A stretch of DNA of 64,000 bases from a virus. The DNA is taken from the IMG/VR virus record IMGVR_UViG_3300009157_000001, positions 62,635 to 126,634 of that record; one strand, 5' to 3'. Under the pieces are notes generated by a model. That model was not told where the DNA came from, ran no database searches, and worked only from the letters and a program-made list of their open reading frames with translations. This document shows positions 1 to 64,000 of the stretch, piece by piece (the stretch's first letter is position 1; every line of letters starts with the position of its first letter). Both the position numbers and the translations under genes were made by a program.

Positions 1-495
1 TGGTAGCCCATGAGGATCAGTTATTAGTTCATAAAAATTAGGAGGGAGTATCCCTTCCTGGATAAACTTGTCAACTACTACCCTTTTATCAATTTTCAAG
101 TCCTTAAGACTTAACTCAATAGGATAATCAGGATCAATCAGCTCAGATTCTGAGAACAGTTCTGATCCCAGGATACTCTTAGGAAACATCTGATCTGCAA
201 ATCCACCTACTATTTTATTCACTTTTTCCTGCTTAAGGATATTAACCAGGATCTTAGCCTTTTTGTGGACTTTCAAAATCCTCTGTTTTTTCTCCCTATG
301 CATCTCCTTTAACTCATTTGGCTGGAATATATCCAGACCATATAGTGCTCTCTGGTACAGAAACTTCTGGTACTTGGTCATAGATAATGCACTGTATCTG
401 CGTCCTTTATACTCAGAACCCTCCTGCTGAAGTTTTTCTAGTTTGCCGAGATACTGCAGGGATTTCTCAGACAACTGATCAATGATTGGAACCAT
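1..495 (-). CDS. Hypothetical phage protein, runs off the left edge (MVPIIDQLSEKSLQYLGKLE...)
   Basis: Manual translation from ATG at 495 is open for 165 codons to position 1; not in the ORF track because it is truncated. Confidence 0.8.
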   Translation of the reverse strand, partial: MVPIIDQLSEKSLQYLGKLEKLQQEGSEYKGRRYSALSMTKYQKFLYQRALYGLDIFQPNELKEMHREKKQRILKVHKKAKILVNILKQEKVNKIVGGFADQMFPKSILGSELFSESELIDPDYPIELSLKDLKIDKRVVVDKFIQEGILPPNFYELITDPHGLP

Positions 496-529
496 AAATA
501 TACAGATTTTTGGATGAATACTAGGAGAG

Positions 530-564
530 AAAAAAAGAGGAGAGGCCTGTATGACCCCTCCTCT
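530..564 (-). terminator. Rho-independent terminator
   Basis: Minus strand AGAGGAGGGG-loop-CCTCTCCTCT followed by a T run. Confidence 0.8.
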
Positions 565-665
565 GTTATAGATGATCTGGACTACTTCTTTTCCAGTCCG
601 GCTTTCTGAAGCTCCAGGTAAGCAGCCTTGATGGCCTCACCATTGGTATGAGCAACAAGCTCATC

Positions 666-1031
666 TTAAGCATCAGGATCCAAGGTGAACATCTGCTTGC
701 GGTAGATAGGATCCCCACCTACACAACAAACAATCTTGGTTTCACCAGCCACTTTATAATCCCTCTCAGGATTTTTAGGATTGAGGGCTTCCAGAGATTC
801 TTTGATGATAATCTTACCATCAATCTCCTGGCCATTTGCCCATTTCATTCCTTCCAGGTCAGCAACTGTACCCGGGATGAAAGCACTTACTTTCTGCCTG
901 CGCAAAAAGCCTGCTTCATCAATCATAGCACGGGTTTGTTCTACTCTCACTGAGCCATACTCAGGATTGTTTTTGGAAGCTACCACGACTTTTCCATCGG
1001 GTGATGCAACCACTTTCACTTTTGTGTTCAT
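666..1031 (-). CDS. Hypothetical phage protein; frame appears to continue past the TAA to about 582
   Basis: 121-aa ORF with A-rich leader; 27 further sense codons follow the TAA. Confidence 0.75.
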   Translation of the reverse strand: MNTKVKVVASPDGKVVVASKNNPEYGSVRVEQTRAMIDEAGFLRRQKVSAFIPGTVADLEGMKWANGQEIDGKIIIKESLEALNPKNPERDYKVAGETKIVCCVGGDPIYRKQMFTLDPDA

Positions 1032-1132
1032 TTTGAGTTGATTTTTGAGTTAAATAAGGACCATGAGTTGTAAAGATCACTCCAAACCCGGTCCGGGATC
1101 TGGATGACCTATATAGTGAAAGCACCTTCTTA

Positions 1133-1417
1133 CTAGGATTCAGTGCTGTCTATATCTTCTTCTGGAATTTCAAGAGTAGATTGATCAATCTCCTCTAATT
1201 TGGGTTTTTGTAGAGTATCCTCCTCTGGAGAGATATCTAGTTCATTACTAAGTCTTATAGACCTTTCTTTCTTTCCCAGGGCTGAACCATACCAGGGATA
1301 TTGTATTACTTCACCGGCATTAATAGAGAGGAGGTATTGATAATCCTGATCATCAAGATCAAGATATTCCTCCACGGACATATGGACCACTCTGCCGTTT
1401 CCTATACTTACTATCAC
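1133..1417 (-). CDS. Hypothetical protein with acidic C-terminus
   Basis: 94-aa ORF just downstream of a consensus promoter. Confidence 0.75.
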   Translation of the reverse strand: MIVSIGNGRVVHMSVEEYLDLDDQDYQYLLSINAGEVIQYPWYGSALGKKERSIRLSNELDISPEEDTLQKPKLEEIDQSTLEIPEEDIDSTES

Positions 1418-1445
1418 TAAATGAGGGTATTATACAAACAGACCC

Positions 1446-1477
1446 CAAAGTTAGTAAACCTTCATGATTTAAACAAA
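1446..1477 (-). promoter_or_regulatory. Bacteroidota-type housekeeping promoter (-33/-7)
   Basis: Minus strand TTTG-N20-TAACTTTG, matching the TTTG/TAnnTTTG consensus. Confidence 0.75.
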
Positions 1478-1554
1478 ATAAATTTGGAGATTAGGAAAGA
1501 GGGACCAATTTCCCCCTTTCCATCCTCTCCTGATTAATGGTTCCATCATTAATC

Positions 1555-2025
1555 TTAAGCTTCCTCTTCCTTCATCTCTGGAAGTACATCTTCCAAAGGT
1601 TGGACCTCTTTTTCATGTACTGGATACTCATATTGACAGTCTTGATCCTTAGAATCTTTATATGTGTACTGAACTTCCAGCTTATGCTTCTTATAAAGAT
1701 CTATTGCTATAATTTCAGTTTTGAGACAGTGTCCCTTAACAAATAGACCTGCAGACTCAGTCTTAGCATTATCTATGCTGTAACTGTTGAGGTGTTTTAC
1801 ATCAACCAAGACCTCATCACCTATTTTGTATGCAGAGACTGGAGCTAGACCTTGTAATGCCTTATAGAACTGCTCCAGACCATATCCATTCTCACTTTTA
1901 GAAAGATGATTTAATATCACATCTACTATGAGATTTCTATAAGGATGATTAATCATACCTCTTAGGGAATCTCTTAGCTCTTTTACTGTTATACTGACTT
2001 GTATCTTCTTATTATCCTCCAGCAT
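1555..2025 (-). CDS. Hypothetical protein
   Basis: 156-aa ORF co-oriented with the arm; hairpin follows at about 1494-1521. Confidence 0.75.
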   Translation of the reverse strand: MLEDNKKIQVSITVKELRDSLRGMINHPYRNLIVDVILNHLSKSENGYGLEQFYKALQGLAPVSAYKIGDEVLVDVKHLNSYSIDNAKTESAGLFVKGHCLKTEIIAIDLYKKHKLEVQYTYKDSKDQDCQYEYPVHEKEVQPLEDVLPEMKEEEA

Positions 2026-2149
2026 GTATCTTGAATAAATGGTTAAGTATCATGGGCCATAGTTCCGCTCCCGGGTCAGGTCAGCTCCCATGATACAAAC
2101 CCTATTGCGGATTTCCACCAATTTGTTTCTCATTTCTTCTTCTTAGGAC

Positions 2150-2503
2150 CTAATCAACTTTGGGCAAAACCTGTCTGTTGACATAATAATACATTATTTG
2201 TCCAGGAGAATCTTCCGGGGCAACAGTTATCATCTGAGCATAAACCTCACTTCCTACCCCTATAGATTTACCTATAGTAATAGTAAAAGAGGTTGAGTCA
2301 TTAATACAGTAGTACTTGTTTTCTCCAAGGTCTCTTAGAATCTTATACCGGTCTGCATTAATACTGATCTTGTTCTCAAACACAGCAACCTGTATATGAG
2401 AATCATGAGTCCCGGATTTAGTCCTGATCATACCTCCCTGATAATTCTGAGAATACACAAAAGAGGATATGACCAGTAATAGTACTGTAAATAGCTTTTC
2501 CAT
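2150..2503 (-). CDS. Hypothetical secreted protein
   Basis: Signal-peptide-like N-terminus MEKLFTVLLLVISSFVYS-Q. Confidence 0.7.
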   Translation of the reverse strand: MEKLFTVLLLVISSFVYSQNYQGGMIRTKSGTHDSHIQVAVFENKISINADRYKILRDLGENKYYCINDSTSFTITIGKSIGVGSEVYAQMITVAPEDSPGQIMYYYVNRQVLPKVD

Positions 2504-2537
2504 GTGTGAGTTAAAGTTTTGAGTTCAAGTTGAGTAA

Positions 2538-2569
2538 CAAATTTAGAGTTATTTCAGATCTTTTTCAAT
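2538..2569 (-). promoter_or_regulatory. Bacteroidota-type promoter
   Basis: Minus strand ATTG-N20-TAAATTTG. Confidence 0.65.
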
Positions 2570-2574
2570 AAGGT

Positions 2575-2817
2575 CTACAAAGTAGATACTAGGTACAAAT
2601 TATAGAGATCCTCAGTAGTCTTCTCAGGACTCTTTCCATCCTGTTGATTAAACCACCACATATCAGGTTTATCGGGTATTTTATATATACCATACTTAGC
2701 AATCCATAAAGCAAAGTCCTGACATTCCTTGGAATTTGTTATAGGTTCATAATGCTTAGTTTCATCACCTACTACTTTGACTTTGGATCCACAGACAGGA
2801 CAGTTTTGGCTACTCAT
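2575..2817 (-). CDS. Hypothetical protein with N-terminal CPVCG
   Basis: 80-aa ORF overlapping the upstream stop. Confidence 0.7.
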   Translation of the reverse strand: MSSQNCPVCGSKVKVVGDETKHYEPITNSKECQDFALWIAKYGIYKIPDKPDMWWFNQQDGKSPEKTTEDLYNLYLVSTL

Positions 2818-3343
2818 ATGGACAAACCCTTTCGTGTTTGTTCTTGTATATCTTCTGAAGTCTTTCGGAACTTACAGAGGATACTTCCTGATCGACCTGG
2901 TGGATCTCTTTAAGTACATCCAGTACTTTGCAAAGTCCCTCAAATTGCATAAGAGTTTCATTCTCAGACCTAACTGTCTTTTTAGAAATAGATTCAAAAG
3001 CCTTTTCTATCCTAGCAAGTTCTTTCCAGTGGTAACCCGTACATTCCACATGAGTCCTGATAACAGAATCTTTTCCCAGGATCTTTTCTGGAATTTTAGA
3101 AATGAACTGTCTTGAGTGTCCAGGTCTGCTGGTTACAAATAATCTGGTCCAAGTTCTCAGAGTAATCCGACTTCCCATTCTTTCCAGATCATCCATAGTA
3201 TAAGATTTGCCAAGTTTTTTCATCCCATCCCCCACAAGATTCCCTACAGCACAAGCAGTGCAATCTCCATGTTTGAGTTTTTTATCATTGTATGCATCCA
3301 GGAGTACATCTACTGAATGGTAATAAAGTTCTGATCTGTTCAT
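2810..3343 (-). CDS. Hypothetical phage protein (HGDCTACAVGNL motif)
   Basis: 177-aa ORF in a tightly packed run. Confidence 0.75.
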   Translation of the reverse strand: MNRSELYYHSVDVLLDAYNDKKLKHGDCTACAVGNLVGDGMKKLGKSYTMDDLERMGSRITLRTWTRLFVTSRPGHSRQFISKIPEKILGKDSVIRTHVECTGYHWKELARIEKAFESISKKTVRSENETLMQFEGLCKVLDVLKEIHQVDQEVSSVSSERLQKIYKNKHERVCPYE

Positions 3344-3363
3344 AATTTGATTAGGTTTAGATG

Positions 3364-3600
3364 TTAAGAAATTTCTTGGACCTGTATTCCGGTAACACAG
3401 GAGTAATGGACCTCTATTGCCACTGCATTATAAGGTTTACCGGCTCTACACTTATTCTGATCATCTAGGTCATTTCCCGGACCCAGAGCTACTAAAGTAG
3501 TATAATCCCCTTCTTTAAAAGGTTCCTTACAAGCAGGGCATTCCTGTCCAATAGAAGGATGATCTGATCTCTTGGGTCCAAATTTTGGTGCTTCACTCAT
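3364..3600 (-). CDS. Small putative zinc-binding protein
   Basis: CPAC...HYSC motif. Confidence 0.7.
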   Translation of the reverse strand: MSEAPKFGPKRSDHPSIGQECPACKEPFKEGDYTTLVALGPGNDLDDQNKCRAGKPYNAVAIEVHYSCVTGIQVQEIS

Positions 3601-3904
3601 TTATTTTCTCCTTTCTGATAGGTCTGAATAATAATCCTCCCCGCTCTACATAAGCTTTGATATTAGTAAATATCTCAAGAGCCATATCAGATTTTAGGTC
3701 CCTCAAGTCTTCTTCTGTGGGATTATACCATTCGTGGGTAGGCTCTAAGGATTGATCTACCCTGTACATAGAAGACCTGGCAGTTTTAGGTGGAGGACAT
3801 TCAGGACAAGCTATTAGAAAGGCCGTTGTCCCTTTATCTCTGTCCACAGTTACTGTTTTGTGACCCTCATTACAAATATAAATATTCTTCTTACCTTTGT
3901 ACAT
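3593..3904 (-). CDS. Putative zinc-ribbon protein
   Basis: CNEGH...CPEC motif. Confidence 0.7.
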   Translation of the reverse strand: MYKGKKNIYICNEGHKTVTVDRDKGTTAFLIACPECPPPKTARSSMYRVDQSLEPTHEWYNPTEEDLRDLKSDMALEIFTNIKAYVERGGLLFRPIRKEKINE

Positions 3905-4062
3905 AGTTGATTGATTTAATGAGTTTTAAATGGACAGGCAATATAGAACCCTTCAAGTTCCACAGATCCTATAAAGATCCTGTCCACTGTATAGACCTGG
4001 GAGTGTGAATGCCACATAACTAACATGAACTTCTCCTAGGTACTACACGTCCCTTTAAGGTT

Positions 4063-4494
4063 TTAGGCAACTAGTTTTCTTGAAAGATAACAGAGTACAG
4101 GGTCTACCTGACTAAAAGTACCGAGACCTTCTATAAAAGATATCTCGTCACTATTAGATAAACATAAAGGCATCCTGTGATGATAAGGTCTTACTGTTGG
4201 ATTTGCATCCACAGTAACAATACTAAACTCTCCTTCAGAGTTAAAAATTACTCCTATCTGAAAGTTTATACCACTATACCTTCTAAACTCTGCTCCTCCT
4301 TCCCAGAAGGACTCTATACTTAGAATCCCCCGGTTCTGCTCAATCTTCTTCCAAGTAGACTTAAGATTTTCCAGACGAGAGTTATAAGTATCTCCTCCAA
4401 ATAAACCCCAGGTCATCTCTCTTTCACCTTTTCTAGTTGCAATCCTGAACCTTGTTTTTGGGGCACTGAATCCCGCCCCTATCCTGTAACACAT
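4063..4494 (-). CDS. SRAP/HMCES (YedK-like) abasic-site-protecting protein, compact
   Basis: N-terminal Met-Cys (MCYR), MTWGL, YNSRLE, SFWE and HHRMP motifs typical of SRAP. Confidence 0.8.
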   Translation of the reverse strand: MCYRIGAGFSAPKTRFRIATRKGEREMTWGLFGGDTYNSRLENLKSTWKKIEQNRGILSIESFWEGGAEFRRYSGINFQIGVIFNSEGEFSIVTVDANPTVRPYHHRMPLCLSNSDEISFIEGLGTFSQVDPVLCYLSRKLVA

Positions 4495-4498
4495 ATTA

Positions 4499-5665
4499 TT
4501 AAGCAGCTACTGTTATAGAGTTTTCTCCCTTTATAAGATCAGCAGCATAAATCTGAAGATTTGTGGTGATCCTTTTGAAGAACAACTGAAGACTCTTTTC
4601 AGATACTATAGACTCAATTATCTCCCTTATATCTGCAGGACAAGAAGCATTTCTCAGTCCACAGATCTGATCTATAACAAACTCATTAGTACCTTCCCCA
4701 AAAATAGCTTTTCTTATACCAATAGTGAACCTTTTACTATAGTCATGGATAGGAGAAGGAGTATAACTAATAACAAAATAAGATAAGTCCTTAATTCTGT
4801 TTCTGTAGTTAGTATAAACACAATGACTCATCTCCTTCCCTTCTCTGAATAATTCCCGATCACTGGTTATCAAACAGAAGCCTTCAGGTAGTTCTGGTAT
4901 TTTACCATAACCAAAATCTGTATCTGGAATACTCATTACCTCATATTCCATGAGTTTTCTGGTCATTCTCTGATGTTCTTCTTCCAATCTCTTCTTGCTC
5001 CACCTGTGATCTACCTTTTCCCCAAGCATCATTGCTTGGTCTAGGATATCTTTGTATTGACTACCCTCAGGTTCTCCCTCTTCCACTATATGCTTCAAGT
5101 AAGCTGCTGGGTTCTTTGCTTGTTTGAGAAATCTGCTGTAATAAGCAAGAGTTGTATTTGGAGCCTCCTGAGCTAACTTATAGAAATACTTTGGAGAAAG
5201 TCCTTTTATCTTAAGACTTGTAGATACCCACCTCCTTATAAGCTGGGTAGGGTTAGTAATCTTTTTGCTTAGGATCAATCCTAAGGTAGTATCTGTGATT
5301 ACTTGTGTAATAGAATGAGGAAGTATGCAGACCCATTCATTACCTGTATATTTGAAAAGTTCACAGATAGCATGTATATTCTTACCTGTTTTTCCAAACC
5401 AGGTTTTGACCTTCCTTGTCTTTTTGTCATAAGACATACCAGATCGGACTTTGTCCCGTCTGTAAAAGGCTGTACCAAATCCTACTACTACTTCTTTACT
5501 GGAAAAACAGATCTTCTCGTCATTTTCATAGATCTCTTTATAAGTCATCCCAGTAAACTTCTTAGAAAAGACCATCCATCTCTGAACATCGGGAGCAAAC
5601 TCCTTTATCTTACTAAGAAGGTCCCAGTTCTCTCCAACGGTATTTACAAGTATTCTTTTTTCCAT
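4499..5665 (-). CDS. PcfJ-like domain protein
   Basis: C-terminal ELFREGKEMSHCVYTNY and DQICGLRN motifs; likely start MEKRIL at 5665 avoids overlap (track gives 5782). Confidence 0.7.
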   Translation of the reverse strand: MEKRILVNTVGENWDLLSKIKEFAPDVQRWMVFSKKFTGMTYKEIYENDEKICFSSKEVVVGFGTAFYRRDKVRSGMSYDKKTRKVKTWFGKTGKNIHAICELFKYTGNEWVCILPHSITQVITDTTLGLILSKKITNPTQLIRRWVSTSLKIKGLSPKYFYKLAQEAPNTTLAYYSRFLKQAKNPAAYLKHIVEEGEPEGSQYKDILDQAMMLGEKVDHRWSKKRLEEEHQRMTRKLMEYEVMSIPDTDFGYGKIPELPEGFCLITSDRELFREGKEMSHCVYTNYRNRIKDLSYFVISYTPSPIHDYSKRFTIGIRKAIFGEGTNEFVIDQICGLRNASCPADIREIIESIVSEKSLQLFFKRITTNLQIYAADLIKGENSITVAA

Positions 5666-5730
5666 AAACCTGCTAATTAGAAGACCATACCAGATCTCTC
5701 CAGTATGGTCTTGAGTTTTGTGATTATGAG

Positions 5731-6186
5731 TTATCTTACCAGTATATACCGGTAGAAAGAAGCTGATCCGGATGCTCCCCACTGATCCAGTACCATAGAA
5801 TCCTTAGTCAAGTATTTTATCTTGTATTCTGCATTAGTAATATACATAGAGGTGTCCTTATAAATAGCCCAGGTAGATCCTGTTACAGGAGTACAACTTA
5901 ATCCCTGAATACAGTAATACTTCATGGTCAAATTAGTACTGCTGAATACATTGGATGTGAAATCCATAAGACACTTATCTCTATCTGTGTTGTTATCCAC
6001 AGAAAAGAGAGTGTCTGGTGTCCCCATTCTCCACTCTCTTCGTTTGAAGAACCACTTACCAAGAGCATCCTGCTCCATTTTAGTAAGTGTGGGAGCAGTA
6101 GTTACCGGAGGTGTTGCAGGAGCCGGATTCTCCTTCTTACATGAGAACATTCCCAGCAAGATAAAACAAAACAATAGTTTTTTCAT
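5731..6186 (-). CDS. Lipoprotein, lipocalin-like
   Basis: Lipoprotein signal MKKLLFCFILLGMFS-CKKE; ALGKW and YKIKYLTKDSMVL patterns as in Bacteroidota lipoproteins. Confidence 0.7.
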   Translation of the reverse strand: MKKLLFCFILLGMFSCKKENPAPATPPVTTAPTLTKMEQDALGKWFFKRREWRMGTPDTLFSVDNNTDRDKCLMDFTSNVFSSTNLTMKYYCIQGLSCTPVTGSTWAIYKDTSMYITNAEYKIKYLTKDSMVLDQWGASGSASFYRYILVR

Positions 6187-6207
6187 AGTCTTAGTTTTTA
6201 GAGTTAC

Positions 6208-6239
6208 ACAATTTAGTCAAATTCAATGAGTTTATCAAG
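6208..6239 (-). promoter_or_regulatory. Bacteroidota-type promoter (variant)
   Basis: Minus strand CTTG-N20-TAAATTGT upstream of the lipoprotein gene. Confidence 0.45.
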
Positions 6240-6830
6240 AAGATTAATTATAACATTCTGAACAGATATAGGAGTTATTACTAACCAGTTAAATAGATCA
6301 GGAATCCCTACAACTTTATCAGGAAAATATACTTTCCAGATACTTTGTTCATCAAACCCCTTATCCATACACTCCTGGATAATAGTAACCAGGTCTGCTT
6401 TTGAGAACAATCTGTCTTTGTAAGGTTCCAATAATGTACAGTGAAAAATGATATCTTCACTAGTTGTACAAGCTCGGACTTGTCGCAGTATCTTAGTAAA
6501 AAGAATCATATCTAGGACAGGGTTGTCTATCTTAGGAAGTTTCTCTAGGAAAAGTTCTGTACATATAGTTGACCTAAAGCCTGTATTTATAGATTGATCT
6601 ATAATCCATCTCCCTTCAGATCTTGAAGTATTCGTTCCCTGTCCAGTACCCTTACCGAACTTTTCTGTCAAAAGCTTATAAAGAGCTGCTTTGCCATTTC
6701 TTTTATACCAAGACCCTCTTGTTAGTCTATATCCTGAGAACTTTACACCGATACTTACTGCTCTATACCCACACTCATAGTATACTGTGTTAAAATACTC
6801 TCTTATTCTTTCAGGGGACATGCTTTCCAT
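6213..6830 (-). CDS. Hypothetical protein
   Basis: 205-aa ORF in the operon. Confidence 0.7.
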   Translation of the reverse strand: MESMSPERIREYFNTVYYECGYRAVSIGVKFSGYRLTRGSWYKRNGKAALYKLLTEKFGKGTGQGTNTSRSEGRWIIDQSINTGFRSTICTELFLEKLPKIDNPVLDMILFTKILRQVRACTTSEDIIFHCTLLEPYKDRLFSKADLVTIIQECMDKGFDEQSIWKVYFPDKVVGIPDLFNWLVITPISVQNVIINLLDKLIEFD

Positions 6831-7564
6831 AGGGCTTCCAGATCAATATTCAGGGTAGTATTTTGTGGTATCTTACCCAGGATATTATCCAGAGTTCTTA
6901 TATCATGTTTCATATCCAAGGGCTCATAAATCTCATGGCCCACGCTTCTTAGATAATCCCTGAATTTGGTCCCATCCCCAAGTACTCCTTCTGAGAACTT
7001 AACCCACATACAAGGTTTCTCATAGGTATGAGCTACTATAATTCCATGAAGTGAAGAACTGATTAACTGCTCACATTCCTGGACCCGGTTTACTACATGT
7101 TCTATACCCAAAGTCAGATCAATTACCTGGACTTCTTTCATGTCCCAGTATTTCATCTTAGTCTGTGCATAATCAATCATATGAGGGATTATCCCGAGTT
7201 TATACTTCTTTCCTCCTACTTGCCCAGAATAAAACCTGGGTAGTAAAAGGCAAGGATCTCCATAAACCTCAGGACAGTCATGACCAAATCTCATGATTAT
7301 CTCTCTACTTATAGGTCCTCTTACAGCCTTTATATCTAAAGGTTTCTTTATAAGAGTGTCAGAATAAGCTATCCCGGCACCCCACACAATACATGATTGA
7401 ATCATAGGATCATTGAGAAGACTTCCCGTTATCATATACTTAGGTTCATACTCCTGGTTAGACCAGACAGCATCAAGACCTGTTATTTGTTTTACTAAAT
7501 AAGCTGTCAGGTGATCCCCAAAGTTAGGGGACTTATGCCAGTAACAAGGTATTGCTTTGATCAT
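6803..7564 (-). CDS. Polysaccharide pyruvyl transferase (ExoV-like)
   Basis: NFGDHL, VWGAG, AVRGPISR, VYGDP, LGIIPH, ISSSLHGIIVAHTY and KFRDY motifs. Confidence 0.9.
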   Translation of the reverse strand: MIKAIPCYWHKSPNFGDHLTAYLVKQITGLDAVWSNQEYEPKYMITGSLLNDPMIQSCIVWGAGIAYSDTLIKKPLDIKAVRGPISREIIMRFGHDCPEVYGDPCLLLPRFYSGQVGGKKYKLGIIPHMIDYAQTKMKYWDMKEVQVIDLTLGIEHVVNRVQECEQLISSSLHGIIVAHTYEKPCMWVKFSEGVLGDGTKFRDYLRSVGHEIYEPLDMKHDIRTLDNILGKIPQNTTLNIDLEALWKACPLKE

Positions 7565-7728
7565 GTTTTGCTCATTTTTTCATAAGTAGATATATGAATC
7601 TTCAACAGATCCAACCGTCTTTTGAATTCTTTTTTCCTAAATTTGCTCAATGCCAGAAGCATCTTTACATCCCCCTGAAATTGGTAAGCAAAAGCCTCTT
7701 CTCTATTCTTTGGTACAAGTTTGCTCAT
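7561..7728 (-). CDS. Small hypothetical protein (55 aa)
   Basis: Manual translation MSKLVPKNREEAF...; stop overlaps the next start (ATGA). Confidence 0.6.
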   Translation of the reverse strand: MSKLVPKNREEAFAYQFQGDVKMLLALSKFRKKEFKRRLDLLKIHISTYEKMSKT

Positions 7729-7731
7729 AAG

Positions 7732-8217
7732 TTACCTCCATTTTACTTTTCTCATCTTCAGACTCATCCCCTTTTCCATAAGGAGATTTCCTGCATAGTC
7801 ATAACAGACTACATGCCCATTATACATACCAAAGTTATCGTATTTTATATCTGTCAGGAACTCAGGTAGTTTAGCTGGGTACGGATATATCAAAGGTTTA
7901 CATTTCTTCATTAGAAGTATTCTACCACACTTAGACATCAAGGTCACCGGGGCAAACCACTTATTGATACTCTTTACTTCAGATACCCGGGTCCAGACCT
8001 GGTGTTCCATAACATTGGCATTCCAGTTACTCACATCAATCTTAATCACTGTAGTTTTATCAAAGGGATTCTCAAAGACCCGTCTACTACAACCATACCC
8101 TAACATTTCTCCCAGAAAGAAGTCTGCAAATTCCAGGGATACAATCTTGTCACTAAGTATTTGTTCTATAGCCTCATCTTTAGTAAACATCAGTCTCGGG
8201 GCATTATAAAAACACAA
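7732..8217 (-). CDS. Minimal protein-kinase-like enzyme
   Basis: LGYGCSRRVF (P-loop-like), VIKI, E, TDIKYDNFG (catalytic loop) and CYDYA; start may be 8190. Confidence 0.7.
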   Translation of the reverse strand: MCFYNAPRLMFTKDEAIEQILSDKIVSLEFADFFLGEMLGYGCSRRVFENPFDKTTVIKIDVSNWNANVMEHQVWTRVSEVKSINKWFAPVTLMSKCGRILLMKKCKPLIYPYPAKLPEFLTDIKYDNFGMYNGHVVCYDYAGNLLMEKGMSLKMRKVKWR

Positions 8218-8783
8218 CCCCTGCGGGCCCCAGTTGCCTGGTGATTAAAATAATGATAGTAATTGTCTTGTCCATAGATATTATCTATGTGATTCTTAAT
8301 CCAGGACCACTCATAGACTATTTTCTGATCCGGATAAGTATCATATCCTAAAGTAAGATCATTAGGGGACTTGAAGTCATGAATAGCAATTATAGGCTTG
8401 ATTTCTGCCCAAGCTATCTGTTCTAACTCCTTGAGTACCGGGTTTTTATACCAATGAGCATCCAGGAATATAAGACATGCTCTCTTGGAAAGAGAAGCAA
8501 GTACTTTCCCCAAATCCTTAGAAGAATCCCCTTCTACTGTTTGTACATGAGAGAACTCTTTCAGAGTAGCCCGGGCTATTTTCAGGTATTCCGGATTGGA
8601 CTCTATAGTTACTACCTTTTCAAAGTTCTGAGCCAACCACTCAGTAGTAACTCCATGATAGGTTCCAGTTTCAACTACTTCTTTAATCTTGTATTTATCC
8701 CTGAGGTTCAGGAATTCATCTTGGAGAAAACTATCTCCATTAAAAGGAAGGGCTTTTGTCATAGTTTTTATATTTCTTCCCAA
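8190..8783 (-). CDS. Class I SAM-dependent methyltransferase
   Basis: VVETGTYHG, TIE, GDS, IFLDAH and IAIHD motifs. Confidence 0.85.
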   Translation of the reverse strand: MGRNIKTMTKALPFNGDSFLQDEFLNLRDKYKIKEVVETGTYHGVTTEWLAQNFEKVVTIESNPEYLKIARATLKEFSHVQTVEGDSSKDLGKVLASLSKRACLIFLDAHWYKNPVLKELEQIAWAEIKPIIAIHDFKSPNDLTLGYDTYPDQKIVYEWSWIKNHIDNIYGQDNYYHYFNHQATGARRGCVFIMPRD

Positions 8784-9439
8784 TCAGCATCAGGTCTATG
8801 AGCATGATAAGGATAATGTTGAAAGTCTACTTTAATCTCTGCATTTGGATCAACCAAAAGGTCTTTCCTGAGCATATACAGGTTCAGGGCATCATTCTGA
8901 AATATGACCTTGTAACCGGTCATCTCGGCAAGTTTGACCCCGGCACTGAAACTGAATCCATAGAAGTCATCTCCAGAATACTTATGATCGGGATTGTATC
9001 TTATAGTCTTACTAAACTCAATAGGAATAGTCCCATTTATTTCACAAACTACCAGATCTGGTTGATACTCAGTTATTACCTCTTTTAGAATATAATAATC
9101 ATTACCATCCAGATCCAATGACAAGAAAGAGAACTTCTTAGGACAAGAATAGGACCTGAGAGTCTCTATAATATTGTCTCTAGTAACCCAGAGATTCTTA
9201 ATCTCTGGGTTACCAAAGTTCTTTCCATCTATAAGAATACTATTGTATCCTTTCTCCATCCTGAAGTACCTAGTATTAGAGTTACTTTTTCCATCACTGG
9301 CTCCTATATCAACAAGGAATTTATCCCCATAACCTATATGACTCAGAATGAAGTCAATATAACCCTCTTCTCCGGCCTGGCTCCACTTCTTAATCTTAGG
9401 GGAAGATCCGATCTTGTTTATCCAGGAATCATCTTTCAT
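8768..9439 (-). CDS. FkbM-like methyltransferase
   Basis: SQAGEEG, VDIGASDGKSNSNT, LSLDLDGNDY and VVCE motifs. Confidence 0.85.
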   Translation of the reverse strand: MKDDSWINKIGSSPKIKKWSQAGEEGYIDFILSHIGYGDKFLVDIGASDGKSNSNTRYFRMEKGYNSILIDGKNFGNPEIKNLWVTRDNIIETLRSYSCPKKFSFLSLDLDGNDYYILKEVITEYQPDLVVCEINGTIPIEFSKTIRYNPDHKYSGDDFYGFSFSAGVKLAEMTGYKVIFQNDALNLYMLRKDLLVDPNAEIKVDFQHYPYHAHRPDADWEEI

Positions 9440-11034
9440 ATAGCCAGGATTTTTAGTAGTTCCTTGATCCTGCTTTCCCAGGTATGTTTACTATGTACCA
9501 GATTACACCCGGTTATGGCTATGTCCTTCCTGAGCTTATCCTGGCCCAGATAGTAGTCTATCTTCTCACAGAGCTCATCTGTATCCACCCAGGTGTCCAA
9601 CTCCCATCCTGGTCTGAAATCCTTCTCTAGGCCTGGATAATAGTGGCTCAGACAGAATGCTCCGGATCCCATAATTCTAAAGATTCTATCAGAAGAATAC
9701 CTCTCATAGTTAAAGTGGGAGAAGTTAATAGCAATTTTACATCCTCTATAACAGTCTGCTTCTCCCTGAATATCATTCATCAGGTTACCTGCTGCAAGAG
9801 ATGACCAATTACCTCCATATACCCCGAATTTCTCACCATATTTAGTGGCCAGGAGCTTAACCATCTCAGTTCTAGCTACTGATAGAGGAAACTGAGTATT
9901 ATAGTTATTACCCAGAAATACTATCTCAGGCCAGGTCTTTTTAGGTTCACCTGCTATAAAGATCTCATTATCAAATCCTATTTGTAAATACTGAGATTTT
10001 ACTCCTAGTCTTTTTATCCTTTCTACATCAGTCTCATTAGAAAAACAAGTAAGATCTACATGTTTACCAAGTTCTGCATACCACTTTTGCTGCGGGAACC
10101 TGACATCTCCGGACCAGTTAACAAACTGAGTATTAGGACACAAAGATCTCATTGTAATGATAGTCCCGGGATCCACAATATTAGCAGTCTGAACATGCAT
10201 AAAGACAAGATTGTACTGATCTGCTTGTTGTGAAGCAATCATCAGTTTTCTTAGTTCAGGAACCTTTCCCTGATAATCTGTCCATTTAATAAATTTATAC
10301 TTAGTTGCTATCTTAGCAAATACTTTCTCCAAAGGAGCCTGATCAAATCCTACATGTAGTATCTTCATAGATTTCTTTGTTACTGAGCTAGTTACAGTCT
10401 GAGTAGTGTTTAGAGAACTTAAGGTACAGGGTTCTACAAAATGATAAGGGCCCGGTACTGTATCTATTCCGGATTTATAGTTTCTTACCTTGGATAGATG
10501 AAGATGATGAAATATCACATCCTTGGAAGGATTGAGTATCTGATACCCTTGTTCTTTTATTTCCTGTGCTATCCGATTATCACATCCGGGAACCCCAATA
10601 CCATAGAAACCAGGTATTTCCTTAATTGGAGACCTGAATATCCACACGTCCTGAGAGTCTTTTCTTACATAATGCTTACTTGATCTACTAGACATAATAT
10701 CCCACCGGGATAATGCATAGCACTGACTATCTGTTATACCCTTAATCTTTTCTATTGCACCTTCTGATGGATATAAGTCTGTGTTAGCTATAATCACTAT
10801 ATCTCCATCCTTGGAGATGTGATTACCTACACTGAACATATCCCTGTACCTTATCCGGCCTTCCATATATTCAACCACGAGCTTCTCTGACTTAACAGGA
10901 AGCTCACAGTTAGTAAATACATGAACCAGGTCAATTTGAGGATGATTTATTACATTCTGAAGACAGGTTGTTAGTTCCTCTCTTCTTCTTTCATCCTTTT
11001 CCTCATACCATGATAATAAATAGATGACTCTCAT
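9436..11034 (-). CDS. Two-domain glycosyltransferase (N-terminal GT-A-like, C-terminal CgeB/Glyco_trans_1_2-like)
   Basis: IIANTDLY, ALSRWD, DSQDVWIF and GCDNRI in the N half; IVFLGN, KIAINF, SDRIFRIMGSGAFCL and HTWESRI in the C half. Confidence 0.85.
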   Translation of the reverse strand: MRVIYLLSWYEEKDERRREELTTCLQNVINHPQIDLVHVFTNCELPVKSEKLVVEYMEGRIRYRDMFSVGNHISKDGDIVIIANTDLYPSEGAIEKIKGITDSQCYALSRWDIMSSRSSKHYVRKDSQDVWIFRSPIKEIPGFYGIGVPGCDNRIAQEIKEQGYQILNPSKDVIFHHLHLSKVRNYKSGIDTVPGPYHFVEPCTLSSLNTTQTVTSSVTKKSMKILHVGFDQAPLEKVFAKIATKYKFIKWTDYQGKVPELRKLMIASQQADQYNLVFMHVQTANIVDPGTIITMRSLCPNTQFVNWSGDVRFPQQKWYAELGKHVDLTCFSNETDVERIKRLGVKSQYLQIGFDNEIFIAGEPKKTWPEIVFLGNNYNTQFPLSVARTEMVKLLATKYGEKFGVYGGNWSSLAAGNLMNDIQGEADCYRGCKIAINFSHFNYERYSSDRIFRIMGSGAFCLSHYYPGLEKDFRPGWELDTWVDTDELCEKIDYYLGQDKLRKDIAITGCNLVHSKHTWESRIKELLKILAI

Positions 11035-11038
11035 TGTG

Positions 11039-11154
11039 CGGGGAAGATGGGAATCGAACCCACGTCCACTTCCTGGTCTAGTCTAGACTGCCAGGTTTAG
11101 CATTTGAATAGTTCCGGATATCTCCTTTATCTATTCCCTCTCTGCAACTTCCCC
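11039..11154 (-). ncRNA. Non-canonical tRNA-like RNA B (116 nt)
   Basis: Acceptor GGGGAAG/CTTCCCC+G, T arm GTGGG-TTCGATT-CCCAT, CCTGG/CCAGG stem with a 14-nt loop, enlarged D-arm region. Confidence 0.75.
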
Positions 11155-11155
11155 T

Positions 11156-11351
11156 TGGTGAACATGGTGGGTACTGCCCCCACTGAGTTGATGAATCCTA
11201 ATACCGGACTCTTGATTGAAGAGACTTATACACCCACACCATTATGTGGAGGGTATTCCCACTCTCTCCCTTTCCCGGCAGCACTCTTAACTGCCATGGA
11301 TTTATCCCTGGTTGGTCCCCAGGGCCAGACTTCTATGCCTGGACCATGTTC
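11156..11351 (-). ncRNA. Non-canonical tRNA-like RNA A (196 nt, encoded CCA)
   Basis: Acceptor GAACATG/CATGTTC+ACCA, T arm GTGGG-GGCAGTA-CCCAC, two 6-bp 5' hairpins, about 120-nt structured insert. Confidence 0.75.
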
Positions 11352-11357
11352 ATAAGA

Positions 11358-11475
11358 TTGGACTATTGATAGGCTTGCAAGCTCCAGAGCGATGATCCCT
11401 CCTCTACTATTGTCCTTGTTGATTTTTCACAACTAAGTGGGTCCTGAGACAGCTTTCCTGATATCAATAATCCAA
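11358..11475 (-). ncRNA. Putative structured RNA domain
   Basis: 14-bp closing stem TTGGATTATTGATA/TATCAATAGTCCAA (one G-U) around several small hairpins. Confidence 0.6.
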
Positions 11476-11480
11476 ATTCT

Positions 11481-11813
11481 TCAAATAACTTTGATAATAG
11501 GGGTTTCTCCCCTTCTGTAGATATATTCCCTTTTTGGGATAGTTTTCTTCTTAGTTTTGATCCCCAGTGCTTTCCTTCTGGCATTCTCTTCATTTAAAGC
11601 CCAGACTGTTTTATCACCAATTGTGAACTCCATGAGTCCATTACTCATTCTGGTGTGTCTTTGAGCATTATAAATCCGGGTCTTTTCCTGCTCAATCATC
11701 TGCTCCAGATCCTCATCACTCATCTTTCTCATTCTCTTCTGATTACCTCCTGCAAACATCATCATTGCTGCTGCCATCAGTCCTGCACTTGATCTCATTG
11801 GTTGTTGTGCCAT
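11481..11813 (-). CDS. Hypothetical protein
   Basis: 110-aa ORF with an A-rich leader and promoter-like ATTG-N18-TATATTTG at 11837-11866. Confidence 0.7.
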   Translation of the reverse strand: MAQQPMRSSAGLMAAAMMMFAGGNQKRMRKMSDEDLEQMIEQEKTRIYNAQRHTRMSNGLMEFTIGDKTVWALNEENARRKALGIKTKKKTIPKREYIYRRGETPIIKVI

Positions 11814-11853
11814 GGTTTTATTGGTTTTTAGAGTTACAAATATAATAAATTTC

Positions 11854-12081
11854 TTAATCTCTCAATTTGTGATGAATACACCCAAAATCCTTTGTTGTAT
11901 AGACAGCATTTCCTGAATTAAAAGGTTTTTTCTGATCAGGATACTCCCCCGGTCTCAAAATACCCACTCGGGGTCCTGTACTTACACCTGATAATTTACT
12001 ACAGAATGATGCCGGGTTTGTGTAAAGAAGGACCTCCCAAAACCTACAGTTCTTACAAGCTATGAGTTTATCCATATTCAA
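11854..12081 (-). CDS. Small Cys-containing protein
   Basis: CKNCRFW...C...DFGCIHH pattern. Confidence 0.7.
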   Translation of the reverse strand: MNMDKLIACKNCRFWEVLLYTNPASFCSKLSGVSTGPRVGILRPGEYPDQKKPFNSGNAVYTTKDFGCIHHKLRD

Positions 12082-12379
12082 GTTTTAAGAAGAATACTAA
12101 TCTAGTAAGAGCTTGGAAGTCCTCATAGTTTGTCTCAGGCCAGAATCCTATATCAGTAGAATATCCATATATTTTTGAGATCTTCTCTCTTATCTCAACT
12201 GTTCCCACAAATCCAAGCTTTTTAAAAATAACAAGGGAGGTACTATGATCAGTAGCAGCCATAAAAAGACCACCTTTTCCTCCTATAGAGACTTTATAGA
12301 CACGACTCCCTATAGATATATTCTGATTTAGTTTAACTGGTCTATCAAAAGTCAATCTCGAGATCTTCCGGTGTTCCAT
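12068..12379 (-). CDS. Hypothetical protein
   Basis: 103-aa ORF overlapping neighbours. Confidence 0.65.
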   Translation of the reverse strand: MEHRKISRLTFDRPVKLNQNISIGSRVYKVSIGGKGGLFMAATDHSTSLVIFKKLGFVGTVEIREKISKIYGYSTDIGFWPETNYEDFQALTRLVFFLKLEYG

Positions 12380-12581
12380 GTTTTAACAGTCCTGAATAAT
12401 ACTGATCATAGATCCAATGAGGTACCCCGGATTCTGATACTTTTTCCAGATACTCTTCATGCTCCTGAATAAAAGGATCCTCGGATACTTTTTCTTTCTT
12501 AAGTGAATTACTCATAGTGTCCATGATTTGTATAAGTCTCAGATGATTTAGCAGGAACATCCTTTGCCCCGATCTTTTCAT
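12345..12581 (-). CDS. Hypothetical protein (true start probably further downstream)
   Basis: Fills the gap in the packed run. Confidence 0.5.
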   Translation of the reverse strand: MKRSGQRMFLLNHLRLIQIMDTMSNSLKKEKVSEDPFIQEHEEYLEKVSESGVPHWIYDQYYSGLLKHGTPEDLEIDF

Positions 12582-12669
12582 ATAGAAGATCTATTATTTT
12601 GTATAAGGAGAAACCTCCTAAAACTAAGAGAAAGGCTCCTAAGAGATAAGTGAGAATCTTCTTCTTCAT
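12508..12669 (-). CDS. Small membrane protein
   Basis: MKKKILTYLLGAFLLVLGGFSLY hydrophobic helix; start overlaps the upstream stop. Confidence 0.6.
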   Translation of the reverse strand: MKKKILTYLLGAFLLVLGGFSLYKIIDLLYEKIGAKDVPAKSSETYTNHGHYE

Positions 12670-12908
12670 TGTACCCTCCAAACTCTTATCCAATTCTCTG
12701 ATTTGGAACTTCTTATCATGAACTTCCATTTCTGTCCTTTATCTGTGTACTTTTTAAAACTCTGTATAGCAGAATATATTGACATATGACTAAGTCTGTC
12801 ATAAGGGATCTTAAAAGAATCTCCCACAACCATCTTGTCAAATGGGTATTTCCTGGATCCTTTTCTTCTGCAAATAGGTACTCCTTTTTCAATTTTGATT
12901 TTTTTCAT
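12666..12908 (-). CDS. Small basic phage protein, putative nucleic-acid binding
   Basis: KIEKGVPI...RKYPFDKMVVGDSF...IRVWRV pattern common in phage small proteins. Confidence 0.75.
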   Translation of the reverse strand: MKKIKIEKGVPICRRKGSRKYPFDKMVVGDSFKIPYDRLSHMSIYSAIQSFKKYTDKGQKWKFMIRSSKSENWIRVWRVQ

Positions 12909-13010
12909 TGTCTTTTATTTATATGTTGGTAATAGGGGATTTGGGGAGACCAGGATCATTCCTGGTCCTCCTCCCCTTGTCTGGAAACTCTGCCTAGTAA
13001 GAAAGTTATC

Positions 13011-13268
13011 TCAGTTCTTTCTTTCTTGTTCCCTTCTTTTCCTCCTTTTAGCCCGCCCTCCTTCTGGAGAAACATAAGGTTCTACCAGAGATTCGAGTTT
13101 CTGTATTACAAAAGGTTTTGGAGGTTCTACTGATATATTTGGTAGAAAAGACTTCATGTCCTCGGGTTTTACTAGGATCACAGAAGTTGTATCCATCCCA
13201 GCAGCTTTTAACTTGGAGAGGATGTCTGAACCATCTCCGTGGTCTATTAAAATGATCTTATTTTCCAT
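13011..13268 (-). CDS. Hypothetical protein with Arg-rich C-terminus
   Basis: 85-aa ORF. Confidence 0.65.
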   Translation of the reverse strand: MENKIILIDHGDGSDILSKLKAAGMDTTSVILVKPEDMKSFLPNISVEPPKPFVIQKLESLVEPYVSPEGGRAKRRKRREQERKN

Positions 13269-13400
13269 CTCTTCTTTTTTTATAGATTTCTACATCCTTG
13301 GGTGTTGCAGGTTTTATGTCTTCTGTACTGGCAAGATGAGATATAACTCCATATAGAGTGATTACTCCTTGCCAGACTACTATTTCTTGTTGGGAATAAC

Positions 13401-13664
13401 TCATATCCTTTTCAGTATCTGAGGTTTTATTATACTCTGAAGTGCAAATTCAAAAGTATGAGGACTTTCTCTCATATAATGTACATTGATTTTATGTTTG
13501 GTAATAAGCATGGCTCTTAGATAAGTTTGATAAGGACCGTGTGTTGTGATAAATTTCTCTCTTTTACCCATATTCTCTTCTACCCAGAAATTTATCTTGT
13601 CTCCTTCTGCAATATCCCAACCAAACACACACCTATCCTCAATAGGATCATAGGTTTTGATCAT
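13401..13664 (-). CDS. PVFG-motif family paralog (cluster 1)
   Basis: DPIEDRCVFGWDIAEGD. Confidence 0.8.
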   Translation of the reverse strand: MIKTYDPIEDRCVFGWDIAEGDKINFWVEENMGKREKFITTHGPYQTYLRAMLITKHKINVHYMRESPHTFEFALQSIIKPQILKRI

Positions 13665-13887
13665 ATCTTTTTATCATTTTGGGTTCAGTTACTTGTTTGA
13701 ATCTAATTGTCTCATATGTAGTAAAAGACAATGAAGGGGAAAGATAAAGTAGTTCATTTGAAAGTTTATATACATACCCAGTTCTGGGAAATCCTATTAC
13801 CATACCAGATACAGTAATTATCACCTGATCTCCTTTTTGTACATCCCATCCAAATATTGCATGGCTATTAAGTGGTTCCTCAGTCAT
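13648..13887 (-). CDS. PVFG-motif family paralog (cluster 1)
   Basis: EPLNSHAIFGWDVQKGD. Confidence 0.8.
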   Translation of the reverse strand: MTEEPLNSHAIFGWDVQKGDQVIITVSGMVIGFPRTGYVYKLSNELLYLSPSLSFTTYETIRFKQVTEPKMIKRYDQNL

Positions 13888-14197
13888 GTATTTTGAAATT
13901 AATTATGTTCTGAGTAACATAGATCTTGGACATGTTGGGTTTACTTCCATTAAAAGACATCACATTTATATAGAAATCTGATACCTCTGACATAAACAGA
14001 CCTTGTATATGTTCTACCTCATCTATATAATCCCCGGGTGCATGTTTCCACCTCTTAGTAATATAGTCAAAGGATACCCTGGCATGCTTAAAAATATCTA
14101 TTCCAAATAGAGGGAAGTCCTCTATAGGGTCTGGGAATATATAAGGATTATTCTTTAGAGTTACATGGTTCTTATCTACTCTTTCTGTAAGATTCAT
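13880..14197 (-). CDS. PVFG-motif family paralog (cluster 1)
   Basis: DPIEDFPLFGIDIFKHA. Confidence 0.8.
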   Translation of the reverse strand: MNLTERVDKNHVTLKNNPYIFPDPIEDFPLFGIDIFKHARVSFDYITKRWKHAPGDYIDEVEHIQGLFMSEVSDFYINVMSFNGSKPNMSKIYVTQNIINFKIHD

Positions 14198-14415
14198 AGT
14201 CTTCTTATTGATAAACAGTCTTCTATACGAATTATGTTGAGCGGATCTTTGAAATAAAAGAACTGATCAGACCCCAGTTTTATTGACATGAAGATCCCCA
14301 CAAAGGGAGGATTCTCTCCCAAAGAGTTATCTCCAGATTTAAAAACAATAACTTTTTCTCTATCCTCAATATCCACACCAAATACTGGTTTATAATCAAG
14401 ACTCTCTTTTTCCAT
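14194..14415 (-). CDS. PVFG-motif family paralog (cluster 1)
   Basis: ESLDYKPVFGVDIEDRE. Confidence 0.8.
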   Translation of the reverse strand: MEKESLDYKPVFGVDIEDREKVIVFKSGDNSLGENPPFVGIFMSIKLGSDQFFYFKDPLNIIRIEDCLSIRRL

Positions 14416-14656
14416 AGACCCAAGATTTACCTATATGATATACACCTATATTTCTTGACCTGTAGACTCTTCTGTTATGTGTTCTCATATCTGTAATTAC
14501 TACAGTTGTTTCAAGTCCCTTTTTATAAATATGATGAATCCTCCCTGTTACGAGACTGACACCATTTCCCACATGAACAAACTTCACAAAGTCTCCGGGT
14601 TCCGCTTCTGCTCCAAATACTGGCTTTCTTTCTAGAGGTTCAAGTACCTCTTCCAT
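14396..14656 (-). CDS. PVFG-motif family paralog (cluster 1)
   Basis: EPLERKPVFGAEAEPGD. Confidence 0.8.
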   Translation of the reverse strand: MEEVLEPLERKPVFGAEAEPGDFVKFVHVGNGVSLVTGRIHHIYKKGLETTVVITDMRTHNRRVYRSRNIGVYHIGKSWVYGKRES

Positions 14657-14876
14657 ATACCCTCCTTAGTTTTGTGATCCGTGTTTTAGCAAAATGTTTC
14701 ATACTAGGAAAATCATGAGGATCTATCTCTATTATACCAAACTCAACTCTCAGAAAGTTCCCTCTATGAGAAGTTCTGCCGGCATGGCTTAGGTAGATAA
14801 ACTCTATGACCTCTCCTTTTTCAAAATCCAGCTCAAATACTGGTCTGTTTTCAATAGGATCTTGGAGCTTATTCAC
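14640..14876 (-). CDS. PVFG-motif family paralog (cluster 1)
   Basis: DPIENRPVFELDFEKGE. Confidence 0.8.
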   Translation of the reverse strand: MNKLQDPIENRPVFELDFEKGEVIEFIYLSHAGRTSHRGNFLRVEFGIIEIDPHDFPSMKHFAKTRITKLRRVYGRGT

Positions 14877-15135
14877 TCTCTCTTTTTAAGTTTCTTATTC
14901 GAATCTTACTAAATTCATAGAGCCCTCCGGACAAGGCACTTCCTTCTTTTGTACTTACCAGCAAAGAGGAAGTTTTTACTTCATGTAACAATCCTACCCA
15001 AGGATCATAACGACTTCTACCAGCAAAGGTCTCACTAAATGTGATTAACTCTCCCCATTCAAGATCACAACCAAATACATCTACTAATTCCAATGGTTCA
15101 ACATCATCAAATATTCTTACTTGGTGATAATTCAT
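14869..15135 (-). CDS. PVFG-motif family paralog (cluster 1)
   Basis: EPLELVDVFGCDLEWGE. Confidence 0.8.
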   Translation of the reverse strand: MNYHQVRIFDDVEPLELVDVFGCDLEWGELITFSETFAGRSRYDPWVGLLHEVKTSSLLVSTKEGSALSGGLYEFSKIRIRNLKRESE

Positions 15136-15395
15136 TTTGCTGGAAAAGTAGTCACAGTAATGTTCTCAGCACAGACTTTCTGCCGGAGTCCAAGCATATT
15201 GACAAAATCCACACATCTCTCTGACTGAAAGATAATACTATCTGCAGTATACACATTCTGAGTCTGGTTATCATAAGCTTCAATCAGATAGAGTGAACTG
15301 GACTGATACCCTTTTGTATCCAGTCTTATTGATAATGCTGCTACATATACTACACAGAGTAATGTTATGAATCCTATAATCAGTTTTCTTCTCAT
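15132..15395 (-). CDS. Small membrane-anchored or secreted protein
   Basis: N-terminal hydrophobic helix. Confidence 0.7.
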   Translation of the reverse strand: MRRKLIIGFITLLCVVYVAALSIRLDTKGYQSSSLYLIEAYDNQTQNVYTADSIIFQSERCVDFVNMLGLRQKVCAENITVTTFPAK

Positions 15396-15659
15396 ATCTT
15401 CTTAGTTTTAAGTTTGTTATTCAGATCTCCCCAAGCTTTTGAGGATTGTTCTCCCCACCAGTATCTTATCCATCTGTATTTGAGAGGATGAAATAAGGGA
15501 AGGAAGAACCTTAAAATTCTCAAAGTTATCATCATCTATGGTTTTTACATTGGTATGAATGAAGCTGCGTACACTACTACTAGCAGTATTAATAAGACTT
15601 TACATTCTTGTAGTCCTAGTCTCCTTTTACCAATGCTATCAAATCTACTTGTAGGCATA

Positions 15660-15820
15660 GTCGACGCAGTGTGTTTCAACATGCCGCCTTTGCTTCTTTC
15701 GTTGCAATTACTCTCCTTACATTACAAGCCGCCCCTTTAGAAGGCTAGAGATGATTTCATAATCCTCCAGGGCCGTCCCGCTACACACTTGAAGTTATCT
15801 TTGTGTATAGGAGGGACATT
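15660..15820 (-). ncRNA. Putative structured RNA
   Basis: GC-rich intergenic stretch with consecutive hairpins, e.g. GTCCC..CTATACAC/GTGTGTAG..GGGAC. Confidence 0.5.
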
Positions 15821-15835
15821 CCTTAGAGGTGTTTC

Positions 15836-16279
15836 TTATTTGAGCTTTGCCAGTTTCTGGGTAAGAAGAGCCATCCGGTCATCTTTGTCCATCAATTCTG
15901 TGTACTCCTTCTTGATGGCAGTAAGCTCCTCAAGTCTTTCTTTGTTCTCAATAATGGCAATCCTGAGCTGGATATCCTGTTTGTAGTCATCCAGAGAGAA
16001 TCCATTTATCTTGAACTCAGGCACTGTTGTAAGTTCAAGGATCTGCTGAGATTCATCATAAGCTTTCTTCCGGGCAAGTACTGATGAGAACATCTTTATG
16101 AGCTCCATCACATTTGTCTCAGTCTCAATACTGTTGGAAAACCCATCCAGTTTACCTGAGGTCCTGTATACCTTGTCCTGAATATGCTTAAGTGCCTCAA
16201 TCTTCTGATTGACAATCTCAATTCCTGATACAACACTTGTTACAGTCTGTACTCCTGTTTCTTCTTTTTTCTCTTGCAT
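15836..16279 (-). CDS. Hypothetical helical/coiled-coil protein
   Basis: 147-aa ORF with a strong A-rich leader. Confidence 0.8.
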   Translation of the reverse strand: MQEKKEETGVQTVTSVVSGIEIVNQKIEALKHIQDKVYRTSGKLDGFSNSIETETNVMELIKMFSSVLARKKAYDESQQILELTTVPEFKINGFSLDDYKQDIQLRIAIIENKERLEELTAIKKEYTELMDKDDRMALLTQKLAKLK

Positions 16280-16305
16280 GATTATTATTGGTTTTAGTTA
16301 TTGAT

Positions 16306-16557
16306 TTAGAAAATTGTGTATGTTTCTAGTTTTGGTGATTCTTCAAGAAGAGGTGCCCATTTCCCACCACTATAGATATATCCTGCACCAGCATCTATAC
16401 GAAGAGGGTTCTTATCTAGAACTCGTACATCTCTAGATGTTGTAGTAATATTATGAGGACTTACATCAAGTACCCTCCCATGTCCATTCATATAATAATG
16501 TTTGGTACCTTTTGGGTATCTTCTCTGAGCTTCTTTTATTATCTCTTCTTCAGTCAT
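16306..16557 (-). CDS. YxIF-tail family protein
   Basis: Starts MTEEEIIKEAQRRYPKGT, ends LETYTIF. Confidence 0.8.
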   Translation of the reverse strand: MTEEEIIKEAQRRYPKGTKHYYMNGHGRVLDVSPHNITTTSRDVRVLDKNPLRIDAGAGYIYSGGKWAPLLEESPKLETYTIF

Positions 16558-16559
16558 AA

Positions 16560-16802
16560 TTAGAATATTTTGTATGATTCCACATCAGGGATTATCTTTG
16601 CCCATTCTCCATTATTATAGATCCTGGCATTACATCCTGTATTTATTCTAAACCAGAGTTCACTGGTATTACCTGAACCTTGGCATCTGGTACTATCTAT
16701 AATCTTACCAAAATACTGCCTGGGATTAAAAGTAGAGATTACAAAAACTCCTGTATTGTATCCTCTTGCATGTGCTTCCCTTATAAGTTCTTCTTTAGTC
16801 AT
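16560..16802 (-). CDS. YxIF-tail family protein
   Basis: Likely start MTKEELIREAHARGY at 16802; ends VESYKIF. Confidence 0.8.
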   Translation of the reverse strand: MTKEELIREAHARGYNTGVFVISTFNPRQYFGKIIDSTRCQGSGNTSELWFRINTGCNARIYNNGEWAKIIPDVESYKIF

Positions 16803-16806
16803 GATC

Positions 16807-17079
16807 CTAGAATATTTGATATAATTCAAGTTTTGGTAGTTGAGCAACTTCAGAAATCACCGCCCATTGTTCTTTGTAATAAATTATCTCTGAGAAGTCA
16901 TGTCCATTCTTTGTCATATCACCACTGCTTTCCTGAATAGCAGAATCAGTCAAATAAAACCTTTCTGGATCATATACTGTACATATCCTATCTCTGGCAG
17001 GACCAAGATGAACTGGGAAATATTTAGTCCCAGCAGGATATCTCCTTCGGGCTTCTTCAAGTAATTGCTTTTCATCCAT
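16807..17079 (-). CDS. YxIF-tail family protein
   Basis: Starts MDEKQLLEEARRRYPAGT, ends LELYQIF. Confidence 0.8.
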   Translation of the reverse strand: MDEKQLLEEARRRYPAGTKYFPVHLGPARDRICTVYDPERFYLTDSAIQESSGDMTKNGHDFSEIIYYKEQWAVISEVAQLPKLELYQIF

Positions 17080-17082
17080 GAC

Positions 17083-17328
17083 TTAAAAGATTTTGTAAGT
17101 TTCTACTTTATCTTTATGACATACTTCAGCCCAAACCCTATTGCGATTACTATAAAGATTTGCAGTATCAATAACCCAAACTTCACCGTCCCTATCTATA
17201 TAGATCCTAGGCTCTCTCTTAGATGTGTATACTGAGGCTGATAATTTTCCACTAACCTGAACTGGTCTAAATCTGGTTCCTTCTGGAAACCTTCTTCTGG
17301 CCTCATCTAATAATTCCTGTTGGTTCAT
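17083..17328 (-). CDS. YxIF-tail family protein
   Basis: Starts MNQQELLDEARRRFPEGT, ends VETYKIF. Confidence 0.8.
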   Translation of the reverse strand: MNQQELLDEARRRFPEGTRFRPVQVSGKLSASVYTSKREPRIYIDRDGEVWVIDTANLYSNRNRVWAEVCHKDKVETYKIF

Positions 17329-17331
17329 AGT

Positions 17332-17652
17332 CTAAAAGATTTGATAGTTTTCTAATGGGGAAGAGATGTCTTGACTATCAGGTCTTGGTACTAACTTATT
17401 AGCTCTTATACAGAGCTCTAACCAGTACTTCTCTGAAACAGAAGCCAAGGTGATTTTTCTTTCCCCATAGTAAGGGGTACTTTTCTCAAAACAAAAGTCC
17501 TCTCCACCTCTCATATTGCTTAGGCAGTATGAGTCTTCAAATCTGTTACGACCATCATGAGAACCAGAAAATCGAGTGATTGTATAAGTGGGATCTGTTT
17601 CATGATTTATCCTATAAAACTCTCCTTTGATACAGTCTTTTGCATTTATCAT
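17332..17652 (-). CDS. YxIF-tail family protein
   Basis: Ends LENYQIF; ITLASVSEKYWLELC resembles IRLATPGEIERLEIC in 18257-18553. Confidence 0.8.
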   Translation of the reverse strand: MINAKDCIKGEFYRINHETDPTYTITRFSGSHDGRNRFEDSYCLSNMRGGEDFCFEKSTPYYGERKITLASVSEKYWLELCIRANKLVPRPDSQDISSPLENYQIF

Positions 17653-17654
17653 GA

Positions 17655-17897
17655 TTAAAAGATTTTATAGGTTTCCATATGAATTTCTTGTGTTTCCTGA
17701 ACCAGGATAAAATTATCAGGGTCCCATCCCATACTGCTGCCCACTTCTTCTCTTGTTCCTAGTACACATATCCTCACATTACCTATGTCCTCCTGATCAT
17801 AAAGAACTCCATATATATTTCCCCTAAGCATACCTCTATCCGACCTATCCGGTCCTTTGTGTCTTTTTATTACATCTCCTTTTTTGAATAGTCTCAT
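17655..17897 (-). CDS. YxIF-tail family protein
   Basis: Starts MRLFKKGDVIKR, ends METYKIF. Confidence 0.8.
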   Translation of the reverse strand: MRLFKKGDVIKRHKGPDRSDRGMLRGNIYGVLYDQEDIGNVRICVLGTREEVGSSMGWDPDNFILVQETQEIHMETYKIF

Positions 17898-17900
17898 GGT

Positions 17901-18149
17901 TTAGAATATTTTGTAGGTTTCCAAACAATTATACTTAGATTCTAGCTCAAAGTAAGATGCTTCCCAGCTGCCATTAGCTCTTCCTGTATTTATAATAGGA
18001 ATCCCTGTAAGATCTTCTACTATTACATCACTAGCTGATATTTGGTCGAATCTCACAATATAAGTAACTCCTATAAACATTCCTTTTGAAGGATTAACAT
18101 GACCCTGATGAACCCTAACAATACGATCTCCTTTCTTGAATATTGACAT
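17901..18149 (-). CDS. YxIF-tail family protein
   Basis: Starts MSIFKKGDRIVR, ends LETYKIF. Confidence 0.8.
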   Translation of the reverse strand: MSIFKKGDRIVRVHQGHVNPSKGMFIGVTYIVRFDQISASDVIVEDLTGIPIINTGRANGSWEASYFELESKYNCLETYKIF

Positions 18150-18256
18150 AGTTCTTTGTTTTTAGTAAATAAAAGATAAAGTTCCGGGAGTGGTTTAAAC
18201 TCTTCAACCAGACTCACACTGGTCCCGGATCTTCTGCATAGGCATCTGTAATTTCT

Positions 18257-18553
18257 TTATATTGTGTACCTTTCTAATGACTCTACTGGATCAATAAATC
18301 TCCCAGCTCTTTCACATATTTCCAGTCTTTCAATTTCTCCCGGGGTAGCAAGTCTTATGGTAGTTACCTGATTTGGAGAACTTGATCCTTTTGTAGTAAA
18401 ATCAGTAAACCGACCTGAAAGAGTTATACGTAAAAAAGTATCTTTATCTGGTGGGATGAATCTACTTATATATCCTTTCTTACCATTACCAAGATCAACA
18501 TAAGGTATCTGATAATACACTTTTCCTGGTATTAGCTTATTATATGGGATCAT
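18257..18553 (-). CDS. YxIF-tail family protein (tag lacks the final F)
   Basis: Ends LERYTI. Confidence 0.75.
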   Translation of the reverse strand: MIPYNKLIPGKVYYQIPYVDLGNGKKGYISRFIPPDKDTFLRITLSGRFTDFTTKGSSSPNQVTTIRLATPGEIERLEICERAGRFIDPVESLERYTI

Positions 18554-18816
18554 ATCTCATCTTGTTTTGGACAGAAACATCCTTCCTCACATCCTATCTC
18601 CCGGCATCTCCAAATACCTCCATCCTGTCTCTTTGCTACAAGAAGGATAGCTCCATGTATCTTACAAGCAGGATACTCTCCCGGGGCCAAAGGGAAGTAC
18701 TGATTGAATACTTTCCCTTCAGTTACTGATCTTACCCCTATAAATCCAGGTTGGTACTTGTACCCAGGGGTTTGTTCTATATCCATAAGTACCCGAGACT
18801 TAATTGATTCTTCCAT
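18550..18816 (-). CDS. Hypothetical protein with Cys/His-rich C-terminus
   Basis: CKIHG...CREIGCEEGC. Confidence 0.7.
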   Translation of the reverse strand: MEESIKSRVLMDIEQTPGYKYQPGFIGVRSVTEGKVFNQYFPLAPGEYPACKIHGAILLVAKRQDGGIWRCREIGCEEGCFCPKQDEI

Positions 18817-18845
18817 ACTACCAGTTTTTTAAATAAGTAAATATA

Positions 18846-19137
18846 CTCTTCCCAAATGCAGTTGCGGATCAGAAGTAAATCTTCACCGGCAGAGGCATTT
18901 GGTAATGAACCCTTTATCCTTCTGACCAGGATTTCCGGTTAGCCCTGGACCCTTGGTACGCCCAACAGTCTATGTTGAACCCCTTACCTAAGACAAGATG
19001 GGAAGAGCAATTTCCTTATGATAGTCTGACTTCCACAGACAGCAGGCCTTAGTATCCTGGTATCATAAATAAGTTTTGGCAGCCAGGTCAGGACTGGTGC
19101 TTCCTGGATGACCTCTCAACAATGAGGATACTGCCAA
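18846..19137 (-). ncRNA. Array of three closed structured RNA domains
   Basis: Terminal inverted repeats at 18846-19007, 19016-19068 and 19076-19137; no ORF. Confidence 0.6.
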
Positions 19138-19143
19138 TATTTT

Positions 19144-19569
19144 TTAACTATTAAGCCATCTTGTGTAACTGATGGATAAGAACCTCTCTGTTATTAATCT
19201 GGCAGTACTCTCCTCTTTAAAGTAGCAGCCACCCGGACGGCAAGAACCGTCACGATCGCAATACACAGCATACAGTACCCAGCCAGAGGCAGTTTTTCTA
19301 AACCAAGGATAATACTTGGGAGTATTATCAGTAAAATCTGCCTTCCAGATCCTGTAACCATTATCCAGATAGTTGGCAGCTTTTATAATAGCTCTGATCT
19401 CCTCATCAGGTGAAGGTGAAACTTTTGGTTTCTCTTTCAGGATCTTAACTGCACTTTTATAAGAGATGAGACTATCCATTCCTTTATCATCCTTCTCAAT
19501 TATCTTTCTGAGTGCTAGAGCTTCTGCATCCAGAGCATCCATACGTTTTAGTGTTTCTTTTCTGTTCAT
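19144..19569 (-). CDS. Phage protein resembling Bacteroidota DGR target proteins
   Basis: IIKAAN..WKADF..KYYPWF..[variable]..CYFKEESTA..F; NNY-rich codon block at 19219-19290. Confidence 0.65.
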   Translation of the reverse strand: MNRKETLKRMDALDAEALALRKIIEKDDKGMDSLISYKSAVKILKEKPKVSPSPDEEIRAIIKAANYLDNGYRIWKADFTDNTPKYYPWFRKTASGWVLYAVYCDRDGSCRPGGCYFKEESTARLITERFLSISYTRWLNS

Positions 19570-19582
19570 GTCTTATGGGTTT

Positions 19583-20155
19583 TTAAATGAGATTTAGTTT
19601 ATCTATAGCACTCTTCATATCATTATCTGTGAGTCCTGTCTCACTACTGGTTTTTATAAACCAAGGAGCCTGCTCTAAGAGCATATCTGCATCATCATCC
19701 AAAATAATATAAACAAAGTCCTTTCCTAGTTTATTTGAGAACATCTTCTTGAATGATTGATCTTCTTTAAATTCCTTATAAAGATGATCTAATTCCGGAT
19801 TAGCATGCCAAGGGTAGACCAAATGTCTATCTATCCAGTGTTTTATCTCAACTCCCCGGGGAATAGGTAAAGAGCTTCCTTTCTTAGTCTCTGTATACCC
19901 ATGGACTGTGATTCCTATAATCTCATCCCAAAGATCCTGAGGGAAACCGTGTTTGTCAAACTGCTCTTTCATAAGAGTGGAGTCACTGCACCGCCAGGAG
20001 GATGATACCACAATCTTGGCACCGGTCTGCTGGATTATATATTTTAACCTTTCCATACACAAGACATCAAACATATTGTAGGGAGGAATATTGACTACTC
20101 CATCTATGTCCAAGAATATGATCTTTGCAGGGAGTCCTCCGGTTATTGTTTTCAT
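19583..20155 (-). CDS. HAD-superfamily protein (Swiss-Army-Knife RNA-repair-like HAD domain)
   Basis: IIFLDIDGV, IVVSSSWR, RGVEIKHW and YIILDDD motifs. Confidence 0.85.
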   Translation of the reverse strand: MKTITGGLPAKIIFLDIDGVVNIPPYNMFDVLCMERLKYIIQQTGAKIVVSSSWRCSDSTLMKEQFDKHGFPQDLWDEIIGITVHGYTETKKGSSLPIPRGVEIKHWIDRHLVYPWHANPELDHLYKEFKEDQSFKKMFSNKLGKDFVYIILDDDADMLLEQAPWFIKTSSETGLTDNDMKSAIDKLNLI

Positions 20156-20173
20156 GACCTTGGTATTTGTAAT

Positions 20174-20395
20174 TTAATGATTTACAGGAATTATACCTCT
20201 GGGAAAGTAATGAAGGGAAGCTTCTACTCTTTCTTCTGAGTAATCAGTACCAAACTGCCCTCCAAAATACTCAAATGCGAGTTTTCTTCCTTCCTCATAG
20301 TCCTTACACTGAATAGAAGCAATACAGTCTTTATCAAAGGTTTTGCCATTTACAGAATGAGTATGGATTTGTCCAAAGCTTATGTATAGTTTCAT
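20174..20395 (-). CDS. Hypothetical phage protein
   Basis: 73-aa ORF. Confidence 0.7.
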   Translation of the reverse strand: MKLYISFGQIHTHSVNGKTFDKDCIASIQCKDYEEGRKLAFEYFGGQFGTDYSEERVEASLHYFPRGIIPVNH

Positions 20396-20625
20396 GGTCT
20401 GATAATTTTAAATTGGGTTATGTGTCTCTTTATGTATACAGTTATCCCTTCATCTGATGTATCCAGGCCTATATAGAAAGAAGTATTCTTGTCCAGTTGA
20501 CCCGAAACAACCTGGTCATTATAACAAAACTGTACATATCTTGGAGGTTCCCAGTCTATTCCAAATACCGGACGATCTTCCAGGACCTCAGCATGTTTCT
20601 TTTTACCCCAGAAATCCTCATCCAT
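20392..20625 (-). CDS. PVFG-motif family paralog (cluster 2)
   Basis: EVLEDRPVFGIDWEPP. Confidence 0.8.
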   Translation of the reverse strand: MDEDFWGKKKHAEVLEDRPVFGIDWEPPRYVQFCYNDQVVSGQLDKNTSFYIGLDTSDEGITVYIKRHITQFKIIRP

Positions 20626-20818
20626 AAGAACCTACCATATCAAGTCTCAGATTGCCTTGTACTATGGTTTCTTCCGGACTCTGTCCTTTAAGAGCACTGG
20701 GATATAAATACACGGATTCTACTCCAAGTAATTGGACAGAACAGTACCGGGTTCCAAACTTACAATCTTTGTACATCTTCCCATTTGGGGCTATGTAGTA
20801 CTTAGTTGGTTGGTTCAT
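20618..20818 (-). CDS. Hypothetical protein
   Basis: 66-aa ORF overlapping both neighbours. Confidence 0.6.
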   Translation of the reverse strand: MNQPTKYYIAPNGKMYKDCKFGTRYCSVQLLGVESVYLYPSALKGQSPEETIVQGNLRLDMVGSYG

Positions 20819-21066
20819 GATCTTAGTATTTTAAAGTTGGTTATATGGTCTATATCAAACACCATCAGTCTTTTTTGATCTCTAACAAAACTATGATCTG
20901 TCACAAAAATGTACAAGTACTTTTGTGTCTTGTTGAAACCATTTATCTGTCCTGAAACAAATCTCTGATCGTGATAAAGATAAGTAAAAGCAACTTTCTC
21001 AGCTATCTGAATATCAATTCCAAATACAGGATCTTTGTCCAGAGGTTCCTTTTTCATCTTCTCCAA
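20815..21066 (-). CDS. PVFG-motif family paralog (cluster 2)
   Basis: EPLDKDPVFGIDIQIAE. Confidence 0.8.
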   Translation of the reverse strand: MEKMKKEPLDKDPVFGIDIQIAEKVAFTYLYHDQRFVSGQINGFNKTQKYLYIFVTDHSFVRDQKRLMVFDIDHITNFKILRS

Positions 21067-21260
21067 ACTTCAAAATCAGAAACTATAGTAGCAGAACAAC
21101 TTATAAGAGGACTTGCTGTATGTAGATACATATCTTTTTCATGATAATATTGAAAGGTTGCCTCACAGTATCCATGTCCTTTGATACGAAAGTTTATGAG
21201 TTCTCCTCTTTCAGCATCTATTCCGAATATAGATCTTTCCTCTAGTGGTTCCTTCTCCAT
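21054..21260 (-). CDS. PVFG-motif family paralog (cluster 2)
   Basis: EPLEERSIFGIDAERGE. Confidence 0.8.
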   Translation of the reverse strand: MEKEPLEERSIFGIDAERGELINFRIKGHGYCEATFQYYHEKDMYLHTASPLISCSATIVSDFEVWRR

Positions 21261-21691
21261 CTTTGAGACAGCATCTTCTTAATTCGGGGCTCCAAAGAAT
21301 TCCTGATTGCTTTTGCAATCAAAGTTCGGATGTCTCTATTCTGAGCCCTTGAGTAAAGTCTGTCTACTGCATTAGCTATTTGCCGGGCAGATAAATTCTT
21401 TCTCTTGAGTATCTCTACCGGGTGGGTAATTTTGCCATAGTCTTGGTTCTTTAGTTTAAACCTCAAATATAAAGTATCACCTGACATGTGAGCAACCATC
21501 AGATCAGGGTTCTTGGAATTCTTACTGATCTCAGGAAACTCTTCTGGTAGATCTATTATATAGGTTGAATCGGTTACCTGGTTGTAGATCTTACCATTGG
21601 AATTCCACTCTCTATGCTCATATCCTGTCAAGTAACTTAGTATAATAACAAGCATAACACATGTGGATAAAAAGACATAAGGGATTTTCAT
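21242..21691 (-). CDS. Membrane-anchored hypothetical protein
   Basis: N-terminal hydrophobic helix. Confidence 0.65.
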   Translation of the reverse strand: MKIPYVFLSTCVMLVIILSYLTGYEHREWNSNGKIYNQVTDSTYIIDLPEEFPEISKNSKNPDLMVAHMSGDTLYLRFKLKNQDYGKITHPVEILKRKNLSARQIANAVDRLYSRAQNRDIRTLIAKAIRNSLEPRIKKMLSQRWRRNH

Positions 21692-21716
21692 AGTGAGTTG
21701 GTTTTTAGAGTTAGAC

Positions 21717-22148
21717 TTACAGAAGATTCAAAGCATGTTCTATTGCAATATTGAGTATTGCATATCGGTCACCGGCTCCCAGATCATCTGCAGGCCCAGG
21801 TTTTGGTTTTCCTACTTGCCAGATGAAAGCACGATAACAAGGAGTATTTACACTAGTATTTTCTCCCCATCCATCTATTATAAGTTCAATATAGATCCCT
21901 TTGGTTTCTAACCAGTCAAGAACCTGTTGGTAAAAGGGAGCAGAAATTACAGTTCTATGTGTATCTCTTATCCAGTTTGTACTTGAATTAGTATAAGTCC
22001 TCCATTCACTATCAGTATCCTCATATTCAACACATTCCTGTTTATTATTAAGAAGATGGCCATTTACATACTCTGCTATACAAGGTTTATCAAAACCCTT
22101 TTTCTTAACTAAAAGAGCCAGCCTGTGTGGAATAAATAAATGTTTCAT
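21717..22148 (-). CDS. Hypothetical phage protein (LVKKKGFD..C; SAPFYQQVLDWL)
   Basis: 143-aa ORF; pattern recurrent in Bacteroidota phages. Confidence 0.75.
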   Translation of the reverse strand: MKHLFIPHRLALLVKKKGFDKPCIAEYVNGHLLNNKQECVEYEDTDSEWRTYTNSSTNWIRDTHRTVISAPFYQQVLDWLETKGIYIELIIDGWGENTSVNTPCYRAFIWQVGKPKPGPADDLGAGDRYAILNIAIEHALNLL

Positions 22149-22160
22149 GTTCTTAGTTTT

Positions 22161-22790
22161 TTAGAATAGTAAAGGTAATAATCTGTCAATTCCTAAAGCA
22201 AATCCAATCCCTCCATCATATTGTCCTCCACCACATACTTGTTTGGAGGACCCTAGAGAATCACAGATGATCTCAAAGCCCTTACCTTCCTTGTAATAGT
22301 CCAAGCCTCGGGTTACCTCATAGTTTATCTTGAATAGATCTAACTGGAAGCTTGTATCAAGTAGTCTCATTGCAGCTACATGTATTGCATCATACAAATC
22401 TGTAGGGTTAAGTATCTCAACTCCTAATTGTGTAAATTGTCTATATCTCCCAGCCTGGGGTTTTTCACCTCTAAAACACTCCTGGACATAAAACAACTTC
22501 ACATTCTTCTGGTCCTTAAAGTAAGTACCTGCTAATTTCTGTATTACTGCAGTATATTCAGGTGCTAGGCACAAGCCCCGGTCTCCCCGGTCTTTAAAGT
22601 TGTACATAAGGTTATTGTTCTCTTCTCCTACTTTACCAGAAAAGGTTCCTTGGTGTTGTATAATAGGAACTGAGATCTCAGTAAATCCATCTCCGATTAA
22701 GAGAGCAACCATTCTTTGGATCATCTCTCTCTTTTTATTACCTAGAAGGATCCTGGTGCCTTTGTAGCATGTCTCTTTGATTTCTTTCAT
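22161..22790 (-). CDS. Histidyl-tRNA-synthetase-like catalytic core only (209 aa)
   Basis: KGTR, LAPEYT, motif 2 FRGEKPQAGRYRQFTQLGVE, RGLDYY, GGGQYD, motif 3 GFALGIDRL; no anticodon-binding domain. Confidence 0.85.
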   Translation of the reverse strand: MKEIKETCYKGTRILLGNKKREMIQRMVALLIGDGFTEISVPIIQHQGTFSGKVGEENNNLMYNFKDRGDRGLCLAPEYTAVIQKLAGTYFKDQKNVKLFYVQECFRGEKPQAGRYRQFTQLGVEILNPTDLYDAIHVAAMRLLDTSFQLDLFKINYEVTRGLDYYKEGKGFEIICDSLGSSKQVCGGGQYDGGIGFALGIDRLLPLLF

Positions 22791-22812
22791 ACTTAATAAT
22801 TTAAGTTAAAAA

Positions 22813-23417
22813 CTCTGATTAGGTTATCTACCCAGGCCAAACCTGGAAAACTCATATAAGTGTGAGTACAACTATCCATGTTACCACAGATATTTCTGTT
22901 TATCACCAATAGATTCTTTATCTCAGAGCAAGCTCTTATAATAATCTTCTGTGCTTCTGCTGCAGTAGTTTAGAATGGGAACCCGGTATCTCAACCGGTA
23001 TTTATCATTCCACCACTTCTGGTTGCCTATGGTTAACCCTAAGACTTAAGGCTTTAACGGGTGTTTTAAGTCTTTTTGCATTGCTGCCCTACAGCAGAAG
23101 ACACAGAAGATTTTGTACATTCCCAACAATCAAGGTTGTTTACACCCAGCTCTCCAGCTAGAGAGCACTACTGTGCTAATAAATAGTTGAGTCTTTTAGA
23201 TTGTTGGGTATCTACATAAAAAGCTGCCGGTATTCCTTCAAGCATCAGGGTTCTTTTGAAACCACTGACATCGGGCCTGATCCACTGCCGGCTACATACC
23301 CAGTGGAGGAAATAAAAGATGACTGAGGGCATATGCCTGCTTTTTGCCCAGGTAATGACGCTTTTTCAATAGAAAAGACCATATCGTCTTTTGGTCTTGC
23401 AGTCCCTTTTCAGTCAT
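22813..23417 (-). ncRNA. Array of about five closed structured RNA domains
   Basis: Closing stems at 22813-22928, 22943-23112 (20 bp), 23122-23208 (10 bp), 23226-23307 and 23319-23417 (8 bp). Confidence 0.65.
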
Positions 23418-23422
23418 ATATC

Positions 23423-23695
23423 TTAATGATTTGTTGCCCAGATGTGTGGACAAAGACCATGCCCTGGATATTCTCTCCAGGAAATTCTCTTTATAATCCA
23501 GAACCCTTCTGTCCATTCTTTTCCAGAACTTCCGGTCTTATCTCCCGGTTGAAAGGATTTAGTAATATACTTGGTTATATCACAAGCCCATACCTCATCT
23601 TCCTTACTTGGAATCTGTGGAAAAGGCCAGTCTACCTCAAAGGTAGCAACATCCGAGGAAGAGTCCAGTTTTATAACTTTGAATATTATCTTCAT
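23423..23695 (-). CDS. Hypothetical protein
   Basis: 90-aa ORF. Confidence 0.65.
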   Translation of the reverse strand: MKIIFKVIKLDSSSDVATFEVDWPFPQIPSKEDEVWACDITKYITKSFQPGDKTGSSGKEWTEGFWIIKRISWREYPGHGLCPHIWATNH

Positions 23696-23700
23696 AGTAG

Positions 23701-23952
23701 TTAGGTATTAGTGAAGTTTTCAAGATCTAGTATGTAACTAACTATATACATCCTCTCATCAATATTCAGAGTCCGAGAATCTGTCCCTCCTATTAGTTTA
23801 GCTACTACAAGGGATCTTTCTAACCCACTCTGAACCAGATGATTTATAAATGCAGTGTTACTCTTGTCAAGTTTTTCTTTTATCTCATGATCAAAAGGAA
23901 CCTGGGTAGATGAAATAACCTTTCTCCAATAATTTAAGTCTTTCATGTTCAA
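23701..23952 (-). CDS. Hypothetical protein
   Basis: 83-aa ORF. Confidence 0.65.
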   Translation of the reverse strand: MNMKDLNYWRKVISSTQVPFDHEIKEKLDKSNTAFINHLVQSGLERSLVVAKLIGGTDSRTLNIDERMYIVSYILDLENFTNT

Positions 23953-24377
23953 TAGTTTTGGGGGATTAGATACTCGAGTTTTTCATCTATATAAATCTTA
24001 TAGTCCTGGTTACCATGAAGTTGGCATCCCTGGGATATTGTATAAGTCACTTTCTTACCTAATTTAGTAGAAAGCCGGTTTATCCAGGTTGTAATACTGA
24101 AAGAAAAGTCTTTAATCTTACATTCAGTCCGGACTATCTCAAAAGAACCTCGGGTATCAGTCTCCAGAGAGATTCTATTAGCCGAGGACCTTATACATTT
24201 GTACCAATTCCCACCGTATAATACCTTCTCCTCTTTTAGTCTATGAGCAGAGCACTCACTTTTCTGAGGTACCCGGAGTCTTCCTGTTTCCAGGAAGCAC
24301 TCAGAATACTGTTCACCTAATAAAGCTTTGAAAGTTGTATACATAGTTTCTTGGTTATTTGAGTTCTCCGGAGGCAT
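23949..24377 (-). CDS. Hypothetical protein
   Basis: 142-aa ORF overlapping neighbours. Confidence 0.65.
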   Translation of the reverse strand: MPPENSNNQETMYTTFKALLGEQYSECFLETGRLRVPQKSECSAHRLKEEKVLYGGNWYKCIRSSANRISLETDTRGSFEIVRTECKIKDFSFSITTWINRLSTKLGKKVTYTISQGCQLHGNQDYKIYIDEKLEYLIPQNY

Positions 24378-24675
24378 GGATAACCTTTCCTTCCAGTATC
24401 ATTTTGACAGGTACAAAATAGAAGGATATACAGTCTTTAGACTGGGTAGTGAGAGTTAAGAAGCTCTCATCCGGTATGAGTCCTTCAGGTATTTCCTGTA
24501 TATATTTTTGATCTTCTTCATCATCCTTGCCTTCTGCAGAACCTCCAATTTGATAAGTTTCATCATTAAACTTGTGGAAGAATACCCACCGGTCTTTTGT
24601 ATTGAACAGAAGAGAGAATATCCCATTAGGATGTTCCATTATCCGGTAACCGGTTACTTGCTTAGAGTTTTTCAT
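24355..24675 (-). CDS. Hypothetical protein
   Basis: 106-aa ORF. Confidence 0.65.
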   Translation of the reverse strand: MKNSKQVTGYRIMEHPNGIFSLLFNTKDRWVFFHKFNDETYQIGGSAEGKDDEEDQKYIQEIPEGLIPDESFLTLTTQSKDCISFYFVPVKMILEGKVIHASGELK

Positions 24676-24962
24676 GATTTAGTAAGTTTGTTTAGTTTCT
24701 TTTGAAGACTTTCCTGGAGTTTGCCCTGGAACTCATCTATATATGCTACTGCCTTCTCATAAGCAGTCCATGGATCCTTGTATGGGGTAACCAGGACACT
24801 ACCATGATGGTTATATCTTTTCTGAGATCCCCGGGAACCACTCATATGCCTGAGCAGGATATGTTTACCAGTTTGAGTAACATGAAAGATCTTGTACTGG
24901 GGCTGGGCCCCGGAAGTAACCTGGATCTTATACTCCTTGTAAAGGTGCTCTCTTATAATCAT
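24672..24962 (-). CDS. Hypothetical protein
   Basis: 96-aa ORF. Confidence 0.65.
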   Translation of the reverse strand: MIIREHLYKEYKIQVTSGAQPQYKIFHVTQTGKHILLRHMSGSRGSQKRYNHHGSVLVTPYKDPWTAYEKAVAYIDEFQGKLQESLQKKLNKLTKS

Positions 24963-25347
24963 AAGTAGTAGAGTTTAAGAGGTTAGTTATAAATGACCCA
25001 ATCTAATCATTTGAGCAATGTCCGGATCCACATCCTTAAGCAAGTTCTCCATAGCTGCTCTTATCCCATCATTCCACATTACCTCATCCCCGGTTTGTTC
25101 AGACCCCGGATCTCCCACTATCTGAGACCTAAGAGATCTATACTTAATAAGTAATTGTATTATAGGTATAGAGTATTAAAGAAGTTAGTAATAAGAAGGT
25201 GTGCTATATACTGCGCCCAAAACCCATGATTTGAGTGGTTTTGGGGGTTTTGAGGAGTTAGAGGAAGGGGGAGAGGGAGGGTCTGCCCTCATATTCTCAC
25301 CTTCTTTTCCCCCAAAATGAAGGAATTTCCCGGTAAAACACCCAGAC

Positions 25348-25581
25348 TCACTCTATCTTCTTACTAGTTCTCCTTATATATACCAGTTCTGAGTAGGTGA
25401 AGTATGCTGGATAAGCTACTGTGGTAGTATAATACTTATATATATCCACCACTATATCCTTATTATATAAGTGATTTACTCTTCCTTTATATAATCCGGT
25501 TATTACTTTGATCTCAACCTCTTCTCCCGGGTCTATTCCTATACCAAATACAGGTTTAGTATCTATATCTTCTGATTTCAT
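25348..25581 (-). CDS. PVFG-motif family paralog (cluster 3)
   Basis: EDIDTKPVFGIGIDPGE. Confidence 0.8.
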   Translation of the reverse strand: MKSEDIDTKPVFGIGIDPGEEVEIKVITGLYKGRVNHLYNKDIVVDIYKYYTTTVAYPAYFTYSELVYIRRTSKKIE

Positions 25582-25583
25582 GG

Positions 25584-25811
25584 TTATAATCTCCTGATCT
25601 TAAGTAATTCATAATTAGTAAATAACCAGGCCTCCTTTACTTCCGGTCTATCCTGTAGTTTTACAAGTAAAGATATGTCCTTACCATAACATCTATATAC
25701 ACTTCCCCGGACTATCTTGTCTACTGTGGTTACTTGTACCTGGGTACGAAGTTCATACTCCATCCCGAAGACCGGTCTATCCTCAATGGGATCATTACCA
25801 AATGTTGTCAT
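25584..25811 (-). CDS. PVFG-motif family paralog (cluster 3)
   Basis: DPIEDRPVFGMEYELRT. Confidence 0.8.
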   Translation of the reverse strand: MTTFGNDPIEDRPVFGMEYELRTQVQVTTVDKIVRGSVYRCYGKDISLLVKLQDRPEVKEAWLFTNYELLKIRRL

Positions 25812-26050
25812 GGATCTATCCGGGTTATACTCCTTATATTCTCTATATCTATTCTTCTGCTACCTCCAAGGTTAGGAGGAATATCATAGAGTATCAAATA
25901 AGACTCTCTTATATAGTATATAATACCCTGGAGTTCTTCACCATAATGTATCTGGCTATCTCTTATCTGTATATCTACCATATCCCCTGGTCCATATCCT
26001 ATACCAAAGATAGGGCCCAGGTCTATGTACTCATCTGAAAATGCATTCAT
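25808..26050 (-). CDS. PVFG-motif family paralog (cluster 3)
   Basis: EYIDLGPIFGIGYGPGD. Confidence 0.8.
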   Translation of the reverse strand: MNAFSDEYIDLGPIFGIGYGPGDMVDIQIRDSQIHYGEELQGIIYYIRESYLILYDIPPNLGGSRRIDIENIRSITRIDP

Positions 26051-26198
26051 ATCTTCTTGGTTATCAAGTTAAAACCGGTAGGTGTACCAGTGACATATCT
26101 ACTCCAACATTTTTACTCTTACCCCAACTCACAATGCAGGGTAGCCTTGTGTGGGAGCGCATTGTGTGTGGAGGGTTGCCAATGAGATACCAGGAAGA

Positions 26199-26232
26199 GG
26201 AAAAGGGAGAGGTTTTCCCCTCCCCTTATTCC
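26199..26232 (-). terminator. Probable intrinsic terminator
   Basis: Minus strand AAGGGGAGG-GGAAAA-CCTCTCCCTTTT downstream of 26248-26634. Confidence 0.6.
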
Positions 26233-26247
26233 TTATGATCCAGGGTC

Positions 26248-26634
26248 TTACGACTTGGCCAGATCTGCAGGTGCTTCCACCGGCACTGATGCAGGAACAC
26301 CTCCACTGAACAGCTTTGCAGCTGCTGCATTGGCAATGGCCTGTCCCAGGTTACCACCGTACTGTGCAGCAAGGTTGGCCTGAGCATTGATTTCACTCAT
26401 GTCTGCAATGTACCGACCTGCAGAAGTCTTCACAATTCCTGCTGATTTGCCAGCAAAACGGGTGGCGAAGAATAAAGGCTGACCCTTGTCATCTTCCCGG
26501 AGATTCTCTCCCTGATCTTTCTTGTACTCAGCAATCTCTGATTCTGAGCCGGACACTGCATAGACAAACACGTCATTTACATTGCCACTTGGGCTCCTTT
26601 TCTTGTAGGAGCTGCGCATTGTTCCTTTTAACAT
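26248..26634 (-). CDS. Hypothetical protein, probably an early monocistronic gene
   Basis: 128-aa ORF with its own upstream motif and terminator. Confidence 0.8.
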   Translation of the reverse strand: MLKGTMRSSYKKRSPSGNVNDVFVYAVSGSESEIAEYKKDQGENLREDDKGQPLFFATRFAGKSAGIVKTSAGRYIADMSEINAQANLAAQYGGNLGQAIANAAAAKLFSGGVPASVPVEAPADLAKS

Positions 26635-26744
26635 GACTTACAATTTTGAGTTAAACTACATATGCATTTTGCACATGCACTTCCTGTTCAGGGTTGCATA
26701 TGGAGATACTGGGCTCAAAAGAGAAAAGCTAGGATAGATCCTAG

Positions 26745-26945
26745 CTAATTCTCTGATACTCTGTCTATTCCGGTCTCTACGAGAACCTGGACAATCTCAG
26801 TGCCTACTATGGTAAGTCCATCATTGATGAGGATCTCAGGTTGTTTCTCTTTCATTCCCTGGATCCAGCCTCTGGCAAAAGCCACTGATGGCAAGATGTT
26901 CACCATGTTATAACTATCTGAGAACCTTATTATTCCTATTATCAT
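26745..26945 (-). CDS. Hypothetical protein
   Basis: 66-aa ORF, ATGA overlap. Confidence 0.6.
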   Translation of the reverse strand: MIIGIIRFSDSYNMVNILPSVAFARGWIQGMKEKQPEILINDGLTIVGTEIVQVLVETGIDRVSEN

Positions 26946-27193
26946 AGCTTTGGTTTTTTATGGTTTCTAACTAGTCTTTCTGCATCATAGAAGAATTGAC
27001 TCATTTGGTTAAAGGTGCCACCGAAGATAATATGTCCATTGGTTGTGAAGTGGATCATCATCTCCGGATATCTTCCTTTAAGTAAGTTTACTCCCGCATG
27101 AGCATGTATACTAACCCTATACTTAATAGAGTAGTATGATCCTTGACTGGTTCTATGTCCCCAGCCTGGTAATTGTAATAGTCTCTCTATCAT
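26942..27193 (-). CDS. Hypothetical protein
   Basis: 83-aa ORF. Confidence 0.6.
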   Translation of the reverse strand: MIERLLQLPGWGHRTSQGSYYSIKYRVSIHAHAGVNLLKGRYPEMMIHFTTNGHIIFGGTFNQMSQFFYDAERLVRNHKKPKL

Positions 27194-27233
27194 CTTATTA
27201 AGTGTTAAGGGTTAGTAAATAAGTACTGATGAG

Positions 27234-27446
27234 CTAAATGCTCACCAGTACACCTGCAACCGGGTTCAGTTTATAGAACCTTGAGTTGATATCATCAAAG
27301 AAGGTATTATCCTGCTCAGTCTCTTTCAATACTGATATAGGTATACCTTTAAGATTGTGGATCCGGGCCACTCTCTTTCTCATGTTACTGTACCTGAAGA
27401 TCTTCACTTTGTGAAGAATGCCTTCAATAATGCATGCTGCTATCAT
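27234..27446 (-). CDS. Hypothetical protein
   Basis: 70-aa ORF with A/C-rich leader. Confidence 0.6.
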   Translation of the reverse strand: MIAACIIEGILHKVKIFRYSNMRKRVARIHNLKGIPISVLKETEQDNTFFDDINSRFYKLNPVAGVLVSI

Positions 27447-28054
27447 GGTTAGTTGGTTTAGGTTAAACTTTAATTTGGTTTAGGGTTGCTTTCACAGAAC
27501 GTAATGAGAAAGCTCTCGGGAGGAAACAGAACATTATTCTGTTTGGAGGTAAAGCACCAGGTTTAGAACCCGGTGCTTATCCAACAAGCAGCAATCAAGA
27601 GAACATCAGCAATGACAGTGACAGGAAGAAGAGGCCTAGTGTGCTTCGTACCTTCGGTCCTTAGGACCTGGATGAGACATAGTGTTATCATATAGTTGCA
27701 GGTTATTGGTTACTAGACTGTTACTCGAAAAGCAGCATGAGGAGGACGTAGCTAAGAGGACCTCATCCCTCTCACCCGCATCGGGTGTCCTTATAAGCTG
27801 CTTCTTGGGTGAAGGGATAAGCCCTATTCCCGGGGATACACTTTAGCTCAGGCCGTAATAGTAGGCATAGAGCTCATACTCTCTGTTATTCATGATAACT
27901 TTTGATTTTAGTTCAGGGTTGAGATTCACATTCTGGGAAAGCATGAGAAGGAGCACAACAAATCTAAGTCTCTTCCCAGAGAGAAGACTTGTTCTGTGCC
28001 ATGAACTTTTTTCCTCAAGGACCTAATAGATAAGATCCTGATCCAGAGAAGGCA

Positions 28055-28101
28055 GGGGGTAGGGCCGGTTGGGGGAGAGAGCGGGGGGTTTGCGGGTGGG
28101 G
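28055..28101 (+). other. G-tract cluster (potential G-quadruplex) at the strand switch
   Basis: GGGGG-TA-GGG-CCGGTT-GGGGG-AGAGAGC-GGGGGG-TTTGC-GGG-T-GGGG. Confidence 0.7.
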
Positions 28102-28178
28102 AGTAGTGACATTCTCTACTTCAGATAAAACCTCCCCTAGAATTTTGATATAAGGTTTATACCCCTTACCTTTAGAAG

Positions 28179-28997
28179 ATGGGGTATAAAAAAATTTCTG
28201 GGATATACCTGATAAGAAATCTTCTGAATAGGAAGGTTTATGTAGGATCTTCTGTGAGCATAAAGAAACGGTGGCTTAATCATAGGAAGATACTAAAAGA
28301 AGGACTTCACCATAATACTCATCTTCAGTCTTCCTGGAAGAAGTATAGAGAGAACCTCTTTGATTTTTCTATAGTGGAGCTGTGTTCCCAAGAGGAGTTT
28401 GTAGATAAAGAAAGCTACTGGATAAGGTTTTATAAGTCTTTGGACCGGGCTCATGGTTATAATGCAGTGATCCCGGATTCTCCTAAAGTTTATGTTAAGA
28501 GAATTGTAAAAGCCAAAGCTCAGATACAGAAAGTTATAGTTTGTATAGAGATCAAAACCGGGGTTTTACAAAGAAGAACTCGTCTGGATATAGAAAAGGA
28601 TTTGGGAATCCCTCCCAAACGTGTTGGAAGAGTTTTGGATTACTGGATTTCTTCTTCTAAAAAGTATCTAAAAAGAAGTTATAAAGGGTATCTTTTTATA
28701 AGAAGTGAAGAATACATTCCAGATTTTGATTATATAAACTATCACAAAAGTTCAAAGAAGAGAGTAAAATCAAACCCTCTCCCAAGATTAAAGAAGATAT
28801 ACAAGCCTGTATCTGAGTATAATATAAAAAGAATTCCTATAATAGCTCAGAATGTAGAAACTGGACAGGAACAAACCTTCCCGAGTATTGAGAATTGTAT
28901 AAACTCTCTAAAGCTTCTTCCTAGAAGAGTATATGAGGCTCTTGCAAAGAACTTTAAGGTCCGGAGTCACAGAGGATTTTATTTTAGAAAAGCCTAA
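28179..28997 (+). CDS. GIY-YIG homing endonuclease with NUMOD1-like C-terminal repeats
   Basis: SGIYLIRN..KVYVGSS..RW..H, HHNTHLQSSW, E..WI, GYN. Confidence 0.9.
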   Translation: MGYKKISGIYLIRNLLNRKVYVGSSVSIKKRWLNHRKILKEGLHHNTHLQSSWKKYRENLFDFSIVELCSQEEFVDKESYWIRFYKSLDRAHGYNAVIPDSPKVYVKRIVKAKAQIQKVIVCIEIKTGVLQRRTRLDIEKDLGIPPKRVGRVLDYWISSSKKYLKRSYKGYLFIRSEEYIPDFDYINYHKSSKKRVKSNPLPRLKKIYKPVSEYNIKRIPIIAQNVETGQEQTFPSIENCINSLKLLPRRVYEALAKNFKVRSHRGFYFRKA

Positions 28998-29009
28998 GAA
29001 TCGCTATAT

Positions 29010-29210
29010 TTGTCTTTTATGACTGATATGACCCTTTCTGAGTTTATTACTCTTTCTACTGCCAGGGATAACTCAGACGGGTCCTGGTCTGTTGGTATTA
29101 TCCTCTCTACCGGTCAGCCTAGTACTTTAACTATCCAGAACTGTTCCTCAGAGTTTGATGCCAAGGAGAGGTCTTTTCTTTACCTGAGGAGTTTGATATA
29201 TAAGGAATAG
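29010..29210 (+). CDS. Hypothetical protein
   Basis: Short ORF co-oriented with the arm. Confidence 0.5.
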   Translation: MSFMTDMTLSEFITLSTARDNSDGSWSVGIILSTGQPSTLTIQNCSSEFDAKERSFLYLRSLIYKE

Positions 29211-29268
29211 TTTGTAGATTTGACTTGACCATCGAGCAATTAAGCCATGGTATTAATCTATCCAAACT

Positions 29269-29583
29269 ATGAAAAGCAGAATATCTATTGATGTTGATCA
29301 GGACAACCAACCTATCATCAAGATTGATCATGTTCACTCAGCGGATGTGAGAGATAAATTAGTAAAGAAGTTCCTGGAAGCTTTTGGTACCATGTCTTCC
29401 TGGTGCAAAGTAGATTTTAATCCCATCTACCAAGACCCTTCCAGAGACTGGGATGTGAACACGGTACATATAAGGCCCATATCCCCGGCAGAGCTCCCTG
29501 AACATATTGCTGGTATGGCAGAGTCCGAGACTTTAAGACAAGATTTCTTTAAACTTCAAAACAATGAGTCTAAGAAAAAGTAA
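29269..29583 (+). CDS. Hypothetical protein
   Basis: 104-aa ORF. Confidence 0.7.
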   Translation: MKSRISIDVDQDNQPIIKIDHVHSADVRDKLVKKFLEAFGTMSSWCKVDFNPIYQDPSRDWDVNTVHIRPISPAELPEHIAGMAESETLRQDFFKLQNNESKKK

Positions 29584-29734
29584 GGGTAAGCCCCGGGATG
29601 TCCAGGTTAGGATCCAGAAACTGGAAAAGGAACTGGACAAGCTTTATGAGAAGAAGAGGAAAGATACTCTCATTGGGTTCCGGACCCCTGGGGATAATAG
29701 GTAATTCCCTATTTATTTCTAACTTTGATCTTCC

Positions 29735-31120
29735 ATGGCTACATTCATATATACTAGGGTAACTTTCTCAGCACTTCTCTATCTTAACCAGTCTAATCAG
29801 GCTCTGGTTGGGACTAGATACATCACCCCTGATGAGTTTTTACATGAAGGTCAACCAGACGGTACTACTAAAAAGATTAGACAAGGTGCTGAGGCCTTTG
29901 TTGAGGATACTACATTAGATGCTCCCAGATCTTCTGTGGAGCCACCTGGACAAATACCTTTTTCTTATTCTAGTTCCGGGGTTGTTTCAAATCATATAGC
30001 TGGAGAGAATATCCCAGCAGGAAGAGTAGTCTCTCTTATAAATGGAAGAGTGTATCTATTCAATCCATCCAATACTAGTAACAGTTCCCGGGCAATAGGA
30101 GTATCCAAGGTTCTTGCTTGTAATGGTAAAAACTGTATTGTGATAAGAATGGGACAGCATATCTCAGCTACTAATCCTTTTACCACAAATTCTATTTACT
30201 ATGCTACAGCTTACGGAGTTCTATCAACTATCCCCGATCCTAATATAACTCTTGAGGTAGCAATAGCAAGAAATGATCATACTTTAGAAGTTGCTCTTAA
30301 TTTTACCCCAGCTCCTCTTGCTACTAACCTGGGTATATCAAATAGAACAGCTACTACTTTAGATATAACCAGTTCTACTGGCACAAGTGCCACTGTTCCA
30401 GAAGCTTCTATCACAGAAGCAGGTCTTTTAAATGCCTCAGATAAAATCCAACTCAACAACTTAGCAACAGATCTATCTTCCAAACTTGTTAAGGCATCTA
30501 ATCTCTCAGATCTTACTAATGTATCAGATGCCAGAACTAATCTTGGTCTTGTAATAGGAACAGATGTACAGGCTTATGATCCCTCACTATCTTCAATAGC
30601 AGGAGTATCTTGGGTTCAGGGTGATGTTCCCTACTTCAGTGGAGTAGATACTGCAGCTGCTCTGGCTAAAGATACGGGAACATCCCGGTTTATAAAGAAC
30701 TCCGGGGCAAGCAACAACCCGGCATGGGCACAACCTGCAACAACAGATCTTTCAGATGTAACCACATGGACCGATTATAGCGCAACATCGACTATATCCG
30801 GGTGGAGTTCTTTTACCACAAAGATACTCCGGTATCATGTAATGGGGAAAACTGTTATTTATTTTTGGTATATCTCGGGGACATCAAATTCCGTCAGTAA
30901 ATCCTACACAATAGCACAAATAGGAGTATCATTTGGAGGCGGTCAGAATGAAGCTGCAGGGTTTTCTGTTAATAATGGCACAACAAGTGCATCCGTAGGG
31001 TATCTCAATCTACCAGCCAATAGCAGTACAGCAAATGTGTACGCTACAGGAGCTGGGTCAAACTGGACAGGTTCCGGCACAGCAACATCTACTGGAGTGG
31101 TAACACTGGGAATACAATAA
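29735..31120 (+). CDS. Fibre-like virion protein
   Basis: Thr/Ser/Gly-rich; AGENIPAG..V, AGLLNASDK..L, NLSDL..ARTNLGL and IGTDVQAYD fibre motifs; beta-rich tip. Confidence 0.75.
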   Translation: MATFIYTRVTFSALLYLNQSNQALVGTRYITPDEFLHEGQPDGTTKKIRQGAEAFVEDTTLDAPRSSVEPPGQIPFSYSSSGVVSNHIAGENIPAGRVVSLINGRVYLFNPSNTSNSSRAIGVSKVLACNGKNCIVIRMGQHISATNPFTTNSIYYATAYGVLSTIPDPNITLEVAIARNDHTLEVALNFTPAPLATNLGISNRTATTLDITSSTGTSATVPEASITEAGLLNASDKIQLNNLATDLSSKLVKASNLSDLTNVSDARTNLGLVIGTDVQAYDPSLSSIAGVSWVQGDVPYFSGVDTAAALAKDTGTSRFIKNSGASNNPAWAQPATTDLSDVTTWTDYSATSTISGWSSFTTKILRYHVMGKTVIYFWYISGTSNSVSKSYTIAQIGVSFGGGQNEAAGFSVNNGTTSASVGYLNLPANSSTANVYATGAGSNWTGSGTATSTGVVTLGIQ

Positions 31121-31140
31121 CATAATAAACCAAAAAAACT

Positions 31141-31704
31141 ATGAAAACATTTATTGGAACAGAAGTAACAGAAGTAATCCAAGCAGTTGCCGAGGATAAA
31201 ATGCAAAAAATAACTATTCACAACCTTTCTATTATTGACCTGAATGTTGATGTGTGGATTGAAGACGAGCAAGGGGTAAAATCCTCCATTCGGGAACAGG
31301 GAGAATCTGCTATCCATGCTGCCCGAGGACATGCCAACTATGAGTTCAGTATTAAGACAGGAGGGAAATTACTGGCAAAAGCGGAGAAGGAAGACTCTGT
31401 TATTATTGAAATCATTGATTTTACAAAGGAAGAGTTGGAAATTAAGATTACTCAAATAGAAAAGAGGATTCAGGATAGGAAATTAGAGGGAATAAAAATG
31501 AGTAAAGAGATCAGTTCTCAAGTACAACAGTATGAAACAGGTATTCTTTTTCTGGAAGAAGATTACATAAAGAAGAAACAACAGCATCGGGATTCTATTG
31601 CTTCTCTTACAGCAAATAAGGTTAGTTTAGATAATTCAATCTTGGTAAATGAGGAGAATGATCTAAAAGAAATAGAAATGTACAGGTCTCAAATTAAACC
31701 TTGA
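31141..31704 (+). CDS. Hypothetical protein with C-terminal coiled coil (possible fibre chaperone)
   Basis: 187-aa ORF after the fibre gene. Confidence 0.6.
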   Translation: MKTFIGTEVTEVIQAVAEDKMQKITIHNLSIIDLNVDVWIEDEQGVKSSIREQGESAIHAARGHANYEFSIKTGGKLLAKAEKEDSVIIEIIDFTKEELEIKITQIEKRIQDRKLEGIKMSKEISSQVQQYETGILFLEEDYIKKKQQHRDSIASLTANKVSLDNSILVNEENDLKEIEMYRSQIKP

Positions 31705-31755
31705 GGAGATCCAATTTAATAGAAATATCCAAGTTTCTAGGAAATTATAAGAAAG

Positions 31756-31787
31756 TTTGCAGAAAAGACTTATATTTGCTATATTGT
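31756..31787 (+). promoter_or_regulatory. Putative promoter TTTG-N20-TATATTGT
   Basis: Same architecture at 33203, 49614 and 53557. Confidence 0.55.
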
Positions 31788-31805
31788 ATGTAAAATCTAT
31801 TTATC

Positions 31806-32645
31806 ATGGGACTAGAAAAGAATACCTACGGGGGCAAAGGAGATAGTGTCAGTTTCAAGATCAGGGTACTTAAACTTCTGGCTGCTATAGGAACCTCTGG
31901 GGGAGGAAGTGCCACAGAAGCTACTCTCTTACAGGTCTTAACTGCCCTTCAGAATATAGATATTAGTGTAGATAATATCGAGATTGATGCAGACCAGATC
32001 AATCTTAACACCGATACCCTGGAGGCCCTGATTGCTGCATCCAATGCCTTACTCACCACAATAGATACTTCCCTCAATAATATCGAGTCTGACTCTGCGG
32101 CTATCCTCTCTGGAATAACCGGGGTTGGGGGTACAAATTTCTTTCTTGCTTCTCTTGATGGTAATACAGTTTCTATTCTAACAGAGGTTACTGCTATTGA
32201 TGCAGGCATAAATGGAGTAGGAGGGGTTATTGACAAGTTAAGCACAGCAAACATTTCTCTTAGTGTATTAGATGATTGGGATGAAAGTGACCGGGCAAAG
32301 GTGAATCTTATTGTAGGACAAGTAGGTGTTGCAGGAGGAACAGGGGTAGATGCAGCAAATGTTATAAGAGTATCATTAGCAACAGACGTGCCTTTGCCGG
32401 CATTTGCATCAGGTACAGAAACCCCTACTGCTTCTATTGCAACAGATAGTACTGGTTCTCCTGTGACAGCCGGGAAAAAAGCAGTAATATTTACTACCGA
32501 TGCAACTTTTGCTGGCACTATATTAGGAGTTGCGAGAAATCCAAATACTTCTTATCCCTTTGAGGTTACAAATCCTGGTGCTACTCTTGCTGCAATTGCT
32601 TATACTGTAACTGCAGGAAGTATGACTATTGATGTACAAGTTTAA
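31806..32645 (+). CDS. Fibre-like/structural protein
   Basis: ATEATL motif, heptad-rich middle, beta-rich C-terminus. Confidence 0.65.
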   Translation: MGLEKNTYGGKGDSVSFKIRVLKLLAAIGTSGGGSATEATLLQVLTALQNIDISVDNIEIDADQINLNTDTLEALIAASNALLTTIDTSLNNIESDSAAILSGITGVGGTNFFLASLDGNTVSILTEVTAIDAGINGVGGVIDKLSTANISLSVLDDWDESDRAKVNLIVGQVGVAGGTGVDAANVIRVSLATDVPLPAFASGTETPTASIATDSTGSPVTAGKKAVIFTTDATFAGTILGVARNPNTSYPFEVTNPGATLAAIAYTVTAGSMTIDVQV

Positions 32646-32775
32646 TTTTCTGGAACAATAAATCCAGAAGGGCTTACATCTATCACAGTAGCATTTGCAA
32701 CTACTAAGTAATTATAACAGCCCAAATACTAACAGACGAAGATAAGATACGCCGGTCATTTATAAAACCATAACT

Positions 32776-33060
32776 ATGCTACTATTCACAGTTACAATCA
32801 CATGGGAGGCCGTTGCTGGGGTAATTGGCCTTGCTACATTCATCTGGGCTGTATTACGATATGTAAACGGCAAAGACAAGAATATTGCTGACCTAAAAGA
32901 GAGTTCTGCTCTTGTAGCAATAAACAGTCTGCGAGATGCCTTCAAGAAACTTTCAGATGAATTTGCCGAGAGGGACAGACAGATTATTATTTTGATGGAA
33001 CAGCATAACCAGCACCGTAAGGAGATTGATCTGATCTGGAAGAAACTTGAACATGAATAA
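32776..33060 (+). CDS. Holin-like membrane protein
   Basis: Single N-terminal TM helix plus coiled coil, near the amidase. Confidence 0.5.
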   Translation: MLLFTVTITWEAVAGVIGLATFIWAVLRYVNGKDKNIADLKESSALVAINSLRDAFKKLSDEFAERDRQIIILMEQHNQHRKEIDLIWKKLEHE

Positions 33061-33202
33061 CACCCTCCCCTATCTACTCAACTTGTCCGAACCCAAAGAT
33101 CACTTTCTCAAGAAGACTTCCAGGTTTAGAAAGAAGTCCTAACTTTATTAATCTCTGTATCAAGAGATTATCTATCATCTTCTCAATTATCTTCAAGTAA
33201 AC

Positions 33203-33233
33203 TTTGTAGGGTTAAACTTTTGATGTATCTTAG
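33203..33233 (+). promoter_or_regulatory. Putative promoter TTTG-N19-TATCTTAG
   Basis: Upstream of the amidase-packaging operon. Confidence 0.5.
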
Positions 33234-33260
33234 CATCAGAAATTTAAACCTTAAACCAAC

Positions 33261-33521
33261 ATGGAAGAAACCAAAGCATCTGACCCCCAACCCACTCCTG
33301 AACAGATTAAAGAACACAGAGAACTCATGGGAAAATTCTATGAGGAAAACATCCCATTTTTAGAAAAGCAGAGTAAGTATGAAACCCTGCTTGCTGATAT
33401 TCAGGAAGCAAGAGTAAGAAGAATGCATATGACTATTCAGCAAGCTCAGTTACAAGGGAATCAACCTACCAAATCAGGAGCAGAAACTCCAGTAAGAACT
33501 TTAAAAAAGGAAGAGAAATGA
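33261..33521 (+). CDS. Hypothetical helical protein
   Basis: 86-aa ORF, AAACCAAC leader, ATGA overlap with amidase. Confidence 0.75.
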   Translation: MEETKASDPQPTPEQIKEHRELMGKFYEENIPFLEKQSKYETLLADIQEARVRRMHMTIQQAQLQGNQPTKSGAETPVRTLKKEEK

Positions 33522-34144
33522 GTAAGTACCTTTTTATATTTGATCCAGGGCATGGTGGTCTTATCAATGGTAAGTATGTAACACCAGGCAAGAGAAGTCC
33601 TAAATTTGATAATGGGTCAGTTCTATATGAAGGGGTCAACAATAGAGAAATAGTTAAAAGGCTCTTAACTGTTTGTAAATCTGAGGGAATTGATGCCCTG
33701 GATATTACCAATGGGTCCAATGATGATGTTTCTCTTAGCAAAAGGGTTTCTAAAGCCAACAGTCTGCACCGGGAGAAAAGTTCTATCTATATCTCTATCC
33801 ATTCGGATGCTGCTGGGGATGGGATATCCTGGCATCAAGCAAGTGGTATATCTGTGTATACATCACCGGGACAGACTAAGTCTGATATCTTTGCTTCTCT
33901 GGTTATAGATGAACTAGAGAGGAACTTTGGATCTACAGTAAGGTGGAGAAAGGATACCACAGATTCAGATGAGGACAAGGAAGAAAACTTTTATGTCCTT
34001 AAAGAGACCATTATGCCTGCCATTTTAGGAGAGTTTGGATTTCATACAAACAAAGAAGAAGCTACTAAGATGCTCACAGATGAATGGAAGGGCAAGGTGG
34101 TAAATAGTATAGTATCTGCCATAAGGCAGTGGGAAAAGTTATAG
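33518..34144 (+). CDS. N-acetylmuramoyl-L-alanine amidase (Amidase_3), endolysin
   Basis: DPGHGG, YE..NR, LSKRV..AN, ISIHSDA, ENFYVL, PAILGEFGF. Confidence 0.92.
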   Translation: MSKYLFIFDPGHGGLINGKYVTPGKRSPKFDNGSVLYEGVNNREIVKRLLTVCKSEGIDALDITNGSNDDVSLSKRVSKANSLHREKSSIYISIHSDAAGDGISWHQASGISVYTSPGQTKSDIFASLVIDELERNFGSTVRWRKDTTDSDEDKEENFYVLKETIMPAILGEFGFHTNKEEATKMLTDEWKGKVVNSIVSAIRQWEKL

Positions 34145-34167
34145 TACGTCAGTCATAATAAACCAAC

Positions 34168-34539
34168 ATGGCAATTGTAAATCTTGTACAAAAGAGGATG
34201 AGAATGCCCTTATGGGACATTGTCAGGTATCAAATCATGCACTATTGTTATTTGAACAAACTTTGTGTAATTGACTCAGACCTTGATCTTTTAACCCTTC
34301 TTGCTTGTGTAGGAGAATCAGAGCTTTCCAAATTCTGTATTCTGGCCTCAGATAAAGGTATATTTACAGATCCCCAGACTGTCCGGAACAGACTGGCAAA
34401 GGCAGAGAAAAGAAGTCTTGTTATAAAACAAGGAAGAAATCGCAAGAAGATATACATCAATCCAGAGTTCAAAGTTCAGGCAACAGGTAATGTAATGTTA
34501 GATCTAAAGATAGCAAGTCTTGATACCAAAGAAAACTAA
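34168..34539 (+). CDS. Putative winged-helix DNA-binding protein
   Basis: IFTDPQTVRNRLAKAEKRSLVIK..IYINP pattern; position before the packaging genes. Confidence 0.6.
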   Translation: MAIVNLVQKRMRMPLWDIVRYQIMHYCYLNKLCVIDSDLDLLTLLACVGESELSKFCILASDKGIFTDPQTVRNRLAKAEKRSLVIKQGRNRKKIYINPEFKVQATGNVMLDLKIASLDTKEN

Positions 34540-34927
34540 GGAGTTCATTCCAGAGGTAGCAAAGGATTTGGATCTTGAGGAATCTTTTGTAAGAAATGTA
34601 GTAGATTTCTGGTGGGAAGACCTTAGAAAAGCCCTTTCTGATCTAAGGCATATCCGGATAAACATTCCTAGTTTTGGTACCTTCCAGGTAAGATACAAGA
34701 AACTAGAAGATATAAAGATGAAGTATGAGAAGATGATTACAAATCAGAGCATTACTACTTTTTCAGGTCATGCTATAAAAAAGAGACAACAGAAGATACT
34801 TGATGATGTAAACAGGACTTTGGAACTTTATCAACAAGAATTCAAAAGAAGAGAACTACATAAAGAGAAAAGATATGGACCTAAAAAAGATATGGCAAAA
34901 CCGGGAGAAGATCCTGGAAGGGATTAA
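34520..34927 (+). CDS. HU/IHF-like DNA-binding protein
   Basis: EVAKDLDL..V..VV..W...INIPSFGTFQV; TTG start. Confidence 0.7.
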   Translation: MIPKKTKEFIPEVAKDLDLEESFVRNVVDFWWEDLRKALSDLRHIRINIPSFGTFQVRYKKLEDIKMKYEKMITNQSITTFSGHAIKKRQQKILDDVNRTLELYQQEFKRRELHKEKRYGPKKDMAKPGEDPGRD

Positions 34928-35189
34928 GAACTCTCTCTTCACTAAGGAACATATAGAACTTGTGGCAGAGGGTAGACTGGGGATGTGTAAGGTTTGTGAA
35001 CATCTCGATAAGAAAGGAGAATCCTGTCAGGTTCCCGGTACTAATCCTTGTTGCAAGTTATGCGGATGTTCTCTCCATTTAAAGACCAGGTCTCTTTCCT
35101 CAGGATGTGATGATAAAAGATGGTATCCTGTGCTTACACAGAGAGAAGAAGATATTCTAAATGAGAGGTTAGGAATAAAACCAGAATAG
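34875..35189 (+). CDS. Cys-rich zinc-binding protein
   Basis: CKVCEH..C..CCKLCGCSL..K.RS..CD..W. Confidence 0.75.
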   Translation: MDLKKIWQNREKILEGIKNSLFTKEHIELVAEGRLGMCKVCEHLDKKGESCQVPGTNPCCKLCGCSLHLKTRSLSSGCDDKRWYPVLTQREEDILNERLGIKPE

Positions 35190-35190
35190 T

Positions 35191-36036
35191 ATGGCCGTTA
35201 TCTTTAAGGCAGAGAATCACATCTATGAGAGTCTGGACCCTTCCAATAATATAACCTGGATAGGGGCTACTACATTAGTATCTCATTTTAAAAAACCCTT
35301 TGATCCGGATAAGACCGCTTTGAAGTCCTCTCAGAACAGTAGATCAAAGTGGCATGGGATACCTCCAGAGGAGATAAAAAAGATTTGGAACAAAGAAACA
35401 AAAAGAGCAATAGATCTGGGAACCTGGTATCATGAACAAAGAGAACTGGATATAACGAATCATGAAACTATAGAAAGAGATGGGGAAGTCTTATCTATAA
35501 TAAAACCTATAATTAAGGATGGTATAAAATATGCTCCGGATCAGAAACTTATTCAGGCCCTTTACCCAGAACATTTTGTATACTTAAAGTCTGCAGGTAT
35601 TTGTGGACAGGCCGATAGGGTAGAGGTAGTAAAGAACCATGTACACATCTACGACTACAAGACAAATAAGGAGATAAAGACTGAAAGCTACAGAGACTGG
35701 GAAGGGATTTCTCAGAAGATGCTTCCTCCATTCTCTCATATTGAAGACTGCAATTATCAGCACTATGCTCTTCAACTTAGTCTTTATATGTTTATGATAA
35801 TGAAGCACAATCCCTGGTTTATTCCTGGGAAACTTGTTCTTCACCATGTCACATTTGAGGAGAACGGTAAGGATAAATTTGGTAATCCGGTTACCAGATT
35901 AGATTCAGAAGGAAGTCCTATAGTAAAACAGGTAATTCCTTATGAACTTCCTTACTATAAGGATGAGGTAAGGCAGATGATAAAATGGCTTCATGAGAAC
36001 CGGGATAAAATTAAACCTAAGAAATTGATAGCATGA
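35191..36036 (+). CDS. PD-(D/E)XK (Cas4/RecB-like) exonuclease
   Basis: GTWYH, E, ICGQAD, IYDYKT, YALQLSLY. Confidence 0.88.
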   Translation: MAVIFKAENHIYESLDPSNNITWIGATTLVSHFKKPFDPDKTALKSSQNSRSKWHGIPPEEIKKIWNKETKRAIDLGTWYHEQRELDITNHETIERDGEVLSIIKPIIKDGIKYAPDQKLIQALYPEHFVYLKSAGICGQADRVEVVKNHVHIYDYKTNKEIKTESYRDWEGISQKMLPPFSHIEDCNYQHYALQLSLYMFMIMKHNPWFIPGKLVLHHVTFEENGKDKFGNPVTRLDSEGSPIVKQVIPYELPYYKDEVRQMIKWLHENRDKIKPKKLIA

Positions 36037-36554
36037 TAGTCAGATTATTTGATATACAGAATGATAAAGTAGTTCCCACGGAGCATTGCTACACTTTGAG
36101 GTTCTTGAAAGATATTATGGATAAGTTTCCCGAACACCATCTAAAAATGTATCAGTATCTTTTCTATATGACTTGTCCGGATCCTGATTTGAATCCCTTT
36201 TTCAATTATCCCGAGAATGAGAAAGAAGAAGTCATTCTACAACAGATCCAAGCAGACTTCTCGACAGATGAAGAACTTCTAGAAGAAGCCCTTAAGTTAT
36301 GTGATGATTTGTATACCACTCCTACCTATAGATCTTTTCTGGGAGCTAAATCAATGCTGGATAAGATAAATACTTACTTAAGAGATACTACAATTAATGG
36401 CAATAGTAAAGATGGTAATGGTGCTTTTATTTTAAGAGCTATGAAAGATCTTACTGAGATGAGGATGACTTATAAAAGTGCCGAGAGAGACCTTGCTGAG
36501 GAACAGAAGACTGAAGTACGAGGACAGCAGAGGCTATCGTATGATCAGAAATGA
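36033..36554 (+). CDS. Hypothetical protein, candidate terminase small subunit
   Basis: Helical 173-aa ORF overlapping the TerL start; assignment by position. Confidence 0.55.
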   Translation: MIVRLFDIQNDKVVPTEHCYTLRFLKDIMDKFPEHHLKMYQYLFYMTCPDPDLNPFFNYPENEKEEVILQQIQADFSTDEELLEEALKLCDDLYTTPTYRSFLGAKSMLDKINTYLRDTTINGNSKDGNGAFILRAMKDLTEMRMTYKSAERDLAEEQKTEVRGQQRLSYDQK

Positions 36555-38746
36555 ATGCCGAACCTTTCATAACTATCCCTACTTGGGAATCTGGAAAGTG
36601 GACTTCTACATCTTTTCCAACAAGAGATCACTTCAAAGACTTTTGCATACCTCTTTTTAAAGAACCCGGTAAATATAAGTTTGATGAGACTTCTTTAGAG
36701 TTCAATTCTCAAGCTCATGTTTTTAGAAAACAAGGATTTTTCTGTGCTTCTCCAAAGGATACCCGGGATTATAAGAATTATTGGGATGATCAGAAGAGCA
36801 AATGCAGAAAGGGAGCAATATTCAAAAGTGGTAAAGAAACCTGGTATATTCCCAGGGATTACTACATGTGGATTAACTTCCTGAAGATTTATGACAAGGC
36901 TAACAACAAGTTTGACTTTCCTGGAATAAGAGATGTCCAGTATCATCTGGCTCTTTATGAATTATTAGCAGAGCTTCACTACAAGCATGCTGCTATAGTT
37001 AAGAAGAGGCAATGTGCAATATCTTATTTTCATTGTGCAAAACTAGTAAACCAGATATGGTTTGAGGAAGGGGTTTCTCTAAAGATGGGAGCTTCTCTAA
37101 AGGATTATATAAATGAGAAGGGCACTTGGAAATTTCTTGATGAATACAAAGCTTTTCTCAATGAGCATACTGCATGGTATAGGCCTATGAACCCGGGGAA
37201 ACCTCTAAGTTGGAAGCAGGTAATTAAGGTAAGAAAAGGGGCCCGGGATACAGAGGTAGGAGAGAAGGGAACTATTCAAGGAATGTCTTTTGAAAAGGAT
37301 CCTGCAACGGGGGTTGGTGGAGCCTGCAAAGTTTTCTTCCATGAGGAATCTGGTATTGCACCTAAGATGGATATCACTTATGGATACATAGGTCCTGCTA
37401 TGAAAGATGGTGATATAACCACAGGGATATTTATAGCAGCAGGTTCGGTAGGTGATTTGGATCAATGTCTCCCCTTGAAGAATCTGGTATTGTATCCGGA
37501 TGCCAATGATATTTATGCAGTAGACAGTACACTTATTGATGATAAACTTACTCCAGGCAGAACCGGTCTTTTCATTCCGGAACAATGGTCCAGACCGCCT
37601 TATATAGATCAGTTCGGAAACTCTGATGTGGAAGAAGCTCTCAGATCTCTGGATATTCAATTTGCTCAGTGGAAGAAAGATCTATCTCCAGAACAGTACC
37701 AGTTAAAAGTCTCACAACATCCCAGAAATCTAGAGGAGGCTTTTGCATTCAGAAAGACTTCTCCTTTCCCTGCCCATATTCTTCTTGCTCAACAAAGAAG
37801 AATACAAGACAAGGAATATTCGTATGAGTTTCTAGAACTTAGAAGAAGTGAGACAGGTCCTCTCGAAGCTATAGAAAGCAGCAAACTTCCAATATCAGAA
37901 TTTCCCTTATCAAAGGTTTCTGATAACAAAGAGGGGGTGCTTGTTGTATGGGAAAGACCGGTAAATAATCCTCAATTTGGTATGTATTATGCCAGTATAG
38001 ATCCAATTGGGGAGGGAAAGACTACAACATCAGATTCTCTCTGTTCAATACAAATTCTGAAGAATGCAGTAGAGGTTACCAAGATAGATACTGCCGAGAC
38101 TAAAACCCATATAGAACATGAGAAGCTAGTGGCTTCCTGGTGTGGGAGATTTGATGATATTAATATTACCCATGAGAGACTTTCTATGATTCTTGAGTGG
38201 TATAATGCCTGGGCTGTTGTGGAGAACAACATCTCTCTATTTATTCAGTATATGATCTCTAAGAGAAGACAAAGATACCTGGTACCCAAAGACCAGATCC
38301 TGTTCTTGAAAGACTTGGGTGCAAATAACAATGTCTATCAGGAGTACGGATGGAAGAATACCGGTACTCTATTCAAAACTCATTTGTTGAGTTATGCTAT
38401 AGAATATATCAGAGAGCAGTTAGATATTGAAACCAAACCAGATGGGGAAATTGTCCGTATAAAATATGGAGTAGAAAGAATACCAGATCCTATGCTTATA
38501 AAGGAGATGCTTTCCTATGTAGAAGGACTGAACGTGGACAGACTAGTTTCCTTTGCTGCCCTGGTGGCCTTTGTTAGGATACAACAGTCCAACCGGGGGT
38601 ACATTAAGAGGGTAGAGGATACTCAGAATTTGCACAAATCAGATAATTTCCGTAAATTGACCCCGAGTCCTTTTAGACATATAGGAAAAGGAAATCACAG
38701 AAGTAGCATGAGACCACCAAGATCACCTTATAAAAATCTGAAATAG
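36551..38746 (+). CDS. terL: Terminase large subunit
   Basis: Walker A-like KKRQCAISY, Walker B FFHEESG, nuclease ASIDPIG, VVENN, NVDRL; upstream of portal. Confidence 0.92.
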   Translation: MNAEPFITIPTWESGKWTSTSFPTRDHFKDFCIPLFKEPGKYKFDETSLEFNSQAHVFRKQGFFCASPKDTRDYKNYWDDQKSKCRKGAIFKSGKETWYIPRDYYMWINFLKIYDKANNKFDFPGIRDVQYHLALYELLAELHYKHAAIVKKRQCAISYFHCAKLVNQIWFEEGVSLKMGASLKDYINEKGTWKFLDEYKAFLNEHTAWYRPMNPGKPLSWKQVIKVRKGARDTEVGEKGTIQGMSFEKDPATGVGGACKVFFHEESGIAPKMDITYGYIGPAMKDGDITTGIFIAAGSVGDLDQCLPLKNLVLYPDANDIYAVDSTLIDDKLTPGRTGLFIPEQWSRPPYIDQFGNSDVEEALRSLDIQFAQWKKDLSPEQYQLKVSQHPRNLEEAFAFRKTSPFPAHILLAQQRRIQDKEYSYEFLELRRSETGPLEAIESSKLPISEFPLSKVSDNKEGVLVVWERPVNNPQFGMYYASIDPIGEGKTTTSDSLCSIQILKNAVEVTKIDTAETKTHIEHEKLVASWCGRFDDINITHERLSMILEWYNAWAVVENNISLFIQYMISKRRQRYLVPKDQILFLKDLGANNNVYQEYGWKNTGTLFKTHLLSYAIEYIREQLDIETKPDGEIVRIKYGVERIPDPMLIKEMLSYVEGLNVDRLVSFAALVAFVRIQQSNRGYIKRVEDTQNLHKSDNFRKLTPSPFRHIGKGNHRSSMRPPRSPYKNLK

Positions 38747-41527
38747 ATGGAAGTATTGTCGGCCATGGACCTCAAAAAAGGTAAGAAAGCCAAACATAAT
38801 TATATGGGCACTCTTACCCAACCACTTCAGTTTCTCCCCAGAGAAGAAAAAGATGAGGATTGGTTTTGTCACAACGCAGATTGGTTAGAATGGCAGGGAA
38901 TCAAGCAGTTACAGAGAAATGCCAGGAGATTACTCAAGAACTATAAACTTGCCAAGGGAGTTATAGATAAGACTGATTATATAGTTGAGGAGGATAATGA
39001 GTACCGAGATATAGTAGAGGCTCTTACTGAGGCCGATCAAGGGGCCCTGGAACTTAAGTTCTATCCCATCATACCCAATGTTATAAATGTTCTGACAGCA
39101 GAGTTTGCTAAGAGAAATAGTAAGGTCACATACAGAGCCGTAGATGATTACTCTTATAATGAACTCATGGAGCAGAAGAGGTCTCAGATTGAGAAGAATC
39201 TTCTGGATGAAGCTCAGAGAAAGCTCATGACTAATCTCATCTCTGCAGGATATGATCCAGAATCTCCTGAGGCTCAACAGATTATGCAACCTCAAGCTTT
39301 AAAGTCTCTTCCTGAAATAGAAGGATTCTTCAGAAAAAGTTACAGAAGTTTAGTTGAACAATGGGCCAGCCACCAGCACGAGGTCGATGAGGAGAGGTTT
39401 AAGATGGATGAGCTGGAAGAAAGAGCCTTCAGAGACTCTTTAATTGGTGACCGGGAATTCTGGCACTTCCATATGATGGAAGATGATTATGACATTGAAC
39501 TTTGGAATCCGCTTTTGACTTTCTATCACAAATCTCCCGACATAAGATATATATCTCAAGGAAATTATGTTGGCAAGATAGACATGATGTCTATAGCAGA
39601 TGTGATAGACAAGTATGGTTATCTTATGACAGAGGAACAACTCGAGTCTTTGGAGGCCATATATCCTACCAGAGCTGCTGCTTATACCATAGGAGGTATG
39701 CAAAATGATGGATCTTACTATGATGCAACTAAATCTCATGAGTGGAATACAAACATGCCATCTCTGGCCTATAGGCAATTCACTTCTGTATTTGGTGACC
39801 ATCTGAGTAATGGGGGAGATATTGTAAACCTAATTCTAAACCAATCTGAGGATTTTTCTGATCTTGGATCTACCTATTTGCTTAGGGTAAGTACCTGTTA
39901 CTGGAAATCCCAAAGAAAGCTGGGTCACTTAACCAAAGTGACAGAAGCAGGAGAAGTTATTACTGATATAGTAGATGAGACTTACAAGGTTACCGATAAA
40001 CCTATATATGATACATCACTATTCAAGAACAAAACCAGGGATAATATAGTGTTTGGAGAGCACATAGACTGGATATGGATAAATGAGGTTCTTGGAGTAG
40101 TAAAGATTGGTCCTAATTTCCCAAGTCTATGGGGGATGAACAATGCAGGAGGAATAAATCCCATGTACATAGGCATACAACAAAACAAACCGGGTAGGAT
40201 CCGGTTTCAGTTCAAGGGAGATAATACTCTTTATGGATGCAAACTTCCTGTAGAGGGGGCTGTATTCTCTGATAGAAATACACAGTCTACAGCACTTGTA
40301 GATTTAATGAAGCCTTTTCAGATAGGATATAATATTGTAAATAACCAGATAGCAGATATTCTTGTTGATGAACTAGGTACTGTGATAGTTCTTGATCAGA
40401 ATGCTCTTCCCAGACATTCTATGGGAGAGGATTGGGGTAAGCACAATTTTGCTAAGGCTTATGTGGCAATGAAGAACTTTCAGATGCTTCCCTTAGATAC
40501 AAGTATCACAAATACAGAAAATGCTACGAACTTCCAGCATTTTCAAAAACTTGACCTGGAACAAACAAACCGACTATTGTCCCGGGTACAACTTGCAAAT
40601 TACTTCAAGACACAAGCATTTGAAAATATAGGCATTACACCTCAGAGACTAGGTCAACAGATTGGTCAGACAGATACAGCCAAAGGAATAGAACAGGCTG
40701 TAGCCGGATCTTATGCTCAGACAGAAATGTACTTCATTCAGCATTCAGATTATTTGATGCCTAGAGTACACCAAATGAGAACTGACCTGGCACAGTTCTA
40801 TAATTCATATAAACCTTCCTTAAGACTTCAGTATATAACTTCTGCAGACGAGAAGATGAACTTTGAGATAAACGGCAAGGAGCTCTTACTCCGGGATCTT
40901 AATATCTTTTCTACTACTCGCACTAATCATAGGGCAGTAATGGAAGAGCTCAAAAGACTCATGATGAATAACAATACAACAGGGGCTTCCATATATGACC
41001 TTGGTAAAATCATGCAGGGGACCTCTCTTTCTGAGATTAACAATGTGCTTAAGGAATCTGAGTTTAAAACAGAGTCCCGGATTAGAGCTGATAGGGAATC
41101 TGCTGAGAAGCTCAAACAGATGGAAATCCAAGCTGCAGAAAAAGAGAAAGTGCTGGAGAGAGATCATGAAGCTTCTGAAGCAGAGAAGAATAGAAGGAAG
41201 GACCTATTGGTTGCTGAGATCAGGGCTGCCGGTTATGGAGCTATGCAGGATATAAATGAAAATCAGACCAGTGACTATCTGGATGCTCTTTCTCAGATAA
41301 AAGGCTCAGAAGAATACCAGGAACAGATTGGTTTACAGAGAGAGAAGAGTACTCAGAAAGCACAGGAAGTTAAGGACAAGTTACAAGTCGAGAGAGAGAA
41401 GATTTCTGCAGGTTTGCAGATGAAAGATATGGATGTACAAATAGCCCGGGAAAATCAGACGAGTGCAGAAATCCAGGCCCGGAATAAACTTAAGGAGAGT
41501 AAGAATAATAAGAAGAAAAAATCTTAG
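38747..41527 (+). CDS. Portal protein (crAss-like)
   Basis: 926 aa after TerL; FYPIIPNVINVL, LVDLMKPFQIGYNIVNNQI, IGITPQRLGQ, C-terminal coiled coil. Confidence 0.88.
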   Translation: MEVLSAMDLKKGKKAKHNYMGTLTQPLQFLPREEKDEDWFCHNADWLEWQGIKQLQRNARRLLKNYKLAKGVIDKTDYIVEEDNEYRDIVEALTEADQGALELKFYPIIPNVINVLTAEFAKRNSKVTYRAVDDYSYNELMEQKRSQIEKNLLDEAQRKLMTNLISAGYDPESPEAQQIMQPQALKSLPEIEGFFRKSYRSLVEQWASHQHEVDEERFKMDELEERAFRDSLIGDREFWHFHMMEDDYDIELWNPLLTFYHKSPDIRYISQGNYVGKIDMMSIADVIDKYGYLMTEEQLESLEAIYPTRAAAYTIGGMQNDGSYYDATKSHEWNTNMPSLAYRQFTSVFGDHLSNGGDIVNLILNQSEDFSDLGSTYLLRVSTCYWKSQRKLGHLTKVTEAGEVITDIVDETYKVTDKPIYDTSLFKNKTRDNIVFGEHIDWIWINEVLGVVKIGPNFPSLWGMNNAGGINPMYIGIQQNKPGRIRFQFKGDNTLYGCKLPVEGAVFSDRNTQSTALVDLMKPFQIGYNIVNNQIADILVDELGTVIVLDQNALPRHSMGEDWGKHNFAKAYVAMKNFQMLPLDTSITNTENATNFQHFQKLDLEQTNRLLSRVQLANYFKTQAFENIGITPQRLGQQIGQTDTAKGIEQAVAGSYAQTEMYFIQHSDYLMPRVHQMRTDLAQFYNSYKPSLRLQYITSADEKMNFEINGKELLLRDLNIFSTTRTNHRAVMEELKRLMMNNNTTGASIYDLGKIMQGTSLSEINNVLKESEFKTESRIRADRESAEKLKQMEIQAAEKEKVLERDHEASEAEKNRRKDLLVAEIRAAGYGAMQDINENQTSDYLDALSQIKGSEEYQEQIGLQREKSTQKAQEVKDKLQVEREKISAGLQMKDMDVQIARENQTSAEIQARNKLKESKNNKKKKS

Positions 41528-41624
41528 CCAAATACTGCACTTTTTGTATAGCTAAGTCAAACTTGTGAGGTTTAATCCCGTATTTTTGTGTATATTACAG
41601 TATTGAAACCAACAAACCAACAAT

Positions 41625-42866
41625 ATGAGTACAGAATCAACCACAGTTACCCAGGTTGAAGTAGACCTGGATAAAGAGTTTGGACAACCTGGAGCAGAGA
41701 GTGTAATGGTTCCAGAAAAGAAAGATGAGAAGCCTAGTTTCTTTTCTTCTGGTCCAAAAGCAGATATGAAGTTCCTTGACACAACTGGTAAAGAAGAAGA
41801 GGGGAAAGAAGACAATGAGGAAGAAGGAGCAACTTCTACCACCGGTACAGGAAAAGAAGAAGATGCAGAGGTTACTGCTGCAGGAGTTGTGGCACAGACC
41901 AAGGATGATGATGATGAGGAAGGAGCCGGTAAGATCAAATTCGATAAGCCTACTCTTGAAGGATTCTTTTCAAAACTTATAGAGAAGAAAGCTCTGATGC
42001 CTTTTGATGATGAGAAAGCTCTGAAGGACTACACGATCAAAGATTATTATGAACTTGTAGATGCTAACTTCCAGGAAAAAGAGAAGACTCTCAGAGAAGA
42101 AGTTTCTGCAGATCTCTTCGATTCATTGCCAGAAGAACTCCAATATGCTGCTAAATATGTGGCAGACGGAGGAAGAGACATGAAAGGTCTTTTCAGAGCT
42201 CTTGCAGAAGTTCAGGAAGTCCAAGAATTGGACCCAACGAATGAACCAGATCAAGAGAAGATTGCAAGACAATACTTGAAATCTACCAACTTTGGATCTG
42301 AAGAAGAAATTGATGAGGAAATAAGTTCCTGGAAAGATCTTAAAAAGCTTGCTCAGAAAGCCCAACAGTTTAAACCAAAGTTGGACAAGATGAAAGAGGA
42401 TGTTGTAGGTAGGAAACTTGCAATAGAAGAGGGAAAGAGAAAGCAAAGAGCCGAGGCTGCACAGAAATATACAGATAATGTATATAGTGTTCTGGAACCA
42501 GGGGATTTGAATGGTATTAAACTTGATAAGAAAACACAAGGTATGTTATATGCAGGACTTGTACAGCCCAATTATCCTTCTGCTTCGGGAAGACCTACAA
42601 ATATGCTAGGTCATCTTCTAGAGAAGTATCAGTGGGTTGAACCAAATCATGGATTAATTGCAGAAGCTTTGTGGTTACTTGCAGATCCTGATGGATACAA
42701 GGCTAAAATCAAAGAAGCAGGAACAAAACTTGCTACTGAGAAAACCGTAAGACAACTTAAGTCCGAGGAGGGAAGAAGAAATTCAGGAGGAAATGGACAA
42801 GAAGAGGGAGAAAACAATAAAAGAACCGGGAAGATTGCAAGACCTGGTAATTTTTTCAAGAGATAA
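41625..42866 (+). CDS. Acidic scaffold-like capsid-module protein
   Basis: Very acidic N-terminus and helical C-terminus; between portal and MCP as in crAss-like phages. Confidence 0.7.
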   Translation: MSTESTTVTQVEVDLDKEFGQPGAESVMVPEKKDEKPSFFSSGPKADMKFLDTTGKEEEGKEDNEEEGATSTTGTGKEEDAEVTAAGVVAQTKDDDDEEGAGKIKFDKPTLEGFFSKLIEKKALMPFDDEKALKDYTIKDYYELVDANFQEKEKTLREEVSADLFDSLPEELQYAAKYVADGGRDMKGLFRALAEVQEVQELDPTNEPDQEKIARQYLKSTNFGSEEEIDEEISSWKDLKKLAQKAQQFKPKLDKMKEDVVGRKLAIEEGKRKQRAEAAQKYTDNVYSVLEPGDLNGIKLDKKTQGMLYAGLVQPNYPSASGRPTNMLGHLLEKYQWVEPNHGLIAEALWLLADPDGYKAKIKEAGTKLATEKTVRQLKSEEGRRNSGGNGQEEGENNKRTGKIARPGNFFKR

Positions 42867-43471
42867 TGAGTTACTATATTTACCGACACATTAGACCAGA
42901 CAAAAATGAGGTTTTTTACATAGGATTAGGAAAGTCTAGGACAAAGAGAGCCTGGGAAACTAGAAGCAGAACAAATCTTTGGAATAGAATTGTTAACAAG
43001 AATCAAGGCAAATTCCAGGTACAAATCTTGATGATGGATGTAGACTTTATAACAGCAGCAGAAAAAGAAAAAGAGTTCATTGCCTTGTATGGCAGAAAGT
43101 CAGATAATACAGGAACTCTTGTAAATTTCCAAGTAGGTGGAGAAAATCATTCAGGGTGGAAAATGCCTGAGGAAAAGAAAGAAAGATTAAGAATCAGATG
43201 GCTTGGAAACAAGATAAACTTAGGAAGGGTTTGGACTAAAGAACAGAAGGACAAGATTTCTGTAGCAAGAAAGGGAAAAATAGGACCAAACAAGGGAAGA
43301 ATTTGGAACCAAGAAGTTAGAGAAAAGATGAGTTTAGGACATGTAGGAAATTTATCACATTCAGGAAAAACCTGGATAAATAATGGAGAGAACTCAACTC
43401 TAATATTCAAGAGTACTCCTGTACCAGAAGGATGGGAAACAGGAAGAATAAGATGGAAGAACAATAAATAA
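42866..43471 (+). CDS. GIY-YIG homing endonuclease with NUMOD3-like repeats
   Basis: YIYRHIRPD..VFYIGLG..RA, E..FI..YGR, LVN; K.KIS..RKG repeats. Confidence 0.85.
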   Translation: MSYYIYRHIRPDKNEVFYIGLGKSRTKRAWETRSRTNLWNRIVNKNQGKFQVQILMMDVDFITAAEKEKEFIALYGRKSDNTGTLVNFQVGGENHSGWKMPEEKKERLRIRWLGNKINLGRVWTKEQKDKISVARKGKIGPNKGRIWNQEVREKMSLGHVGNLSHSGKTWINNGENSTLIFKSTPVPEGWETGRIRWKNNK

Positions 43472-43500
43472 TTAATATAAACAACTAAAAAAACAAGAAA

Positions 43501-45117
43501 ATGGCAACTCCGGTACTGAATAATGGGATTTTCATGCGTGATACAAGCTATCAGGCATCTTCCCATATTGACTCCTATCACCTGGTGAATATGTTGAAGA
43601 ATGCAGAACCTATGGACTTAGGACCAGTTGACATCTGGGCCATGGCTCAAAAAGTTGAAATGCCTCTTTATCAACTATCCAGTTTTGGTGGGAAAAATGT
43701 CATCATGGTCCAAAATGCCCGTGGTGAGTATAAATGGCAGACTCCTGTTTCTCAGGATCTTCCTTACATAATTGAGGACATCGAGCCTACAAACACAACC
43801 AAAGGTCAGGATGGTACAACCTGGAAGATAAAACTCAACACTCGTGAGTTTGGTCATGGGGATATCATCACTTATGACAAGTATAATGGTTGTGAGCTCT
43901 ATGTTACTGCAGATGATATCCTGCCCATGGGTGATGGCTTCATCTACACAGTTCAGTTAGTAAACAATGACAACTACAAGTTTCTGGACAACAAGTACTT
44001 GGCTTGTGGAACCAAATTCTTCCGTAAGGGCTCTGCTCGTGGAGAGTATGGTGAGAGGTTCTCTGATATTCAGACTGGTGCAGGTTTCCGTGAATACTAC
44101 AATTTTGTAGGTGGAGCAGAAGCACACGTGCACTATAGTATATCTTCTCGTGCAGATCTTATGATCAAAGGAGGACTTAATGCAGATGGTACGGTACCTG
44201 TAACTGAGATCTGGAGAAACTTTGACAAAACCATGGATCCATCCATTACTTCCCTGGAAGATATGGTGAAGAAAATGGGGCCTGGTGCAGTCAAGAATGC
44301 TATGAAAAATGGTAGTCTTGGTCGCAGTTTCTTAACTCAGATGGAGGCTAAGCACCTGACCAAGGTAGCAATGGACATCGAAACCTACTTAATGTGGGGA
44401 CATGGTGGAAGGATCAAACAAGATGGTCCAGATGACATGCGCCTATCTGTAGGTCTATGGAAACAGTTAGATAACTCTTTCAAGAGGATCTACAATAAAT
44501 CTGGGTTCAGCTTAGAACTTTTCCGTGCAGAAATCTTCAATTTTTACAATGGCAAGATTGAGTTCAAAGGACCCGATCCTAAGAGACAATTGGTTGTACA
44601 AACAGGCATGGGAGGAATGAGGTTGGTGAATGAGGCCATCAAGAGAGAAGCAGTAAACTCCGGTCTGGTTATCCAGGCAGCAGATATTGGGGCAATCACT
44701 AACAAGGGAATGAACCTTGGATTTGGATTCTCCTATACAAGCTACATCATCCCATTCCTGGCAAACGTGCAGTTTGTACTGAATCCTGCCTTTGATAATG
44801 TACACACCAATGATATTGAGAACCCCATCATAGATGGATTCCCATTATCATCTTATAGCTTCATTATCTTTGACATCACTGAGAATACCAATGACAACAT
44901 CTTCTTACTGAAACTCTCCTGGGATAATGCCCTGAAGTGGTTCTATCAAAATGGAACTATGGATTATAAAGGCTCTACCCAAGGATTTCAGTCATCTGGA
45001 CAGTTCAATGGTTACCGTGTGATGATGACTCAGACAATGCCTGCTATCTGGGTAAAGGACCCAACTAAGGTGTTGAAGATTGTAATGAGGAACCCAATCA
45101 CTGGTGGTTCGTTCTAA
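43501..45117 (+). CDS. Major capsid protein (crAss-like)
   Basis: 538 aa; ETYLMWGHGG, GLWKQL, VVQTGMGGM, IWVKDPTK; followed by a terminator. Confidence 0.88.
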   Translation: MATPVLNNGIFMRDTSYQASSHIDSYHLVNMLKNAEPMDLGPVDIWAMAQKVEMPLYQLSSFGGKNVIMVQNARGEYKWQTPVSQDLPYIIEDIEPTNTTKGQDGTTWKIKLNTREFGHGDIITYDKYNGCELYVTADDILPMGDGFIYTVQLVNNDNYKFLDNKYLACGTKFFRKGSARGEYGERFSDIQTGAGFREYYNFVGGAEAHVHYSISSRADLMIKGGLNADGTVPVTEIWRNFDKTMDPSITSLEDMVKKMGPGAVKNAMKNGSLGRSFLTQMEAKHLTKVAMDIETYLMWGHGGRIKQDGPDDMRLSVGLWKQLDNSFKRIYNKSGFSLELFRAEIFNFYNGKIEFKGPDPKRQLVVQTGMGGMRLVNEAIKREAVNSGLVIQAADIGAITNKGMNLGFGFSYTSYIIPFLANVQFVLNPAFDNVHTNDIENPIIDGFPLSSYSFIIFDITENTNDNIFLLKLSWDNALKWFYQNGTMDYKGSTQGFQSSGQFNGYRVMMTQTMPAIWVKDPTKVLKIVMRNPITGGSF

Positions 45118-45160
45118 AACTATCTGATTATCAGATAGTTAGATTAGACTTAGAAACAAT

Positions 45161-45192
45161 AACTGGGATCCGGATATACTGGGTCCCAGTTT
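45161..45192 (+). terminator. Probable terminator after MCP
   Basis: AACTGGGATCCGG-ATATA-CTGGGTCCCAGTTT; palindrome AACTATCTGAT-T-ATCAGATAGTT just upstream. Confidence 0.65.
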
Positions 45193-45216
45193 CTACAACC
45201 AAAAAATATTTGTAAA

Positions 45217-45438
45217 ATGGACACATTCAAACCTCAATCTCCTGATCCTTTCTTACAAAAGGATGAGGATATGTCACTAGCCAAGTTTGGGCATCTTAAT
45301 GCCATCTTCTCTGATGGGGAAGGAGCACCCACATCTACTCCTAAAAAGATAGGATTTTTCTATACAGATACCCTAAACAAAAAGCTTTATGTAGCTACCG
45401 GCACAGCAGCTTCAACAGACTGGACAATACTTAACTAG
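45217..45438 (+). CDS. Small capsid decoration/fibre-like protein
   Basis: GEGAPTSTP...FYTDT..KLYV...W domain; N-terminus shared with the next gene. Confidence 0.7.
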   Translation: MDTFKPQSPDPFLQKDEDMSLAKFGHLNAIFSDGEGAPTSTPKKIGFFYTDTLNKKLYVATGTAASTDWTILN

Positions 45439-45445
45439 ATTTACT

Positions 45446-46915
45446 ATGTCACATTTCACCCCTCCTGATATAACCAAGCTCCGGCCCCAGTCTGATGATC
45501 CTTTCATCTTTAATGAGGAAGCTATGTATCTAATAAGGCTTGGTCATTTCCGGGCTCTTATTAAGAAACTTGAGACGGATCCCTTTCCGGTAGTAGCAGA
45601 TCAGTTGACAATTATCGGGGATGGTACTATTGGTAGCCCTCTCATAGCAGTTGCAGCAGCTCCGGCACTTCCCAGAAATGCGGTTCATGTAGACCCGGTA
45701 TTCGGCAATGATGCTACAGGGCTTACTCATAGATTTGACAGGCCTTTCAAATCTATGAAGGCAGCAGAAGCAGTTTCAGTTGCAGGAGATACTCTTATTA
45801 TGGGTCCTGGAACATACTCTGGTGTAGATAATGCTTTACTAGGACAGCCTGGAAGAAATTATCTATTCATGGATGGAGCTGTTTCCAGCAATGCTACAGG
45901 GACTGCTACATTTACTGATCTGGCTCTTGTCGGTGGAGAGACCTTCTCTGTATCAGGCTGGGGAGAGTTCATATCAAACAGTTATATCTGTTTTGTTGGG
46001 AATTCGGCTATCAACACAGTTTATTTTACTTCAAAGAAGACAAAGATAACTGCTGGGGATAATGGGTTCTATGCCACCAATAGTGGAATAGTATTTCTAT
46101 CTTTTACTGAAGGAGAACATGCAGGTGCTAATAACAATGAACCTTTTGTATGGGCCGAGGATACTGCTGGAGGGGCTTCTGTAATACATCTCAATGCAAA
46201 AAAATTATATCGGTCAACCCCTAACAGTGGACCCTTGGTAAGGATCTCGGCAAATACTACAGCTTGTAGAGTATATACAACAGTAGATGAGATGACTAAT
46301 ACCGAGGCTTTTGCCAATGTTATTGAGATGGTTGACGGAGGATACATGGAAGTGAATGGCAGAATAACCTTTGGATCAGGAAGAGGAGTTTTGGTATCCA
46401 ACGATTTAGGAGGGGCTGGTAAACTTATAGTCAATGGATCCATTCATTCTGATGATCCGAATTTTGGATCAATAGAGATTTCTACTTCAAATATAGAGGT
46501 AATCTCCAATGCTTTTATAACAGGATATGGAACTATAACAGCAAGTGTGGATCAGATCACTTTAAGAATACTTAAGGATGTGATAGTAGATACTGCACCT
46601 CTTGTTGGTCCGGGCCGTTCTGTTATAACTATCGGTGATACTGACACCACGTTATACACTTATAACTGTACAATTCAAAATCTTCTTAATGAGGACAATG
46701 CTCATACTATAAATCTTGGAGGAGGAAATTCTACATTCATTTGTTCCGGGACTACTTTACTTGTAAATCCTGCTAATCTAAACACATTTAGTATTTTTAC
46801 AGCAGCTCTTACAACATATGTAGGAAAAGCAATGTACACAAATAGGGGATTACATGCTGATGTAACAAATCTACTCCCTACAGGAATTGAGATAATTGAT
46901 TCATTAATAGAATAA
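45446..46915 (+). CDS. Head or tail fibre with predicted beta-helix
   Basis: IIGDGTIGSPL, VHVDPVFGND..G..RPFKS..AA..GDTLI.GPGTY. Confidence 0.75.
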   Translation: MSHFTPPDITKLRPQSDDPFIFNEEAMYLIRLGHFRALIKKLETDPFPVVADQLTIIGDGTIGSPLIAVAAAPALPRNAVHVDPVFGNDATGLTHRFDRPFKSMKAAEAVSVAGDTLIMGPGTYSGVDNALLGQPGRNYLFMDGAVSSNATGTATFTDLALVGGETFSVSGWGEFISNSYICFVGNSAINTVYFTSKKTKITAGDNGFYATNSGIVFLSFTEGEHAGANNNEPFVWAEDTAGGASVIHLNAKKLYRSTPNSGPLVRISANTTACRVYTTVDEMTNTEAFANVIEMVDGGYMEVNGRITFGSGRGVLVSNDLGGAGKLIVNGSIHSDDPNFGSIEISTSNIEVISNAFITGYGTITASVDQITLRILKDVIVDTAPLVGPGRSVITIGDTDTTLYTYNCTIQNLLNEDNAHTINLGGGNSTFICSGTTLLVNPANLNTFSIFTAALTTYVGKAMYTNRGLHADVTNLLPTGIEIIDSLIE

Positions 46916-46925
46916 AACATTTACT

Positions 46926-47312
46926 ATGGCATTTGCATCAAATGATAGAAAAGGACCAGTTCAAGGTGAGGGCATCATTGAATATAGTTTTGATGATGAT
47001 ACCCCTAGGGTTATCTTCTCTGTATCTTTAGAGGAAAATGAAATGGCTGTAGTCTCTCTACAAAATATGGTAGCAAATGATGACTTATCAATAGGATCTC
47101 AAGCTTTAGTAGAGACAACAATACTCAGACCAAATTTCACAGGAGATATAGAACTTGGTATAGGTAACGTCAACGGTAATGACTTTGGAGTTACCCAGGC
47201 AACAGGAGTAAATATAGGAACACAGAGCTTTGAAGTACAATTAACAGGAGTGGCTGCAACCCCAGTGACAGGTAAATTACATTATAAATTTATCAAGAGA
47301 CCTGCAATATAG
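46926..47312 (+). CDS. Beta-rich structural protein
   Basis: 128-aa ORF in the virion module. Confidence 0.65.
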   Translation: MAFASNDRKGPVQGEGIIEYSFDDDTPRVIFSVSLEENEMAVVSLQNMVANDDLSIGSQALVETTILRPNFTGDIELGIGNVNGNDFGVTQATGVNIGTQSFEVQLTGVAATPVTGKLHYKFIKRPAI

Positions 47313-47346
47313 ATCTATAAGATAAACCAACCAAAAACCAACAAAT

Positions 47347-48357
47347 ATGAGTGTAACAATTGTAGAAACACCCACCCTAAAGGCTACGACCATTGCGGTG
47401 AGACCCTATGTTGATGAAGCAATTCACAACATGGGACTTGAAAAGTATAAAATGGCCCTGTATGATGGGGTCCTGCATGAAGAATATCTTGCATGCATTG
47501 AGATGAATGGGGTAAAGAGGTATGTCACAGGTCTGAATGAGTTTGCACCAGAGATTAAGCTCCTTCCCAAAGAACAAAGAGAAGCCAAAAGCAGACAGAT
47601 CAGAGAGATGGTTGCAGAACTTGAGAAAGAACTTGCTGCCAACATCCTGGATGTAGAAGACAAAGAATTCTGGAATAAGGTAAAACTCCTCAGACCAGAT
47701 AATTCTGAGTTCTGGGATAAGATCAATATGAGATGTGGTAATGAACCGGTTTTTCTGGATCCTGTAAAGAGTCCGTATGACCGAATTAAACTATGTGCTA
47801 TTGAAGTAGGAGGATTTGATATGATCTCCAAGAGCTATGACGAAGCTCGGAAAAAAGCAGTACCCCCTAAGTTTTACTTAGACAAATTAGAGGCTACCAT
47901 CTCAACCAGAATGGAGATCACAAAACTCAGGAATAGTGCAGTTGCAGAACTTGAGAAGCTCTTTGCTAAGAATATGAGTAAGCTTTTCTACATTGCCAAA
48001 GTAGTAGATGCTAATAGTATTCAATACAAAAGAAGGACTCCAAACGATGTTATCTATGAAAATTTAGATAGGTACATCAGAGGAGAAGGTGCTGAGAAAA
48101 GTAAGACAAGAGCTATAAATACCTTCCTGGAAGCAACAAAGATGGATATGGAAACCTTGAAGATCCGTGCAATTATTAAGGATTCAACTTATCTGAAGCT
48201 AGTCCATCTGAAAGGAGATGGTATGATTTACCATTTGGCTTCTAGCACTATGATGGGAAGAAACCCATCAGAACTTACAGAGTTTTTAAAGAACCCCTTG
48301 AATGAGAAGGAGTTAGCAAAACTCACAAGTGATGTAGAGAAATTCTGGAATGAGTAA
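47347..48357 (+). CDS. Conserved-type capsid-module protein
   Basis: 336 aa; RYVTGL, NSEFW, FLKNPLN; position after MCP as in crAss-like phages. Confidence 0.7.
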   Translation: MSVTIVETPTLKATTIAVRPYVDEAIHNMGLEKYKMALYDGVLHEEYLACIEMNGVKRYVTGLNEFAPEIKLLPKEQREAKSRQIREMVAELEKELAANILDVEDKEFWNKVKLLRPDNSEFWDKINMRCGNEPVFLDPVKSPYDRIKLCAIEVGGFDMISKSYDEARKKAVPPKFYLDKLEATISTRMEITKLRNSAVAELEKLFAKNMSKLFYIAKVVDANSIQYKRRTPNDVIYENLDRYIRGEGAEKSKTRAINTFLEATKMDMETLKIRAIIKDSTYLKLVHLKGDGMIYHLASSTMMGRNPSELTEFLKNPLNEKELAKLTSDVEKFWNE

Positions 48358-48907
48358 ATTGGTAGAAATAAAAAACTATAAGGAGACTAGAAAAGCATAT
48401 TATAGGAATAATAAGGAGAAGATAGATAATCAAAGTAAGAAATATGCTCTTCTTCACCCAGAGTTAATAAAACAAAACTCCAGAAGGTGGTATGAAAAAA
48501 ACAAAGAGTACATTAAAGAAAAGATGCAGGTAGTTAAGGAAAGTCCTGACTTTAAGAAAAAAAGAAGCAGTTATAATAAGAAGTACAGAGAGGGTAGTAA
48601 AGTTAGACTAAGGAAGTACTACATAGAAAACAGGGATAAGATATTAACTCGTACCAGAAACTATACATACAAGAGAAATTTTGGGATTACAATAGAAGAG
48701 TATGATCGGATGTTGAAGGATCAAAATCAAAGTTGTGGTATATGCAAGATTTCAGAGAAGAAGTGGAGAAAGAGATTTTCTGTAGATCATTGTCATAAGA
48801 CTGGAAAAGTAAGAGGGTTGTTATGTGGGAAGTGCAATAGTGTATTGGGGTTTGTATCAGACAGTACAGAAATACTATCAAATTGTATAAATTACTTGAA
48901 TAAGTAA
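48350..48907 (+). CDS. Endonuclease VII-family homing endonuclease
   Basis: GITIEEY..ML..Q..CGIC..SVDHCHKTGKVRGLLCGKCN..LG. Confidence 0.92.
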   Translation: MSKLVEIKNYKETRKAYYRNNKEKIDNQSKKYALLHPELIKQNSRRWYEKNKEYIKEKMQVVKESPDFKKKRSSYNKKYREGSKVRLRKYYIENRDKILTRTRNYTYKRNFGITIEEYDRMLKDQNQSCGICKISEKKWRKRFSVDHCHKTGKVRGLLCGKCNSVLGFVSDSTEILSNCINYLNK

Positions 48908-48908
48908 A

Positions 48909-49610
48909 ATGAATAATACCATATTACAGCTCAAGATAAAAGAGAGATTAAATAAATTGGACAGTCAAGATTATGATAATCTTACTTGTTGGCAGATGGT
49001 TGAAGCCTTCAACAAAGCTCAGGTAGAGTGGTGTAGACGGCAGTTACATGGCCAGAATATCTTTAAGGAGGGGGATGAGCAGTCCACAAGAAGGATAGAT
49101 GATTTACAAGTTCTTTTGCTTGGAGCGGCTCTTGGAGGAACTACCAAGAAGCTTTTCCATGAAGCCAATATCCCGAATGATTATCTTCAGTGGAAGAGAG
49201 TTTCTGCCCAGGCTACAGATGATTGTTGTGAGACACCCAGAAGAATGGTGATATATCTGGCAGAGGAAGGAAACCTGGATATTCTTCTTAGAGACAAGGA
49301 GAAGCAACCAAGTTTTGAGTGGGCCGAGACATTTGCTACTATGAAAGATGGGAAGATCTTTATACATACTGATGGGAAGTTTACTATAAGTTCTCCTTCT
49401 CTTGTGTATTATAGACAACCTGTCCGAATTCAGATCACTGGATGCACGGACCCTTTTACAAATACTGTTCCTCTAGTAGATGTTGAGTCCGAGTTTAAGG
49501 ATGATATCGTGGAACTTATGATAGATGAGGCCGTATCAGTCCTTGCGGGAGACATAGAATCTATGAATCAATATGCCAGGGAACAACAAAATACTGAGAA
49601 AAACAACTAA
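48909..49610 (+). CDS. Head-tail connector/ring protein
   Basis: LNKLDS..FNKAQ, YYRQP, E.IDEAV pattern of ring proteins; synteny. Confidence 0.7.
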   Translation: MNNTILQLKIKERLNKLDSQDYDNLTCWQMVEAFNKAQVEWCRRQLHGQNIFKEGDEQSTRRIDDLQVLLLGAALGGTTKKLFHEANIPNDYLQWKRVSAQATDDCCETPRRMVIYLAEEGNLDILLRDKEKQPSFEWAETFATMKDGKIFIHTDGKFTISSPSLVYYRQPVRIQITGCTDPFTNTVPLVDVESEFKDDIVELMIDEAVSVLAGDIESMNQYAREQQNTEKNN

Positions 49611-49613
49611 TCT

Positions 49614-49645
49614 CTTGCAGAAGATAGTAAGATTTTGTATATTAG
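49614..49645 (+). promoter_or_regulatory. Putative promoter CTTG-N20-TATATTAG
   Basis: Upstream of 49686. Confidence 0.5.
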
Positions 49646-49685
49646 TGAATAATTAACTGTTTGTATAATCTAAAACCTAAAAAAC

Positions 49686-51005
49686 ATGGCTTATTTTAAT
49701 CATGCCTTTAAGAAGATCTTTATTGGCACTCATGCCAGTCAAGCATCTGTCCCCGGTGTCAGCAAGGGTGTTGACGAGGGGTATCTCCTTGACTCTGGAG
49801 TCCCTACTGTGGATTTCATTGACACTGCTGCTCCCAATGCCTTAGGTATTGGGGTATTTGGTCTGGTAGATCCTACCAATTACCAATCAGTAAATGCAGC
49901 CTCTGCTGCTTTAACTGGTGGTCAGCCTTTGCTCTTAGTGAGCACAGCTCTCTATGCCAATGACAAAATTGGTCCTTTTCATGGAGGTTATCAAGAGACT
50001 AACAAGTCCAAGATGATTAACCCAAAGTATGTAAGGGCTTTCTACAGGGTAGATCCTTGCTTACCACAGAACATTGTGATCAACATAGGGAATACTCCCT
50101 ATACATCCGGACTGAGTCCTTCTGATCCAAAGTGTTGTTTTGAATTCCTTTGCGATCAGACCTATTACCTCAGAATTGATGTAAAAGGTTCTCCTGCACT
50201 AAGGTTTTTAAACCACCAGGATTATCGCACAATTGATTTCTATACAGGATGTTGCCCAGTAGATGGAACACCTTCTGTTGTGAACTCAACAAATGTGATG
50301 ATTGGATGGGCAAATTTCATCATCAATGATCCTTACCTGAAGGACTTCATTTTCCCTGTTGTTTATGGAGAAGATGGCAACATCTATTATCCTCCAGGAA
50401 CCCCAGGAGCAGCACTGACTTGGGACATTTATGACCAGACAACCGCTCATACTGCAGATACATGTGCAGGTCTGATTCTCTATGGAGCTTATGTGGATAC
50501 CCGGTTTGGAGATTGCTCGTTCCAGGTAACTGACTTCTTTGAAAAAGAGCCAGTTAAAATCCTTGCTTCCATGGTAGACTATACAGGAGATCCTTGTGTT
50601 TTTGAAGGAATCTGTGTAATTGAAGAGTGCTGTGGCCGTCAAGGAATGGGCTTTGGAGAAACTGTTCTCAGAGACCTCATCCTGGCAGAGAGATACTTAC
50701 AGAATGCATTCCACAGTGATATCCGGATCAGGGAGATCACTCAAGGAGATGATCTGTTCAATGTAATTACAAGGACTGCACAGTATTACAGGTATTTCAT
50801 CCTACACTCTGTACCAAGGTTCAACAACCCAACCGGTGTATTTGACAATGACCAGTATCTTCTGGAAATTATCACAAATGCACCAAGTGTTCAATTTGAG
50901 ACTGATATCCAGACTTGGATTGAAGCTTGTGGTTGCAACCAGGTGCCTTTTGAGATCAAGGATTGTGAAACTTGCGAGCCGGTAGTACCTCAGACACCAG
51001 ACTAA
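49686..51005 (+). CDS. Virion structural protein (auxiliary capsid protein candidate)
   Basis: 439 aa with own promoter and terminator; assignment by synteny. Confidence 0.65.
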   Translation: MAYFNHAFKKIFIGTHASQASVPGVSKGVDEGYLLDSGVPTVDFIDTAAPNALGIGVFGLVDPTNYQSVNAASAALTGGQPLLLVSTALYANDKIGPFHGGYQETNKSKMINPKYVRAFYRVDPCLPQNIVINIGNTPYTSGLSPSDPKCCFEFLCDQTYYLRIDVKGSPALRFLNHQDYRTIDFYTGCCPVDGTPSVVNSTNVMIGWANFIINDPYLKDFIFPVVYGEDGNIYYPPGTPGAALTWDIYDQTTAHTADTCAGLILYGAYVDTRFGDCSFQVTDFFEKEPVKILASMVDYTGDPCVFEGICVIEECCGRQGMGFGETVLRDLILAERYLQNAFHSDIRIREITQGDDLFNVITRTAQYYRYFILHSVPRFNNPTGVFDNDQYLLEIITNAPSVQFETDIQTWIEACGCNQVPFEIKDCETCEPVVPQTPD

Positions 51006-51016
51006 GTAGTTATCAT

Positions 51017-51062
51017 AAAGAGGAGGAGAGTGGGAGTTATTTCTCTCCTCTCCTCTTTTTTT
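51017..51062 (+). terminator. Rho-independent terminator
   Basis: AGAGGAG-GAGAG...CTCTC-CTCTCCTC followed by T7. Confidence 0.8.
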
Positions 51063-51080
51063 CTTATACCCTAGAACCTC

Positions 51081-51644
51081 ATGGCCAATCACGTTTTAAG
51101 TCTGGAGATCCCTGACACATTAAATAAGTGTGTTCTTAGGATTATGGATCTGAGTGTATACAATTCCAGAATTCCTATAGATTGTCAAAAGCTCCATATC
51201 ACAGTTCCCGGGTTTAGCACTGCAGTAGAAATCATCAATCTTCCTGATGTTACAGATCTCGCCCCCGGGTTCAACATTAATCTCACGGCCTGTAATCTAG
51301 GAATCCAGACAGTCAATTGTGGACAGATCTTTGCAAGTATTCCGGATGGGGTATATGTAGTAAGATATAGTGTGTCACCAAATGATATTGTATATGTTGA
51401 GTATAATCACTTGAGAATTACTCAGGCCCTGACTAAATATCAACAAGTGCTTTGTTCGTTGGATGTTGCCGGTTGTGATCCTCCTGCACAAACTAAGGAG
51501 AAACTCAAAGAATTAAGATTTATAAGAGAAATGCTTGATGCTGCTAAAGCCCAGGTAGAGTTCTGTCATAATCCTCAAAGAGGACTTGATATCTATTCTT
51601 ATGCTCTAAAGAGACTAAATAAGTTATTATGTATCTCATGTTAA
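51081..51644 (+). CDS. Virion structural protein (tail hub/adaptor candidate)
   Basis: DLSVY, ITVPGF, IPDGVYVVRYSVSP. Confidence 0.65.
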   Translation: MANHVLSLEIPDTLNKCVLRIMDLSVYNSRIPIDCQKLHITVPGFSTAVEIINLPDVTDLAPGFNINLTACNLGIQTVNCGQIFASIPDGVYVVRYSVSPNDIVYVEYNHLRITQALTKYQQVLCSLDVAGCDPPAQTKEKLKELRFIREMLDAAKAQVEFCHNPQRGLDIYSYALKRLNKLLCISC

Positions 51645-51662
51645 ACCAACAAAAAACCAACC

Positions 51663-51863
51663 ATGAGCGGAACTTGCCCAAATTGTGGAAACAGACTAAC
51701 CTGTGGTTGTCAAAAGAGAAAAGCCTCTGATGGCAAACAGACATGTACAAGATGTATAACATCTTATGAAGCAGGAGTTAAGAGAGCAAAAGCTATTCCT
51801 AAACCTCCTACTCAAAATTCACTGGTTACCAGTGTCACTGCTACAATTGAGAAAGTGAGTTAA
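51663..51863 (+). CDS. Small Cys-rich protein
   Basis: CPNCG..TCGCQ..CTRC. Confidence 0.7.
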   Translation: MSGTCPNCGNRLTCGCQKRKASDGKQTCTRCITSYEAGVKRAKAIPKPPTQNSLVTSVTATIEKVS

Positions 51864-51872
51864 AAAGAAGTA

Positions 51873-53540
51873 ATGGCAACCAGAACCTATTATACAGGAC
51901 TTAATGCCCTTGTTAAGAGACAGACCAATCTCTCAGGTCCCTGGGATGATATAAGTGTTTCTCTTAATCCTATAATAGTTCCCGGGGGGTTTATTACCTA
52001 CAGTGGTAATTTACATGATGTAATGACTGATCCTCTAATACCGGAGAAGGTATTTGTAGTAGGTCAGGTTGCAATCAGTCCCGTAGATCCTGCTTTTCCA
52101 GCAACTGGTATATTTTACTCTGTAGATGCAGGACAGACCTGGCTTCTACCTCTCATAGATGAGCAGCCTGGGTTTGAGTATGTGGAAGTATGGGTAATAG
52201 ATTCCAATAACATTGTTGCAGTTGGTACCGGAGGTTTGGTCAGTAAGTCAATAGATGGAGGAGCAACTTTTAACAAAACCGCATCTTATGCTACACCAAC
52301 TGGTCTCATAGATGTCACAGGATCAGCAAGATGTACACATTGGGTTAATCCTAGTATAGGTGTTGTTGGTTTTAATAACAGACTTCTGAAAACTATAGAT
52401 GGGGGTGTTACATGGTCTGTATTAAATGGAGGAAATCCTTTTGCTTCAGGAAATCTTTTAGGGGTTTTTATATCGGCAGATGAACAAACTATAGTAGCTT
52501 GTGGACAGTCAATTATAGTAAGAAGTGTTGATGGAGGGGCTAATTTCACCACAGTCCATACCTGGACCCAAAATGAGGGATTACATTTAACCTGGAATGG
52601 AGAGAGTAATTTCTGGGCTACCGGACAGGGACAAGCCTTTATAAGAAGTACAGACGGGGGGGCTACTTGGACAGTTATTTGGACCACAGCAGTTCCTCCG
52701 AACTCTGGTCCAATAGGACTAGCTGCTCATTTTTATAATCCACTGGATGGTTTCTTTTCCTGGAATGATACTTTATTTGTTACTGCAGATGGAGGATTTA
52801 ATTCATTCTCTGTAGATTTTAACTTTGATACTTATATTACAGCAGTTTGGACCCAACTTCAGATTTGTTATTTATTAACAAGTTGTGATGAAGACCAAAG
52901 CCCTGTTCCAATTCTTGTTACAAGTACTGACCTATCTCAGTATTTAGGTCAGGTGGTAAAGATCCAGGGAGATGATACAACTTGCTGGACAGTTAGTCTT
53001 TCTCCAAGTTGTACTGGTTCTGTTCCTGTTATAATTAGTGAGTCTTTTGATAATTGCCAGGATTGTTTTCCTCAGTGTTATCTACTAACTGATTGTAAGG
53101 AAAAGGAAGATCCTATCAAAATCTCCACAGATATAGGAGCATATGTTGGTAAGGTAATACAATTTGAGGGCTCAGAAACTTGCTGGATTGTATCAGAATC
53201 TCCGGATTGTATATGTGCTATACCCCTTCCAGGAGAACCTTTTATCTTTGATGACTGCGACAGTTGCCCTCCTACTCCTGTACCTCAGGTTACCAAACCT
53301 TTTATAGAACCGGGATTTGATCCTAAAAACTGTGATCCTGAGAAGGTTATAGAAGCTAATACTAATTTTGCAGATGTCTATTACAGAAAAGTCTTAAGTC
53401 TAAGGTATGGCATTAACTCTTGTTGTGAAGAGGATCTTGATAGGGCTTTCATAAGAAAATCACTGGTAGATCTCGAGGCTTTGTGGGATCCGGGACTATG
53501 TTGTCCGGATACTTCTCCTTCAGATCCTTGTGCTATATAA
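51873..53540 (+). CDS. BNR/Asp-box beta-propeller virion protein with Cys-rich C-terminal repeats
   Basis: Asp-boxes SVDAGQTW, SIDGGATF, TIDGGVTW, SVDGGANF, STDGGATW, TADGG; two CYLLT.C repeats. Confidence 0.8.
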   Translation: MATRTYYTGLNALVKRQTNLSGPWDDISVSLNPIIVPGGFITYSGNLHDVMTDPLIPEKVFVVGQVAISPVDPAFPATGIFYSVDAGQTWLLPLIDEQPGFEYVEVWVIDSNNIVAVGTGGLVSKSIDGGATFNKTASYATPTGLIDVTGSARCTHWVNPSIGVVGFNNRLLKTIDGGVTWSVLNGGNPFASGNLLGVFISADEQTIVACGQSIIVRSVDGGANFTTVHTWTQNEGLHLTWNGESNFWATGQGQAFIRSTDGGATWTVIWTTAVPPNSGPIGLAAHFYNPLDGFFSWNDTLFVTADGGFNSFSVDFNFDTYITAVWTQLQICYLLTSCDEDQSPVPILVTSTDLSQYLGQVVKIQGDDTTCWTVSLSPSCTGSVPVIISESFDNCQDCFPQCYLLTDCKEKEDPIKISTDIGAYVGKVIQFEGSETCWIVSESPDCICAIPLPGEPFIFDDCDSCPPTPVPQVTKPFIEPGFDPKNCDPEKVIEANTNFADVYYRKVLSLRYGINSCCEEDLDRAFIRKSLVDLEALWDPGLCCPDTSPSDPCAI

Positions 53541-53556
53541 GAACTTGAATGAGAAA

Positions 53557-53588
53557 TTTGTCACAGAATAAAAAATTTTGTATATTGT
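53557..53588 (+). promoter_or_regulatory. Putative promoter TTTG-N20-TATATTGT
   Basis: Upstream of 53595. Confidence 0.5.
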
Positions 53589-53594
53589 ACCACT

Positions 53595-55094
53595 ATGCTG
53601 CCAACTAACAAATTTGAACACGGATGTGATCCCATCTCTTCCAATTGTGTCATATGGGAGGGGCCTGATATTGAATGCATAGACTTATGCAAAGGAGACT
53701 CCATCACAGATGTTGTATATAAACTGGCTACAGAATTATGTACAATAATGGACTATCTGGATGTTAAGGAGTATGAATTACTCTGTTTAACTGCATGTCC
53801 TGAACCCAAGAACTTTAAAGAACTCATCCAGATTATAATCAACAAACTCTGCGATCTTGAGGATTGTTGTGATCCAGAACCTACCCCTCAACCTGCTTTT
53901 GCTGAGGCTTCCACAGAAGTCCCTATTGCATCATGTTTTTATTTTGTCAATGAACAAGGGGATACTGTTACAACAATGGCATTTGCAGATTATGTAACAA
54001 CTATAGGAAACAGAGTTTGTACAATAGTTTCTCAGATTATTACAATAAATGCTACACTAGAAAATCATGAGACAAGAATAACAGCTCTGGAGAATGAACC
54101 AGAACCTGTATTTGTTCTTCCTACTATGATTCCTGACTGTGTATTACCTGCGATAGATACTCCTATAGATGAAGTTCTTATAGCTCTGGAAGCTCAGTTT
54201 TGTGAACTCAGGGCAGCTACCGGATTACCAAATGAGATCTTCTTTGCTATTTCTCAGGAATGTCCCGGTCTTATAAACTCACCAAGATTAGGACCTACAG
54301 GTGGGGTTATGGGTACTATCCCAGGTTGGGTTAATATAGTACAGAATCTAGCAGATTCTATTAACAACATGTGGTTAACAATCTGTGACTTGAGAGCAGC
54401 AGTCACTGCTATACAAGCCAACTGTTGCCCCACAGGTTGTGATGGAATTGAACTTACTCTTTCAGCAGAATTGGAAGGAACTATTCTTACTATCTACTTT
54501 ACCGGTACTATACCTCCTGGATTTACTGAGTGTGATCCTGCCGGTACTATGGTTACTATCCGTGATACCGATGGTCACCAAGTAACTCAACTTATAAATG
54601 TAGTTGCTATACTTAATTCAGTAGGAGGTTTCCCACTTGATATAAGTGGATCTGAACTTAATACAGCTCTGGACTTTACTCTTTCTGCAGATGTTTGTCT
54701 TGAGAATGCAGAGACCAATGCTGAGTGTAGAATATGTGTAGAATACGTACTTGTTAATACTTTGGATTGTCCTTCTCCTGTAACTCTTACACCAGGAACT
54801 ACTACCATAGGTTACTCCTTCAATCATATAACTGGAGTAGTTACTTATACAGTAGAACTTTATGATGAGACCGGTGCTGTACTTCTTGCATCTAATACCC
54901 ATGATGTAAATACTGCCCAGACGGTTAGTGGCTCATTTAGTGGTCTGGCCTCTTCTACAACATACAAGATTAGGATAGTCATCACAGCAGGAAGCAAGAC
55001 AAAGAATTGTCAATTTAATGTAACAACAACCTTATCTCAACCATGTTCTCCACCAAGTGGAATAACTGTTGAGGTAGAAACTATAGAGACATGA
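53595..55094 (+). CDS. Cys-rich structural protein with C-terminal fibronectin type III domain
   Basis: FSGLASSTTYKIRI FN3 motif; short coiled coil HETRITALE. Confidence 0.75.
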   Translation: MLPTNKFEHGCDPISSNCVIWEGPDIECIDLCKGDSITDVVYKLATELCTIMDYLDVKEYELLCLTACPEPKNFKELIQIIINKLCDLEDCCDPEPTPQPAFAEASTEVPIASCFYFVNEQGDTVTTMAFADYVTTIGNRVCTIVSQIITINATLENHETRITALENEPEPVFVLPTMIPDCVLPAIDTPIDEVLIALEAQFCELRAATGLPNEIFFAISQECPGLINSPRLGPTGGVMGTIPGWVNIVQNLADSINNMWLTICDLRAAVTAIQANCCPTGCDGIELTLSAELEGTILTIYFTGTIPPGFTECDPAGTMVTIRDTDGHQVTQLINVVAILNSVGGFPLDISGSELNTALDFTLSADVCLENAETNAECRICVEYVLVNTLDCPSPVTLTPGTTTIGYSFNHITGVVTYTVELYDETGAVLLASNTHDVNTAQTVSGSFSGLASSTTYKIRIVITAGSKTKNCQFNVTTTLSQPCSPPSGITVEVETIET

Positions 55095-55618
55095 GTTGTA
55101 AAAAATGTAAATCTTCTCCTTGTGGATGTAAGGACACTGCTTTGCCAATGGCACCACTTTGTACAACAGCAGAATGTCCTCAACCTGCTCAGTGTCCTGA
55201 GGTTTGGGATGCCTGTTGTGTGATATATACAGGGGATACTATTGTAGACCTTGACATAAATCCCGGGGACAAGGTTTGTGAAATTCTCCAGAAGCTTATA
55301 CTTAATGGTTTAAATCCTGGTTGTGTGGATCCTACATCAACTTGTCAAAGTGTTCTTAATCTATTCTCATATAATATAACAGATGTTGGTCTTGAGGTGC
55401 AATGGACGGGAGTATCTACAGCAACTTCTTATATTGTAGAATATAAAGAAGCTACATCACTGGTTTGGATTCTCAACCCTGCAGTACTTCCTCCTGTAGA
55501 TCATAATGCAATAACAGGATTACAACCATCTACAGACTATCATGTGAGGGTAAATGCCATATGTGCAAGTGGTAATTGTTATTCACTCACCATCCAGGTG
55601 ACAACTAAATCAACATAA
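55091..55618 (+). CDS. Cys-rich FN3-domain structural protein
   Basis: VQW..ATSYIVEYK..W..ITGLQPSTDYHVRVNAIC. Confidence 0.8.
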   Translation: MSCKKCKSSPCGCKDTALPMAPLCTTAECPQPAQCPEVWDACCVIYTGDTIVDLDINPGDKVCEILQKLILNGLNPGCVDPTSTCQSVLNLFSYNITDVGLEVQWTGVSTATSYIVEYKEATSLVWILNPAVLPPVDHNAITGLQPSTDYHVRVNAICASGNCYSLTIQVTTKST

Positions 55619-55621
55619 GAT

Positions 55622-56347
55622 ATGAATTTCACAGCAAAATTAACAGTAAATTTCACATCCAACTATATAGGTATACACAGAATATGCTGGAGGATAGGCA
55701 GTTCTGGTCCTTATGACTGTTCTAATACAGTTAGCTGTTCCGGAGGAGGAGATCCTTGCTCTGATGAGGTTCTTATACCTGTAGAAAGTGATGACTGTTC
55801 ACCTATAACAATTGAAGGATATGTACAAGCCGGCTGTGAGGATCCAGACTCAGAAGGAGGAAGAATTCCATTTACTGTAGAATTTACACCATGGGAAGAT
55901 TGTGAAAGATATACAGTAGAATGTACTGATGAACCTTGTGTGGAGATAACCCCAACAGATTGTGCAGGAACTACTGGTGTTGTTATAGCAGAGGGATTCT
56001 TTGCTCTTACTGATACTATAAAGATGTGTGCCAGCGGAGGTCCTCCTTCTATTCCTGTAGGATATAGTGTATCACTGGATAGTCCATCGACCTGTGTTTG
56101 TGATTGTTCATGCTATGAACTATCCGTAACACAAGAAGAAGGAGAAGATGCCTCCATACTTTTATATTATACATCTTGCTGTGGAGATTTTGGTAGTGCT
56201 GTAATTATACCAGGAAGTCCTTTTAGAGGATGTATAGTTACAGGATCTAATGTATGGAAATTAACGGGAGCAGGAAGTACATCAGAGAATATCACAACAC
56301 CATGCTCAGAAGCATCACCAACATGTGAATCACCATCTTGTGAATAG
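55622..56347 (+). CDS. Cys-rich acidic structural protein
   Basis: 241-aa ORF with many Cys. Confidence 0.7.
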   Translation: MNFTAKLTVNFTSNYIGIHRICWRIGSSGPYDCSNTVSCSGGGDPCSDEVLIPVESDDCSPITIEGYVQAGCEDPDSEGGRIPFTVEFTPWEDCERYTVECTDEPCVEITPTDCAGTTGVVIAEGFFALTDTIKMCASGGPPSIPVGYSVSLDSPSTCVCDCSCYELSVTQEEGEDASILLYYTSCCGDFGSAVIIPGSPFRGCIVTGSNVWKLTGAGSTSENITTPCSEASPTCESPSCE

Positions 56348-56382
56348 TAAGTCATGATTTGTTGGTTAAACATGGCTGACGT

Positions 56383-56419
56383 GTGGGCCCTGGGGTAAAA
56401 GCCAGGGTTCACTTTATTT
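56383..56419 (+). terminator. Probable terminator
   Basis: GTGGGCCCTGG-loop-CCAGGGTTCAC-TTTATTT. Confidence 0.6.
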
Positions 56420-56436
56420 AATGAACTAAGAAAATA

Positions 56437-57024
56437 ATGAGGACTTATAAAAAGCCAGATCTAAATGCACCAAGATTCGCAAAGAAACTCTTACGTATAA
56501 TATCACCAGAGTTTATAGAGAGGTTTAGGAAGAAGTATCCTCAGTACTCTAAGATTAAGGATACAGAGCTGGCTGCCAAGATGAAGACTATTATGAATAG
56601 CCTGGGAGATAAAATGTGGATGCATACAGCAAATAATAGGGATGGAGTAGAACTCCCTGAAGCCTTAGGTTATGTATTCTTAGGCAGTTACAAAGGAAAG
56701 ATTGGAGATAGACCAACCTCTGCAGAGCTTGGAGTGTTAGTATCTCATAAAAACTGGCACTCGGATAATCTCTGTATGAAGATATTCTACTCAAACTTCT
56801 CAAATAGATATAGATTTCTTAATAGAGAAGCTTGGATGTTTTTACCAGCAAGAAAGTTCTCAAGAAATGCATCTGCTATATATAAGAAAGATCCATTTAA
56901 GTATCTAAGGCATAGTGATATAAGGAACCTTTCTAAGTTGTTTAGAAAGGATAAGTTTATAGACAAAATGAATATGAAGGAGGCATTTACTCTGGATAAT
57001 TATGATGAATTTGATATGACATGA
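56437..57024 (+). CDS. IHF/HU-like basic protein of the tail module
   Basis: GVELPEALGYVFL and F.PARKFSR; position before the tail ring genes. Confidence 0.65.
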   Translation: MRTYKKPDLNAPRFAKKLLRIISPEFIERFRKKYPQYSKIKDTELAAKMKTIMNSLGDKMWMHTANNRDGVELPEALGYVFLGSYKGKIGDRPTSAELGVLVSHKNWHSDNLCMKIFYSNFSNRYRFLNREAWMFLPARKFSRNASAIYKKDPFKYLRHSDIRNLSKLFRKDKFIDKMNMKEAFTLDNYDEFDMT

Positions 57025-57683
57025 ACACTATAGGTAAGGCAACATCCAGGATGAGAAACATTGTTAAGGCAGTGAAGGAAGACCCTTTCCTTACTGACAG
57101 AACTTTGTATAGTCTTATTCTTAAGTATGCCAAGCTTTATATTCACAGAGAAGACAACAAGAATAAAATACTTAAAATGAGTTCTCTATTTACAAGGCTT
57201 CCTTGTACAGAACTTGTTGAAGTTGATAGAATAGAAGCTTGTTGTGGCATAGCTTCTGGGTGTACCTTTATGAGAACCAAGAACAAGCTCCCAGACATAA
57301 TAGATGGACCTTGGGGTCCGATGTTCCGGAGTATTACTTCTATTGATGGATCAGTAGAACTCTATGTAACAGAACCAGGGACTTATTTATCAATGACCAA
57401 GACAACTACTTTTAAGTATAACAAGAGTAAATACTACTGGTTCTTGAATGGTTATCTATATTTCCCCAATATAGAATGGGAGGCTGTGGCAATTGAGGCC
57501 CTATTTATAGGAGATACTGAATGTTTTGTATGTGATCAGAAGTGTCTTCCCAGACAAGAACAAGCTTTTTATGTACCAGATTTCTTATTTGCAGAAATTG
57601 AAGAGATGGTCAAGAAAGACCTTGGTTTTGGTATGCAAGTACCTCCTGATCAAAGTGATGATAAACAAAACTCGCTTCGTTGA
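57021..57683 (+). CDS. Tail ring/tubular protein candidate
   Basis: RTKNKLP, YYWFLNGYLYF; synteny. Confidence 0.65.
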   Translation: MNTIGKATSRMRNIVKAVKEDPFLTDRTLYSLILKYAKLYIHREDNKNKILKMSSLFTRLPCTELVEVDRIEACCGIASGCTFMRTKNKLPDIIDGPWGPMFRSITSIDGSVELYVTEPGTYLSMTKTTTFKYNKSKYYWFLNGYLYFPNIEWEAVAIEALFIGDTECFVCDQKCLPRQEQAFYVPDFLFAEIEEMVKKDLGFGMQVPPDQSDDKQNSLR

Positions 57684-58651
57684 TGTTAAACTACTCACTT
57701 AGATATAGAACCTTTAATCAACTACTTGAGGATGTATCGGTAGACTTCAGGAATTATGCCCTGGAGAATATGATAGAACCTCAACAGTTAATCAAGGTGG
57801 CCCGGAGAGTAAACTATGATCTTGGTCTTAGAATTTCTATGACTAAGCAAAAGGTACTTGAAATAGAGAAGAGAAGAGTTAAGCTTCCGGATGATTTCTA
57901 TATCTTAAATTTTGCTCTTGTATGTGGAGAATGGACAGTAAGTAGACCGGCAATTCAAGGAAGACAGATTGAGGAAAAAGCCTGTGATTTAAGTTCACTA
58001 GATCCTTTAGGAACTTCTTCTTTACCTTGTTCTCCAACTGTAGACAACTGTACAACTCACGTCATTCCTTGTGATCCTTGTGCAGATCCTCCTACAAGTT
58101 GTGATCCTTGTACCAAAACTATAAGTTGTTCTCTAAACAAGTGTGGAGAAGAAATACAATTAGTGCAGATCCTTAAAACTGAAACCAGAACTGTTAGTGC
58201 ATTCTTTCCACTTAAGATAAGAAGTTCTCAAGATGTGGACTGTGATTGTCCTAATGTAGGATGGACTTGTACGGACGAGGCTTGGATAAAAGATGGTTTC
58301 TTATTTACCAACTTTGATTGTGGTAATATATATATATCTTATCAAGGAATGATGGAAGATGATGAAGGAAATCTAGTAGTACCTGATCATGAGCTTCTCA
58401 ATGATTACTACGAGTATGCATTTAAAGAAAGAATTCTAGAAAATCTATGGATGGGAGGGGAAGATGTAGTTCAGAAGATGAGTTACATAGCCCAGAAGCT
58501 AAAGGCAGCAAGAAATCAGGCACTTGGTATGGTAAATATGCCAAACTTTGAGGAGATGAGAAAAGTCTTTAATATTAACAGAAAGGTTCAATATGCCCGA
58601 TATTATGATATGTTCAGGTCTTATCCCCCTATAAACTCATGTTGGTGTTAA
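57683..58651 (+). CDS. Tail tubular/ring protein with Cys-rich insertion
   Basis: VKLPDDF, FTNFDCGNIYISYQG..D.EGN.VVPD; directly upstream of the muzzle. Confidence 0.7.
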   Translation: MLNYSLRYRTFNQLLEDVSVDFRNYALENMIEPQQLIKVARRVNYDLGLRISMTKQKVLEIEKRRVKLPDDFYILNFALVCGEWTVSRPAIQGRQIEEKACDLSSLDPLGTSSLPCSPTVDNCTTHVIPCDPCADPPTSCDPCTKTISCSLNKCGEEIQLVQILKTETRTVSAFFPLKIRSSQDVDCDCPNVGWTCTDEAWIKDGFLFTNFDCGNIYISYQGMMEDDEGNLVVPDHELLNDYYEYAFKERILENLWMGGEDVVQKMSYIAQKLKAARNQALGMVNMPNFEEMRKVFNINRKVQYARYYDMFRSYPPINSCWC

Positions 58652-58652
58652 C

Positions 58653-61600
58653 ATGGCAGACAAGATCCAAAACACCTCCAACAGTGTTACCAGAAGGTTC
58701 ACCAAAGGACTCTTCCGGGATATTGAGGATTCTCTCCTTACAGACGGGGTATGGACACATGCCAGAAATGCCATAAATAATTCTAAGACCGGTGATCTGG
58801 GATCTCTCGGCAATGAACCTTCTAATACCCTTTGTGCTTCTTCTCCAATACCTCTTGTTATAATTGGGGTAATTCATCTGGATGGTACTCGTTGGGCAAT
58901 ATTCTCCACGAATGATACCACTTCAGAGATAGGCCTTTTTGATGAGGGAGCTTGTACTTATGTTCAGGTTGCTGATGATTCTATCGGCGGCTGTCTCAAC
59001 TTTAAAAAGTCTAATCCTATAATAGGAGTTTCTAGAGAGAATGAAGACTGCACCTGGCAAATTTATTGGGATGATGGACTGAACCCATCCCGGACTATGA
59101 ATTTTGACAAGCCTCCTTTTGTAGAGACTTGTGTCACAGTAAACAATTGTATTACATGTACACCAAATCCTCCTGAAGTAGATTGTGATAAGTTAAGACT
59201 TGCAAGACTTACAAAAACTCCTTGTCTTAGAGTAGAAAAGGGCCCGGCTGGAGGAACCCTGAGAAATGGATCATACTATGCAGTTATTGCCTATACAATA
59301 AAGAAGATCCGGGTTACAGACTATTCAGTCCCTTCTAACATACAGTCTTTATTTGACCATGATAATGTAGCAGGGTCTCTTGATATTCATATAGACGACG
59401 TTGATAAAGAGAATTATGACGAGTTTGAGTTAGTTATAGTAGCCACTGTCAATCAACAGACTGTTGCTAAAAGACTTGGAGTTTATAATGTCAGACAATC
59501 AGTAATTTCCCTGGATCAAATCAAAGAAGATCTTCCTTCAATACCTATCGAACTCATTCCTCTCAGAACCCCTTTATATGACAAGTCAGATGCTATGTTT
59601 GAGGTTGGAGAGTACCTGGTAAGAACCGGTCCAGCAACCAAGCTTGATTTTAATTACCAACCTCTTGCTAATCAAATAGTCACTAAGTGGGCTTCTGTAC
59701 AGTATCCTTCAGATTATTATGCTAAAGGAGGGTCTCAGACAAGTTATCTAAGAGATGAAGTGTATTCTTTTTTTATAAGATGGCTTTATGATACCGGAGA
59801 CAAGTCACCCTCTTATCATATTCCTGGAAGAGCTCCCAATGCCATTGATATACAGACAGTCGCCGGTGCTGATGCTCTCATTGAGATTAATGAAGGAATT
59901 ACCCCATTTAGATGGAGGGTATATAATACAGCAACAGTTACTTCTCTTGTTTCCTCCACTCTTCCTGATGGAGGGGTTCAGGTAGCAGAAGGATTGATGG
60001 GTTACTGGGAATCAACAGAGCTATACCCTGACGATAAAATTCAGATATGGGGAAATCTCTGTGGACAACCTATAAGACATCACAGATTTCCTGATAATGG
60101 ACTGCATCCAAACACCCATCATATAAATCCCGGGGCTACTAGTATAAGAGTGATGGGAGTTAAGTTTGAGAATGTCCAGATCCCTTTAGACAATCTGGGA
60201 AATCCTATCCTTAATATTGTAGGATATGAGATACTTAGGGGATCCAGAGAAGGAAACAAGTCAGTTATTGCCAAGGGTATAATTAATAATATGGGACAGT
60301 ATGCCATTGAAGGAGGTATCACTCCAAGACAAGGATACTATCCCAACTACCCATATAATGATTTAAGACCTGATCCTTTTTTATCTACTACAGAAACCCA
60401 AGGAGGATGTAATCCAGGAACTGAGAACTTTACTCCTCAAGCTTCTTTTTCTAGAGATAGGTTCACTTTTCATTCTCCCGATACTCAGTTTAAGAATCCT
60501 TTCTTATCTGCTAAAGAAATTAAGGTATATGGAGAACTTAATGGAGTTGTGCAGGGACAATTTACCCCTCCGGATAAGCATCCTAAACACAAACTTATAA
60601 CCAATCTTGCATTTCTCGCAGCTTTTATAGGAGGGATAGGAGTAGCAATGCTTGCTTCTAATGGCAGAAGGACAATAAGGAGATCTGGACCAAGGCCTCT
60701 AAATGAAGGAGGATCTGGAGCTTTTGCAGGTCCTGCTGGTATAGGATCTTGGGCTGCACCAGGGGTGCCCTTTACAGGAATATCTGAGTTGGGAATATCC
60801 GGAGTTGCATTCAATGGAGCATACCACGGAGTTTTGGGAGGACTTGATGCAGCTTGGTATAAGTCAGGAATTGGGGTTTTAGGAGCAGCTGCAGGTACAG
60901 GACCGGACCTTGCTTATTATACCCCTTTACAGGCTGCTGGTATCCCGGGTTCTGGAATACCTGGTATGCTAGGATACATAACTGATATTGATCAACAAGA
61001 AACTGGTCTTACAGCAACTCCCACAATACTTCGTGTATTCAATGCTCTTCCTACTTTTTCTTACTATTTAGGAGAAGGAACTGATTCTATCCTTAGAATT
61101 ATAAGAAACCTGGTACCCTATAGGCAGTATGCTCTTCAGTATACCTCTCAGTGCCTATATGATAGTTTTCAGATTCCTCAGGCAAATAACCAGAGAAGAA
61201 CTATAAATGATGCCATTTACATTACTCCTAGTATTCAGGATTTTGGAGGATCTGATAGAATAAACAATCTTTACAGAAGTAAGTCAGTCGCACTACAGAC
61301 CTCTATAACTTTTGCAGATCCTCTTACCCAAGATATAACCAGGCAGAGAGTTGGAGATAATCCAGGAGGGGTGACTCATGTGAGTCCTCTCTTACCTTTT
61401 GCTACTATTTCCAGTTGTCATTACTCTGCCTTAAAGCAGAGGATAAGAAATCAATATGGTCAACTGGACGGGATACAACAGGTACCTGTATCAGTATGTC
61501 CGACTACAGTTTCTCCTTTGATATCCCCAGTATCTGCAACAGGAGTTCTCTTTAATGGAGATACTTATGTAACCAGATATACAGAAAAGAATAGTTTCTT

Positions 61601-63512
61601 TTTCTTCTATGATTGGCTTTATGATCAACCTGATGGTTTTGAGTTCAGTTATCAGGAGAGAAAAATGCTTCCTTTCCCAAGATACTGGATGGATACTACT
61701 CAGTTTGATTTTAATGACTTTACCTCTGCTATACTAAGTAATCTGCTTACTCCGGCAAACTGGGACAACTCCCTGCCGAATAATAGGTTTAGACTTGATA
61801 GAACCGGACCTTGTTTTGCTATAAGGTTTTCCCAGAAAGAGGCTTATATGTATCTTTTTTCTTCAGGAGTAAGAGACTTCTATGTAGAATCTGAGATCAA
61901 CACTGATCTAAGAGATTGGGGAGAAGACATAGAGCAAAGGCATTATGATCCTTATAGATTCACTGATACTCTTGCTTTATTTAATGCTAAGCCTGCTACT
62001 ATAAAATCAGGGAACTATTTCAAGTATGATATATCCTTAAGTGTATCCAGGTTATTTAACAATTTCATATCCTGGGCAAATATTCAGGATAGGGATTATG
62101 ATCCATTGGTTGCTCAGACTTGTTTCAGTTATTATCCAGATAGGGTTATATATTCTCTTCCTCAACAGACTGAACTCAGAAAAGACAATTGGAGAATGTT
62201 CCTTGCTAATAATTATAAGGACTTTAAAAGTAGAGTTACTGCTATAAAACCTATAAATAAAAGTGGAGCTCTTATTCTGTTTCAGAATGAAGCCCCTGTT
62301 CAGTTTCAAGGATTAGATCAACTTCAGACAGATCTGGGTACCAAACTTACCATAGGAGATGGAGGACTCTTCAGTCAACCTCTCCAGAATATTCTTAATG
62401 CAGACCGGCCTTATGAGTATGGTTCTTGTCAGAACAGACTCAGTGTAATTAATACCCCAATGGGGGCATTCTGGATGAGTCAGAATCAAGGTAAGATATT
62501 CCAGATTGGTCAAGGAATTCAGGAGATCTCTGCAGAAGGCCTTAAGTGGTGGTTTGCTGAGTATCTTCCCTATAAAATTCTTGAGAGTTTCCCAAATTTT
62601 GAATTAAAAGATAACACTATAATTGGAGTAGGTTGTCAGGCTATTTATGACAATGAGGATGGTATTGTATATTTTACTAAAAGAGACTTCAAGCTCATAC
62701 CAAATCTTCCTGTAGTAGTTACTTATGTAAGTAAGGATGACTTTTTGGTTAATGGATCCCTTCCTATAAAATTAGGAGATCCTCTATATTTCGAGGATGC
62801 TAGTTGGACTGTAAGTTATGATCCTAAGATGAAGATATGGCTTTCTTATCATGACTGGCATCCAAATTTACTTATGCCATCTAAGACTCACTTCCTAAGT
62901 GTATTGAGTTCAGGTATATGGAGACATAACAATGTTTGCAACAGTTATTGTAATTTCTATGGAATAGATTATCCTTTTGAGGTAGAGTTCTATGCTCCTA
63001 CAGAACCCACAGTATTTACTACAAGGAGCATAGAATATGTCTTGGAATGTTATAGATACTCTCAGAACTGTTTTGATGGGTTTCATGTTCTTGACTTCAA
63101 CTTTGACGAGGCTATTGTCTTTAATACAGAGCAAGTATCTGGGATTCTGAGACTTAACTTAAGTCCTAAGAATAATCCAGCTCAGACAGTAACTTTTCCT
63201 AATATACAGGCAGGTTTCATTAATATCCTATATTCTAAAGAAGAGAATAAGTATAGATTTAATCAGTTCTGGGATATCACAGATGATCGGGGGGAGTTTA
63301 ATCTGGCAGCACAGAGAGCAATCTGGAACACTTCTTCTAATGGTTACGTAAAAACACTGAATCCCAATAACCTGAACTATAATAAACCTCTTCTACAAAG
63401 GAAGAAATTCCGGCACTACTTAGTAGCATTTTTTCTTAGGAGAAGAGTGAGCGGATCAACAAAAATGTTGTTTAAGGTTAGCACAGTAAAACAATTATTA
63501 TCACCAAGATGA
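58653..63512 (+). CDS. Tail stabilization/muzzle protein
   Basis: 1619 aa; F.KG..D..ARNA, YWDDGLNP.R, YLRDEVYSF, GDTYVTR, WTVSYD..W.SYHDW.P; synteny. Confidence 0.8.
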   Translation: MADKIQNTSNSVTRRFTKGLFRDIEDSLLTDGVWTHARNAINNSKTGDLGSLGNEPSNTLCASSPIPLVIIGVIHLDGTRWAIFSTNDTTSEIGLFDEGACTYVQVADDSIGGCLNFKKSNPIIGVSRENEDCTWQIYWDDGLNPSRTMNFDKPPFVETCVTVNNCITCTPNPPEVDCDKLRLARLTKTPCLRVEKGPAGGTLRNGSYYAVIAYTIKKIRVTDYSVPSNIQSLFDHDNVAGSLDIHIDDVDKENYDEFELVIVATVNQQTVAKRLGVYNVRQSVISLDQIKEDLPSIPIELIPLRTPLYDKSDAMFEVGEYLVRTGPATKLDFNYQPLANQIVTKWASVQYPSDYYAKGGSQTSYLRDEVYSFFIRWLYDTGDKSPSYHIPGRAPNAIDIQTVAGADALIEINEGITPFRWRVYNTATVTSLVSSTLPDGGVQVAEGLMGYWESTELYPDDKIQIWGNLCGQPIRHHRFPDNGLHPNTHHINPGATSIRVMGVKFENVQIPLDNLGNPILNIVGYEILRGSREGNKSVIAKGIINNMGQYAIEGGITPRQGYYPNYPYNDLRPDPFLSTTETQGGCNPGTENFTPQASFSRDRFTFHSPDTQFKNPFLSAKEIKVYGELNGVVQGQFTPPDKHPKHKLITNLAFLAAFIGGIGVAMLASNGRRTIRRSGPRPLNEGGSGAFAGPAGIGSWAAPGVPFTGISELGISGVAFNGAYHGVLGGLDAAWYKSGIGVLGAAAGTGPDLAYYTPLQAAGIPGSGIPGMLGYITDIDQQETGLTATPTILRVFNALPTFSYYLGEGTDSILRIIRNLVPYRQYALQYTSQCLYDSFQIPQANNQRRTINDAIYITPSIQDFGGSDRINNLYRSKSVALQTSITFADPLTQDITRQRVGDNPGGVTHVSPLLPFATISSCHYSALKQRIRNQYGQLDGIQQVPVSVCPTTVSPLISPVSATGVLFNGDTYVTRYTEKNSFFFFYDWLYDQPDGFEFSYQERKMLPFPRYWMDTTQFDFNDFTSAILSNLLTPANWDNSLPNNRFRLDRTGPCFAIRFSQKEAYMYLFSSGVRDFYVESEINTDLRDWGEDIEQRHYDPYRFTDTLALFNAKPATIKSGNYFKYDISLSVSRLFNNFISWANIQDRDYDPLVAQTCFSYYPDRVIYSLPQQTELRKDNWRMFLANNYKDFKSRVTAIKPINKSGALILFQNEAPVQFQGLDQLQTDLGTKLTIGDGGLFSQPLQNILNADRPYEYGSCQNRLSVINTPMGAFWMSQNQGKIFQIGQGIQEISAEGLKWWFAEYLPYKILESFPNFELKDNTIIGVGCQAIYDNEDGIVYFTKRDFKLIPNLPVVVTYVSKDDFLVNGSLPIKLGDPLYFEDASWTVSYDPKMKIWLSYHDWHPNLLMPSKTHFLSVLSSGIWRHNNVCNSYCNFYGIDYPFEVEFYAPTEPTVFTTRSIEYVLECYRYSQNCFDGFHVLDFNFDEAIVFNTEQVSGILRLNLSPKNNPAQTVTFPNIQAGFINILYSKEENKYRFNQFWDITDDRGEFNLAAQRAIWNTSSNGYVKTLNPNNLNYNKPLLQRKKFRHYLVAFFLRRRVSGSTKMLFKVSTVKQLLSPR

Positions 63513-64000
63513 GCAAAGGATTTATAGGAGTAGATTTATACCTAGCAAAAGGAGGGCCAGTACCTACTGGTGCTATTACCAATCCTAAATTATACAGGAA
63601 GGTAGTAAGCAAAGCCAAGAAGAAGTTTAAGGTCTATCCTAGTATTTTTACCAAGGCCTGGATTGATTCTGAGTACAGGAAAAGAGGAGGGAACTATAAT
63701 TATAGTTTTAATTACAGGTACAAAACTGGTGGAAATTCTCCAGAATTTACTAACTTTGAAAAAACTATTGACATGAAAGGTTATCATCTTATGTCTAATG
63801 GCTCATTAATGCCTAATGCACAAATGGCCTATCCTTTTGAGACTCCAGAGTATAACTCTGGGGGAACTCCTTGTTATGAATGTGGAGGTATGTATAAGAA
63901 ATCCAGACTGGCCCATGGAGGTGCATATGAACCAGGATCTACAGAATATGCAAAACCTACACCAGCTCAGAAGAGATCTTATCCCATGTATGCAAAAAGA
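63509..64000 (+). CDS. Partial cargo-like virion protein with repeated xxxGG motifs
   Basis: Manual translation MSKGFIGVDLYLAKGG... open for 164 codons to the window end. Confidence 0.75.
   Translation, partial: MSKGFIGVDLYLAKGGPVPTGAITNPKLYRKVVSKAKKKFKVYPSIFTKAWIDSEYRKRGGNYNYSFNYRYKTGGNSPEFTNFEKTIDMKGYHLMSNGSLMPNAQMAYPFETPEYNSGGTPCYECGGMYKKSRLAHGGAYEPGSTEYAKPTPAQKRSYPMYAKR

Follow-up and report, generated by a model that had tools for sequence, protein, structure and literature searches.

Two adjoining tRNA-like RNAs, called here RNA A and RNA B, lie on the minus strand just ahead of a glycosyltransferase gene in a large crAss-like phage, and our best explanation for them, which is tentative and falls a little short of an even chance, is that they are tRNA-derived top-half mimics that RNase P and RNase Z would excise, thereby punctuating the operon transcript. 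In both RNAs the decoding end is replaced: RNA A carries a loop without U33 and a 122-nt insert, and in RNA B the D loop bears a hairpin and the anticodon-position loop has 14 nt. As modelled, both appear to retain what processing enzymes recognise in a tRNA, namely a 12-bp acceptor/T-arm stack and the D-loop/T-loop elbow. Judged from their loop sequences, the decoding end of both RNAs is unusable, and they are therefore probably processing signals or mimics rather than decoders.

Two tRNA-like RNAs in the gap ahead of the glycosyltransferase gene

In the 64,000-nt stretch of DNA that was analysed (the window), the two RNAs adjoin inside an ORF-free gap of 447 nt, which is occupied edge to edge by three closed domains, the rest of the genome being dense. 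The third domain, element C, spans the gap between the upstream ORF, whose stop codon lies 129 nt from RNA A, and RNA A itself; a 12-bp stem of GGAUUAUUGAUA and UAUCAAUAGUCC, including one G-U pair, closes it, and its fold (-34.1 kcal/mol, z -2.0) was equalled in stability by 6 of 200 shuffles. Packing is tight on the other side as well, with 1 nt between RNA A and RNA B and 4 nt between the discriminator base of RNA B and the ATG of the glycosyltransferase, the N-terminus of which aligns from residue 1 with 14 homologues. An alternative genetic code was considered and rejected, since read-through of each single stop codon raised the ORF content about equally.

Table 1. Features of the locus and of the two RNAs (positions in the window; all RNA letters read along the minus strand)
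Feature	Position	Strand	Description or basis
Upstream ORF	11481..11813	-	110 aa, no family
Element C	11358..11475	-	third structured stretch; folding versus shuffles
RNA A	11156..11351	-	196 nt, tRNA-like RNA; arms, folding and chance scan
A, acceptor	11351-11345 with 11166-11160	-	GAACAUG/CAUGUUC, perfect 7 bp
A, D hairpin	11342-11325	-	6-bp CCAGGC-AUAGAA-GUCUGG
A, anticodon-position stem	11324-11306	-	CCCUGG/CCAGGG, 6 bp, loop GGACCAA, without U33
A, insert	11305-11184	-	122 nt, three hairpins (A positions 47-168)
A, T arm	11183-11167	-	GUGGG-GGCAGUA-CCCAC
A, 3' end	11159-11156	-	A73 and encoded CCA (ACCA)
Spacer	11155..11155	-	single base A between CCA of RNA A and G1 of RNA B
RNA B	11039..11154	-	116 nt; arms, folding, Rfam tRNA model and model R1
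B, acceptor	11154-11148 with 11046-11040	-	GGGGAAG/CUUCCCC, perfect 7 bp
B, D region	11145-11100	-	tRNA-like A14, G15, G18, G19, A21
B, inserted D-loop hairpin	11136-11106	-	31 nt
B, anticodon-position stem	11095-11072	-	CCUGG/CCAGG
B, loop	11090-11077	-	14 nt, CAGU then CUAGA twice
B, T arm	11063-11047	-	GUGGG-UUCGAUU-CCCAU
B, discriminator	11039	-	G, no encoded CCA
Glycosyltransferase ORF	9436..11034	-	532 aa; PF13524, 2e-21

All the elements of the two RNAs that an earlier note had picked out from the letters of this DNA are present on the minus strand where it had placed them (Table 1). In RNA A, the 7-bp acceptor is flush with a 5-bp T stem bearing a 7-nt T loop, the D loop can be drawn as AUAGAA on a 6-bp stem or as CAUAGAAG on a 5-bp stem, and the anticodon-position loop has G33 and is not a canonical U33/purine-37 loop. 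The minimum free energy of RNA A is -82.9 kcal/mol (z -5.19), none of 200 shuffles was as stable, and forcing the tRNA-like arms cost only 0.8 kcal/mol. RNA B likewise has a 7-bp acceptor flush with a 5-bp T arm, here with a 7-nt loop of canonical type, and its variable stretch is 8 nt long with GGAC at its end. Its folding is less exceptional (z -2.34; 4 of 200 shuffles as stable), and the tRNA-like fold is not the minimum, since it reached -37.2 kcal/mol when forced versus -38.5 kcal/mol without constraint.

A bare 7-bp acceptor flush with a hairpin of 5 bp and 7 nt is not rare, with 37 cases in the genome, where 40 Markov simulations gave 26.2 on average. A T loop of known type was found in only three of these 37 hairpins, namely those of RNA A, RNA B and a real tRNA at genome position 56219; by our own arithmetic, about 0.05 such loops would be expected per genome by chance.

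That no canonical tRNA call would be obtained had been anticipated, and this is what was found: ARAGORN called no gene in the window, a weak test given that even at low threshold it recovers 1 of 10 tRNAs with a GGCRGUA loop, and no Rfam gathering score was reached, the scores for the two RNAs being 9-19 bits versus cut-offs of 29-50. The Rfam tRNA model (RF00005, cut-off 29) did not match RNA A at E<=10; on RNA B it scored 18.9 bits (E 0.017, 102 nt covered); that search gave 52.8 and 43.8 bits for the phage's two real tRNAs. We then built one covariance model from RNA B alone (R1) and another from RNA A (R2). At E<=1, R1 gave 59 matches, which were spread over 53 other loci and, with a few exceptions, coincided with ARAGORN tRNA calls; 57 of the 59 were full-length and skipped both inserts of RNA B, the best reaching 35.7 bits (E 3.8e-5). 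Because R1 retrieves tRNAs, RNA B plainly reads as a tRNA derivative.

Other assignments were tried and rejected. No Rfam match supported a riboswitch, an intron, a Y RNA or another known Rfam family, and an ordinary tRNA, an intron-bearing tRNA and a tmRNA are made very unlikely for both RNAs by their loops, their scores and the absence of the alanine identity pair G3:U70. The last point had been made by the earlier note and holds, RNA A having A3:U70 and RNA B G3:C70. Its proposal that the two are non-decoding tRNA mimics also withstood comparison with ordinary and intron-containing tRNAs and with known Rfam families, neither RNA having a 7-nt U33/purine-37 loop.

Possible processing signals, decoys or decaying genes

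RNase P and RNase Z read the acceptor/T-arm minihelix of their substrates, and it is because they do so that we predict cleavage of RNAs A and B; cleavage by both enzymes, CCA addition and stability of the products would all follow from this established rule. In the scheme that we propose, the upstream ORF, element C, RNA A, RNA B and the glycosyltransferase operon would share one common transcript, which host RNase P would cleave at G1 of RNA A and at G1 of RNA B. The single extra base after the encoded CCA of RNA A would be trimmed off, and RNase Z would cleave past the discriminator G of RNA B, to which CCA would be added afterwards. Besides two tRNA-like RNAs, both stable, this would leave the glycosyltransferase mRNA with a leader of 4 nt. 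The two elements would thus serve first of all to punctuate a polycistronic transcript and define its ends, and once released the RNAs might have a second role, possibly as mimics. In mechanism only, we liken them to species 1 and 2 of phage T4, which are stable tRNA-like RNAs, and to MALAT1 mascRNA; all are tRNA-shaped, do not decode and are released from longer transcripts through cleavage by RNase P and RNase Z.

The arrangement is not confined to this locus. Between the phage's two real tRNA genes and the next ORF start lie 18 and 14 nt, and one of the two genes begins 7 nt past a ClpS gene; given this tight spacing, at RNAs A and B as at the real tRNAs, it looks as though tRNA-type elements are generally cotranscribed with mRNAs in this phage. 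A structured RNA suspected beside tRNA1 was discarded, the stretch being the ClpS gene. The usual reading of phage tRNA genes is that they help with codon usage. In this phage, all four tRNA-type genes combine an abnormal anticodon arm with a perfect acceptor/T-arm half and lie flush with protein genes, and if they are cut out as predicted, a DNA phage would be using the tRNA shape as transcript punctuation, perhaps also for mimicry. Against this explanation, processing alone leaves the 122 nt of extra structure in RNA A, the presence of two elements and element C unexplained, and the tRNA-like fold of RNA B is not its unconstrained minimum.

The released RNAs may instead be decoys or sponges for a host protein that recognises the shape of a tRNA, for instance a tRNA-cleaving defence nuclease, a modification enzyme or the enzyme that adds CCA, and would thereby shield the tRNA pool or the phage, which we consider unlikely but the strongest of the rival explanations. 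Phage tRNAs with changed anticodon loops are known to escape host nucleases, and in RNAs A and B the top half and elbow are intact and the anticodon loops are changed or enlarged. The odd anticodon arms of all four tRNA-type genes (in one, the stem has 8 bp and the loop 14 nt; in another, the stem is weak) and an RNA-repair-type HAD domain encoded by the phage (PF18143, 1e-23) point the same way, but no particular host anticodon loop resembling the loop of RNA A could be named.

Somewhat less likely still, RNAs A and B may be decaying tRNA genes, that is, duplicates that acquired insertions and are drifting without function. As expected of duplicates, the stems CCUGG/CCAGG and GUGGG/CCCA(C/U) recur in both, and the CUAGA duplication in the loop of RNA B is in tandem. 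Decay would also agree with the lack of a counterpart of either RNA in a related set of 24 phage records, chosen by portal protein and including four complete genomes: blastn of positions 11030-11360 gave chance matches of 14-19 nt only, and R1 and R2, run on this phage plus the 24 records, matched only in this phage. Among 50,697 phage records, blastn of positions 10900-11500 found no match. The glycosyltransferase itself was not found in any of the 5 related genomes searched, nor was a close relative found in viral_contigs by single-protein search. An alignment search did lead to 80 loci with distant homologues, upstream of which ARAGORN placed ordinary tRNAs in L221, L247 and L248 and no RNA resembling A or B was seen.

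No RNA run was found to contain the stretch. The one relative recovered comes from a freshwater metagenome (contigs of DNA run X1), as two 151-nt pieces that are about 93-95% identical and do not include RNA B. In the contig of about 93% identity, RNA A shows 11 differences in 151 nt versus 7 in 150 nt of the adjacent coding stretch, so RNA A is no better conserved there than its coding neighbour. A 5-nt block is replaced within RNA A of this relative; six of the 11 differences are listed, at RNA A positions 69 and 76-80, the other five lying near the contig end, and the listed changes break lower pairs of the first insert hairpin, barring compensation near that end. The broken pairs and the lack of extra conservation weigh against the processing explanation, and the block replacement fits decay. 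Against decay, both RNAs have perfect 7-bp acceptor helices and intact T arms, the structure of RNA A is far beyond chance, and closed domains occupy the whole gap in this otherwise dense genome.

A mini-HisRS and the carrier reading

The phage also encodes a 209-aa mini-HisRS, which keeps motif 2, RGLDYY, GGGxYD and motif 3 and is without the insertion and anticodon-binding domains. RNA A, which encodes CCA, or RNA B, or both, could be amino-acid carriers, charged through the acceptor stem by a host synthetase or by this HisRS core and delivering its residue outside decoding; we regard this as improbable. The mini-HisRS family is large and conserved (2279 matches), and 19 of 50 viral mini-HisRS loci have ARAGORN tRNAs within 5 kb, with tRNA-His in 11 of these 19. 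Base -1 can pair with base 73 in three of the four tRNA-type genes of the phage (in RNA A but not in RNA B), a count with a chance probability of about 5% by our own arithmetic. The mini-HisRS gene, however, lies 11 kb from the two RNAs, both of which lack G-1:C73, the identity pair of bacterial tRNA-His, and the x of GGGxYD is Q here, E in the family consensus and R in E. coli HisRS. The mini-HisRS was not found in the same 5 related genomes that lack the glycosyltransferase.

Seven oversized tRNA-like elements of 97-146 nt occur in 5 of the 50 mini-HisRS loci (L324, L325, L343, L357 and L367), in tRNA arrays of large phages. Like RNAs A and B, they have a perfect acceptor and a canonical T arm with extra sequence between D arm and T arm; they encode no CCA. 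They share no sequence similarity with the two RNAs, R2 finding none of them and R1 one (L367:5628-5755, 29.9 bits), and they sit in long tRNA arrays, whereas RNAs A and B stand alone. Oversized tRNA-like genes are thus recurrent in large phages, and a very conserved mini-HisRS resides within phage tRNA arrays. A private, anticodon-independent charging system, in which the HisRS core would aminoacylate the acceptor ends of RNA A, RNA B and the two odd tRNAs for a non-decoding purpose, is a long shot. If it were true, the charged RNAs might modify a protein or cell-envelope target or jam host translation control, and the oversized genes beside mini-HisRS in other large phages would belong to the same charging system.

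Comparison with insertion-bearing tRNAs and tmRNAs

RNAs A and B could also be functional tRNAs whose extra segments would be spliced out by an unknown route. Oversized tRNA genes do occur in other large phages, one example being the tRNA-Ile(GAU)-like gene L343:8273-8418 with an insert of about 70 nt behind the anticodon loop, and for RNA B, ARAGORN at low threshold proposes a tRNA-Ser(AGA) with an intron. We find this quite improbable. No Rfam intron family was found inside either RNA even at E<=10, RNA A without its insert still has the loop GGACCAA, and each single 7-nt excision from the 14-nt loop of RNA B, read by eye, leaves A at position 33 and never U33.

Identity of acceptor and T arm is a poor guide to descent. 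The T-arm/acceptor pattern of RNA B gave 0 and then 4 matches in genome_contigs and 13 in viral_contigs, and the matching loci are tRNAs of many specificities with the same acceptor, so such identity is not evidence of homology. Pattern scans of viral_contigs and metagenome_contigs returned ordinary permuted tmRNAs and nothing else. RNA A combines a GGCRGUA T loop, an [A/U]AG motif in its D loop and an encoded ACCA, whereas RNA B has a T loop of canonical type and encodes no CCA. The GGCAGUA loop had been taken as a tmRNA trait, which is right in the main but not specific: of 120 viral loci kept for this T-loop pattern, 103 proved to be permuted tmRNAs and 10 decoding tRNAs, with 7 left unassigned. 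The T arm of RNA A shares a 19-nt identity with many permuted tmRNAs and some phage tRNAs, and it is all that blastn of both RNAs found in common with the 120 loci.

The likeness to permuted two-piece tmRNAs (Alphaproteobacteria and aquatic phages; RF01849, RF04321) goes further. They share with RNA A the arm GUGGG-GGCAGUA-CCCAC plus CA, the encoded CCA and [A/U]AG in D-loop position (no more than 9 nt past the 5' acceptor strand in 88 of 101 permuted tmRNAs examined), and their genes have the same order of T arm, CCA, short spacer and GGGG as the A-B locus. Unlike them, RNA A is closed by its own 5' strand, which lies 190 nt upstream, and possesses a genuine D stem as well as a stem of the anticodon type. 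It has neither GGAC before the T arm nor G3:U70, and seems to be without a credible tag frame.

A rearranged tmRNA, permuted or standard, that would enter stalled ribosomes or block host trans-translation as the DS6A RNA does is very unlikely. Partial Rfam matches were obtained with the tmRNA model on GGAC and the T arm of RNA B (14.3 bits, E 0.0011) and with alpha_tmRNA over the A-to-B junction (13.7 bits), and with its threshold lowered, ARAGORN predicts a permuted tmRNA that carries the tag GTIQMLNLAV and has its stop codon in the hairpin loop of RNA B. The models (RF00023, RF01849, RF04321) nonetheless stay far under their cut-offs (14.3 of 47, 13.7 of 50 and 9.1-10.5 of 47 bits), the 5' domain of the ARAGORN call sits within the insert of RNA A, the 5' strand of RNA B pairs with the 3' strand of RNA A at only 5 of 7 positions, and G3:U70, found in 101 of 101 permuted tmRNAs, is absent from both self-closed stems. 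SmpB (PF01668) was not found in the phage at E<=10, and the control matched in 12 of 14 genomes. PMC11915505 describes CDS-less tmRNA forms, one re-permuted form and the case of mycobacteriophage DS6A, whose CDS-less tmRNA-like RNA blocks host trans-translation. As given there, these are, like RNAs A and B, small phage tRNA-like mimics without coding function, but they are classed as tmRNA by homology, whereas RNAs A and B fail the tmRNA models and are without the alanine identity pair. No description of such RNAs as A and B was found in the accessible parts of PMC11915505 and PMC9004378 or in a literature search, tmRNA database tables lying outside its scope.

In its elbow, RNA A also resembles decoding tRNAs with a GGCRGUA loop (for example L104 Ala-type, L117 Lys-type, L157 Ile and L171 Val-type), with which it shares the T loop and the encoded ACCA. 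They have D loops such as CAUAGAG and AAUAGAC, and the AUAG of L104, GACUG-CAUAGAG-UGGUC, recurs in RNA A as CCAGG-CAUAGAAG-UCUGG; the CAUAGAAG D loop and GGCAGUA T loop of RNA A form a matched combination that occurs elsewhere. At 75-79 nt and with an ordinary anticodon loop of 7 nt, these tRNAs contrast with the 196 nt, GGACCAA loop and 122-nt insert of RNA A. A third model, made from the GGCRGUA-loop tRNAs, was dropped because the MAFFT alignment had the acceptor strands out of register. Phage tRNAs that combine a GGCAGUA T loop with an AUAG D loop make up a whole class, one overlooked by standard finders.

Anatomy of RNA A and RNA B

The architecture that the earlier note had described for RNA A was recovered from the minus strand: a perfect 7-bp acceptor stem with an encoded ACCA, two 6-bp hairpins, the first with loop AUAGAA and the second with GGACCAA, a three-hairpin insert of 122 nt, and GUGGG-GGCAGUA-CCCAC as T arm. 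The acceptor GGGGAAG/CUUCCCC and the CCUGG/CCAGG stem with its 14-nt loop were likewise found in RNA B, which is separated from RNA A by one base, has G as discriminator and carries the T arm GUGGG-UUCGAUU-CCCAU. RNA A is far more stable than shuffled sequences (z -5.19, 0/200) and RNA B modestly so (z -2.34, 4/200), and forcing the tRNA-like arms in constrained folds costs 0.8 and 1.3 kcal/mol, respectively.

Past its acceptor strand, RNA B reads UU-GCAG-AGAGGGAA, with U8, A14, G15, G18, G19 and A21 in tRNA register; its D loop is broken by a 31-nt hairpin (positions 19-49), and its D stem has 3 bp in the constrained fold (G10-C11-A12 with U53-G54-C55). R1, a covariance model built from RNA B alone, hit 53 unrelated phage loci with 59 matches at E<=1 (best 35.7 bits, E 3.8e-5). 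Most of these coincide with ARAGORN tRNA calls and 57 are full length, and both RNA B inserts were deleted in the three alignments inspected. Judged by its sequence, RNA B is a tRNA with two insertions. Its 14-nt loop consists of CAGU and two copies of CUAGA, with the palindrome GUCUAGAC inside, and no single 7-nt excision from this loop yields U33.

The T-loop pattern of RNA A matched more than 120 viral contigs. Among the 120 loci kept, tmRNA genes in circularly permuted form account for 103 and normally ordered decoding tRNAs for 10, and seven were unresolved or cut. Two-piece tmRNAs are common in aquatic phages, according to PMC9004378. The permuted tmRNA genes have their 5' acceptor strand downstream, at a distance of 3-177 nt; G3:U70 is present in all 101 examined, and 88 of these have [A/U]AG at most 9 nt past that strand (typical form AAAUAGGAUCGAC). 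Decoding tRNAs with this T loop have [A/U]AG inside the D loop (L104, GACUG-CAUAGAG-UGGUC; L117, AAUAGAC; L157, AAAUAGUCA; L171, AUUAGUCA). The D hairpin of RNA A, CCAGG-CAUAGAAG-UCUGG, has the same character, so that the D loop and T loop of RNA A seem to match each other; this speaks for a genuine L-shaped fold. We assign RNA A, on these motifs, to a non-canonical elbow class common to permuted tmRNAs and some phage tRNAs. RNA A differs from the permuted tmRNAs and the GGCRGUA-loop tRNAs, however, in pairing with its own 5' strand, in having A3:U70, in the absence of GGAC ahead of the T arm, and in G33 of its loop and 122 extra nt. The stems CCUGG/CCAGG and GUGGG/CCCA(C/U) are common to RNA A and RNA B, which may therefore be old duplicates. 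Even at low threshold, ARAGORN found only 1 of the 10 GGCRGUA-loop tRNAs, so that its silence on RNA A means little. Decoding phage tRNAs that it missed, with a GGCRGUA T loop and an AUAG D loop, were seen at L104, L117, L131, L147, L163, L103, L171, L174 and L181; standard annotation probably reports too few phage tRNAs of this kind.

Detector scores, chance and relatives

As the earlier note had expected, the window holds no ARAGORN gene and no Rfam match at gathering scores. Permissive Rfam searches gave 14.3 bits for tmRNA on GGAC plus the RNA B T arm and 13.7 bits for alpha_tmRNA over the RNA A/RNA B junction, and a newer permuted-tmRNA model gave 9.1-10.5 bits. The tRNA model scored RNA B at 18.9 bits (E 0.017) and did not match RNA A in the search that returned the phage's two real tRNAs at the scores in the table. 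We rejected tmRNA identity: every tmRNA model stayed far under its cut-off, G3:U70 is absent from both acceptor stems, as had been claimed, and the RNA B 5' strand with the RNA A 3' strand, the order that a permuted gene needs, makes 5/7 pairs. A "permuted tmRNA" with tag GTIQMLNLAV, called by ARAGORN at a lowered threshold, mixes the RNA A insert with RNA B; we regard it as an artefact, since its 5' domain lies inside that insert and the required acceptor strands are unpaired. No SmpB was found in the phage.

Chance alone often produces the acceptor-plus-hairpin motif (37 occurrences in the genome; 26.2 on average over 40 simulations), but with a known-type T loop added it picks out only RNA A, RNA B and one real tRNA, and RNA A abuts RNA B. 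The feature is real: these are phage tRNA-derived, tRNA-like RNAs that fall outside the tRNA and tmRNA families as defined.

IMG/VR contains at least 598 relatives of the portal protein, with at most 70% identity among the matches listed. In 24 portal-related records (4 complete genomes), neither RNA was matched by blastn, R1 or R2 (the model from RNA A), and the glycosyltransferase (GT) and mini-HisRS, a HisRS catalytic core, were not found in the 5 of these records searched for both genes. Pattern scans of viral, metagenome and genome collections returned no relative of either RNA. A 151-nt contig from one freshwater metagenome run corresponds to RNA A positions 29-179 with 11 differences; the six listed (RNA A 69, 76-80) disturb the base of the first insert hairpin, unless the other five, near the contig end, compensate. 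A search for RNA runs containing this stretch found none.

Genomic setting

The source record (126,634 bp, direct terminal repeats, rated complete; the window is its second half) encodes a large terminase that shares about 25% identity with crAss-like phage terminases. Phage-family matches were also obtained for its portal, its major head protein and a giant virion protein. The phage is consistent with the standard genetic code, and the minus strand is the coding strand for genes in window 1-26 kb. The GT gene stands at the head of a row of methyltransferase and pyruvyl-transferase genes, and its ATG, backed by alignment from residue 1 (14 homologues), lies 4 nt beyond the end of RNA B; RNA A, RNA B and the next gene adjoin one another closely. 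The 129 nt 5' of RNA A fold into another closed domain, the third, which has a 12-bp stem, so that structured RNA tiles the whole gap.

Features of the phage and of related loci (window positions unless marked genome or preceded by a locus)
Feature	Position	Strand	Remark
ORF-free gap, 447 nt	11035-11480	minus	between 110-aa ORF and 532-aa GT (PF13524)
RNA A, 196 nt	11351-11156	minus	
RNA B, 116 nt	11154-11039	minus	
HAD-domain ORF	19583-20155	minus	PF18143, 1e-23; domain of "Swiss Army Knife" RNA-repair proteins
mini-HisRS, 209 aa	22161-22790	minus	motif 2, RGLDYY, GGGQYD and motif 3 kept
ORF-free structured stretch, 542 nt	22791-23332	minus	precedes mini-HisRS; z -7.6 vs mononucleotide shuffles
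tRNA gene	genome 56218-56303 (L214), outside window	minus	52.8 bits
tRNA gene	genome 31112-31181 (L217), outside window	minus	43.8 bits
ClpS adaptor homologue	genome 56311-56742; L214:1594-2025	minus	PF02617, 5.3e-16
Oversized tRNA-like genes	L343:8273-8418; L367:4699-4957, 5628-5755; L324:4875-4971; L325:1561-1689; L357:3675-3783		in large-phage tRNA arrays

Both real tRNA genes have U1:A72 and no encoded CCA. One has an anticodon arm with an 8-bp stem and a 14-nt loop, UUCUGAACCCAUUU, starting UUCUGAA, and the other, missed by ARAGORN, has a weak anticodon stem and the loop UUAAACC. Since these anticodon arms are abnormal too, the top half is kept and the bottom half odd in all four tRNA-type genes. 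One tRNA follows the end of the ClpS gene after 7 nt and ends 18 nt ahead of the next start codon, and the other ends 14 nt ahead of a start codon; both are embedded among protein genes in the same way as RNA A and RNA B.

Proposed processing and alternative readings

Both RNAs have an acceptor/T-arm stack and elbow nucleotides but no usable anticodon loop. Given what RNase P, RNase Z and the CCA-adding enzyme are known to accept as substrates, both RNAs may be excised from a polycistronic transcript, which would yield two stable tRNA-like RNAs and a GT mRNA with a 4-nt leader. We favour excision only tentatively. It would explain the packing and the kept top halves, but not the large insert of RNA A.

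That the RNAs are instead decoys for host factors that read tRNA is rather unlikely. Decay of duplicated genes is a still more doubtful account.

It is improbable that they carry amino acids at their acceptor ends, possibly in connection with mini-HisRS. This protein has no insertion or anticodon-binding domain, and its family is large and conserved (2279 matches, about 205-215 aa; best about 70% identical). ARAGORN tRNAs lie at most 5 kb from mini-HisRS in 19 of 50 viral loci, often directly flanking it, with tRNA-His in 11 of the 19 (some of 86-90 nt). The position 5' of mini-HisRS, held by tRNA arrays in other phages, is here a structured stretch (22791-23332) with no Rfam match at E<=1. 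On a 43,754-bp viral contig of another phage (L229 and L328), GT and mini-HisRS homologues occur together.

Spliced, insertion-bearing tRNAs are a more improbable reading. Seven oversized tRNA-like elements (97-146 nt), each with a perfect acceptor and a canonical T arm, lie in five of the 50 mini-HisRS loci, and one oversized gene resembles tRNA-Ile(GAU) with about 70 nt inserted directly past the anticodon loop.

Mimics derived from tmRNA, kept as a rival because PMC11915505 describes CDS-less and re-permuted tmRNA forms, among them an RNA of phage DS6A with an inhibitory effect on host tmRNA, are very improbable; no test run here supports tmRNA membership.

Chains of tRNA pieces occur on two Flavobacteriaceae MAG contigs (L306:3370-4230, L307:600-760) and a 105-kb viral contig (L310). 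Their order looks permuted, with a T arm and 3' acceptor strand, 5-24 nt, and then the complementary 5' acceptor strand and D arm; several have 7/7 acceptor pairs, and long inserts lie past the anticodon stems.

What the first reader, a model, noticed from the sequence alone, without database searches (positions are those of the whole stretch)
13401..26050. Thirteen paralogous small proteins with a shared N-terminal PVFG motif, in clusters of 7+3+3
Seen: 13 ORFs of 68-105 aa (13401-15135 x7; 20392, 20815, 21054; 25348, 25584, 25808) carry [DE]P[LI][ED]xxP[VI]FGx[DE]xxx(G[DE]) near the N-terminus. It is followed by about 55 divergent residues with a conserved spacing (V.F/V...G.[VIL]...I.[IV]...[FY]...I..[IFL]..[IL]). 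The seven cluster-1 genes all overlap one another, implying translational coupling. Inference: the spacing fits a five-stranded Sm/Hfq-like or SH3/KOW beta-barrel. Sm/LSm proteins are known to form 6- or 7-membered RNA-binding rings. Seven coupled paralogs in a genome arm full of structured RNAs suggest a phage-encoded hetero-oligomeric RNP system. The alternative is a family of effectors docking on a common partner through the motif. I do not recognise a named family.
Basis: partly seen in the sequence, partly recalled or inferred. Interest (0 to 1): 0.88.

Follow-up and report, generated by a model that had tools for sequence, protein, structure and literature searches.

The report
Orphan phage family of small barrels
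An uncultured crAss-like phage carries thirteen diverged copies of a tiny protein seen nowhere else, each a short conserved acidic arm on a fast-changing small beta-barrel; they are probably binding modules that share one docking handle, but their targets are unknown.

Summary
The 13 minus-strand ORFs (68-105 aa, clusters of 7+3+3) are real and form one family: leave-one-out profiles recover 13 of 13. The N-terminal motif is kept at protein level with synonymous codon variation. Detectable similarity sits almost entirely in the first ~25-30 residues. Predicted structures of 3 of 13 members give a five-stranded SH3/Sm-type small beta-barrel. Their weak neighbours are uniformly Sm/LSm/Hfq, WYL and Tudor. 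The family has no relative in 1.84 billion representative proteins, none in 10 related phage genomes and none in any named family. It lies in a 24-kb replaceable interior of the phage's small-gene arm. A hetero-heptameric RNA-binding ring has no support. My best reading (0.4) is a lineage-specific battery of small binders sharing a docking arm. The scan has noted tagged small-paralog arrays in other phages, but not this family on other DNA.

The parts
13401..13664 (-). family member, 87 aa (cluster 1)
   Evidence: ORF; leave-one-out E 4.6e-8; AF2 model pLDDT 62.8, all-beta
13648..13887 (-). family member, 79 aa (cluster 1)
   Evidence: ORF; leave-one-out E 2.9e-8
13880..14197 (-). family member, 105 aa, with a 22-residue extension before the motif (cluster 1)
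   Evidence: ORF; not linked by pairwise phmmer but leave-one-out E 4.8e-4; N-module profile 34.8 bits
14194..14415 (-). family member, 73 aa (cluster 1)
   Evidence: ORF; leave-one-out E 1.9e-7
14396..14656 (-). family member, 86 aa (cluster 1); AAGGAGG 5 nt before the start
   Evidence: ORF; upstream sequence; leave-one-out E 9.7e-8; ESM Atlas model neighbours WYL barrels
14640..14876 (-). family member, 78 aa, GTG start, Glu in place of the motif Gly (cluster 1)
   Evidence: leave-one-out E 1.9e-7
14869..15135 (-). family member, 88 aa (cluster 1)
   Evidence: ORF; leave-one-out E 1.5e-3; N-module profile 34.4 bits
20392..20625 (-). family member, 77 aa (cluster 2)
   Evidence: ORF; leave-one-out E 5.8e-9
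20815..21066 (-). family member, 83 aa from TTG, or 80 aa from ATG at 21057 (cluster 2); the best-modelled member
   Evidence: ORF; the public gene call is the 80-aa form; leave-one-out E 7.1e-12; AF2 pLDDT 77.4, five strands
21054..21260 (-). family member, 68 aa (cluster 2)
   Evidence: ORF; leave-one-out E 3.9e-10
25348..25581 (-). family member, 77 aa (cluster 3)
   Evidence: ORF; leave-one-out E 3.8e-11
25584..25811 (-). family member, 75 aa (cluster 3)
   Evidence: ORF; leave-one-out E 3.5e-9
25808..26050 (-). family member, 80 aa, most acidic (pI 4.3) (cluster 3)
   Evidence: ORF; leave-one-out E 8.2e-5; pI

Best explanation
These are thirteen real genes for an orphan, lineage-specific family of stand-alone small beta-barrel proteins. 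They are made from the replaceable accessory part of the leftward small-gene arm of a 126.6-kb crAss-like phage. Each protein has two parts. The first is a constrained, acidic N-terminal arm ([DE]-P-[LI]-[DE]-x-x-P-[VIL]-F-G-h-[DE]) that runs straight into strand 1 (G-[DE]-x-[VI]-x-h). The second is about 50 further residues that keep an SH3/Sm-type five-stranded barrel but have diverged to the level of shuffled sequence. I read the barrels as diversified binding surfaces, each for a different macromolecule or ligand of host or phage. I read the conserved arm as the common handle that plugs every paralog into one shared partner or machine. This is adaptor or effector logic, as in an adaptor with a docking peptide or in the T4 internal proteins with their shared targeting peptide. 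The likely role is host takeover or counter-defence. Shown: the genes, the family, protein-level constraint on the arm, saturation of the bodies, uniqueness to this genome and the accessory location. Predicted: the fold class, for 3 of 13 members. Inferred only: that the arm docks on a shared partner, that the bodies bind different targets, and the host-interaction role.
For: Family and motif. Constraint is confined to the N-module. N-module identity is 33.4% against 28.2 +/- 1.1% shuffled; bodies give 25.7% against 25.8 +/- 0.7%. Leave-one-out collapses once the N-module is removed (5 of 13, then 0 of 13 rank first). The N-module profile alone separates the 13 (32.0-41.7 bits) from every other frame of the genome (5.1 bits or less). 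In the best model the first 20 residues are coil (pLDDT 53-73) ahead of a confident barrel (blocks 85-87); this suits an exposed peptide. The N-module is acidic in all 13 (net -1 to -7), while bodies range from -3 to +9 and pI from 4.3 to 9.6, so surfaces are diversified. Accessory status: 0 of 10 related phage records carry the family, 6 of them at least 90% complete; the same tool finds 13 in the own genome. In relative G007 the genes bounding the arm interior are conserved (homologues of 1555-2025 and 26248-26634), but its 18.3-kb interior shares nothing at E<=1e-4 with the 24.2 kb here. G001 shows the same. Copies within a cluster are no closer than copies between clusters (33.6 against 33.3% for the N-module, 24.8 against 26.2% for the body), so the expansion is old and each copy has been kept. 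Fold class. Precedent for one shared N-terminal peptide on a diverse set of phage counter-defence proteins: passage seen in PMC3012670.
Against: No partner has been identified, and none can be inferred by co-occurrence because the family exists in one genome only. The arm could simply be a structural cap of the barrel; the models do not decide this. Without orthologues, selection on the bodies cannot be measured, so 'diversified' could be plain drift. Only 3 of 13 bodies were modelled, at moderate confidence (pLDDT 54-77). All structural matches are below the level the tools call clear (no Foldseek E<=1e-3; the VIA tool warns that Z under 8 may be only a common arrangement). No hit to known defence or counter-defence models (PADLOC 0 of 13). 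Early expression is inferred from position alone: cluster 3 lies 1-2.5 kb inside the leftward block that starts near 27-28 kb.
Confidence: 0.4

Rival explanations
1. Plain paralogs of one small nucleic-acid- or ligand-binding barrel. The N-terminal arm is a structural element (cap or first-strand lead-in), not a docking handle, and the copies are partly redundant and drifting.
For: The second half of the N-module (G-[DE]-x-[VI]-x-h) is strand 1 of the barrel in the model. The only conserved body residue is a Gly inside the long strand 2. The small-barrel survey describes such a pivot Gly followed by V/L/I as part of the fold's core (passages seen in 10.1101/140376). Structural neighbours are ssDNA- or RNA-binding barrels: DriD, CapW, Hfq, LSm.
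Against: The most conserved residues (acidic-P-[LI]-acidic-x-x-P-[VIL]-F-G) lie before the barrel, in a low-confidence coil. Thirteen copies kept intact at saturation divergence argue against redundancy. Charge varies from -7 to +4 net, and several members are acidic; that is poor for a common nucleic-acid ligand.
Confidence: 0.2
2. One reading: the paralogs assemble into Sm-like hetero-oligomeric rings (seven from cluster 1) that bind the phage's structured RNAs.
For: The fold class matches Sm/LSm/Hfq and Gemin6/7. The top Foldseek row is a small subunit chain of the Mnx complex (9bxa_E, E 9.7e-3, TMq 0.62). The seven cluster-1 genes overlap. The arm holds RNA-related genes: HAD_SAK_2 and a 209-aa HisRS-like core. 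Other agents note tRNA-like RNAs (untested here).
Against: No Sm, LSm or Hfq sequence model is matched by any of 13 members at E<=1. The barrel, including the edge strands, is the unconserved part. There are 13 copies in three clusters with no closer kinship within clusters. Overlapping genes are general in this arm. The family is absent from 10 relatives, so it is not core machinery. No Rfam family or tRNA was found in the window.
Confidence: 0.08
3. The N-terminal motif is a virion-packaging or maturation-cleavage signal, like the T4 capsid targeting sequence. The proteins are loaded into the head and injected with the DNA.
For: The architecture is the same as for T-even internal proteins: one conserved N-terminal peptide on a diverse set of small proteins (passage in PMC3012670). 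crAss-like phages carry a virion RNA polymerase; a 3420-aa ORF is in this genome, and its identity as the polymerase comes from another agent's note. A motif of the same pattern sits inside head scaffolding proteins of other phages (54 of 58 pattern hits; phrog_237).
Against: The genes lie in the small-gene arm, not with the head genes. No prohead protease was recognised among the 6 structural-block ORFs scanned. The scaffold resemblance is one independent family picked out by a pattern written from the motif itself, and it scores only 8-11 bits. The distance from the start codon to the motif varies from 3 to 22 residues.
Confidence: 0.1
4. The arm is a recognition handle for a phage-encoded modifying enzyme (tag-plus-enzyme logic). 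Candidates in the same arm are a glycosyltransferase, a methyltransferase and the HisRS-like core.
For: A second tagged family (C-terminal E-x-Y-x-I-F) lies in the same arm. Enzymes are present nearby. The scan has described tag-plus-enzyme pairs in other phages (these are AI notes, untested here).
Against: No linkage can be shown. Flanks of 17 HisRS-like homologues in other phages hold no family member. No enzyme gene is adjacent to any of the three clusters.
Confidence: 0.07

Closest known systems
Sm / LSm / Hfq proteins
   Same: Size (60-90 aa). Predicted five-stranded bent barrel with a one-turn helix between strands 4 and 5, and a Gly in the long strand 2. VIA Z 7.9 to the EDC3 LSm domain (rmsd 2.5, 63 aligned), 7.5 to an archaeal Sm protein, 7.3 to an Hfq-like protein (rmsd 1.7, 57 aligned).
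   Different: No match to Sm or Hfq sequence models (0 of 13 at E<=1). No confident N-terminal helix. The conserved part is a pre-barrel arm rather than the Sm1/Sm2 loops. Ring formation and RNA binding are untested.
WYL domains of defence-island regulators (BrxR, CapW, PafBC, DriD)
   Same: Recurrent structural neighbours in all four model searches. DriD gives Z 7.8, rmsd 2.1, 64 aligned. BrxR tops Foldseek for model 1 (E 0.13). 5 of 10 and 3 of 10 rows are WYL for the ESM Atlas models.
   Different: Stand-alone 68-105 aa proteins without HTH or WCX domains. No Pfam WYL match. Phage-encoded in 13 copies.
T-even phage internal proteins with a capsid targeting sequence
   Same: A diverse set of small phage proteins sharing only a short conserved N-terminal peptide, in a variable genome region; in T4 they counter host restriction (passage seen in PMC3012670).
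   Different: Here the three modelled bodies share a fold. No prohead protease was recognised. The genes are not with the head genes. Presence in virions is unknown.
SspB-type protease adaptors (small barrel plus short docking peptide)
   Same: Same architecture as my preferred reading: a small barrel that binds cargo plus a short conserved peptide that docks on a machine (this description of SspB is recalled, not from a call). SspB chains are among the top rows for model 1 (Z 5.3, rmsd 3.8, 80 aligned; Z 5.1).
   Different: The match is weak, comes from the low-confidence model only, and there is no sequence similarity. The docking peptide of SspB is C-terminal (recalled); here the arm is N-terminal.
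Arrays of small tagged paralogs in large phages (jumbo-phage arrays, T4 hyperplastic regions)
   Same: Many diverged copies of one tiny protein sharing a short terminal motif, in replaceable regions, function unknown (AI notes listed, untested here).
   Different: Those are other families with other motifs, mostly C-terminal and helical. This one is an N-terminal arm on a beta-barrel, in a crAss-like phage, and is confined to one genome.

Membership tests
Sm/LSm/Hfq | Five-stranded, strongly bent beta-barrel of SH3-like topology, with strands 4 and 5 joined by a short 3-10 turn | tested here: met
   On predicted models only. AF2 of 20815-21057 gives strands 21-26, 32-42, 47-52, 63-68 and 72-78, with a helix at 69-71; pLDDT 77.4. 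Neighbours are Sm/LSm/Hfq at Z 6.8-7.9. 3 of 13 members were modelled. Feature as described in 10.1101/140376 (passages).
Sm/LSm/Hfq | N-terminal alpha-helix before strand 1 | tested here: inconclusive
   Model 2 has no helix in residues 1-20 (pLDDT 53-73). Model 1 has a 4-residue helix at 7-10.
Sm/LSm/Hfq | Sm1/Sm2 sequence signature (match to the Pfam Sm or Hfq models) | tested here: not met
   0 of 13 members match any Sm or Hfq model at E<=1. The profile against PDB sequences gives a best E of 1.5.
Sm/LSm/Hfq | Hexameric or heptameric ring through pairing of strand 4 with strand 5 of the neighbour | not testable with these tools
   Needs SEC-MALS, native MS or a structure; see Tried and rejected for the one complex job.
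Sm/LSm/Hfq | RNA binding | not testable with these tools
Net charge ranges from -7 to +4.
WYL domain (PF13280) | Match to the WYL sequence model | tested here: not met
   0 of 13 at E<=1.
WYL domain (PF13280) | Sm-like small barrel similar to solved WYL domains | tested here: met
   DriD Z 7.8 (rmsd 2.1, 64 aligned), PafBC 7.7, CapW 7.5, BrxR 7.3. The tool cautions that Z under 8 can be a common arrangement.
WYL domain (PF13280) | Fusion to HTH and WCX domains in a regulator | tested here: not met
   Proteins are 68-105 aa with no further domain.
T4-type internal proteins (capsid targeting sequence) | Short conserved N-terminal peptide on otherwise dissimilar small proteins | tested here: met
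T4-type internal proteins (capsid targeting sequence) | Prohead protease that removes the peptide | tested here: inconclusive
   None recognised among 6 structural-block ORFs scanned with PHROGs or among the ORFs scanned with Pfam. Not every ORF of the genome was scanned.
T4-type internal proteins (capsid targeting sequence) | Presence inside virions | not testable with these tools
   Uncultured phage; no proteome.
Tag-plus-modifying-enzyme systems | Tagged genes co-occur with one enzyme gene across genomes | not testable with these tools
   The family is in one genome only, so co-occurrence cannot be scored. Flanks of 17 HisRS-like homologues hold no member.

The most novel reading that the evidence does not exclude
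The conserved N-terminal arm of each paralog docks on the barrel of another. The thirteen Sm/WYL-like barrels would then assemble into mixed rings or chains that bind the phage's own structured, tRNA-like RNAs, or soak up the single-stranded nucleic-acid signals that WYL-type defence regulators sense. That would be a phage-built, combinatorial Sm-like particle.
Probability: 0.07. Interest if true: 0.85.

Novelty: new variant of a known kind. Interest (0 to 1): 0.4.

Why it matters
If the reading holds, this would be a compact natural example of one docking peptide combined with many fast-evolving small-barrel binders in an environmental crAss-like phage. That group has essentially no characterised early or accessory proteins. 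Finding the shared partner would name a hub that the phage attacks or uses. The thirteen barrels would be a ready-made set of natural small binders. As it stands, it is an orphan family in a single uncultured genome, with a common fold and no testable partner. It is therefore of moderate interest, mainly as a well-defined target for expression and pull-down work.

Tried and rejected
Sequence searches that gave nothing:
- Megablast of 13401-21300 against phage records: no match.
- tblastn of one member against phage records at E<=1: no match.
- PHROGs for 10 of 13 members: nothing below E 0.069.
- Pfam for 13 of 13: best E 0.004, for a pb9 B-domain match below its cut-off.
- PADLOC: 0 of 13.
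- PDB sequences: best E 1.5.
- BFVD fold search: no row at E<=1e-3, only uncharacterised phage proteins.

The 5.8-billion-cluster search listed 7 proteins, all the window's own. It looked only at lengths 37-184 aa.

The 1.84-billion search gave 18 hits. Thirteen are the window's own proteins letter for letter. Five are 820-3915-aa repeat proteins that match only profile positions 13 to about 46, 5-17 times each. Two of these five were scanned; one holds Ig-like and cadherin-like domains (Big_9, Cadherin_4, Big_13), and the other reached no Pfam cut-off. I reject all five as a shared beta-hairpin pattern summed over repeats.

The pattern scan of IMG/VR with a degenerate form of the motif gave 58 loci. 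54 carry the motif inside 380-420-aa head scaffolding proteins. 0 of 58 have it near the start of a small frame. The best family-profile E was 0.13. I take this as one independent family and compatible with chance.

The profile-profile comparison with the neighbouring E-x-Y-x-I-F family gave probability 0.3%, so the two families are unrelated.

Sigma-70 promoter and terminator scans equal the shuffles (44 against 47.1 +/- 5.9; 11 against 10.8 +/- 3.2), so they carry no information.

Complex prediction on four adjacent cluster-1 proteins returned 'no answer' (score 0.00). This is no evidence either way.

The look-up of sequencing runs: none was listed and no RNA holder was listed.

The metagenome contigs and genome-contig scans were not used. 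Supplementary files were not needed.

Literature: 'PVFG motif' gave 0 papers. The crAss-like/early genes/small proteins/paralogs search gave listings only and nothing on such a family.

Not listed among VIA rows: no family other than small barrels dominated either list.

Full report
WHERE IT IS. The window is bases 62,635-126,634 of a 126,634-bp virus record with direct terminal repeats, estimated 100% complete. It is a crAss-like phage. The ORF at 43501-45117 matches the Crassvirus major capsid protein model (E 1.3e-29). Terminase and portal lie at 36551-41527. The nearest capsid protein in phage records is Leptolyngbya phage Lbo-JY46, at 27.9% identity. IMG/VR holds at least 599 stretches encoding a capsid protein; the 80 kept are 83-86% identical. 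Genes from about 27.2 kb down to the window start run on the minus strand, and the structural genes run rightward from 28.2 kb. The thirteen ORFs lie in this leftward small-gene arm. Cluster 3 sits 1-2.5 kb from the arm's start.

THE OBSERVATION. All 13 ORFs are present as described. Conserved Pro, Gly, Leu and Glu positions use several synonymous codons. The DNA copies of the motif region are only 60-76% identical. Conservation is therefore at protein level and not a product of recent duplication or gene conversion. Pairwise phmmer joins 12 of 13 at E<=1e-3. Leave-one-out profiles recover 13 of 13 against a background of 517 ORFs. The family profile finds exactly these 13 places in the genome. 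The cluster-1 genes overlap by 4-20 nt, but so do their non-family neighbours. From the coordinates, clusters 2 and 3 are packed the same way. One non-family ORF (20618-20818) is interleaved in cluster 2.

WHAT IS AND IS NOT CONSERVED. Similarity is concentrated in the first 25-30 residues. With the sequence cut after F-G, only 5 of 13 left-out members rank first. After cutting 12 residues more, none does. Body identity equals that of shuffled bodies (25.7 against 25.8 +/- 0.7%), whereas the N-module exceeds its shuffles (33.4 against 28.2 +/- 1.1%). A profile of the N-module alone scores the 13 at 32.0-41.7 bits and everything else in the genome at 5.1 bits or less. One Gly in the body is nearly invariant. 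Copies in the same cluster are no more alike than copies in different clusters, so the expansion is old and saturated. In the second cut, four members rank 2-6.

FOLD. AlphaFold2 with the 13-row alignment gave a weak all-beta model for 13401-13664 (pLDDT 62.8). It gave a usable one for 20815-21057 (pLDDT 77.4, pTM 0.62). That model has five strands, a one-turn helix between strands 4 and 5, and a coil for residues 1-20. The nearly invariant Gly (G36) lies in the long second strand. The small-barrel survey 10.1101/140376 (passages seen) describes three matching features: a pivot Gly in strand 2 followed by V/L/I, a 3-10 linker between strands 4 and 5, and neighbour pairing of strands 4 and 5 as the route to rings. 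Foldseek against the PDB gave no row at E<=1e-3 for either model. For the better model the best 50 rows are almost all small barrels: a small subunit chain of the Mnx complex (E 9.7e-3, TMq 0.62), Sm proteins, Tudor domains, Gemin6/7, Hfq, NusG and WYL. VIA-align against 48,161 chains gave these values:
- Z 8.0 for a mitoribosomal chain (9evs_1Q)
- Z 7.9 for the EDC3 LSm domain
- Z 7.8 for the DriD WYL domain
- Z 7.6 for the Mnx chain
- Z 7.5 for an archaeal Sm protein
- Z 7.3 for an Hfq-like protein
For the weaker model the values were Z 5.8 (a designed SH3-type barrel), 5.3 and 5.1 (SspB), 5.1 (DriD) and 5.0 (Hfq). The tool warns that Z under 8 may reflect only a common arrangement. Independently, the ESM Atlas's own models of 14396-14656 (pLDDT 0.54) and 20815-21057 (0.67) have WYL, YolD-like and DUF150_C neighbours at TM 0.55-0.74. 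I conclude that the bodies are SH3/Sm-type small barrels. Confidence is moderate, and only 3 of 13 members were examined. Sm, WYL and Tudor cannot be told apart at this level.

UNIQUENESS.
- The profile read against 1.84 billion representative proteins found 18 hits at E<=1e-3. Thirteen are the window's own proteins. Five are giant repeat proteins matched only over a hairpin-like stretch.
- The 5.8-billion-cluster search returned only the window's own proteins (7 listed).
- Ten related phage records were searched whole. They were chosen by capsid identity and by a more variable 439-aa structural-block protein (best 72% and 68%). 0 of 10 match at E<=1, and six of them are at least 90% complete.
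- A local scan of 97 fetched loci (722 kb) found nothing better than E 1.3.

THE ARM IS REPLACEABLE. In relative G001, both outer parts of the genome are collinear with this one at 30-85% protein identity. Window positions of about 1,000-33,000 have a single tblastn match. In G007 (128.8 kb, complete), homologues of 1555-2025 and 26248-26634 bound an 18.3-kb interior. That interior shares nothing at E<=1e-4 with the 24.2 kb here. Neither G001, G006 nor G007 has a comparable small-protein family. The family is thus accessory cargo of one lineage.

HOW IT MOST LIKELY WORKS. The anatomy is an exposed, acidic, constrained arm on a hypervariable small barrel, in 13 retained copies, within a replaceable arm. 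It best fits a set of diversified binders that share one docking handle (confidence 0.4). The N-module is acidic in all members (net -1 to -7), whereas the bodies range from -3 to +9. The nearest functional precedent is the T-even internal proteins. [quoted passage not shown] Adaptors built as a barrel plus a docking peptide (SspB; description recalled) are the nearest mechanistic picture.

RIVALS.
- The arm is merely structural (0.2).
- The arm is a packaging or cleavage signal (0.1).
- The proteins form an Sm-like hetero-ring RNP (0.08).
- The arm is a handle for a modifying enzyme (0.07).
None is excluded. The ring idea is weakened because the barrel, including its edge strands, is the unconserved part. 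No Sm or Hfq model is matched. The copy number is 13, and relatives lack the family.

NOVELTY AND SCORE. The phenomenon is known in kind: a lineage-specific array of tiny tagged paralogs in a phage's variable region (AI notes on other phages; T4 precedent). The fold class is common. The family itself, its N-terminal arm and its setting in a crAss-like phage are new. A search for 'PVFG motif' found no paper. I rate it a new variant of a known kind, with interest 0.4.

Noticed in passing
window 16306-18553 (minus strand): Eight tandem small ORFs end in E-x-Y-x-I-F (the last in ...Y-T-I). E, Y and I are invariant in the alignment. The family is unrelated to the PVFG family by profile-profile comparison (probability 0.3%). 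phmmer links only subsets of it (3 and 2 members). Other readers of this scan have already noted it.
   Followed up: partly
window 6191-6209, 11821-11839, 21698-21716 (minus strand): A 19-nt motif occurs three times with at most 2 mismatches, against 0.06 expected by chance. Each copy lies in a short gap between minus-strand genes. It is a candidate phage promoter or processing signal.
   Followed up: partly
window 25240-25345 and 26074-26225: Cluster 3 is flanked by non-coding stretches of about 200 nt. They hold G-run/C-run hairpins and terminator-like stems at 26225-26206 and 26091-26074, so the three genes may form their own transcription unit.
   Followed up: no
window 2025-26248, compared with G007 1953-20226: The interior of the small-gene arm (24.2 kb here, 18.3 kb in G007) is entirely different between related phages, while the genes on both sides are conserved. 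G001 shows the same.
   Followed up: partly
window 22161-22790 (minus strand): A 209-aa HisRS-like class II catalytic core without an anticodon-binding domain. Homologues at 57-71% identity occur in 17 IMG/VR contigs, including contigs of 482 kb and 676 kb.
   Followed up: partly
window 42866-43471 (plus strand): A 201-aa ORF matching a homing endonuclease family (phrog_314, E 9e-14) sits directly before the major capsid gene.
   Followed up: no
loci L088-L145 (IMG/VR): Head scaffolding proteins (phrog_237) of many aquatic phage contigs carry an internal acidic-P-I-D-L-S-P-I-F-G-acidic motif of the same pattern as the family's arm (54 of 58 pattern hits). This is probably coincidence.
   Followed up: partly
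window 6803-11034 (minus strand): A run of sugar-modifying genes: polysaccharide pyruvyl transferase (6803-7564), methyltransferase (8190-8783) and a 532-aa glycosyltransferase (9436-11034).
   Followed up: no
G001 91915-96238 (within L085): The relative G001 carries four tandem 266-526-aa proteins sharing an N-terminus of about 40 residues on different bodies. This looks like a set of exchangeable fibre or receptor-binding proteins.
   Followed up: no
window 45446-46915 (plus strand): The 489-aa protein after the capsid gene contains D-P-V-F-G-N-D at residue 83. The N-module profile does not match it at E<=10.
   Followed up: partly

Follow-up and report, generated by a model that had tools for sequence, protein, structure and literature searches.

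EpmA is a stand-alone class II core without an anticodon-binding domain, and PylRS enzymes that carry no N-terminal domain ignore the anticodon. Amino acid:carrier-protein ligases are likewise listed among the stand-alone class II cores in the available part of PMC9437257, where HisZ is described as having no adenylation activity. For canonical HisRS, the available text of PMC9976931 reports efficient charging of G-1:C73 mini- and microhelices and a motif II loop that covaries with C73; the roles of this loop in contacts with the acceptor end are also treated in the available sections of PMC4357726, according to which the insertion-domain single mutants R197A and K209A retain at least half of the activity. 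HisRS has also been cut down by design: as far as the accessible parts of the two reports go, HisRS urzymes devoid of the insertion domain still activate histidine (PMC3060492) and aminoacylate tRNA-His (PMC11602164), the performance of designed HisRS fragments being much reduced (PMC3060492). [quoted passage not shown]

Here, we analyzed a window of 64,000 nucleotides (the whole stretch of DNA under study) from a complete 126.6-kb phage genome, with a focus on a 209-aa open reading frame on the minus strand (22161..22790, ATG start), the boundaries of which are exactly confirmed by the ORF list. The phage carrying it is a distant relative of crAss-like phages. The encoded protein, referred to below as mini-HisRS, matches the Pfam model tRNA-synt_His (PF13393) with an E-value of 2.3e-18 and 66.9 bits, above the cut-off of 25. 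Its scores against the NCBIfam models hisS (TIGR00442; 143.5 bits, curated cut-off 286.75) and hisZ (TIGR00443; 90.3 bits, cut-off 271.65) stay below the respective thresholds, and no PHROGs family was matched. The features of the gene are as follows:

22161..22790, minus strand: mini-HisRS coding sequence, catalytic core only (ORF list, PF13393 and TIGR00442, alignment, AlphaFold2, Foldseek)
22653..22682, minus strand: motif 1 region (residues 37-46, with Pro42), centre of the predicted dimer interface (conservation, dimer prediction)
22548..22568, minus strand: LAPEYTA loop (residues 75-81), in which E78 and T80 correspond by alignment to the histidine-binding E83 and T85 of E. coli
22410..22478, minus strand: motif 2 with its loop (residues 105-127, CFRGEKPQAGRYRQFTQLGVEIL; aligned with the E. 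coli enzyme)
22338..22409, minus strand: 24-residue linker (residues 128-151) replacing the insertion domain (two-stretch 1kmm alignment, E. coli 134-249 unmatched)
22293..22310, minus strand: HisA loop RGLDYY (residues 161-166), with R161 equivalent to E. coli R259 and Y165/Y166 to Y263/Y264
22215..22232, minus strand: HisB loop GGGQYD (residues 187-192; alignment; G188, G189 and Y191 conserved)
22176..22211, minus strand: motif 3 (residues 194-205, GIGFALGIDRLL), with R203 equivalent to E. coli R311

Comparison with E. coli HisRS (1htt/1kmm) using phmmer yielded two aligned stretches, in which residues 31-127 of the query correspond to residues 33-133 of the E. coli enzyme and residues 152-205 to residues 250-313. 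The insertion domain (approximately residues 134-249, about 116 residues) is thereby reduced to the 24 residues between positions 128 and 151, within which the AlphaFold2 model shows one short helix (residues 136-144). Between GGGQYDG and GFALG, mini-HisRS is 11 residues shorter than E. coli HisRS, and its C-terminus lies six residues past the motif 3 arginine. A search of the complete 126.6-kb genome for the anticodon-binding domain HGTP_anticodon (PF03129) gave no match at E ≤ 1, while the control was positive in 14/14 genomes; a split gene was also looked for, and neither PF03129 nor a second HisRS piece was found anywhere in the phage genome. The AlphaFold2 model is confident and compact (pLDDT 93.4, pTM 0.90), with E. 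coli HisRS 1kmm as the top Foldseek match (TMq 0.85); PylRS chains of 264-278 residues are matched as well (TMq 0.70-0.72). Judged from its sequence, the 209-aa protein is a minimal, stand-alone HisRS catalytic core. The initial annotation had described the open reading frame in these terms, with a very short region between motif 2 and RGLDYY and a stop right after motif 3, and all of this holds.

The elements required for catalysis and histidine binding are present, including motif 2 (FRGEKPQAGRYRQF), the HisA loop RGLDYY, which was confirmed by direct reading of the DNA, GGGQYD and motif 3 (GFALGIDRL). None of the 120 close homologs has lost a residue equivalent to E. coli E83, T85, R113, R121, R123, Q127, E131, R259, Y263, Y264, Y288, G304 or R311, and each of them is retained by 41-46 of the 48 mini representatives. 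This full conservation among the close homologs applies to E78 and T80, to the whole HisA loop, and to R107, E109, Q112, R115, R117, Q121 and E125, which align with E. coli R113, E115, Q118, R121, R123, Q127 and E131; Q112 is kept in 39/48 mini representatives. P42 of motif 1 is found in 120/120 close homologs, 45/48 mini representatives and 72/72 full-length HisRS, the corresponding numbers for R203 being 120/120, 46/48 and 72/72. HisB position 190 is the sole difference from E. coli in the HisA and HisB loops and the histidine-binding residues, and it varies in mini and full-length HisRS alike. The initial annotation had set GGGQYD against a canonical GGGRYD; since this column holds R in only 32/72 full-length HisRS representatives, the deviation loses its meaning. 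On present sequence evidence, the active site of mini-HisRS is intact.

This conservation extends to the residues facing the acceptor end. The motif 2 loop (EKPQAGRYRQF) is of the type that reads C73 and G-1, in which all 120 close homologs retain Q112 and R117, and E109 is the equivalent of T. thermophilus Glu114, which is essential for aminoacylation according to the available part of PMC4357726. T. thermophilus Glu64 is likewise reported as essential; the position aligned to it is Leu in mini-HisRS and E in only 33/72 full-length HisRS. Of the two adjacent glycines in the G-1 pocket (G72-G73 in T. thermophilus), the second is N or D in the close clade.

A homodimer was predicted with a score of 0.87 versus 0.01 for the best of three controls, a value that likeness to solved HisRS dimers may explain. 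The mark used for such predictions was reached by 20/30 proteins solved as one-chain pairs and by 1/23 proteins solved as single chains. Contact agreement between runs was at least 96%, partner pLDDT was at least 86, and the predicted interface includes residues 12-18 and the motif 1 region (residues 37-46).

Mini-HisRS belongs to a family of proteins of about 200-225 aa with 2362 near-length matches, the best 150 representatives of which fall into about 50 clusters at 50% identity. All representatives with E ≤ 1e-30 (41/41) are short forms or pieces, and the first full-length HisRS appears in the homolog ranking at an E-value of 6.6e-28. One of the 41, P0121, contains an intein exactly between Y and T of the histidine-binding loop (PF14890, 50.9 bits; LAGLIDADG_3, 26 bits). 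In 15 of the 25 closest pairs, namely those with finite dS, dN/dS ranges from 0.04 to 0.26; mini-HisRS is under purifying selection and represents a real, conserved family. The mini gene is carried by phages, tRNA arrays and, as an extra gene, some bacterial chromosomes; chromosomal copies are present in the Pseudomonas syringae group, including a laboratory strain with a homolog of 192 aa. In RefSeq, the members from Pseudomonas, Thalassospira, Azospirillum and Flavobacterium are named “ATP phosphoribosyltransferase regulatory subunit”, a HisZ naming that is not supported by the evidence.

The phylogeny, obtained from quick IQ-TREE searches with SH-aLRT support only, places 68 mini rows and 47 full-length rows on opposite sides of a branch supported at 99; in this unrooted tree, mini-HisRS does not branch within cellular HisRS. 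The single HisZ included (Pararhizobium) sits on the full-length side of this branch, where it has a long branch and joins the host HisRS. The placement against HisRS and HisZ called for by the initial annotation thus sets the family apart from full-length enzymes, its separation from HisZ being based on one sequence. Two rows, P0207 and P0172 (very long branch), were dropped from the final tree. P0207 (244 aa), in which the segment preceding motif 3 is still of the E. coli type, was nested among full-length HisRS in an earlier tree. A nested subclade (P0125, P0132, P0149) and, in addition, P0155 have lost catalytic residues, and 2/20 phage copies (L021, L022) are truncated, suggesting that the gene is dispensable or repurposed in some lineages.

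We then looked at the association with tRNA-His, which was found in 8/18 phage records carrying the mini gene. In six of these eight, it lies upstream of the gene, at distances of 13 nt, 18 nt, 276 nt, 2.1 kb, 2.6 kb and 5.5 kb. This census comprised 30 loci of the best-scoring matches, including 2/25 matches for G008 and 2/7 for G005, so that absence there is weak. G is encoded at position -1 in eight gene-linked tRNA-His copies and in two of three more, the third (L175) being unparsed. At loci with tRNA arrays, the nearest upstream tRNA is tRNA-His in 3/8 cases, with tRNA-His accounting for 8/68 tRNAs there; this nearest-neighbour link is marginal (hand-calculated binomial of about 0.06, loci not independent). 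The complete 126.6-kb genome contains no tRNA-His. The co-occurrence proposed as a check by the initial annotation is seen in other phage records and missing in this phage. No tRNA-His was found in at least three other complete-rated records with the gene (G010, G012, G013) either, and mini-HisRS would duplicate a host function there. The tRNA-like RNAs of the window (11039-11351) were called neither by ARAGORN nor by Rfam at gathering scores; read from the sequence, they lack G-1:C73, as noted before, and a link to mini-HisRS is not shown.

A matched pair of enzyme and tRNA occurs in Pararhizobium sp. BT-229. Its host HisRS has an atypical motif 2 loop, FRNEKPGPGRFRQF (KPGPGRFRQF), and the host tRNA-His has no G-1 and carries U72 and A73. 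The tRNA array adjoining the mini gene encodes a G-1:C73 tRNA-His, and the canonical loop YERPQMGRYREF is found in the mini enzyme itself. The isolate Sinorhizobium phage Phosso shows the same arrangement.

Rfam at gathering scores returned nothing for the whole window and, at E ≤ 10, chance-level matches only over 22700-23500. Five small open reading frames on the minus strand in 22791-23440 contain zero to two His codons each and no run, providing no sign of a histidine attenuator upstream, and no minus-strand terminator-like site was found in 22791-23420. A structured region upstream of the mini gene has no homolog at other loci.

We infer from these data, with a probability of roughly 0.6, that mini-HisRS is a HisRS that works as a dimer, is blind to the anticodon and charges acceptor ends bearing G-1:C73. 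The homodimer would rely on the complete HisRS active site to activate histidine with ATP and would transfer it to the 3' end of tRNA-His, which would be recognized through its acceptor end only: the motif 2 loop, together with a pocket spanning the dimer, would read G-1 paired with C73, with neither anticodon reading nor a stem clamp by an insertion domain. Since tRNA-His is not encoded by the phage, the substrate would be host tRNA-His, and the likely benefit would be extra, phage-controlled charging capacity during infection. Charging of acceptor-stem-only substrates was among the options listed in the initial annotation, and the conserved motif 2 loop, the co-located tRNA-His and the canonical pair in a host with atypical histidine identity point to it as the favoured one. 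Both tRNA-gripping domains of every characterised HisRS are missing from mini-HisRS, which counts against charging, as do the changes at the G-1 pocket dipeptide and at the Glu64 position, the lack of tRNA-His in this genome, the much reduced performance of designed HisRS fragments, and the truncations and losses of catalytic residues in some lineages.

In a more far-reaching and less probable version, no natural aminoacyl-tRNA synthetase would be smaller than those of the mini-HisRS family, which would be free-standing modules that ignore the anticodon and require of their RNA only a G-1:C73 acceptor end. Mobile elements would then use the enzyme together with a G-1:C73 tRNA-His as a portable identity cassette, which would function even in hosts with differing histidine identity rules, e.g. 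Rhizobiales. In phages without tRNA-His, the host tRNA-His would be kept charged whatever the state of its anticodon loop, e.g. after nuclease attack, and mini-HisRS might also histidylate other RNAs ending in G-1:C73.

An alternative that we regard as unlikely is that histidine is activated and then passed to a protein, carrier or small molecule, as in EpmA or amino acid:carrier-protein ligases, or that a nucleotide product such as a dinucleoside polyphosphate is made. The intact adenylation site, the loss of the tRNA-gripping domains and the missing tRNA-His in this phage would fit such a function, and the table of PMC9437257, of which a part was accessible, shows that class II cores standing alone frequently serve purposes other than tRNA charging. 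An all-against-all BLAST of flank ORFs revealed no conserved protein neighbour common to at least four distinct phage loci among 18, and neighbours shared among 17 bacterial loci were common chromosomal genes only (LysR, MFS, GNAT, DUF3144), which argues against a conserved partner or acceptor gene. Furthermore, the acceptor-reading motif 2 loop is conserved as much as in full-length HisRS, and the gene lies within tRNA arrays, adjoining tRNA-His where these exist. For EpmA-like protein modification and nucleotide synthesis, both raised in the initial annotation, nothing in favour was found.

Improbable to a further degree is a binder of tRNA-His or of a host factor that acts without turnover, either as a decoy or shield against tRNA-sensing or tRNA-cutting defence or as an RNA-repair partner. 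A gene for an HAD_SAK_2 “RNA repair” phosphatase (19583-20155, E 1e-23) is located 2 kb from the mini gene, two RNA ligase genes (PF09414) flank it in LR756502 and LR745206, and some members that have lost catalytic residues persist as open reading frames. These repair neighbours are, however, not conserved across loci. This phage genome contains neither PF09414 nor RtcB, and no PADLOC family was matched. PF09511 gave no match in the phage genome, which is uninformative because its control was positive in no genome. The invariance of the catalytic residues in the close clade (120/120) would be needless for a pure binder.

A role like that of HisZ in regulating ATP phosphoribosyltransferase, as implied by the NCBI names of bacterial members and by the match to the hisZ model, is very improbable. 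The hisS score is higher (143.5 versus 90.3 bits), with hisZ far under its cut-off of 271.65, the catalytic residues are kept whereas HisZ is described as devoid of adenylation activity (PMC9437257, available part), and no HisG (PF01634) was found in the phage genome, with the control positive in 14/14 genomes. The tree places HisZ across the branch with a support of 99, a result based on one long-branch HisZ, and the grouping with HisZ that the initial annotation had considered did not materialize. Finally, a decaying, functionless remnant of a captured host hisS, the other outcome considered there, is hardly credible despite the half-normal length and the two truncated copies among 20, given the same architecture in 2362 near-length proteins and about 50 clusters, a single clade with dN/dS of 0.04-0.26, and a confident, compact predicted fold.

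Should mini-HisRS indeed charge tRNA-His, its 209 residues would make it the smallest natural tRNA synthetase known to us, and histidine identity would be enforceable from the acceptor end alone. Acceptor-end charging would also account for an accessory gene that is common in large and crAss-related phages but has no name, and for the way in which tRNA arrays can introduce a tRNA identity foreign to the host; genetic-code engineering would gain a compact enzyme that works independently of the anticodon. The chromosomal copies of the Pseudomonas syringae group and the isolate phage Phosso are tractable systems in this respect.

Among known systems, canonical HisS (class IIa; E. coli 1KMM/1HTT, T. 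thermophilus 4RDX) shares the catalytic fold with mini-HisRS (Foldseek TMq 0.85), along with motifs 1-3, the HisA and HisB loops and the residues contacting histidine, ATP and the acceptor; the predicted mini dimer would form through the same motif 1 region. Unlike canonical HisS, mini-HisRS has neither the insertion nor the anticodon-binding domain, lacks 11 residues that E. coli HisRS has ahead of motif 3, scores under the hisS equivalog cut-off and forms a clade apart from all 47 full-length rows. HisZ (TIGR00443) is also derived from HisRS and has no anticodon-binding domain, whereas mini-HisRS differs from it by intact catalytic residues, the missing insertion domain, the absence of HisG and its separate position in the tree.

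EpmA/PoxA and the amino acid:carrier-protein ligases resemble mini-HisRS in being class II cores that stand alone and have no anticodon-binding domain, but they derive from LysRS and SerRS/GlyRS-like enzymes, respectively, and have dedicated acceptor proteins, for which no counterpart was found at the phage and bacterial loci of the mini-HisRS family. PylRS enzymes without the N-terminal domain (M. alvus PylRS, D. hafniense PylSc) are small class II enzymes with little beyond the catalytic domain; they differ in amino acid, tRNA and family and are about 55-70 residues longer. HisRS stripped to the core is likewise represented by the urzymes obtained by design (119-145 aa) and by an E. coli HisRS fragment that comprises the N-terminal catalytic part. 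According to the accessible parts of their descriptions, these are laboratory constructs without the HisA loop and, in some cases, without motif 3, whereas mini-HisRS is natural, under selection, and retains HisA, HisB and motif 3.

The open reading frame at 22161-22790 on the minus strand exists as the initial annotation gave it, and its 209-aa product (here mini-HisRS) matches the Pfam family tRNA-synt_His (E 2.3e-18). Among the NCBIfam profiles, hisS gives the higher score (143.5 bits), ahead of hisZ (90.3 bits), the profile of the HisRS-derived regulatory subunit of ATP phosphoribosyltransferase; each score is below its own equivalog cut-off. The alignment to E. coli HisRS runs in two stretches (residues 31-127 to E. 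coli 33-133, and residues 152-205 to E. coli 250-313), between which the insertion domain, about 116 residues in E. coli, is reduced to 24 residues. Eleven residues ahead of motif 3 are absent compared to the E. coli enzyme, and the chain ends six residues past the motif 3 arginine. Both the early stop after motif 3 and the very short region between motif 2 and RGLDYY, as first described, are thus borne out by this alignment.

Key residues of the mini-HisRS, numbered from the alignment to E. coli HisRS
E78, T80: E. coli E83, T85
R107, E109, Q112, R115, R117, Q121, E125: E. coli R113, E115, Q118, R121, R123, Q127, E131
R161, Y165, Y166: E. coli R259, Y263, Y264
Y191: E. coli Y288
G196: E. coli G304
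R203: E. coli R311

All 120 close homologs keep these catalytic and histidine-binding positions, as do 41-46 of 48 mini representatives; the frequency is similar in 72 full-length HisRS. The reading of GGGQYD as a deviation from a canonical GGGRYD did not hold, as the position is arginine in only 32/72 full-length enzymes and also varies within the mini family. Among the 25 closest phage pairs, dN/dS lies between 0.04 and 0.26 in the 15 with a finite dS, dS being saturated in the other ten. In one metagenomic member (P0121, 564 aa), the histidine-binding loop LAPEYTA is split between its Y and T by an intein that has a LAGLIDADG endonuclease domain; inteins favour conserved functional sites of this kind. 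Catalytic residues were lost in a nested subclade (P0125, P0132 and P0149) and in P0155, and the gene copies at two loci (L021, L022) are truncated, which speaks against a uniform function across the family. In these four proteins, residues of motif 2, HisA (RGLDYY) or motif 3 are gone from open reading frames that are still full-length, and they may be pseudo-enzymes; the clade formed by three of them is nested beside an intact copy (L019).

A word-indexed search at E <= 0.001 returned 2362 proteins of similar length; the top 120 are 203-255 aa long and, the window's own protein aside, 68-74% identical. When 50%-identity representatives were searched exhaustively with HMMER, 5668 matched; all 41 representatives with E <= 1e-30 were short forms or pieces, and the first full-length HisRS appeared at E 6.6e-28. 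The best 150 of the 5668 were classed as mini-type (50), full-length type (73), and fragments or unclear (27). Public phage records yielded short homologs in one piece from two uncultured phages (642 and 635 kb) and from Sinorhizobium phage Phosso (469 kb), where the protein is annotated as histidyl-tRNA synthetase; IMG/VR contributed 17 more loci, their contigs ranging from 11 to 676 kb. Species-representative genomes held 18 mini-type loci, spread over Pseudomonas species, Thalassospira, Azospirillum, Chromobacterium, Pararhizobium and several MAGs. In the Pseudomonas syringae group, the 192-aa protein occurs on 107 contigs, 6-Mb chromosomes among them, and NCBI calls it either ‘ATP phosphoribosyltransferase regulatory subunit’ or ‘tRNA synthetase class II’. 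The former is also the RefSeq name of P0271-P0297 (Pseudomonas syringae group, Thalassospira, Azospirillum, Flavobacterium), yet their catalytic residues are intact, and this HisZ-type naming of bacterial members is probably an automatic mislabel. Two relatives of intermediate length (P0171, 346 aa; P0233, 313 aa) align with the hisS model as two separate segments and may lack the insertion domain only.

In a tree of 116 rows, a branch with 99% support set the full-length enzymes on one side, joined there by a single short protein (P0207). After removal of P0207 and one very long row, and addition of one HisZ and the Pararhizobium host HisRS, all 68 mini rows formed one side of a branch with an SH-aLRT of 99, and HisZ fell on the full-length side; both trees are unrooted quick searches over 218-220 columns, and the HisZ row is long. 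The phylogeny against HisRS and HisZ that the initial annotation had called for hence places the mini family apart from the single HisZ row, good evidence for one origin of the mini architecture and against a kinship with HisZ; the tree is silent on the age of the family.

The virus record itself (126,634 bp) has direct terminal repeats and is rated complete, the window being its second half. Its phage genes include a terminase, a major head protein and a portal protein distantly akin to those of Leptolyngbya phage Lbo-JY46 (32.5%), csAssE-Sib, Cellulophaga phi17:2 and crAss-like gut phages. Across the whole phage genome, we found no anticodon-binding domain, no second HisRS piece and no HisG, the partner of HisZ. 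The mini gene sits within a long run of minus-strand genes, and the majority of its neighbours lack a Pfam family.

Neighbours of the mini-HisRS gene in the window
21717-22148: downstream neighbour, 12 nt downstream of the mini gene, no Pfam family
19583-20155, minus strand: HAD_SAK_2 ‘RNA repair’ phosphatase (190 aa), named for the HAD domain seen in ‘Swiss Army Knife’ RNA repair proteins (match at E 1e-23), roughly 2 kb away from the mini gene

RNA ligase genes flank the mini gene in the two huge phages (642 and 635 kb). Repair genes as conserved neighbours were not borne out across the loci compared, and the phage genome gave no match to an RNA ligase of PF09414 or RtcB; the search with PF09511 was uninformative, its control matching in no genome. 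Upstream of the mini gene lies an ORF-poor region of 630 nt, in which no histidine-rich leader or attenuator was found. Part of it (22791-23170, minus strand) folds at -119.9 kcal/mol versus -91.0 +/- 5.9 kcal/mol for shuffled sequences (z -4.9; 0/100 shuffles folded as well), with no Rfam match and no relatives in the loci compared or elsewhere in the genome. In other phages, this upstream position is occupied by tRNA genes.

Neither ARAGORN nor Rfam detected a tRNA within the window, and the whole genome has just two tRNA-like genes, of which neither is tRNA-His. Both lie outside the window: one (56217-56304 of the record) has a 19-nt anticodon-loop insertion and is called Gln(ctg), 87 nt, by ARAGORN; the other (31112-31181) has a defective anticodon stem and received no ARAGORN call. 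The two back-to-back tRNA-like RNAs described initially at 11039-11351 (minus strand) do lack G-1:C73, the acceptor-end pair of canonical tRNA-His, as read from the sequence. They match the Rfam models of tmRNA (E 0.0011) and alphaproteobacterial two-piece tmRNA (E 0.046), both far under the gathering scores, and may represent a permuted or two-piece tmRNA-like gene, a candidate worth testing.

Co-occurrence with tRNA-His in related phages, proposed at the outset as a check, was seen in 8 of 18 gene-carrying records (covariance model, with fetched matches checked by ARAGORN); in six of the eight, the tRNA lies upstream of the mini gene, at distances of 13 nt, 18 nt, 276 nt, 2.1 kb, 2.6 kb and 5.5 kb. 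The gene is located inside or beside a tRNA array in eight distinct phage loci. Eight gene-linked tRNA-His copies that were read all encode G at -1, most with C73 and one with A73, and G-1 and C73 also occur in both of the readable copies among three more. No tRNA-His was found in four gene-carrying records rated complete (the phage's own genome, G010, G012 and G013), and the mini enzyme is therefore not dependent on a phage tRNA-His. At two loci, tRNA-His(gtg) genes with a long extra arm (L013:9820-9909, 90 nt; L017:7690-7775, 86 nt) adjoin normal-length tRNA-His genes just upstream of mini-HisRS; unusual tRNA-His species have been reported in phages (PMC5389517). A 197-kb phage contig (L181, G011) carries mini-HisRS together with two CUA-anticodon tRNA genes, called ‘tRNA-Pyl(cta)’ by ARAGORN, which are possible amber suppressors and as such would point to TAG recoding.

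The most telling case for the tRNA-His link is a matched pair in Pararhizobium sp. BT-229. Its chromosomal tRNA-His lacks G-1 and has U72 and A73, and the loop of its host HisRS reads FRNEKPGPGRFRQF. The tRNA array adjoining the mini gene includes a tRNA-His with G-1 and C73, and the loop of the mini enzyme, YERPQMGRYREF, is canonical. Exactly this atypical alpha-proteobacterial histidine identity, resting on A73, U72 and the anticodon, has been described, and the same paper states that the motif II loop covaries with C73 (PMC9976931). An element bringing a canonical tRNA-His into a host of this kind would depend on a canonical HisRS, for which the mini gene is the sole candidate beside the tRNA. 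Phage Phosso shows the same pairing of enzyme and tRNA. The BT-229 genome (G001; locus L039) yields 103 tRNA matches. Several dense arrays share a single 1.6-Mb contig, and one array, mostly of Pro, His, Leu and Tyr tRNAs, includes a ‘tRNA-His(atg)’.

AlphaFold2 with the family alignment gave a confident model (pLDDT 93.4, pTM 0.90), for which the top Foldseek matches were E. coli HisRS chains (TMq 0.85, rmsd 2.5 A). The homodimer prediction scored 0.87 versus 0.01 for the best of three controls, a mark attained by 20/30 proteins solved as one-chain pairs and 1/23 solved as single chains; contacts agreed by at least 96% between runs, partner pLDDT was at least 86, and the predicted interface comprises the N-terminal strand and motif 1. 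This score may stem from likeness, because HisRS dimers have already been solved. The dimeric state matters since the G-1 pocket of the T. thermophilus complex is built from a Gly-Gly dipeptide that the other subunit supplies (PMC4357726). In mini-HisRS, the first glycine is kept (G69, 118/120 close homologs), with N or D in place of the second.

Based on conservation, selection, phylogeny, structure, the tRNA-His link and the matched pair, we infer, with a probability of roughly 0.6, a dimeric enzyme that would form histidyl-adenylate and transfer histidine onto G-1:C73 acceptor ends without reading the anticodon; its substrate in this phage would be the host tRNA-His. Published work lends plausibility to such an acceptor-end mechanism: G-1:C73 micro- and minihelices are charged by E. 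coli HisRS (PMC9976931), single insertion-domain mutants retain most activity (PMC4357726), and designed HisRS cores (119-145 residues) can activate histidine (PMC3060492) and are said to acylate tRNA-His (PMC11602164).

HisZ is the only HisRS-derived paralog listed in a 2022 review (PMC9437257), and the huge-phage paper treats phage synthetases in general, ‘histidyl’ being absent from its main text (PMC7162821). Our full-text literature search, which covered the main text of the latter, found no description of a half-size HisRS architecture. Mini-HisRS is a predicted enzyme of real interest, a variant of a known enzyme kind, and its model also shows a Foldseek likeness to the catalytic-domain-only PylRS enzymes (TMq about 0.71).
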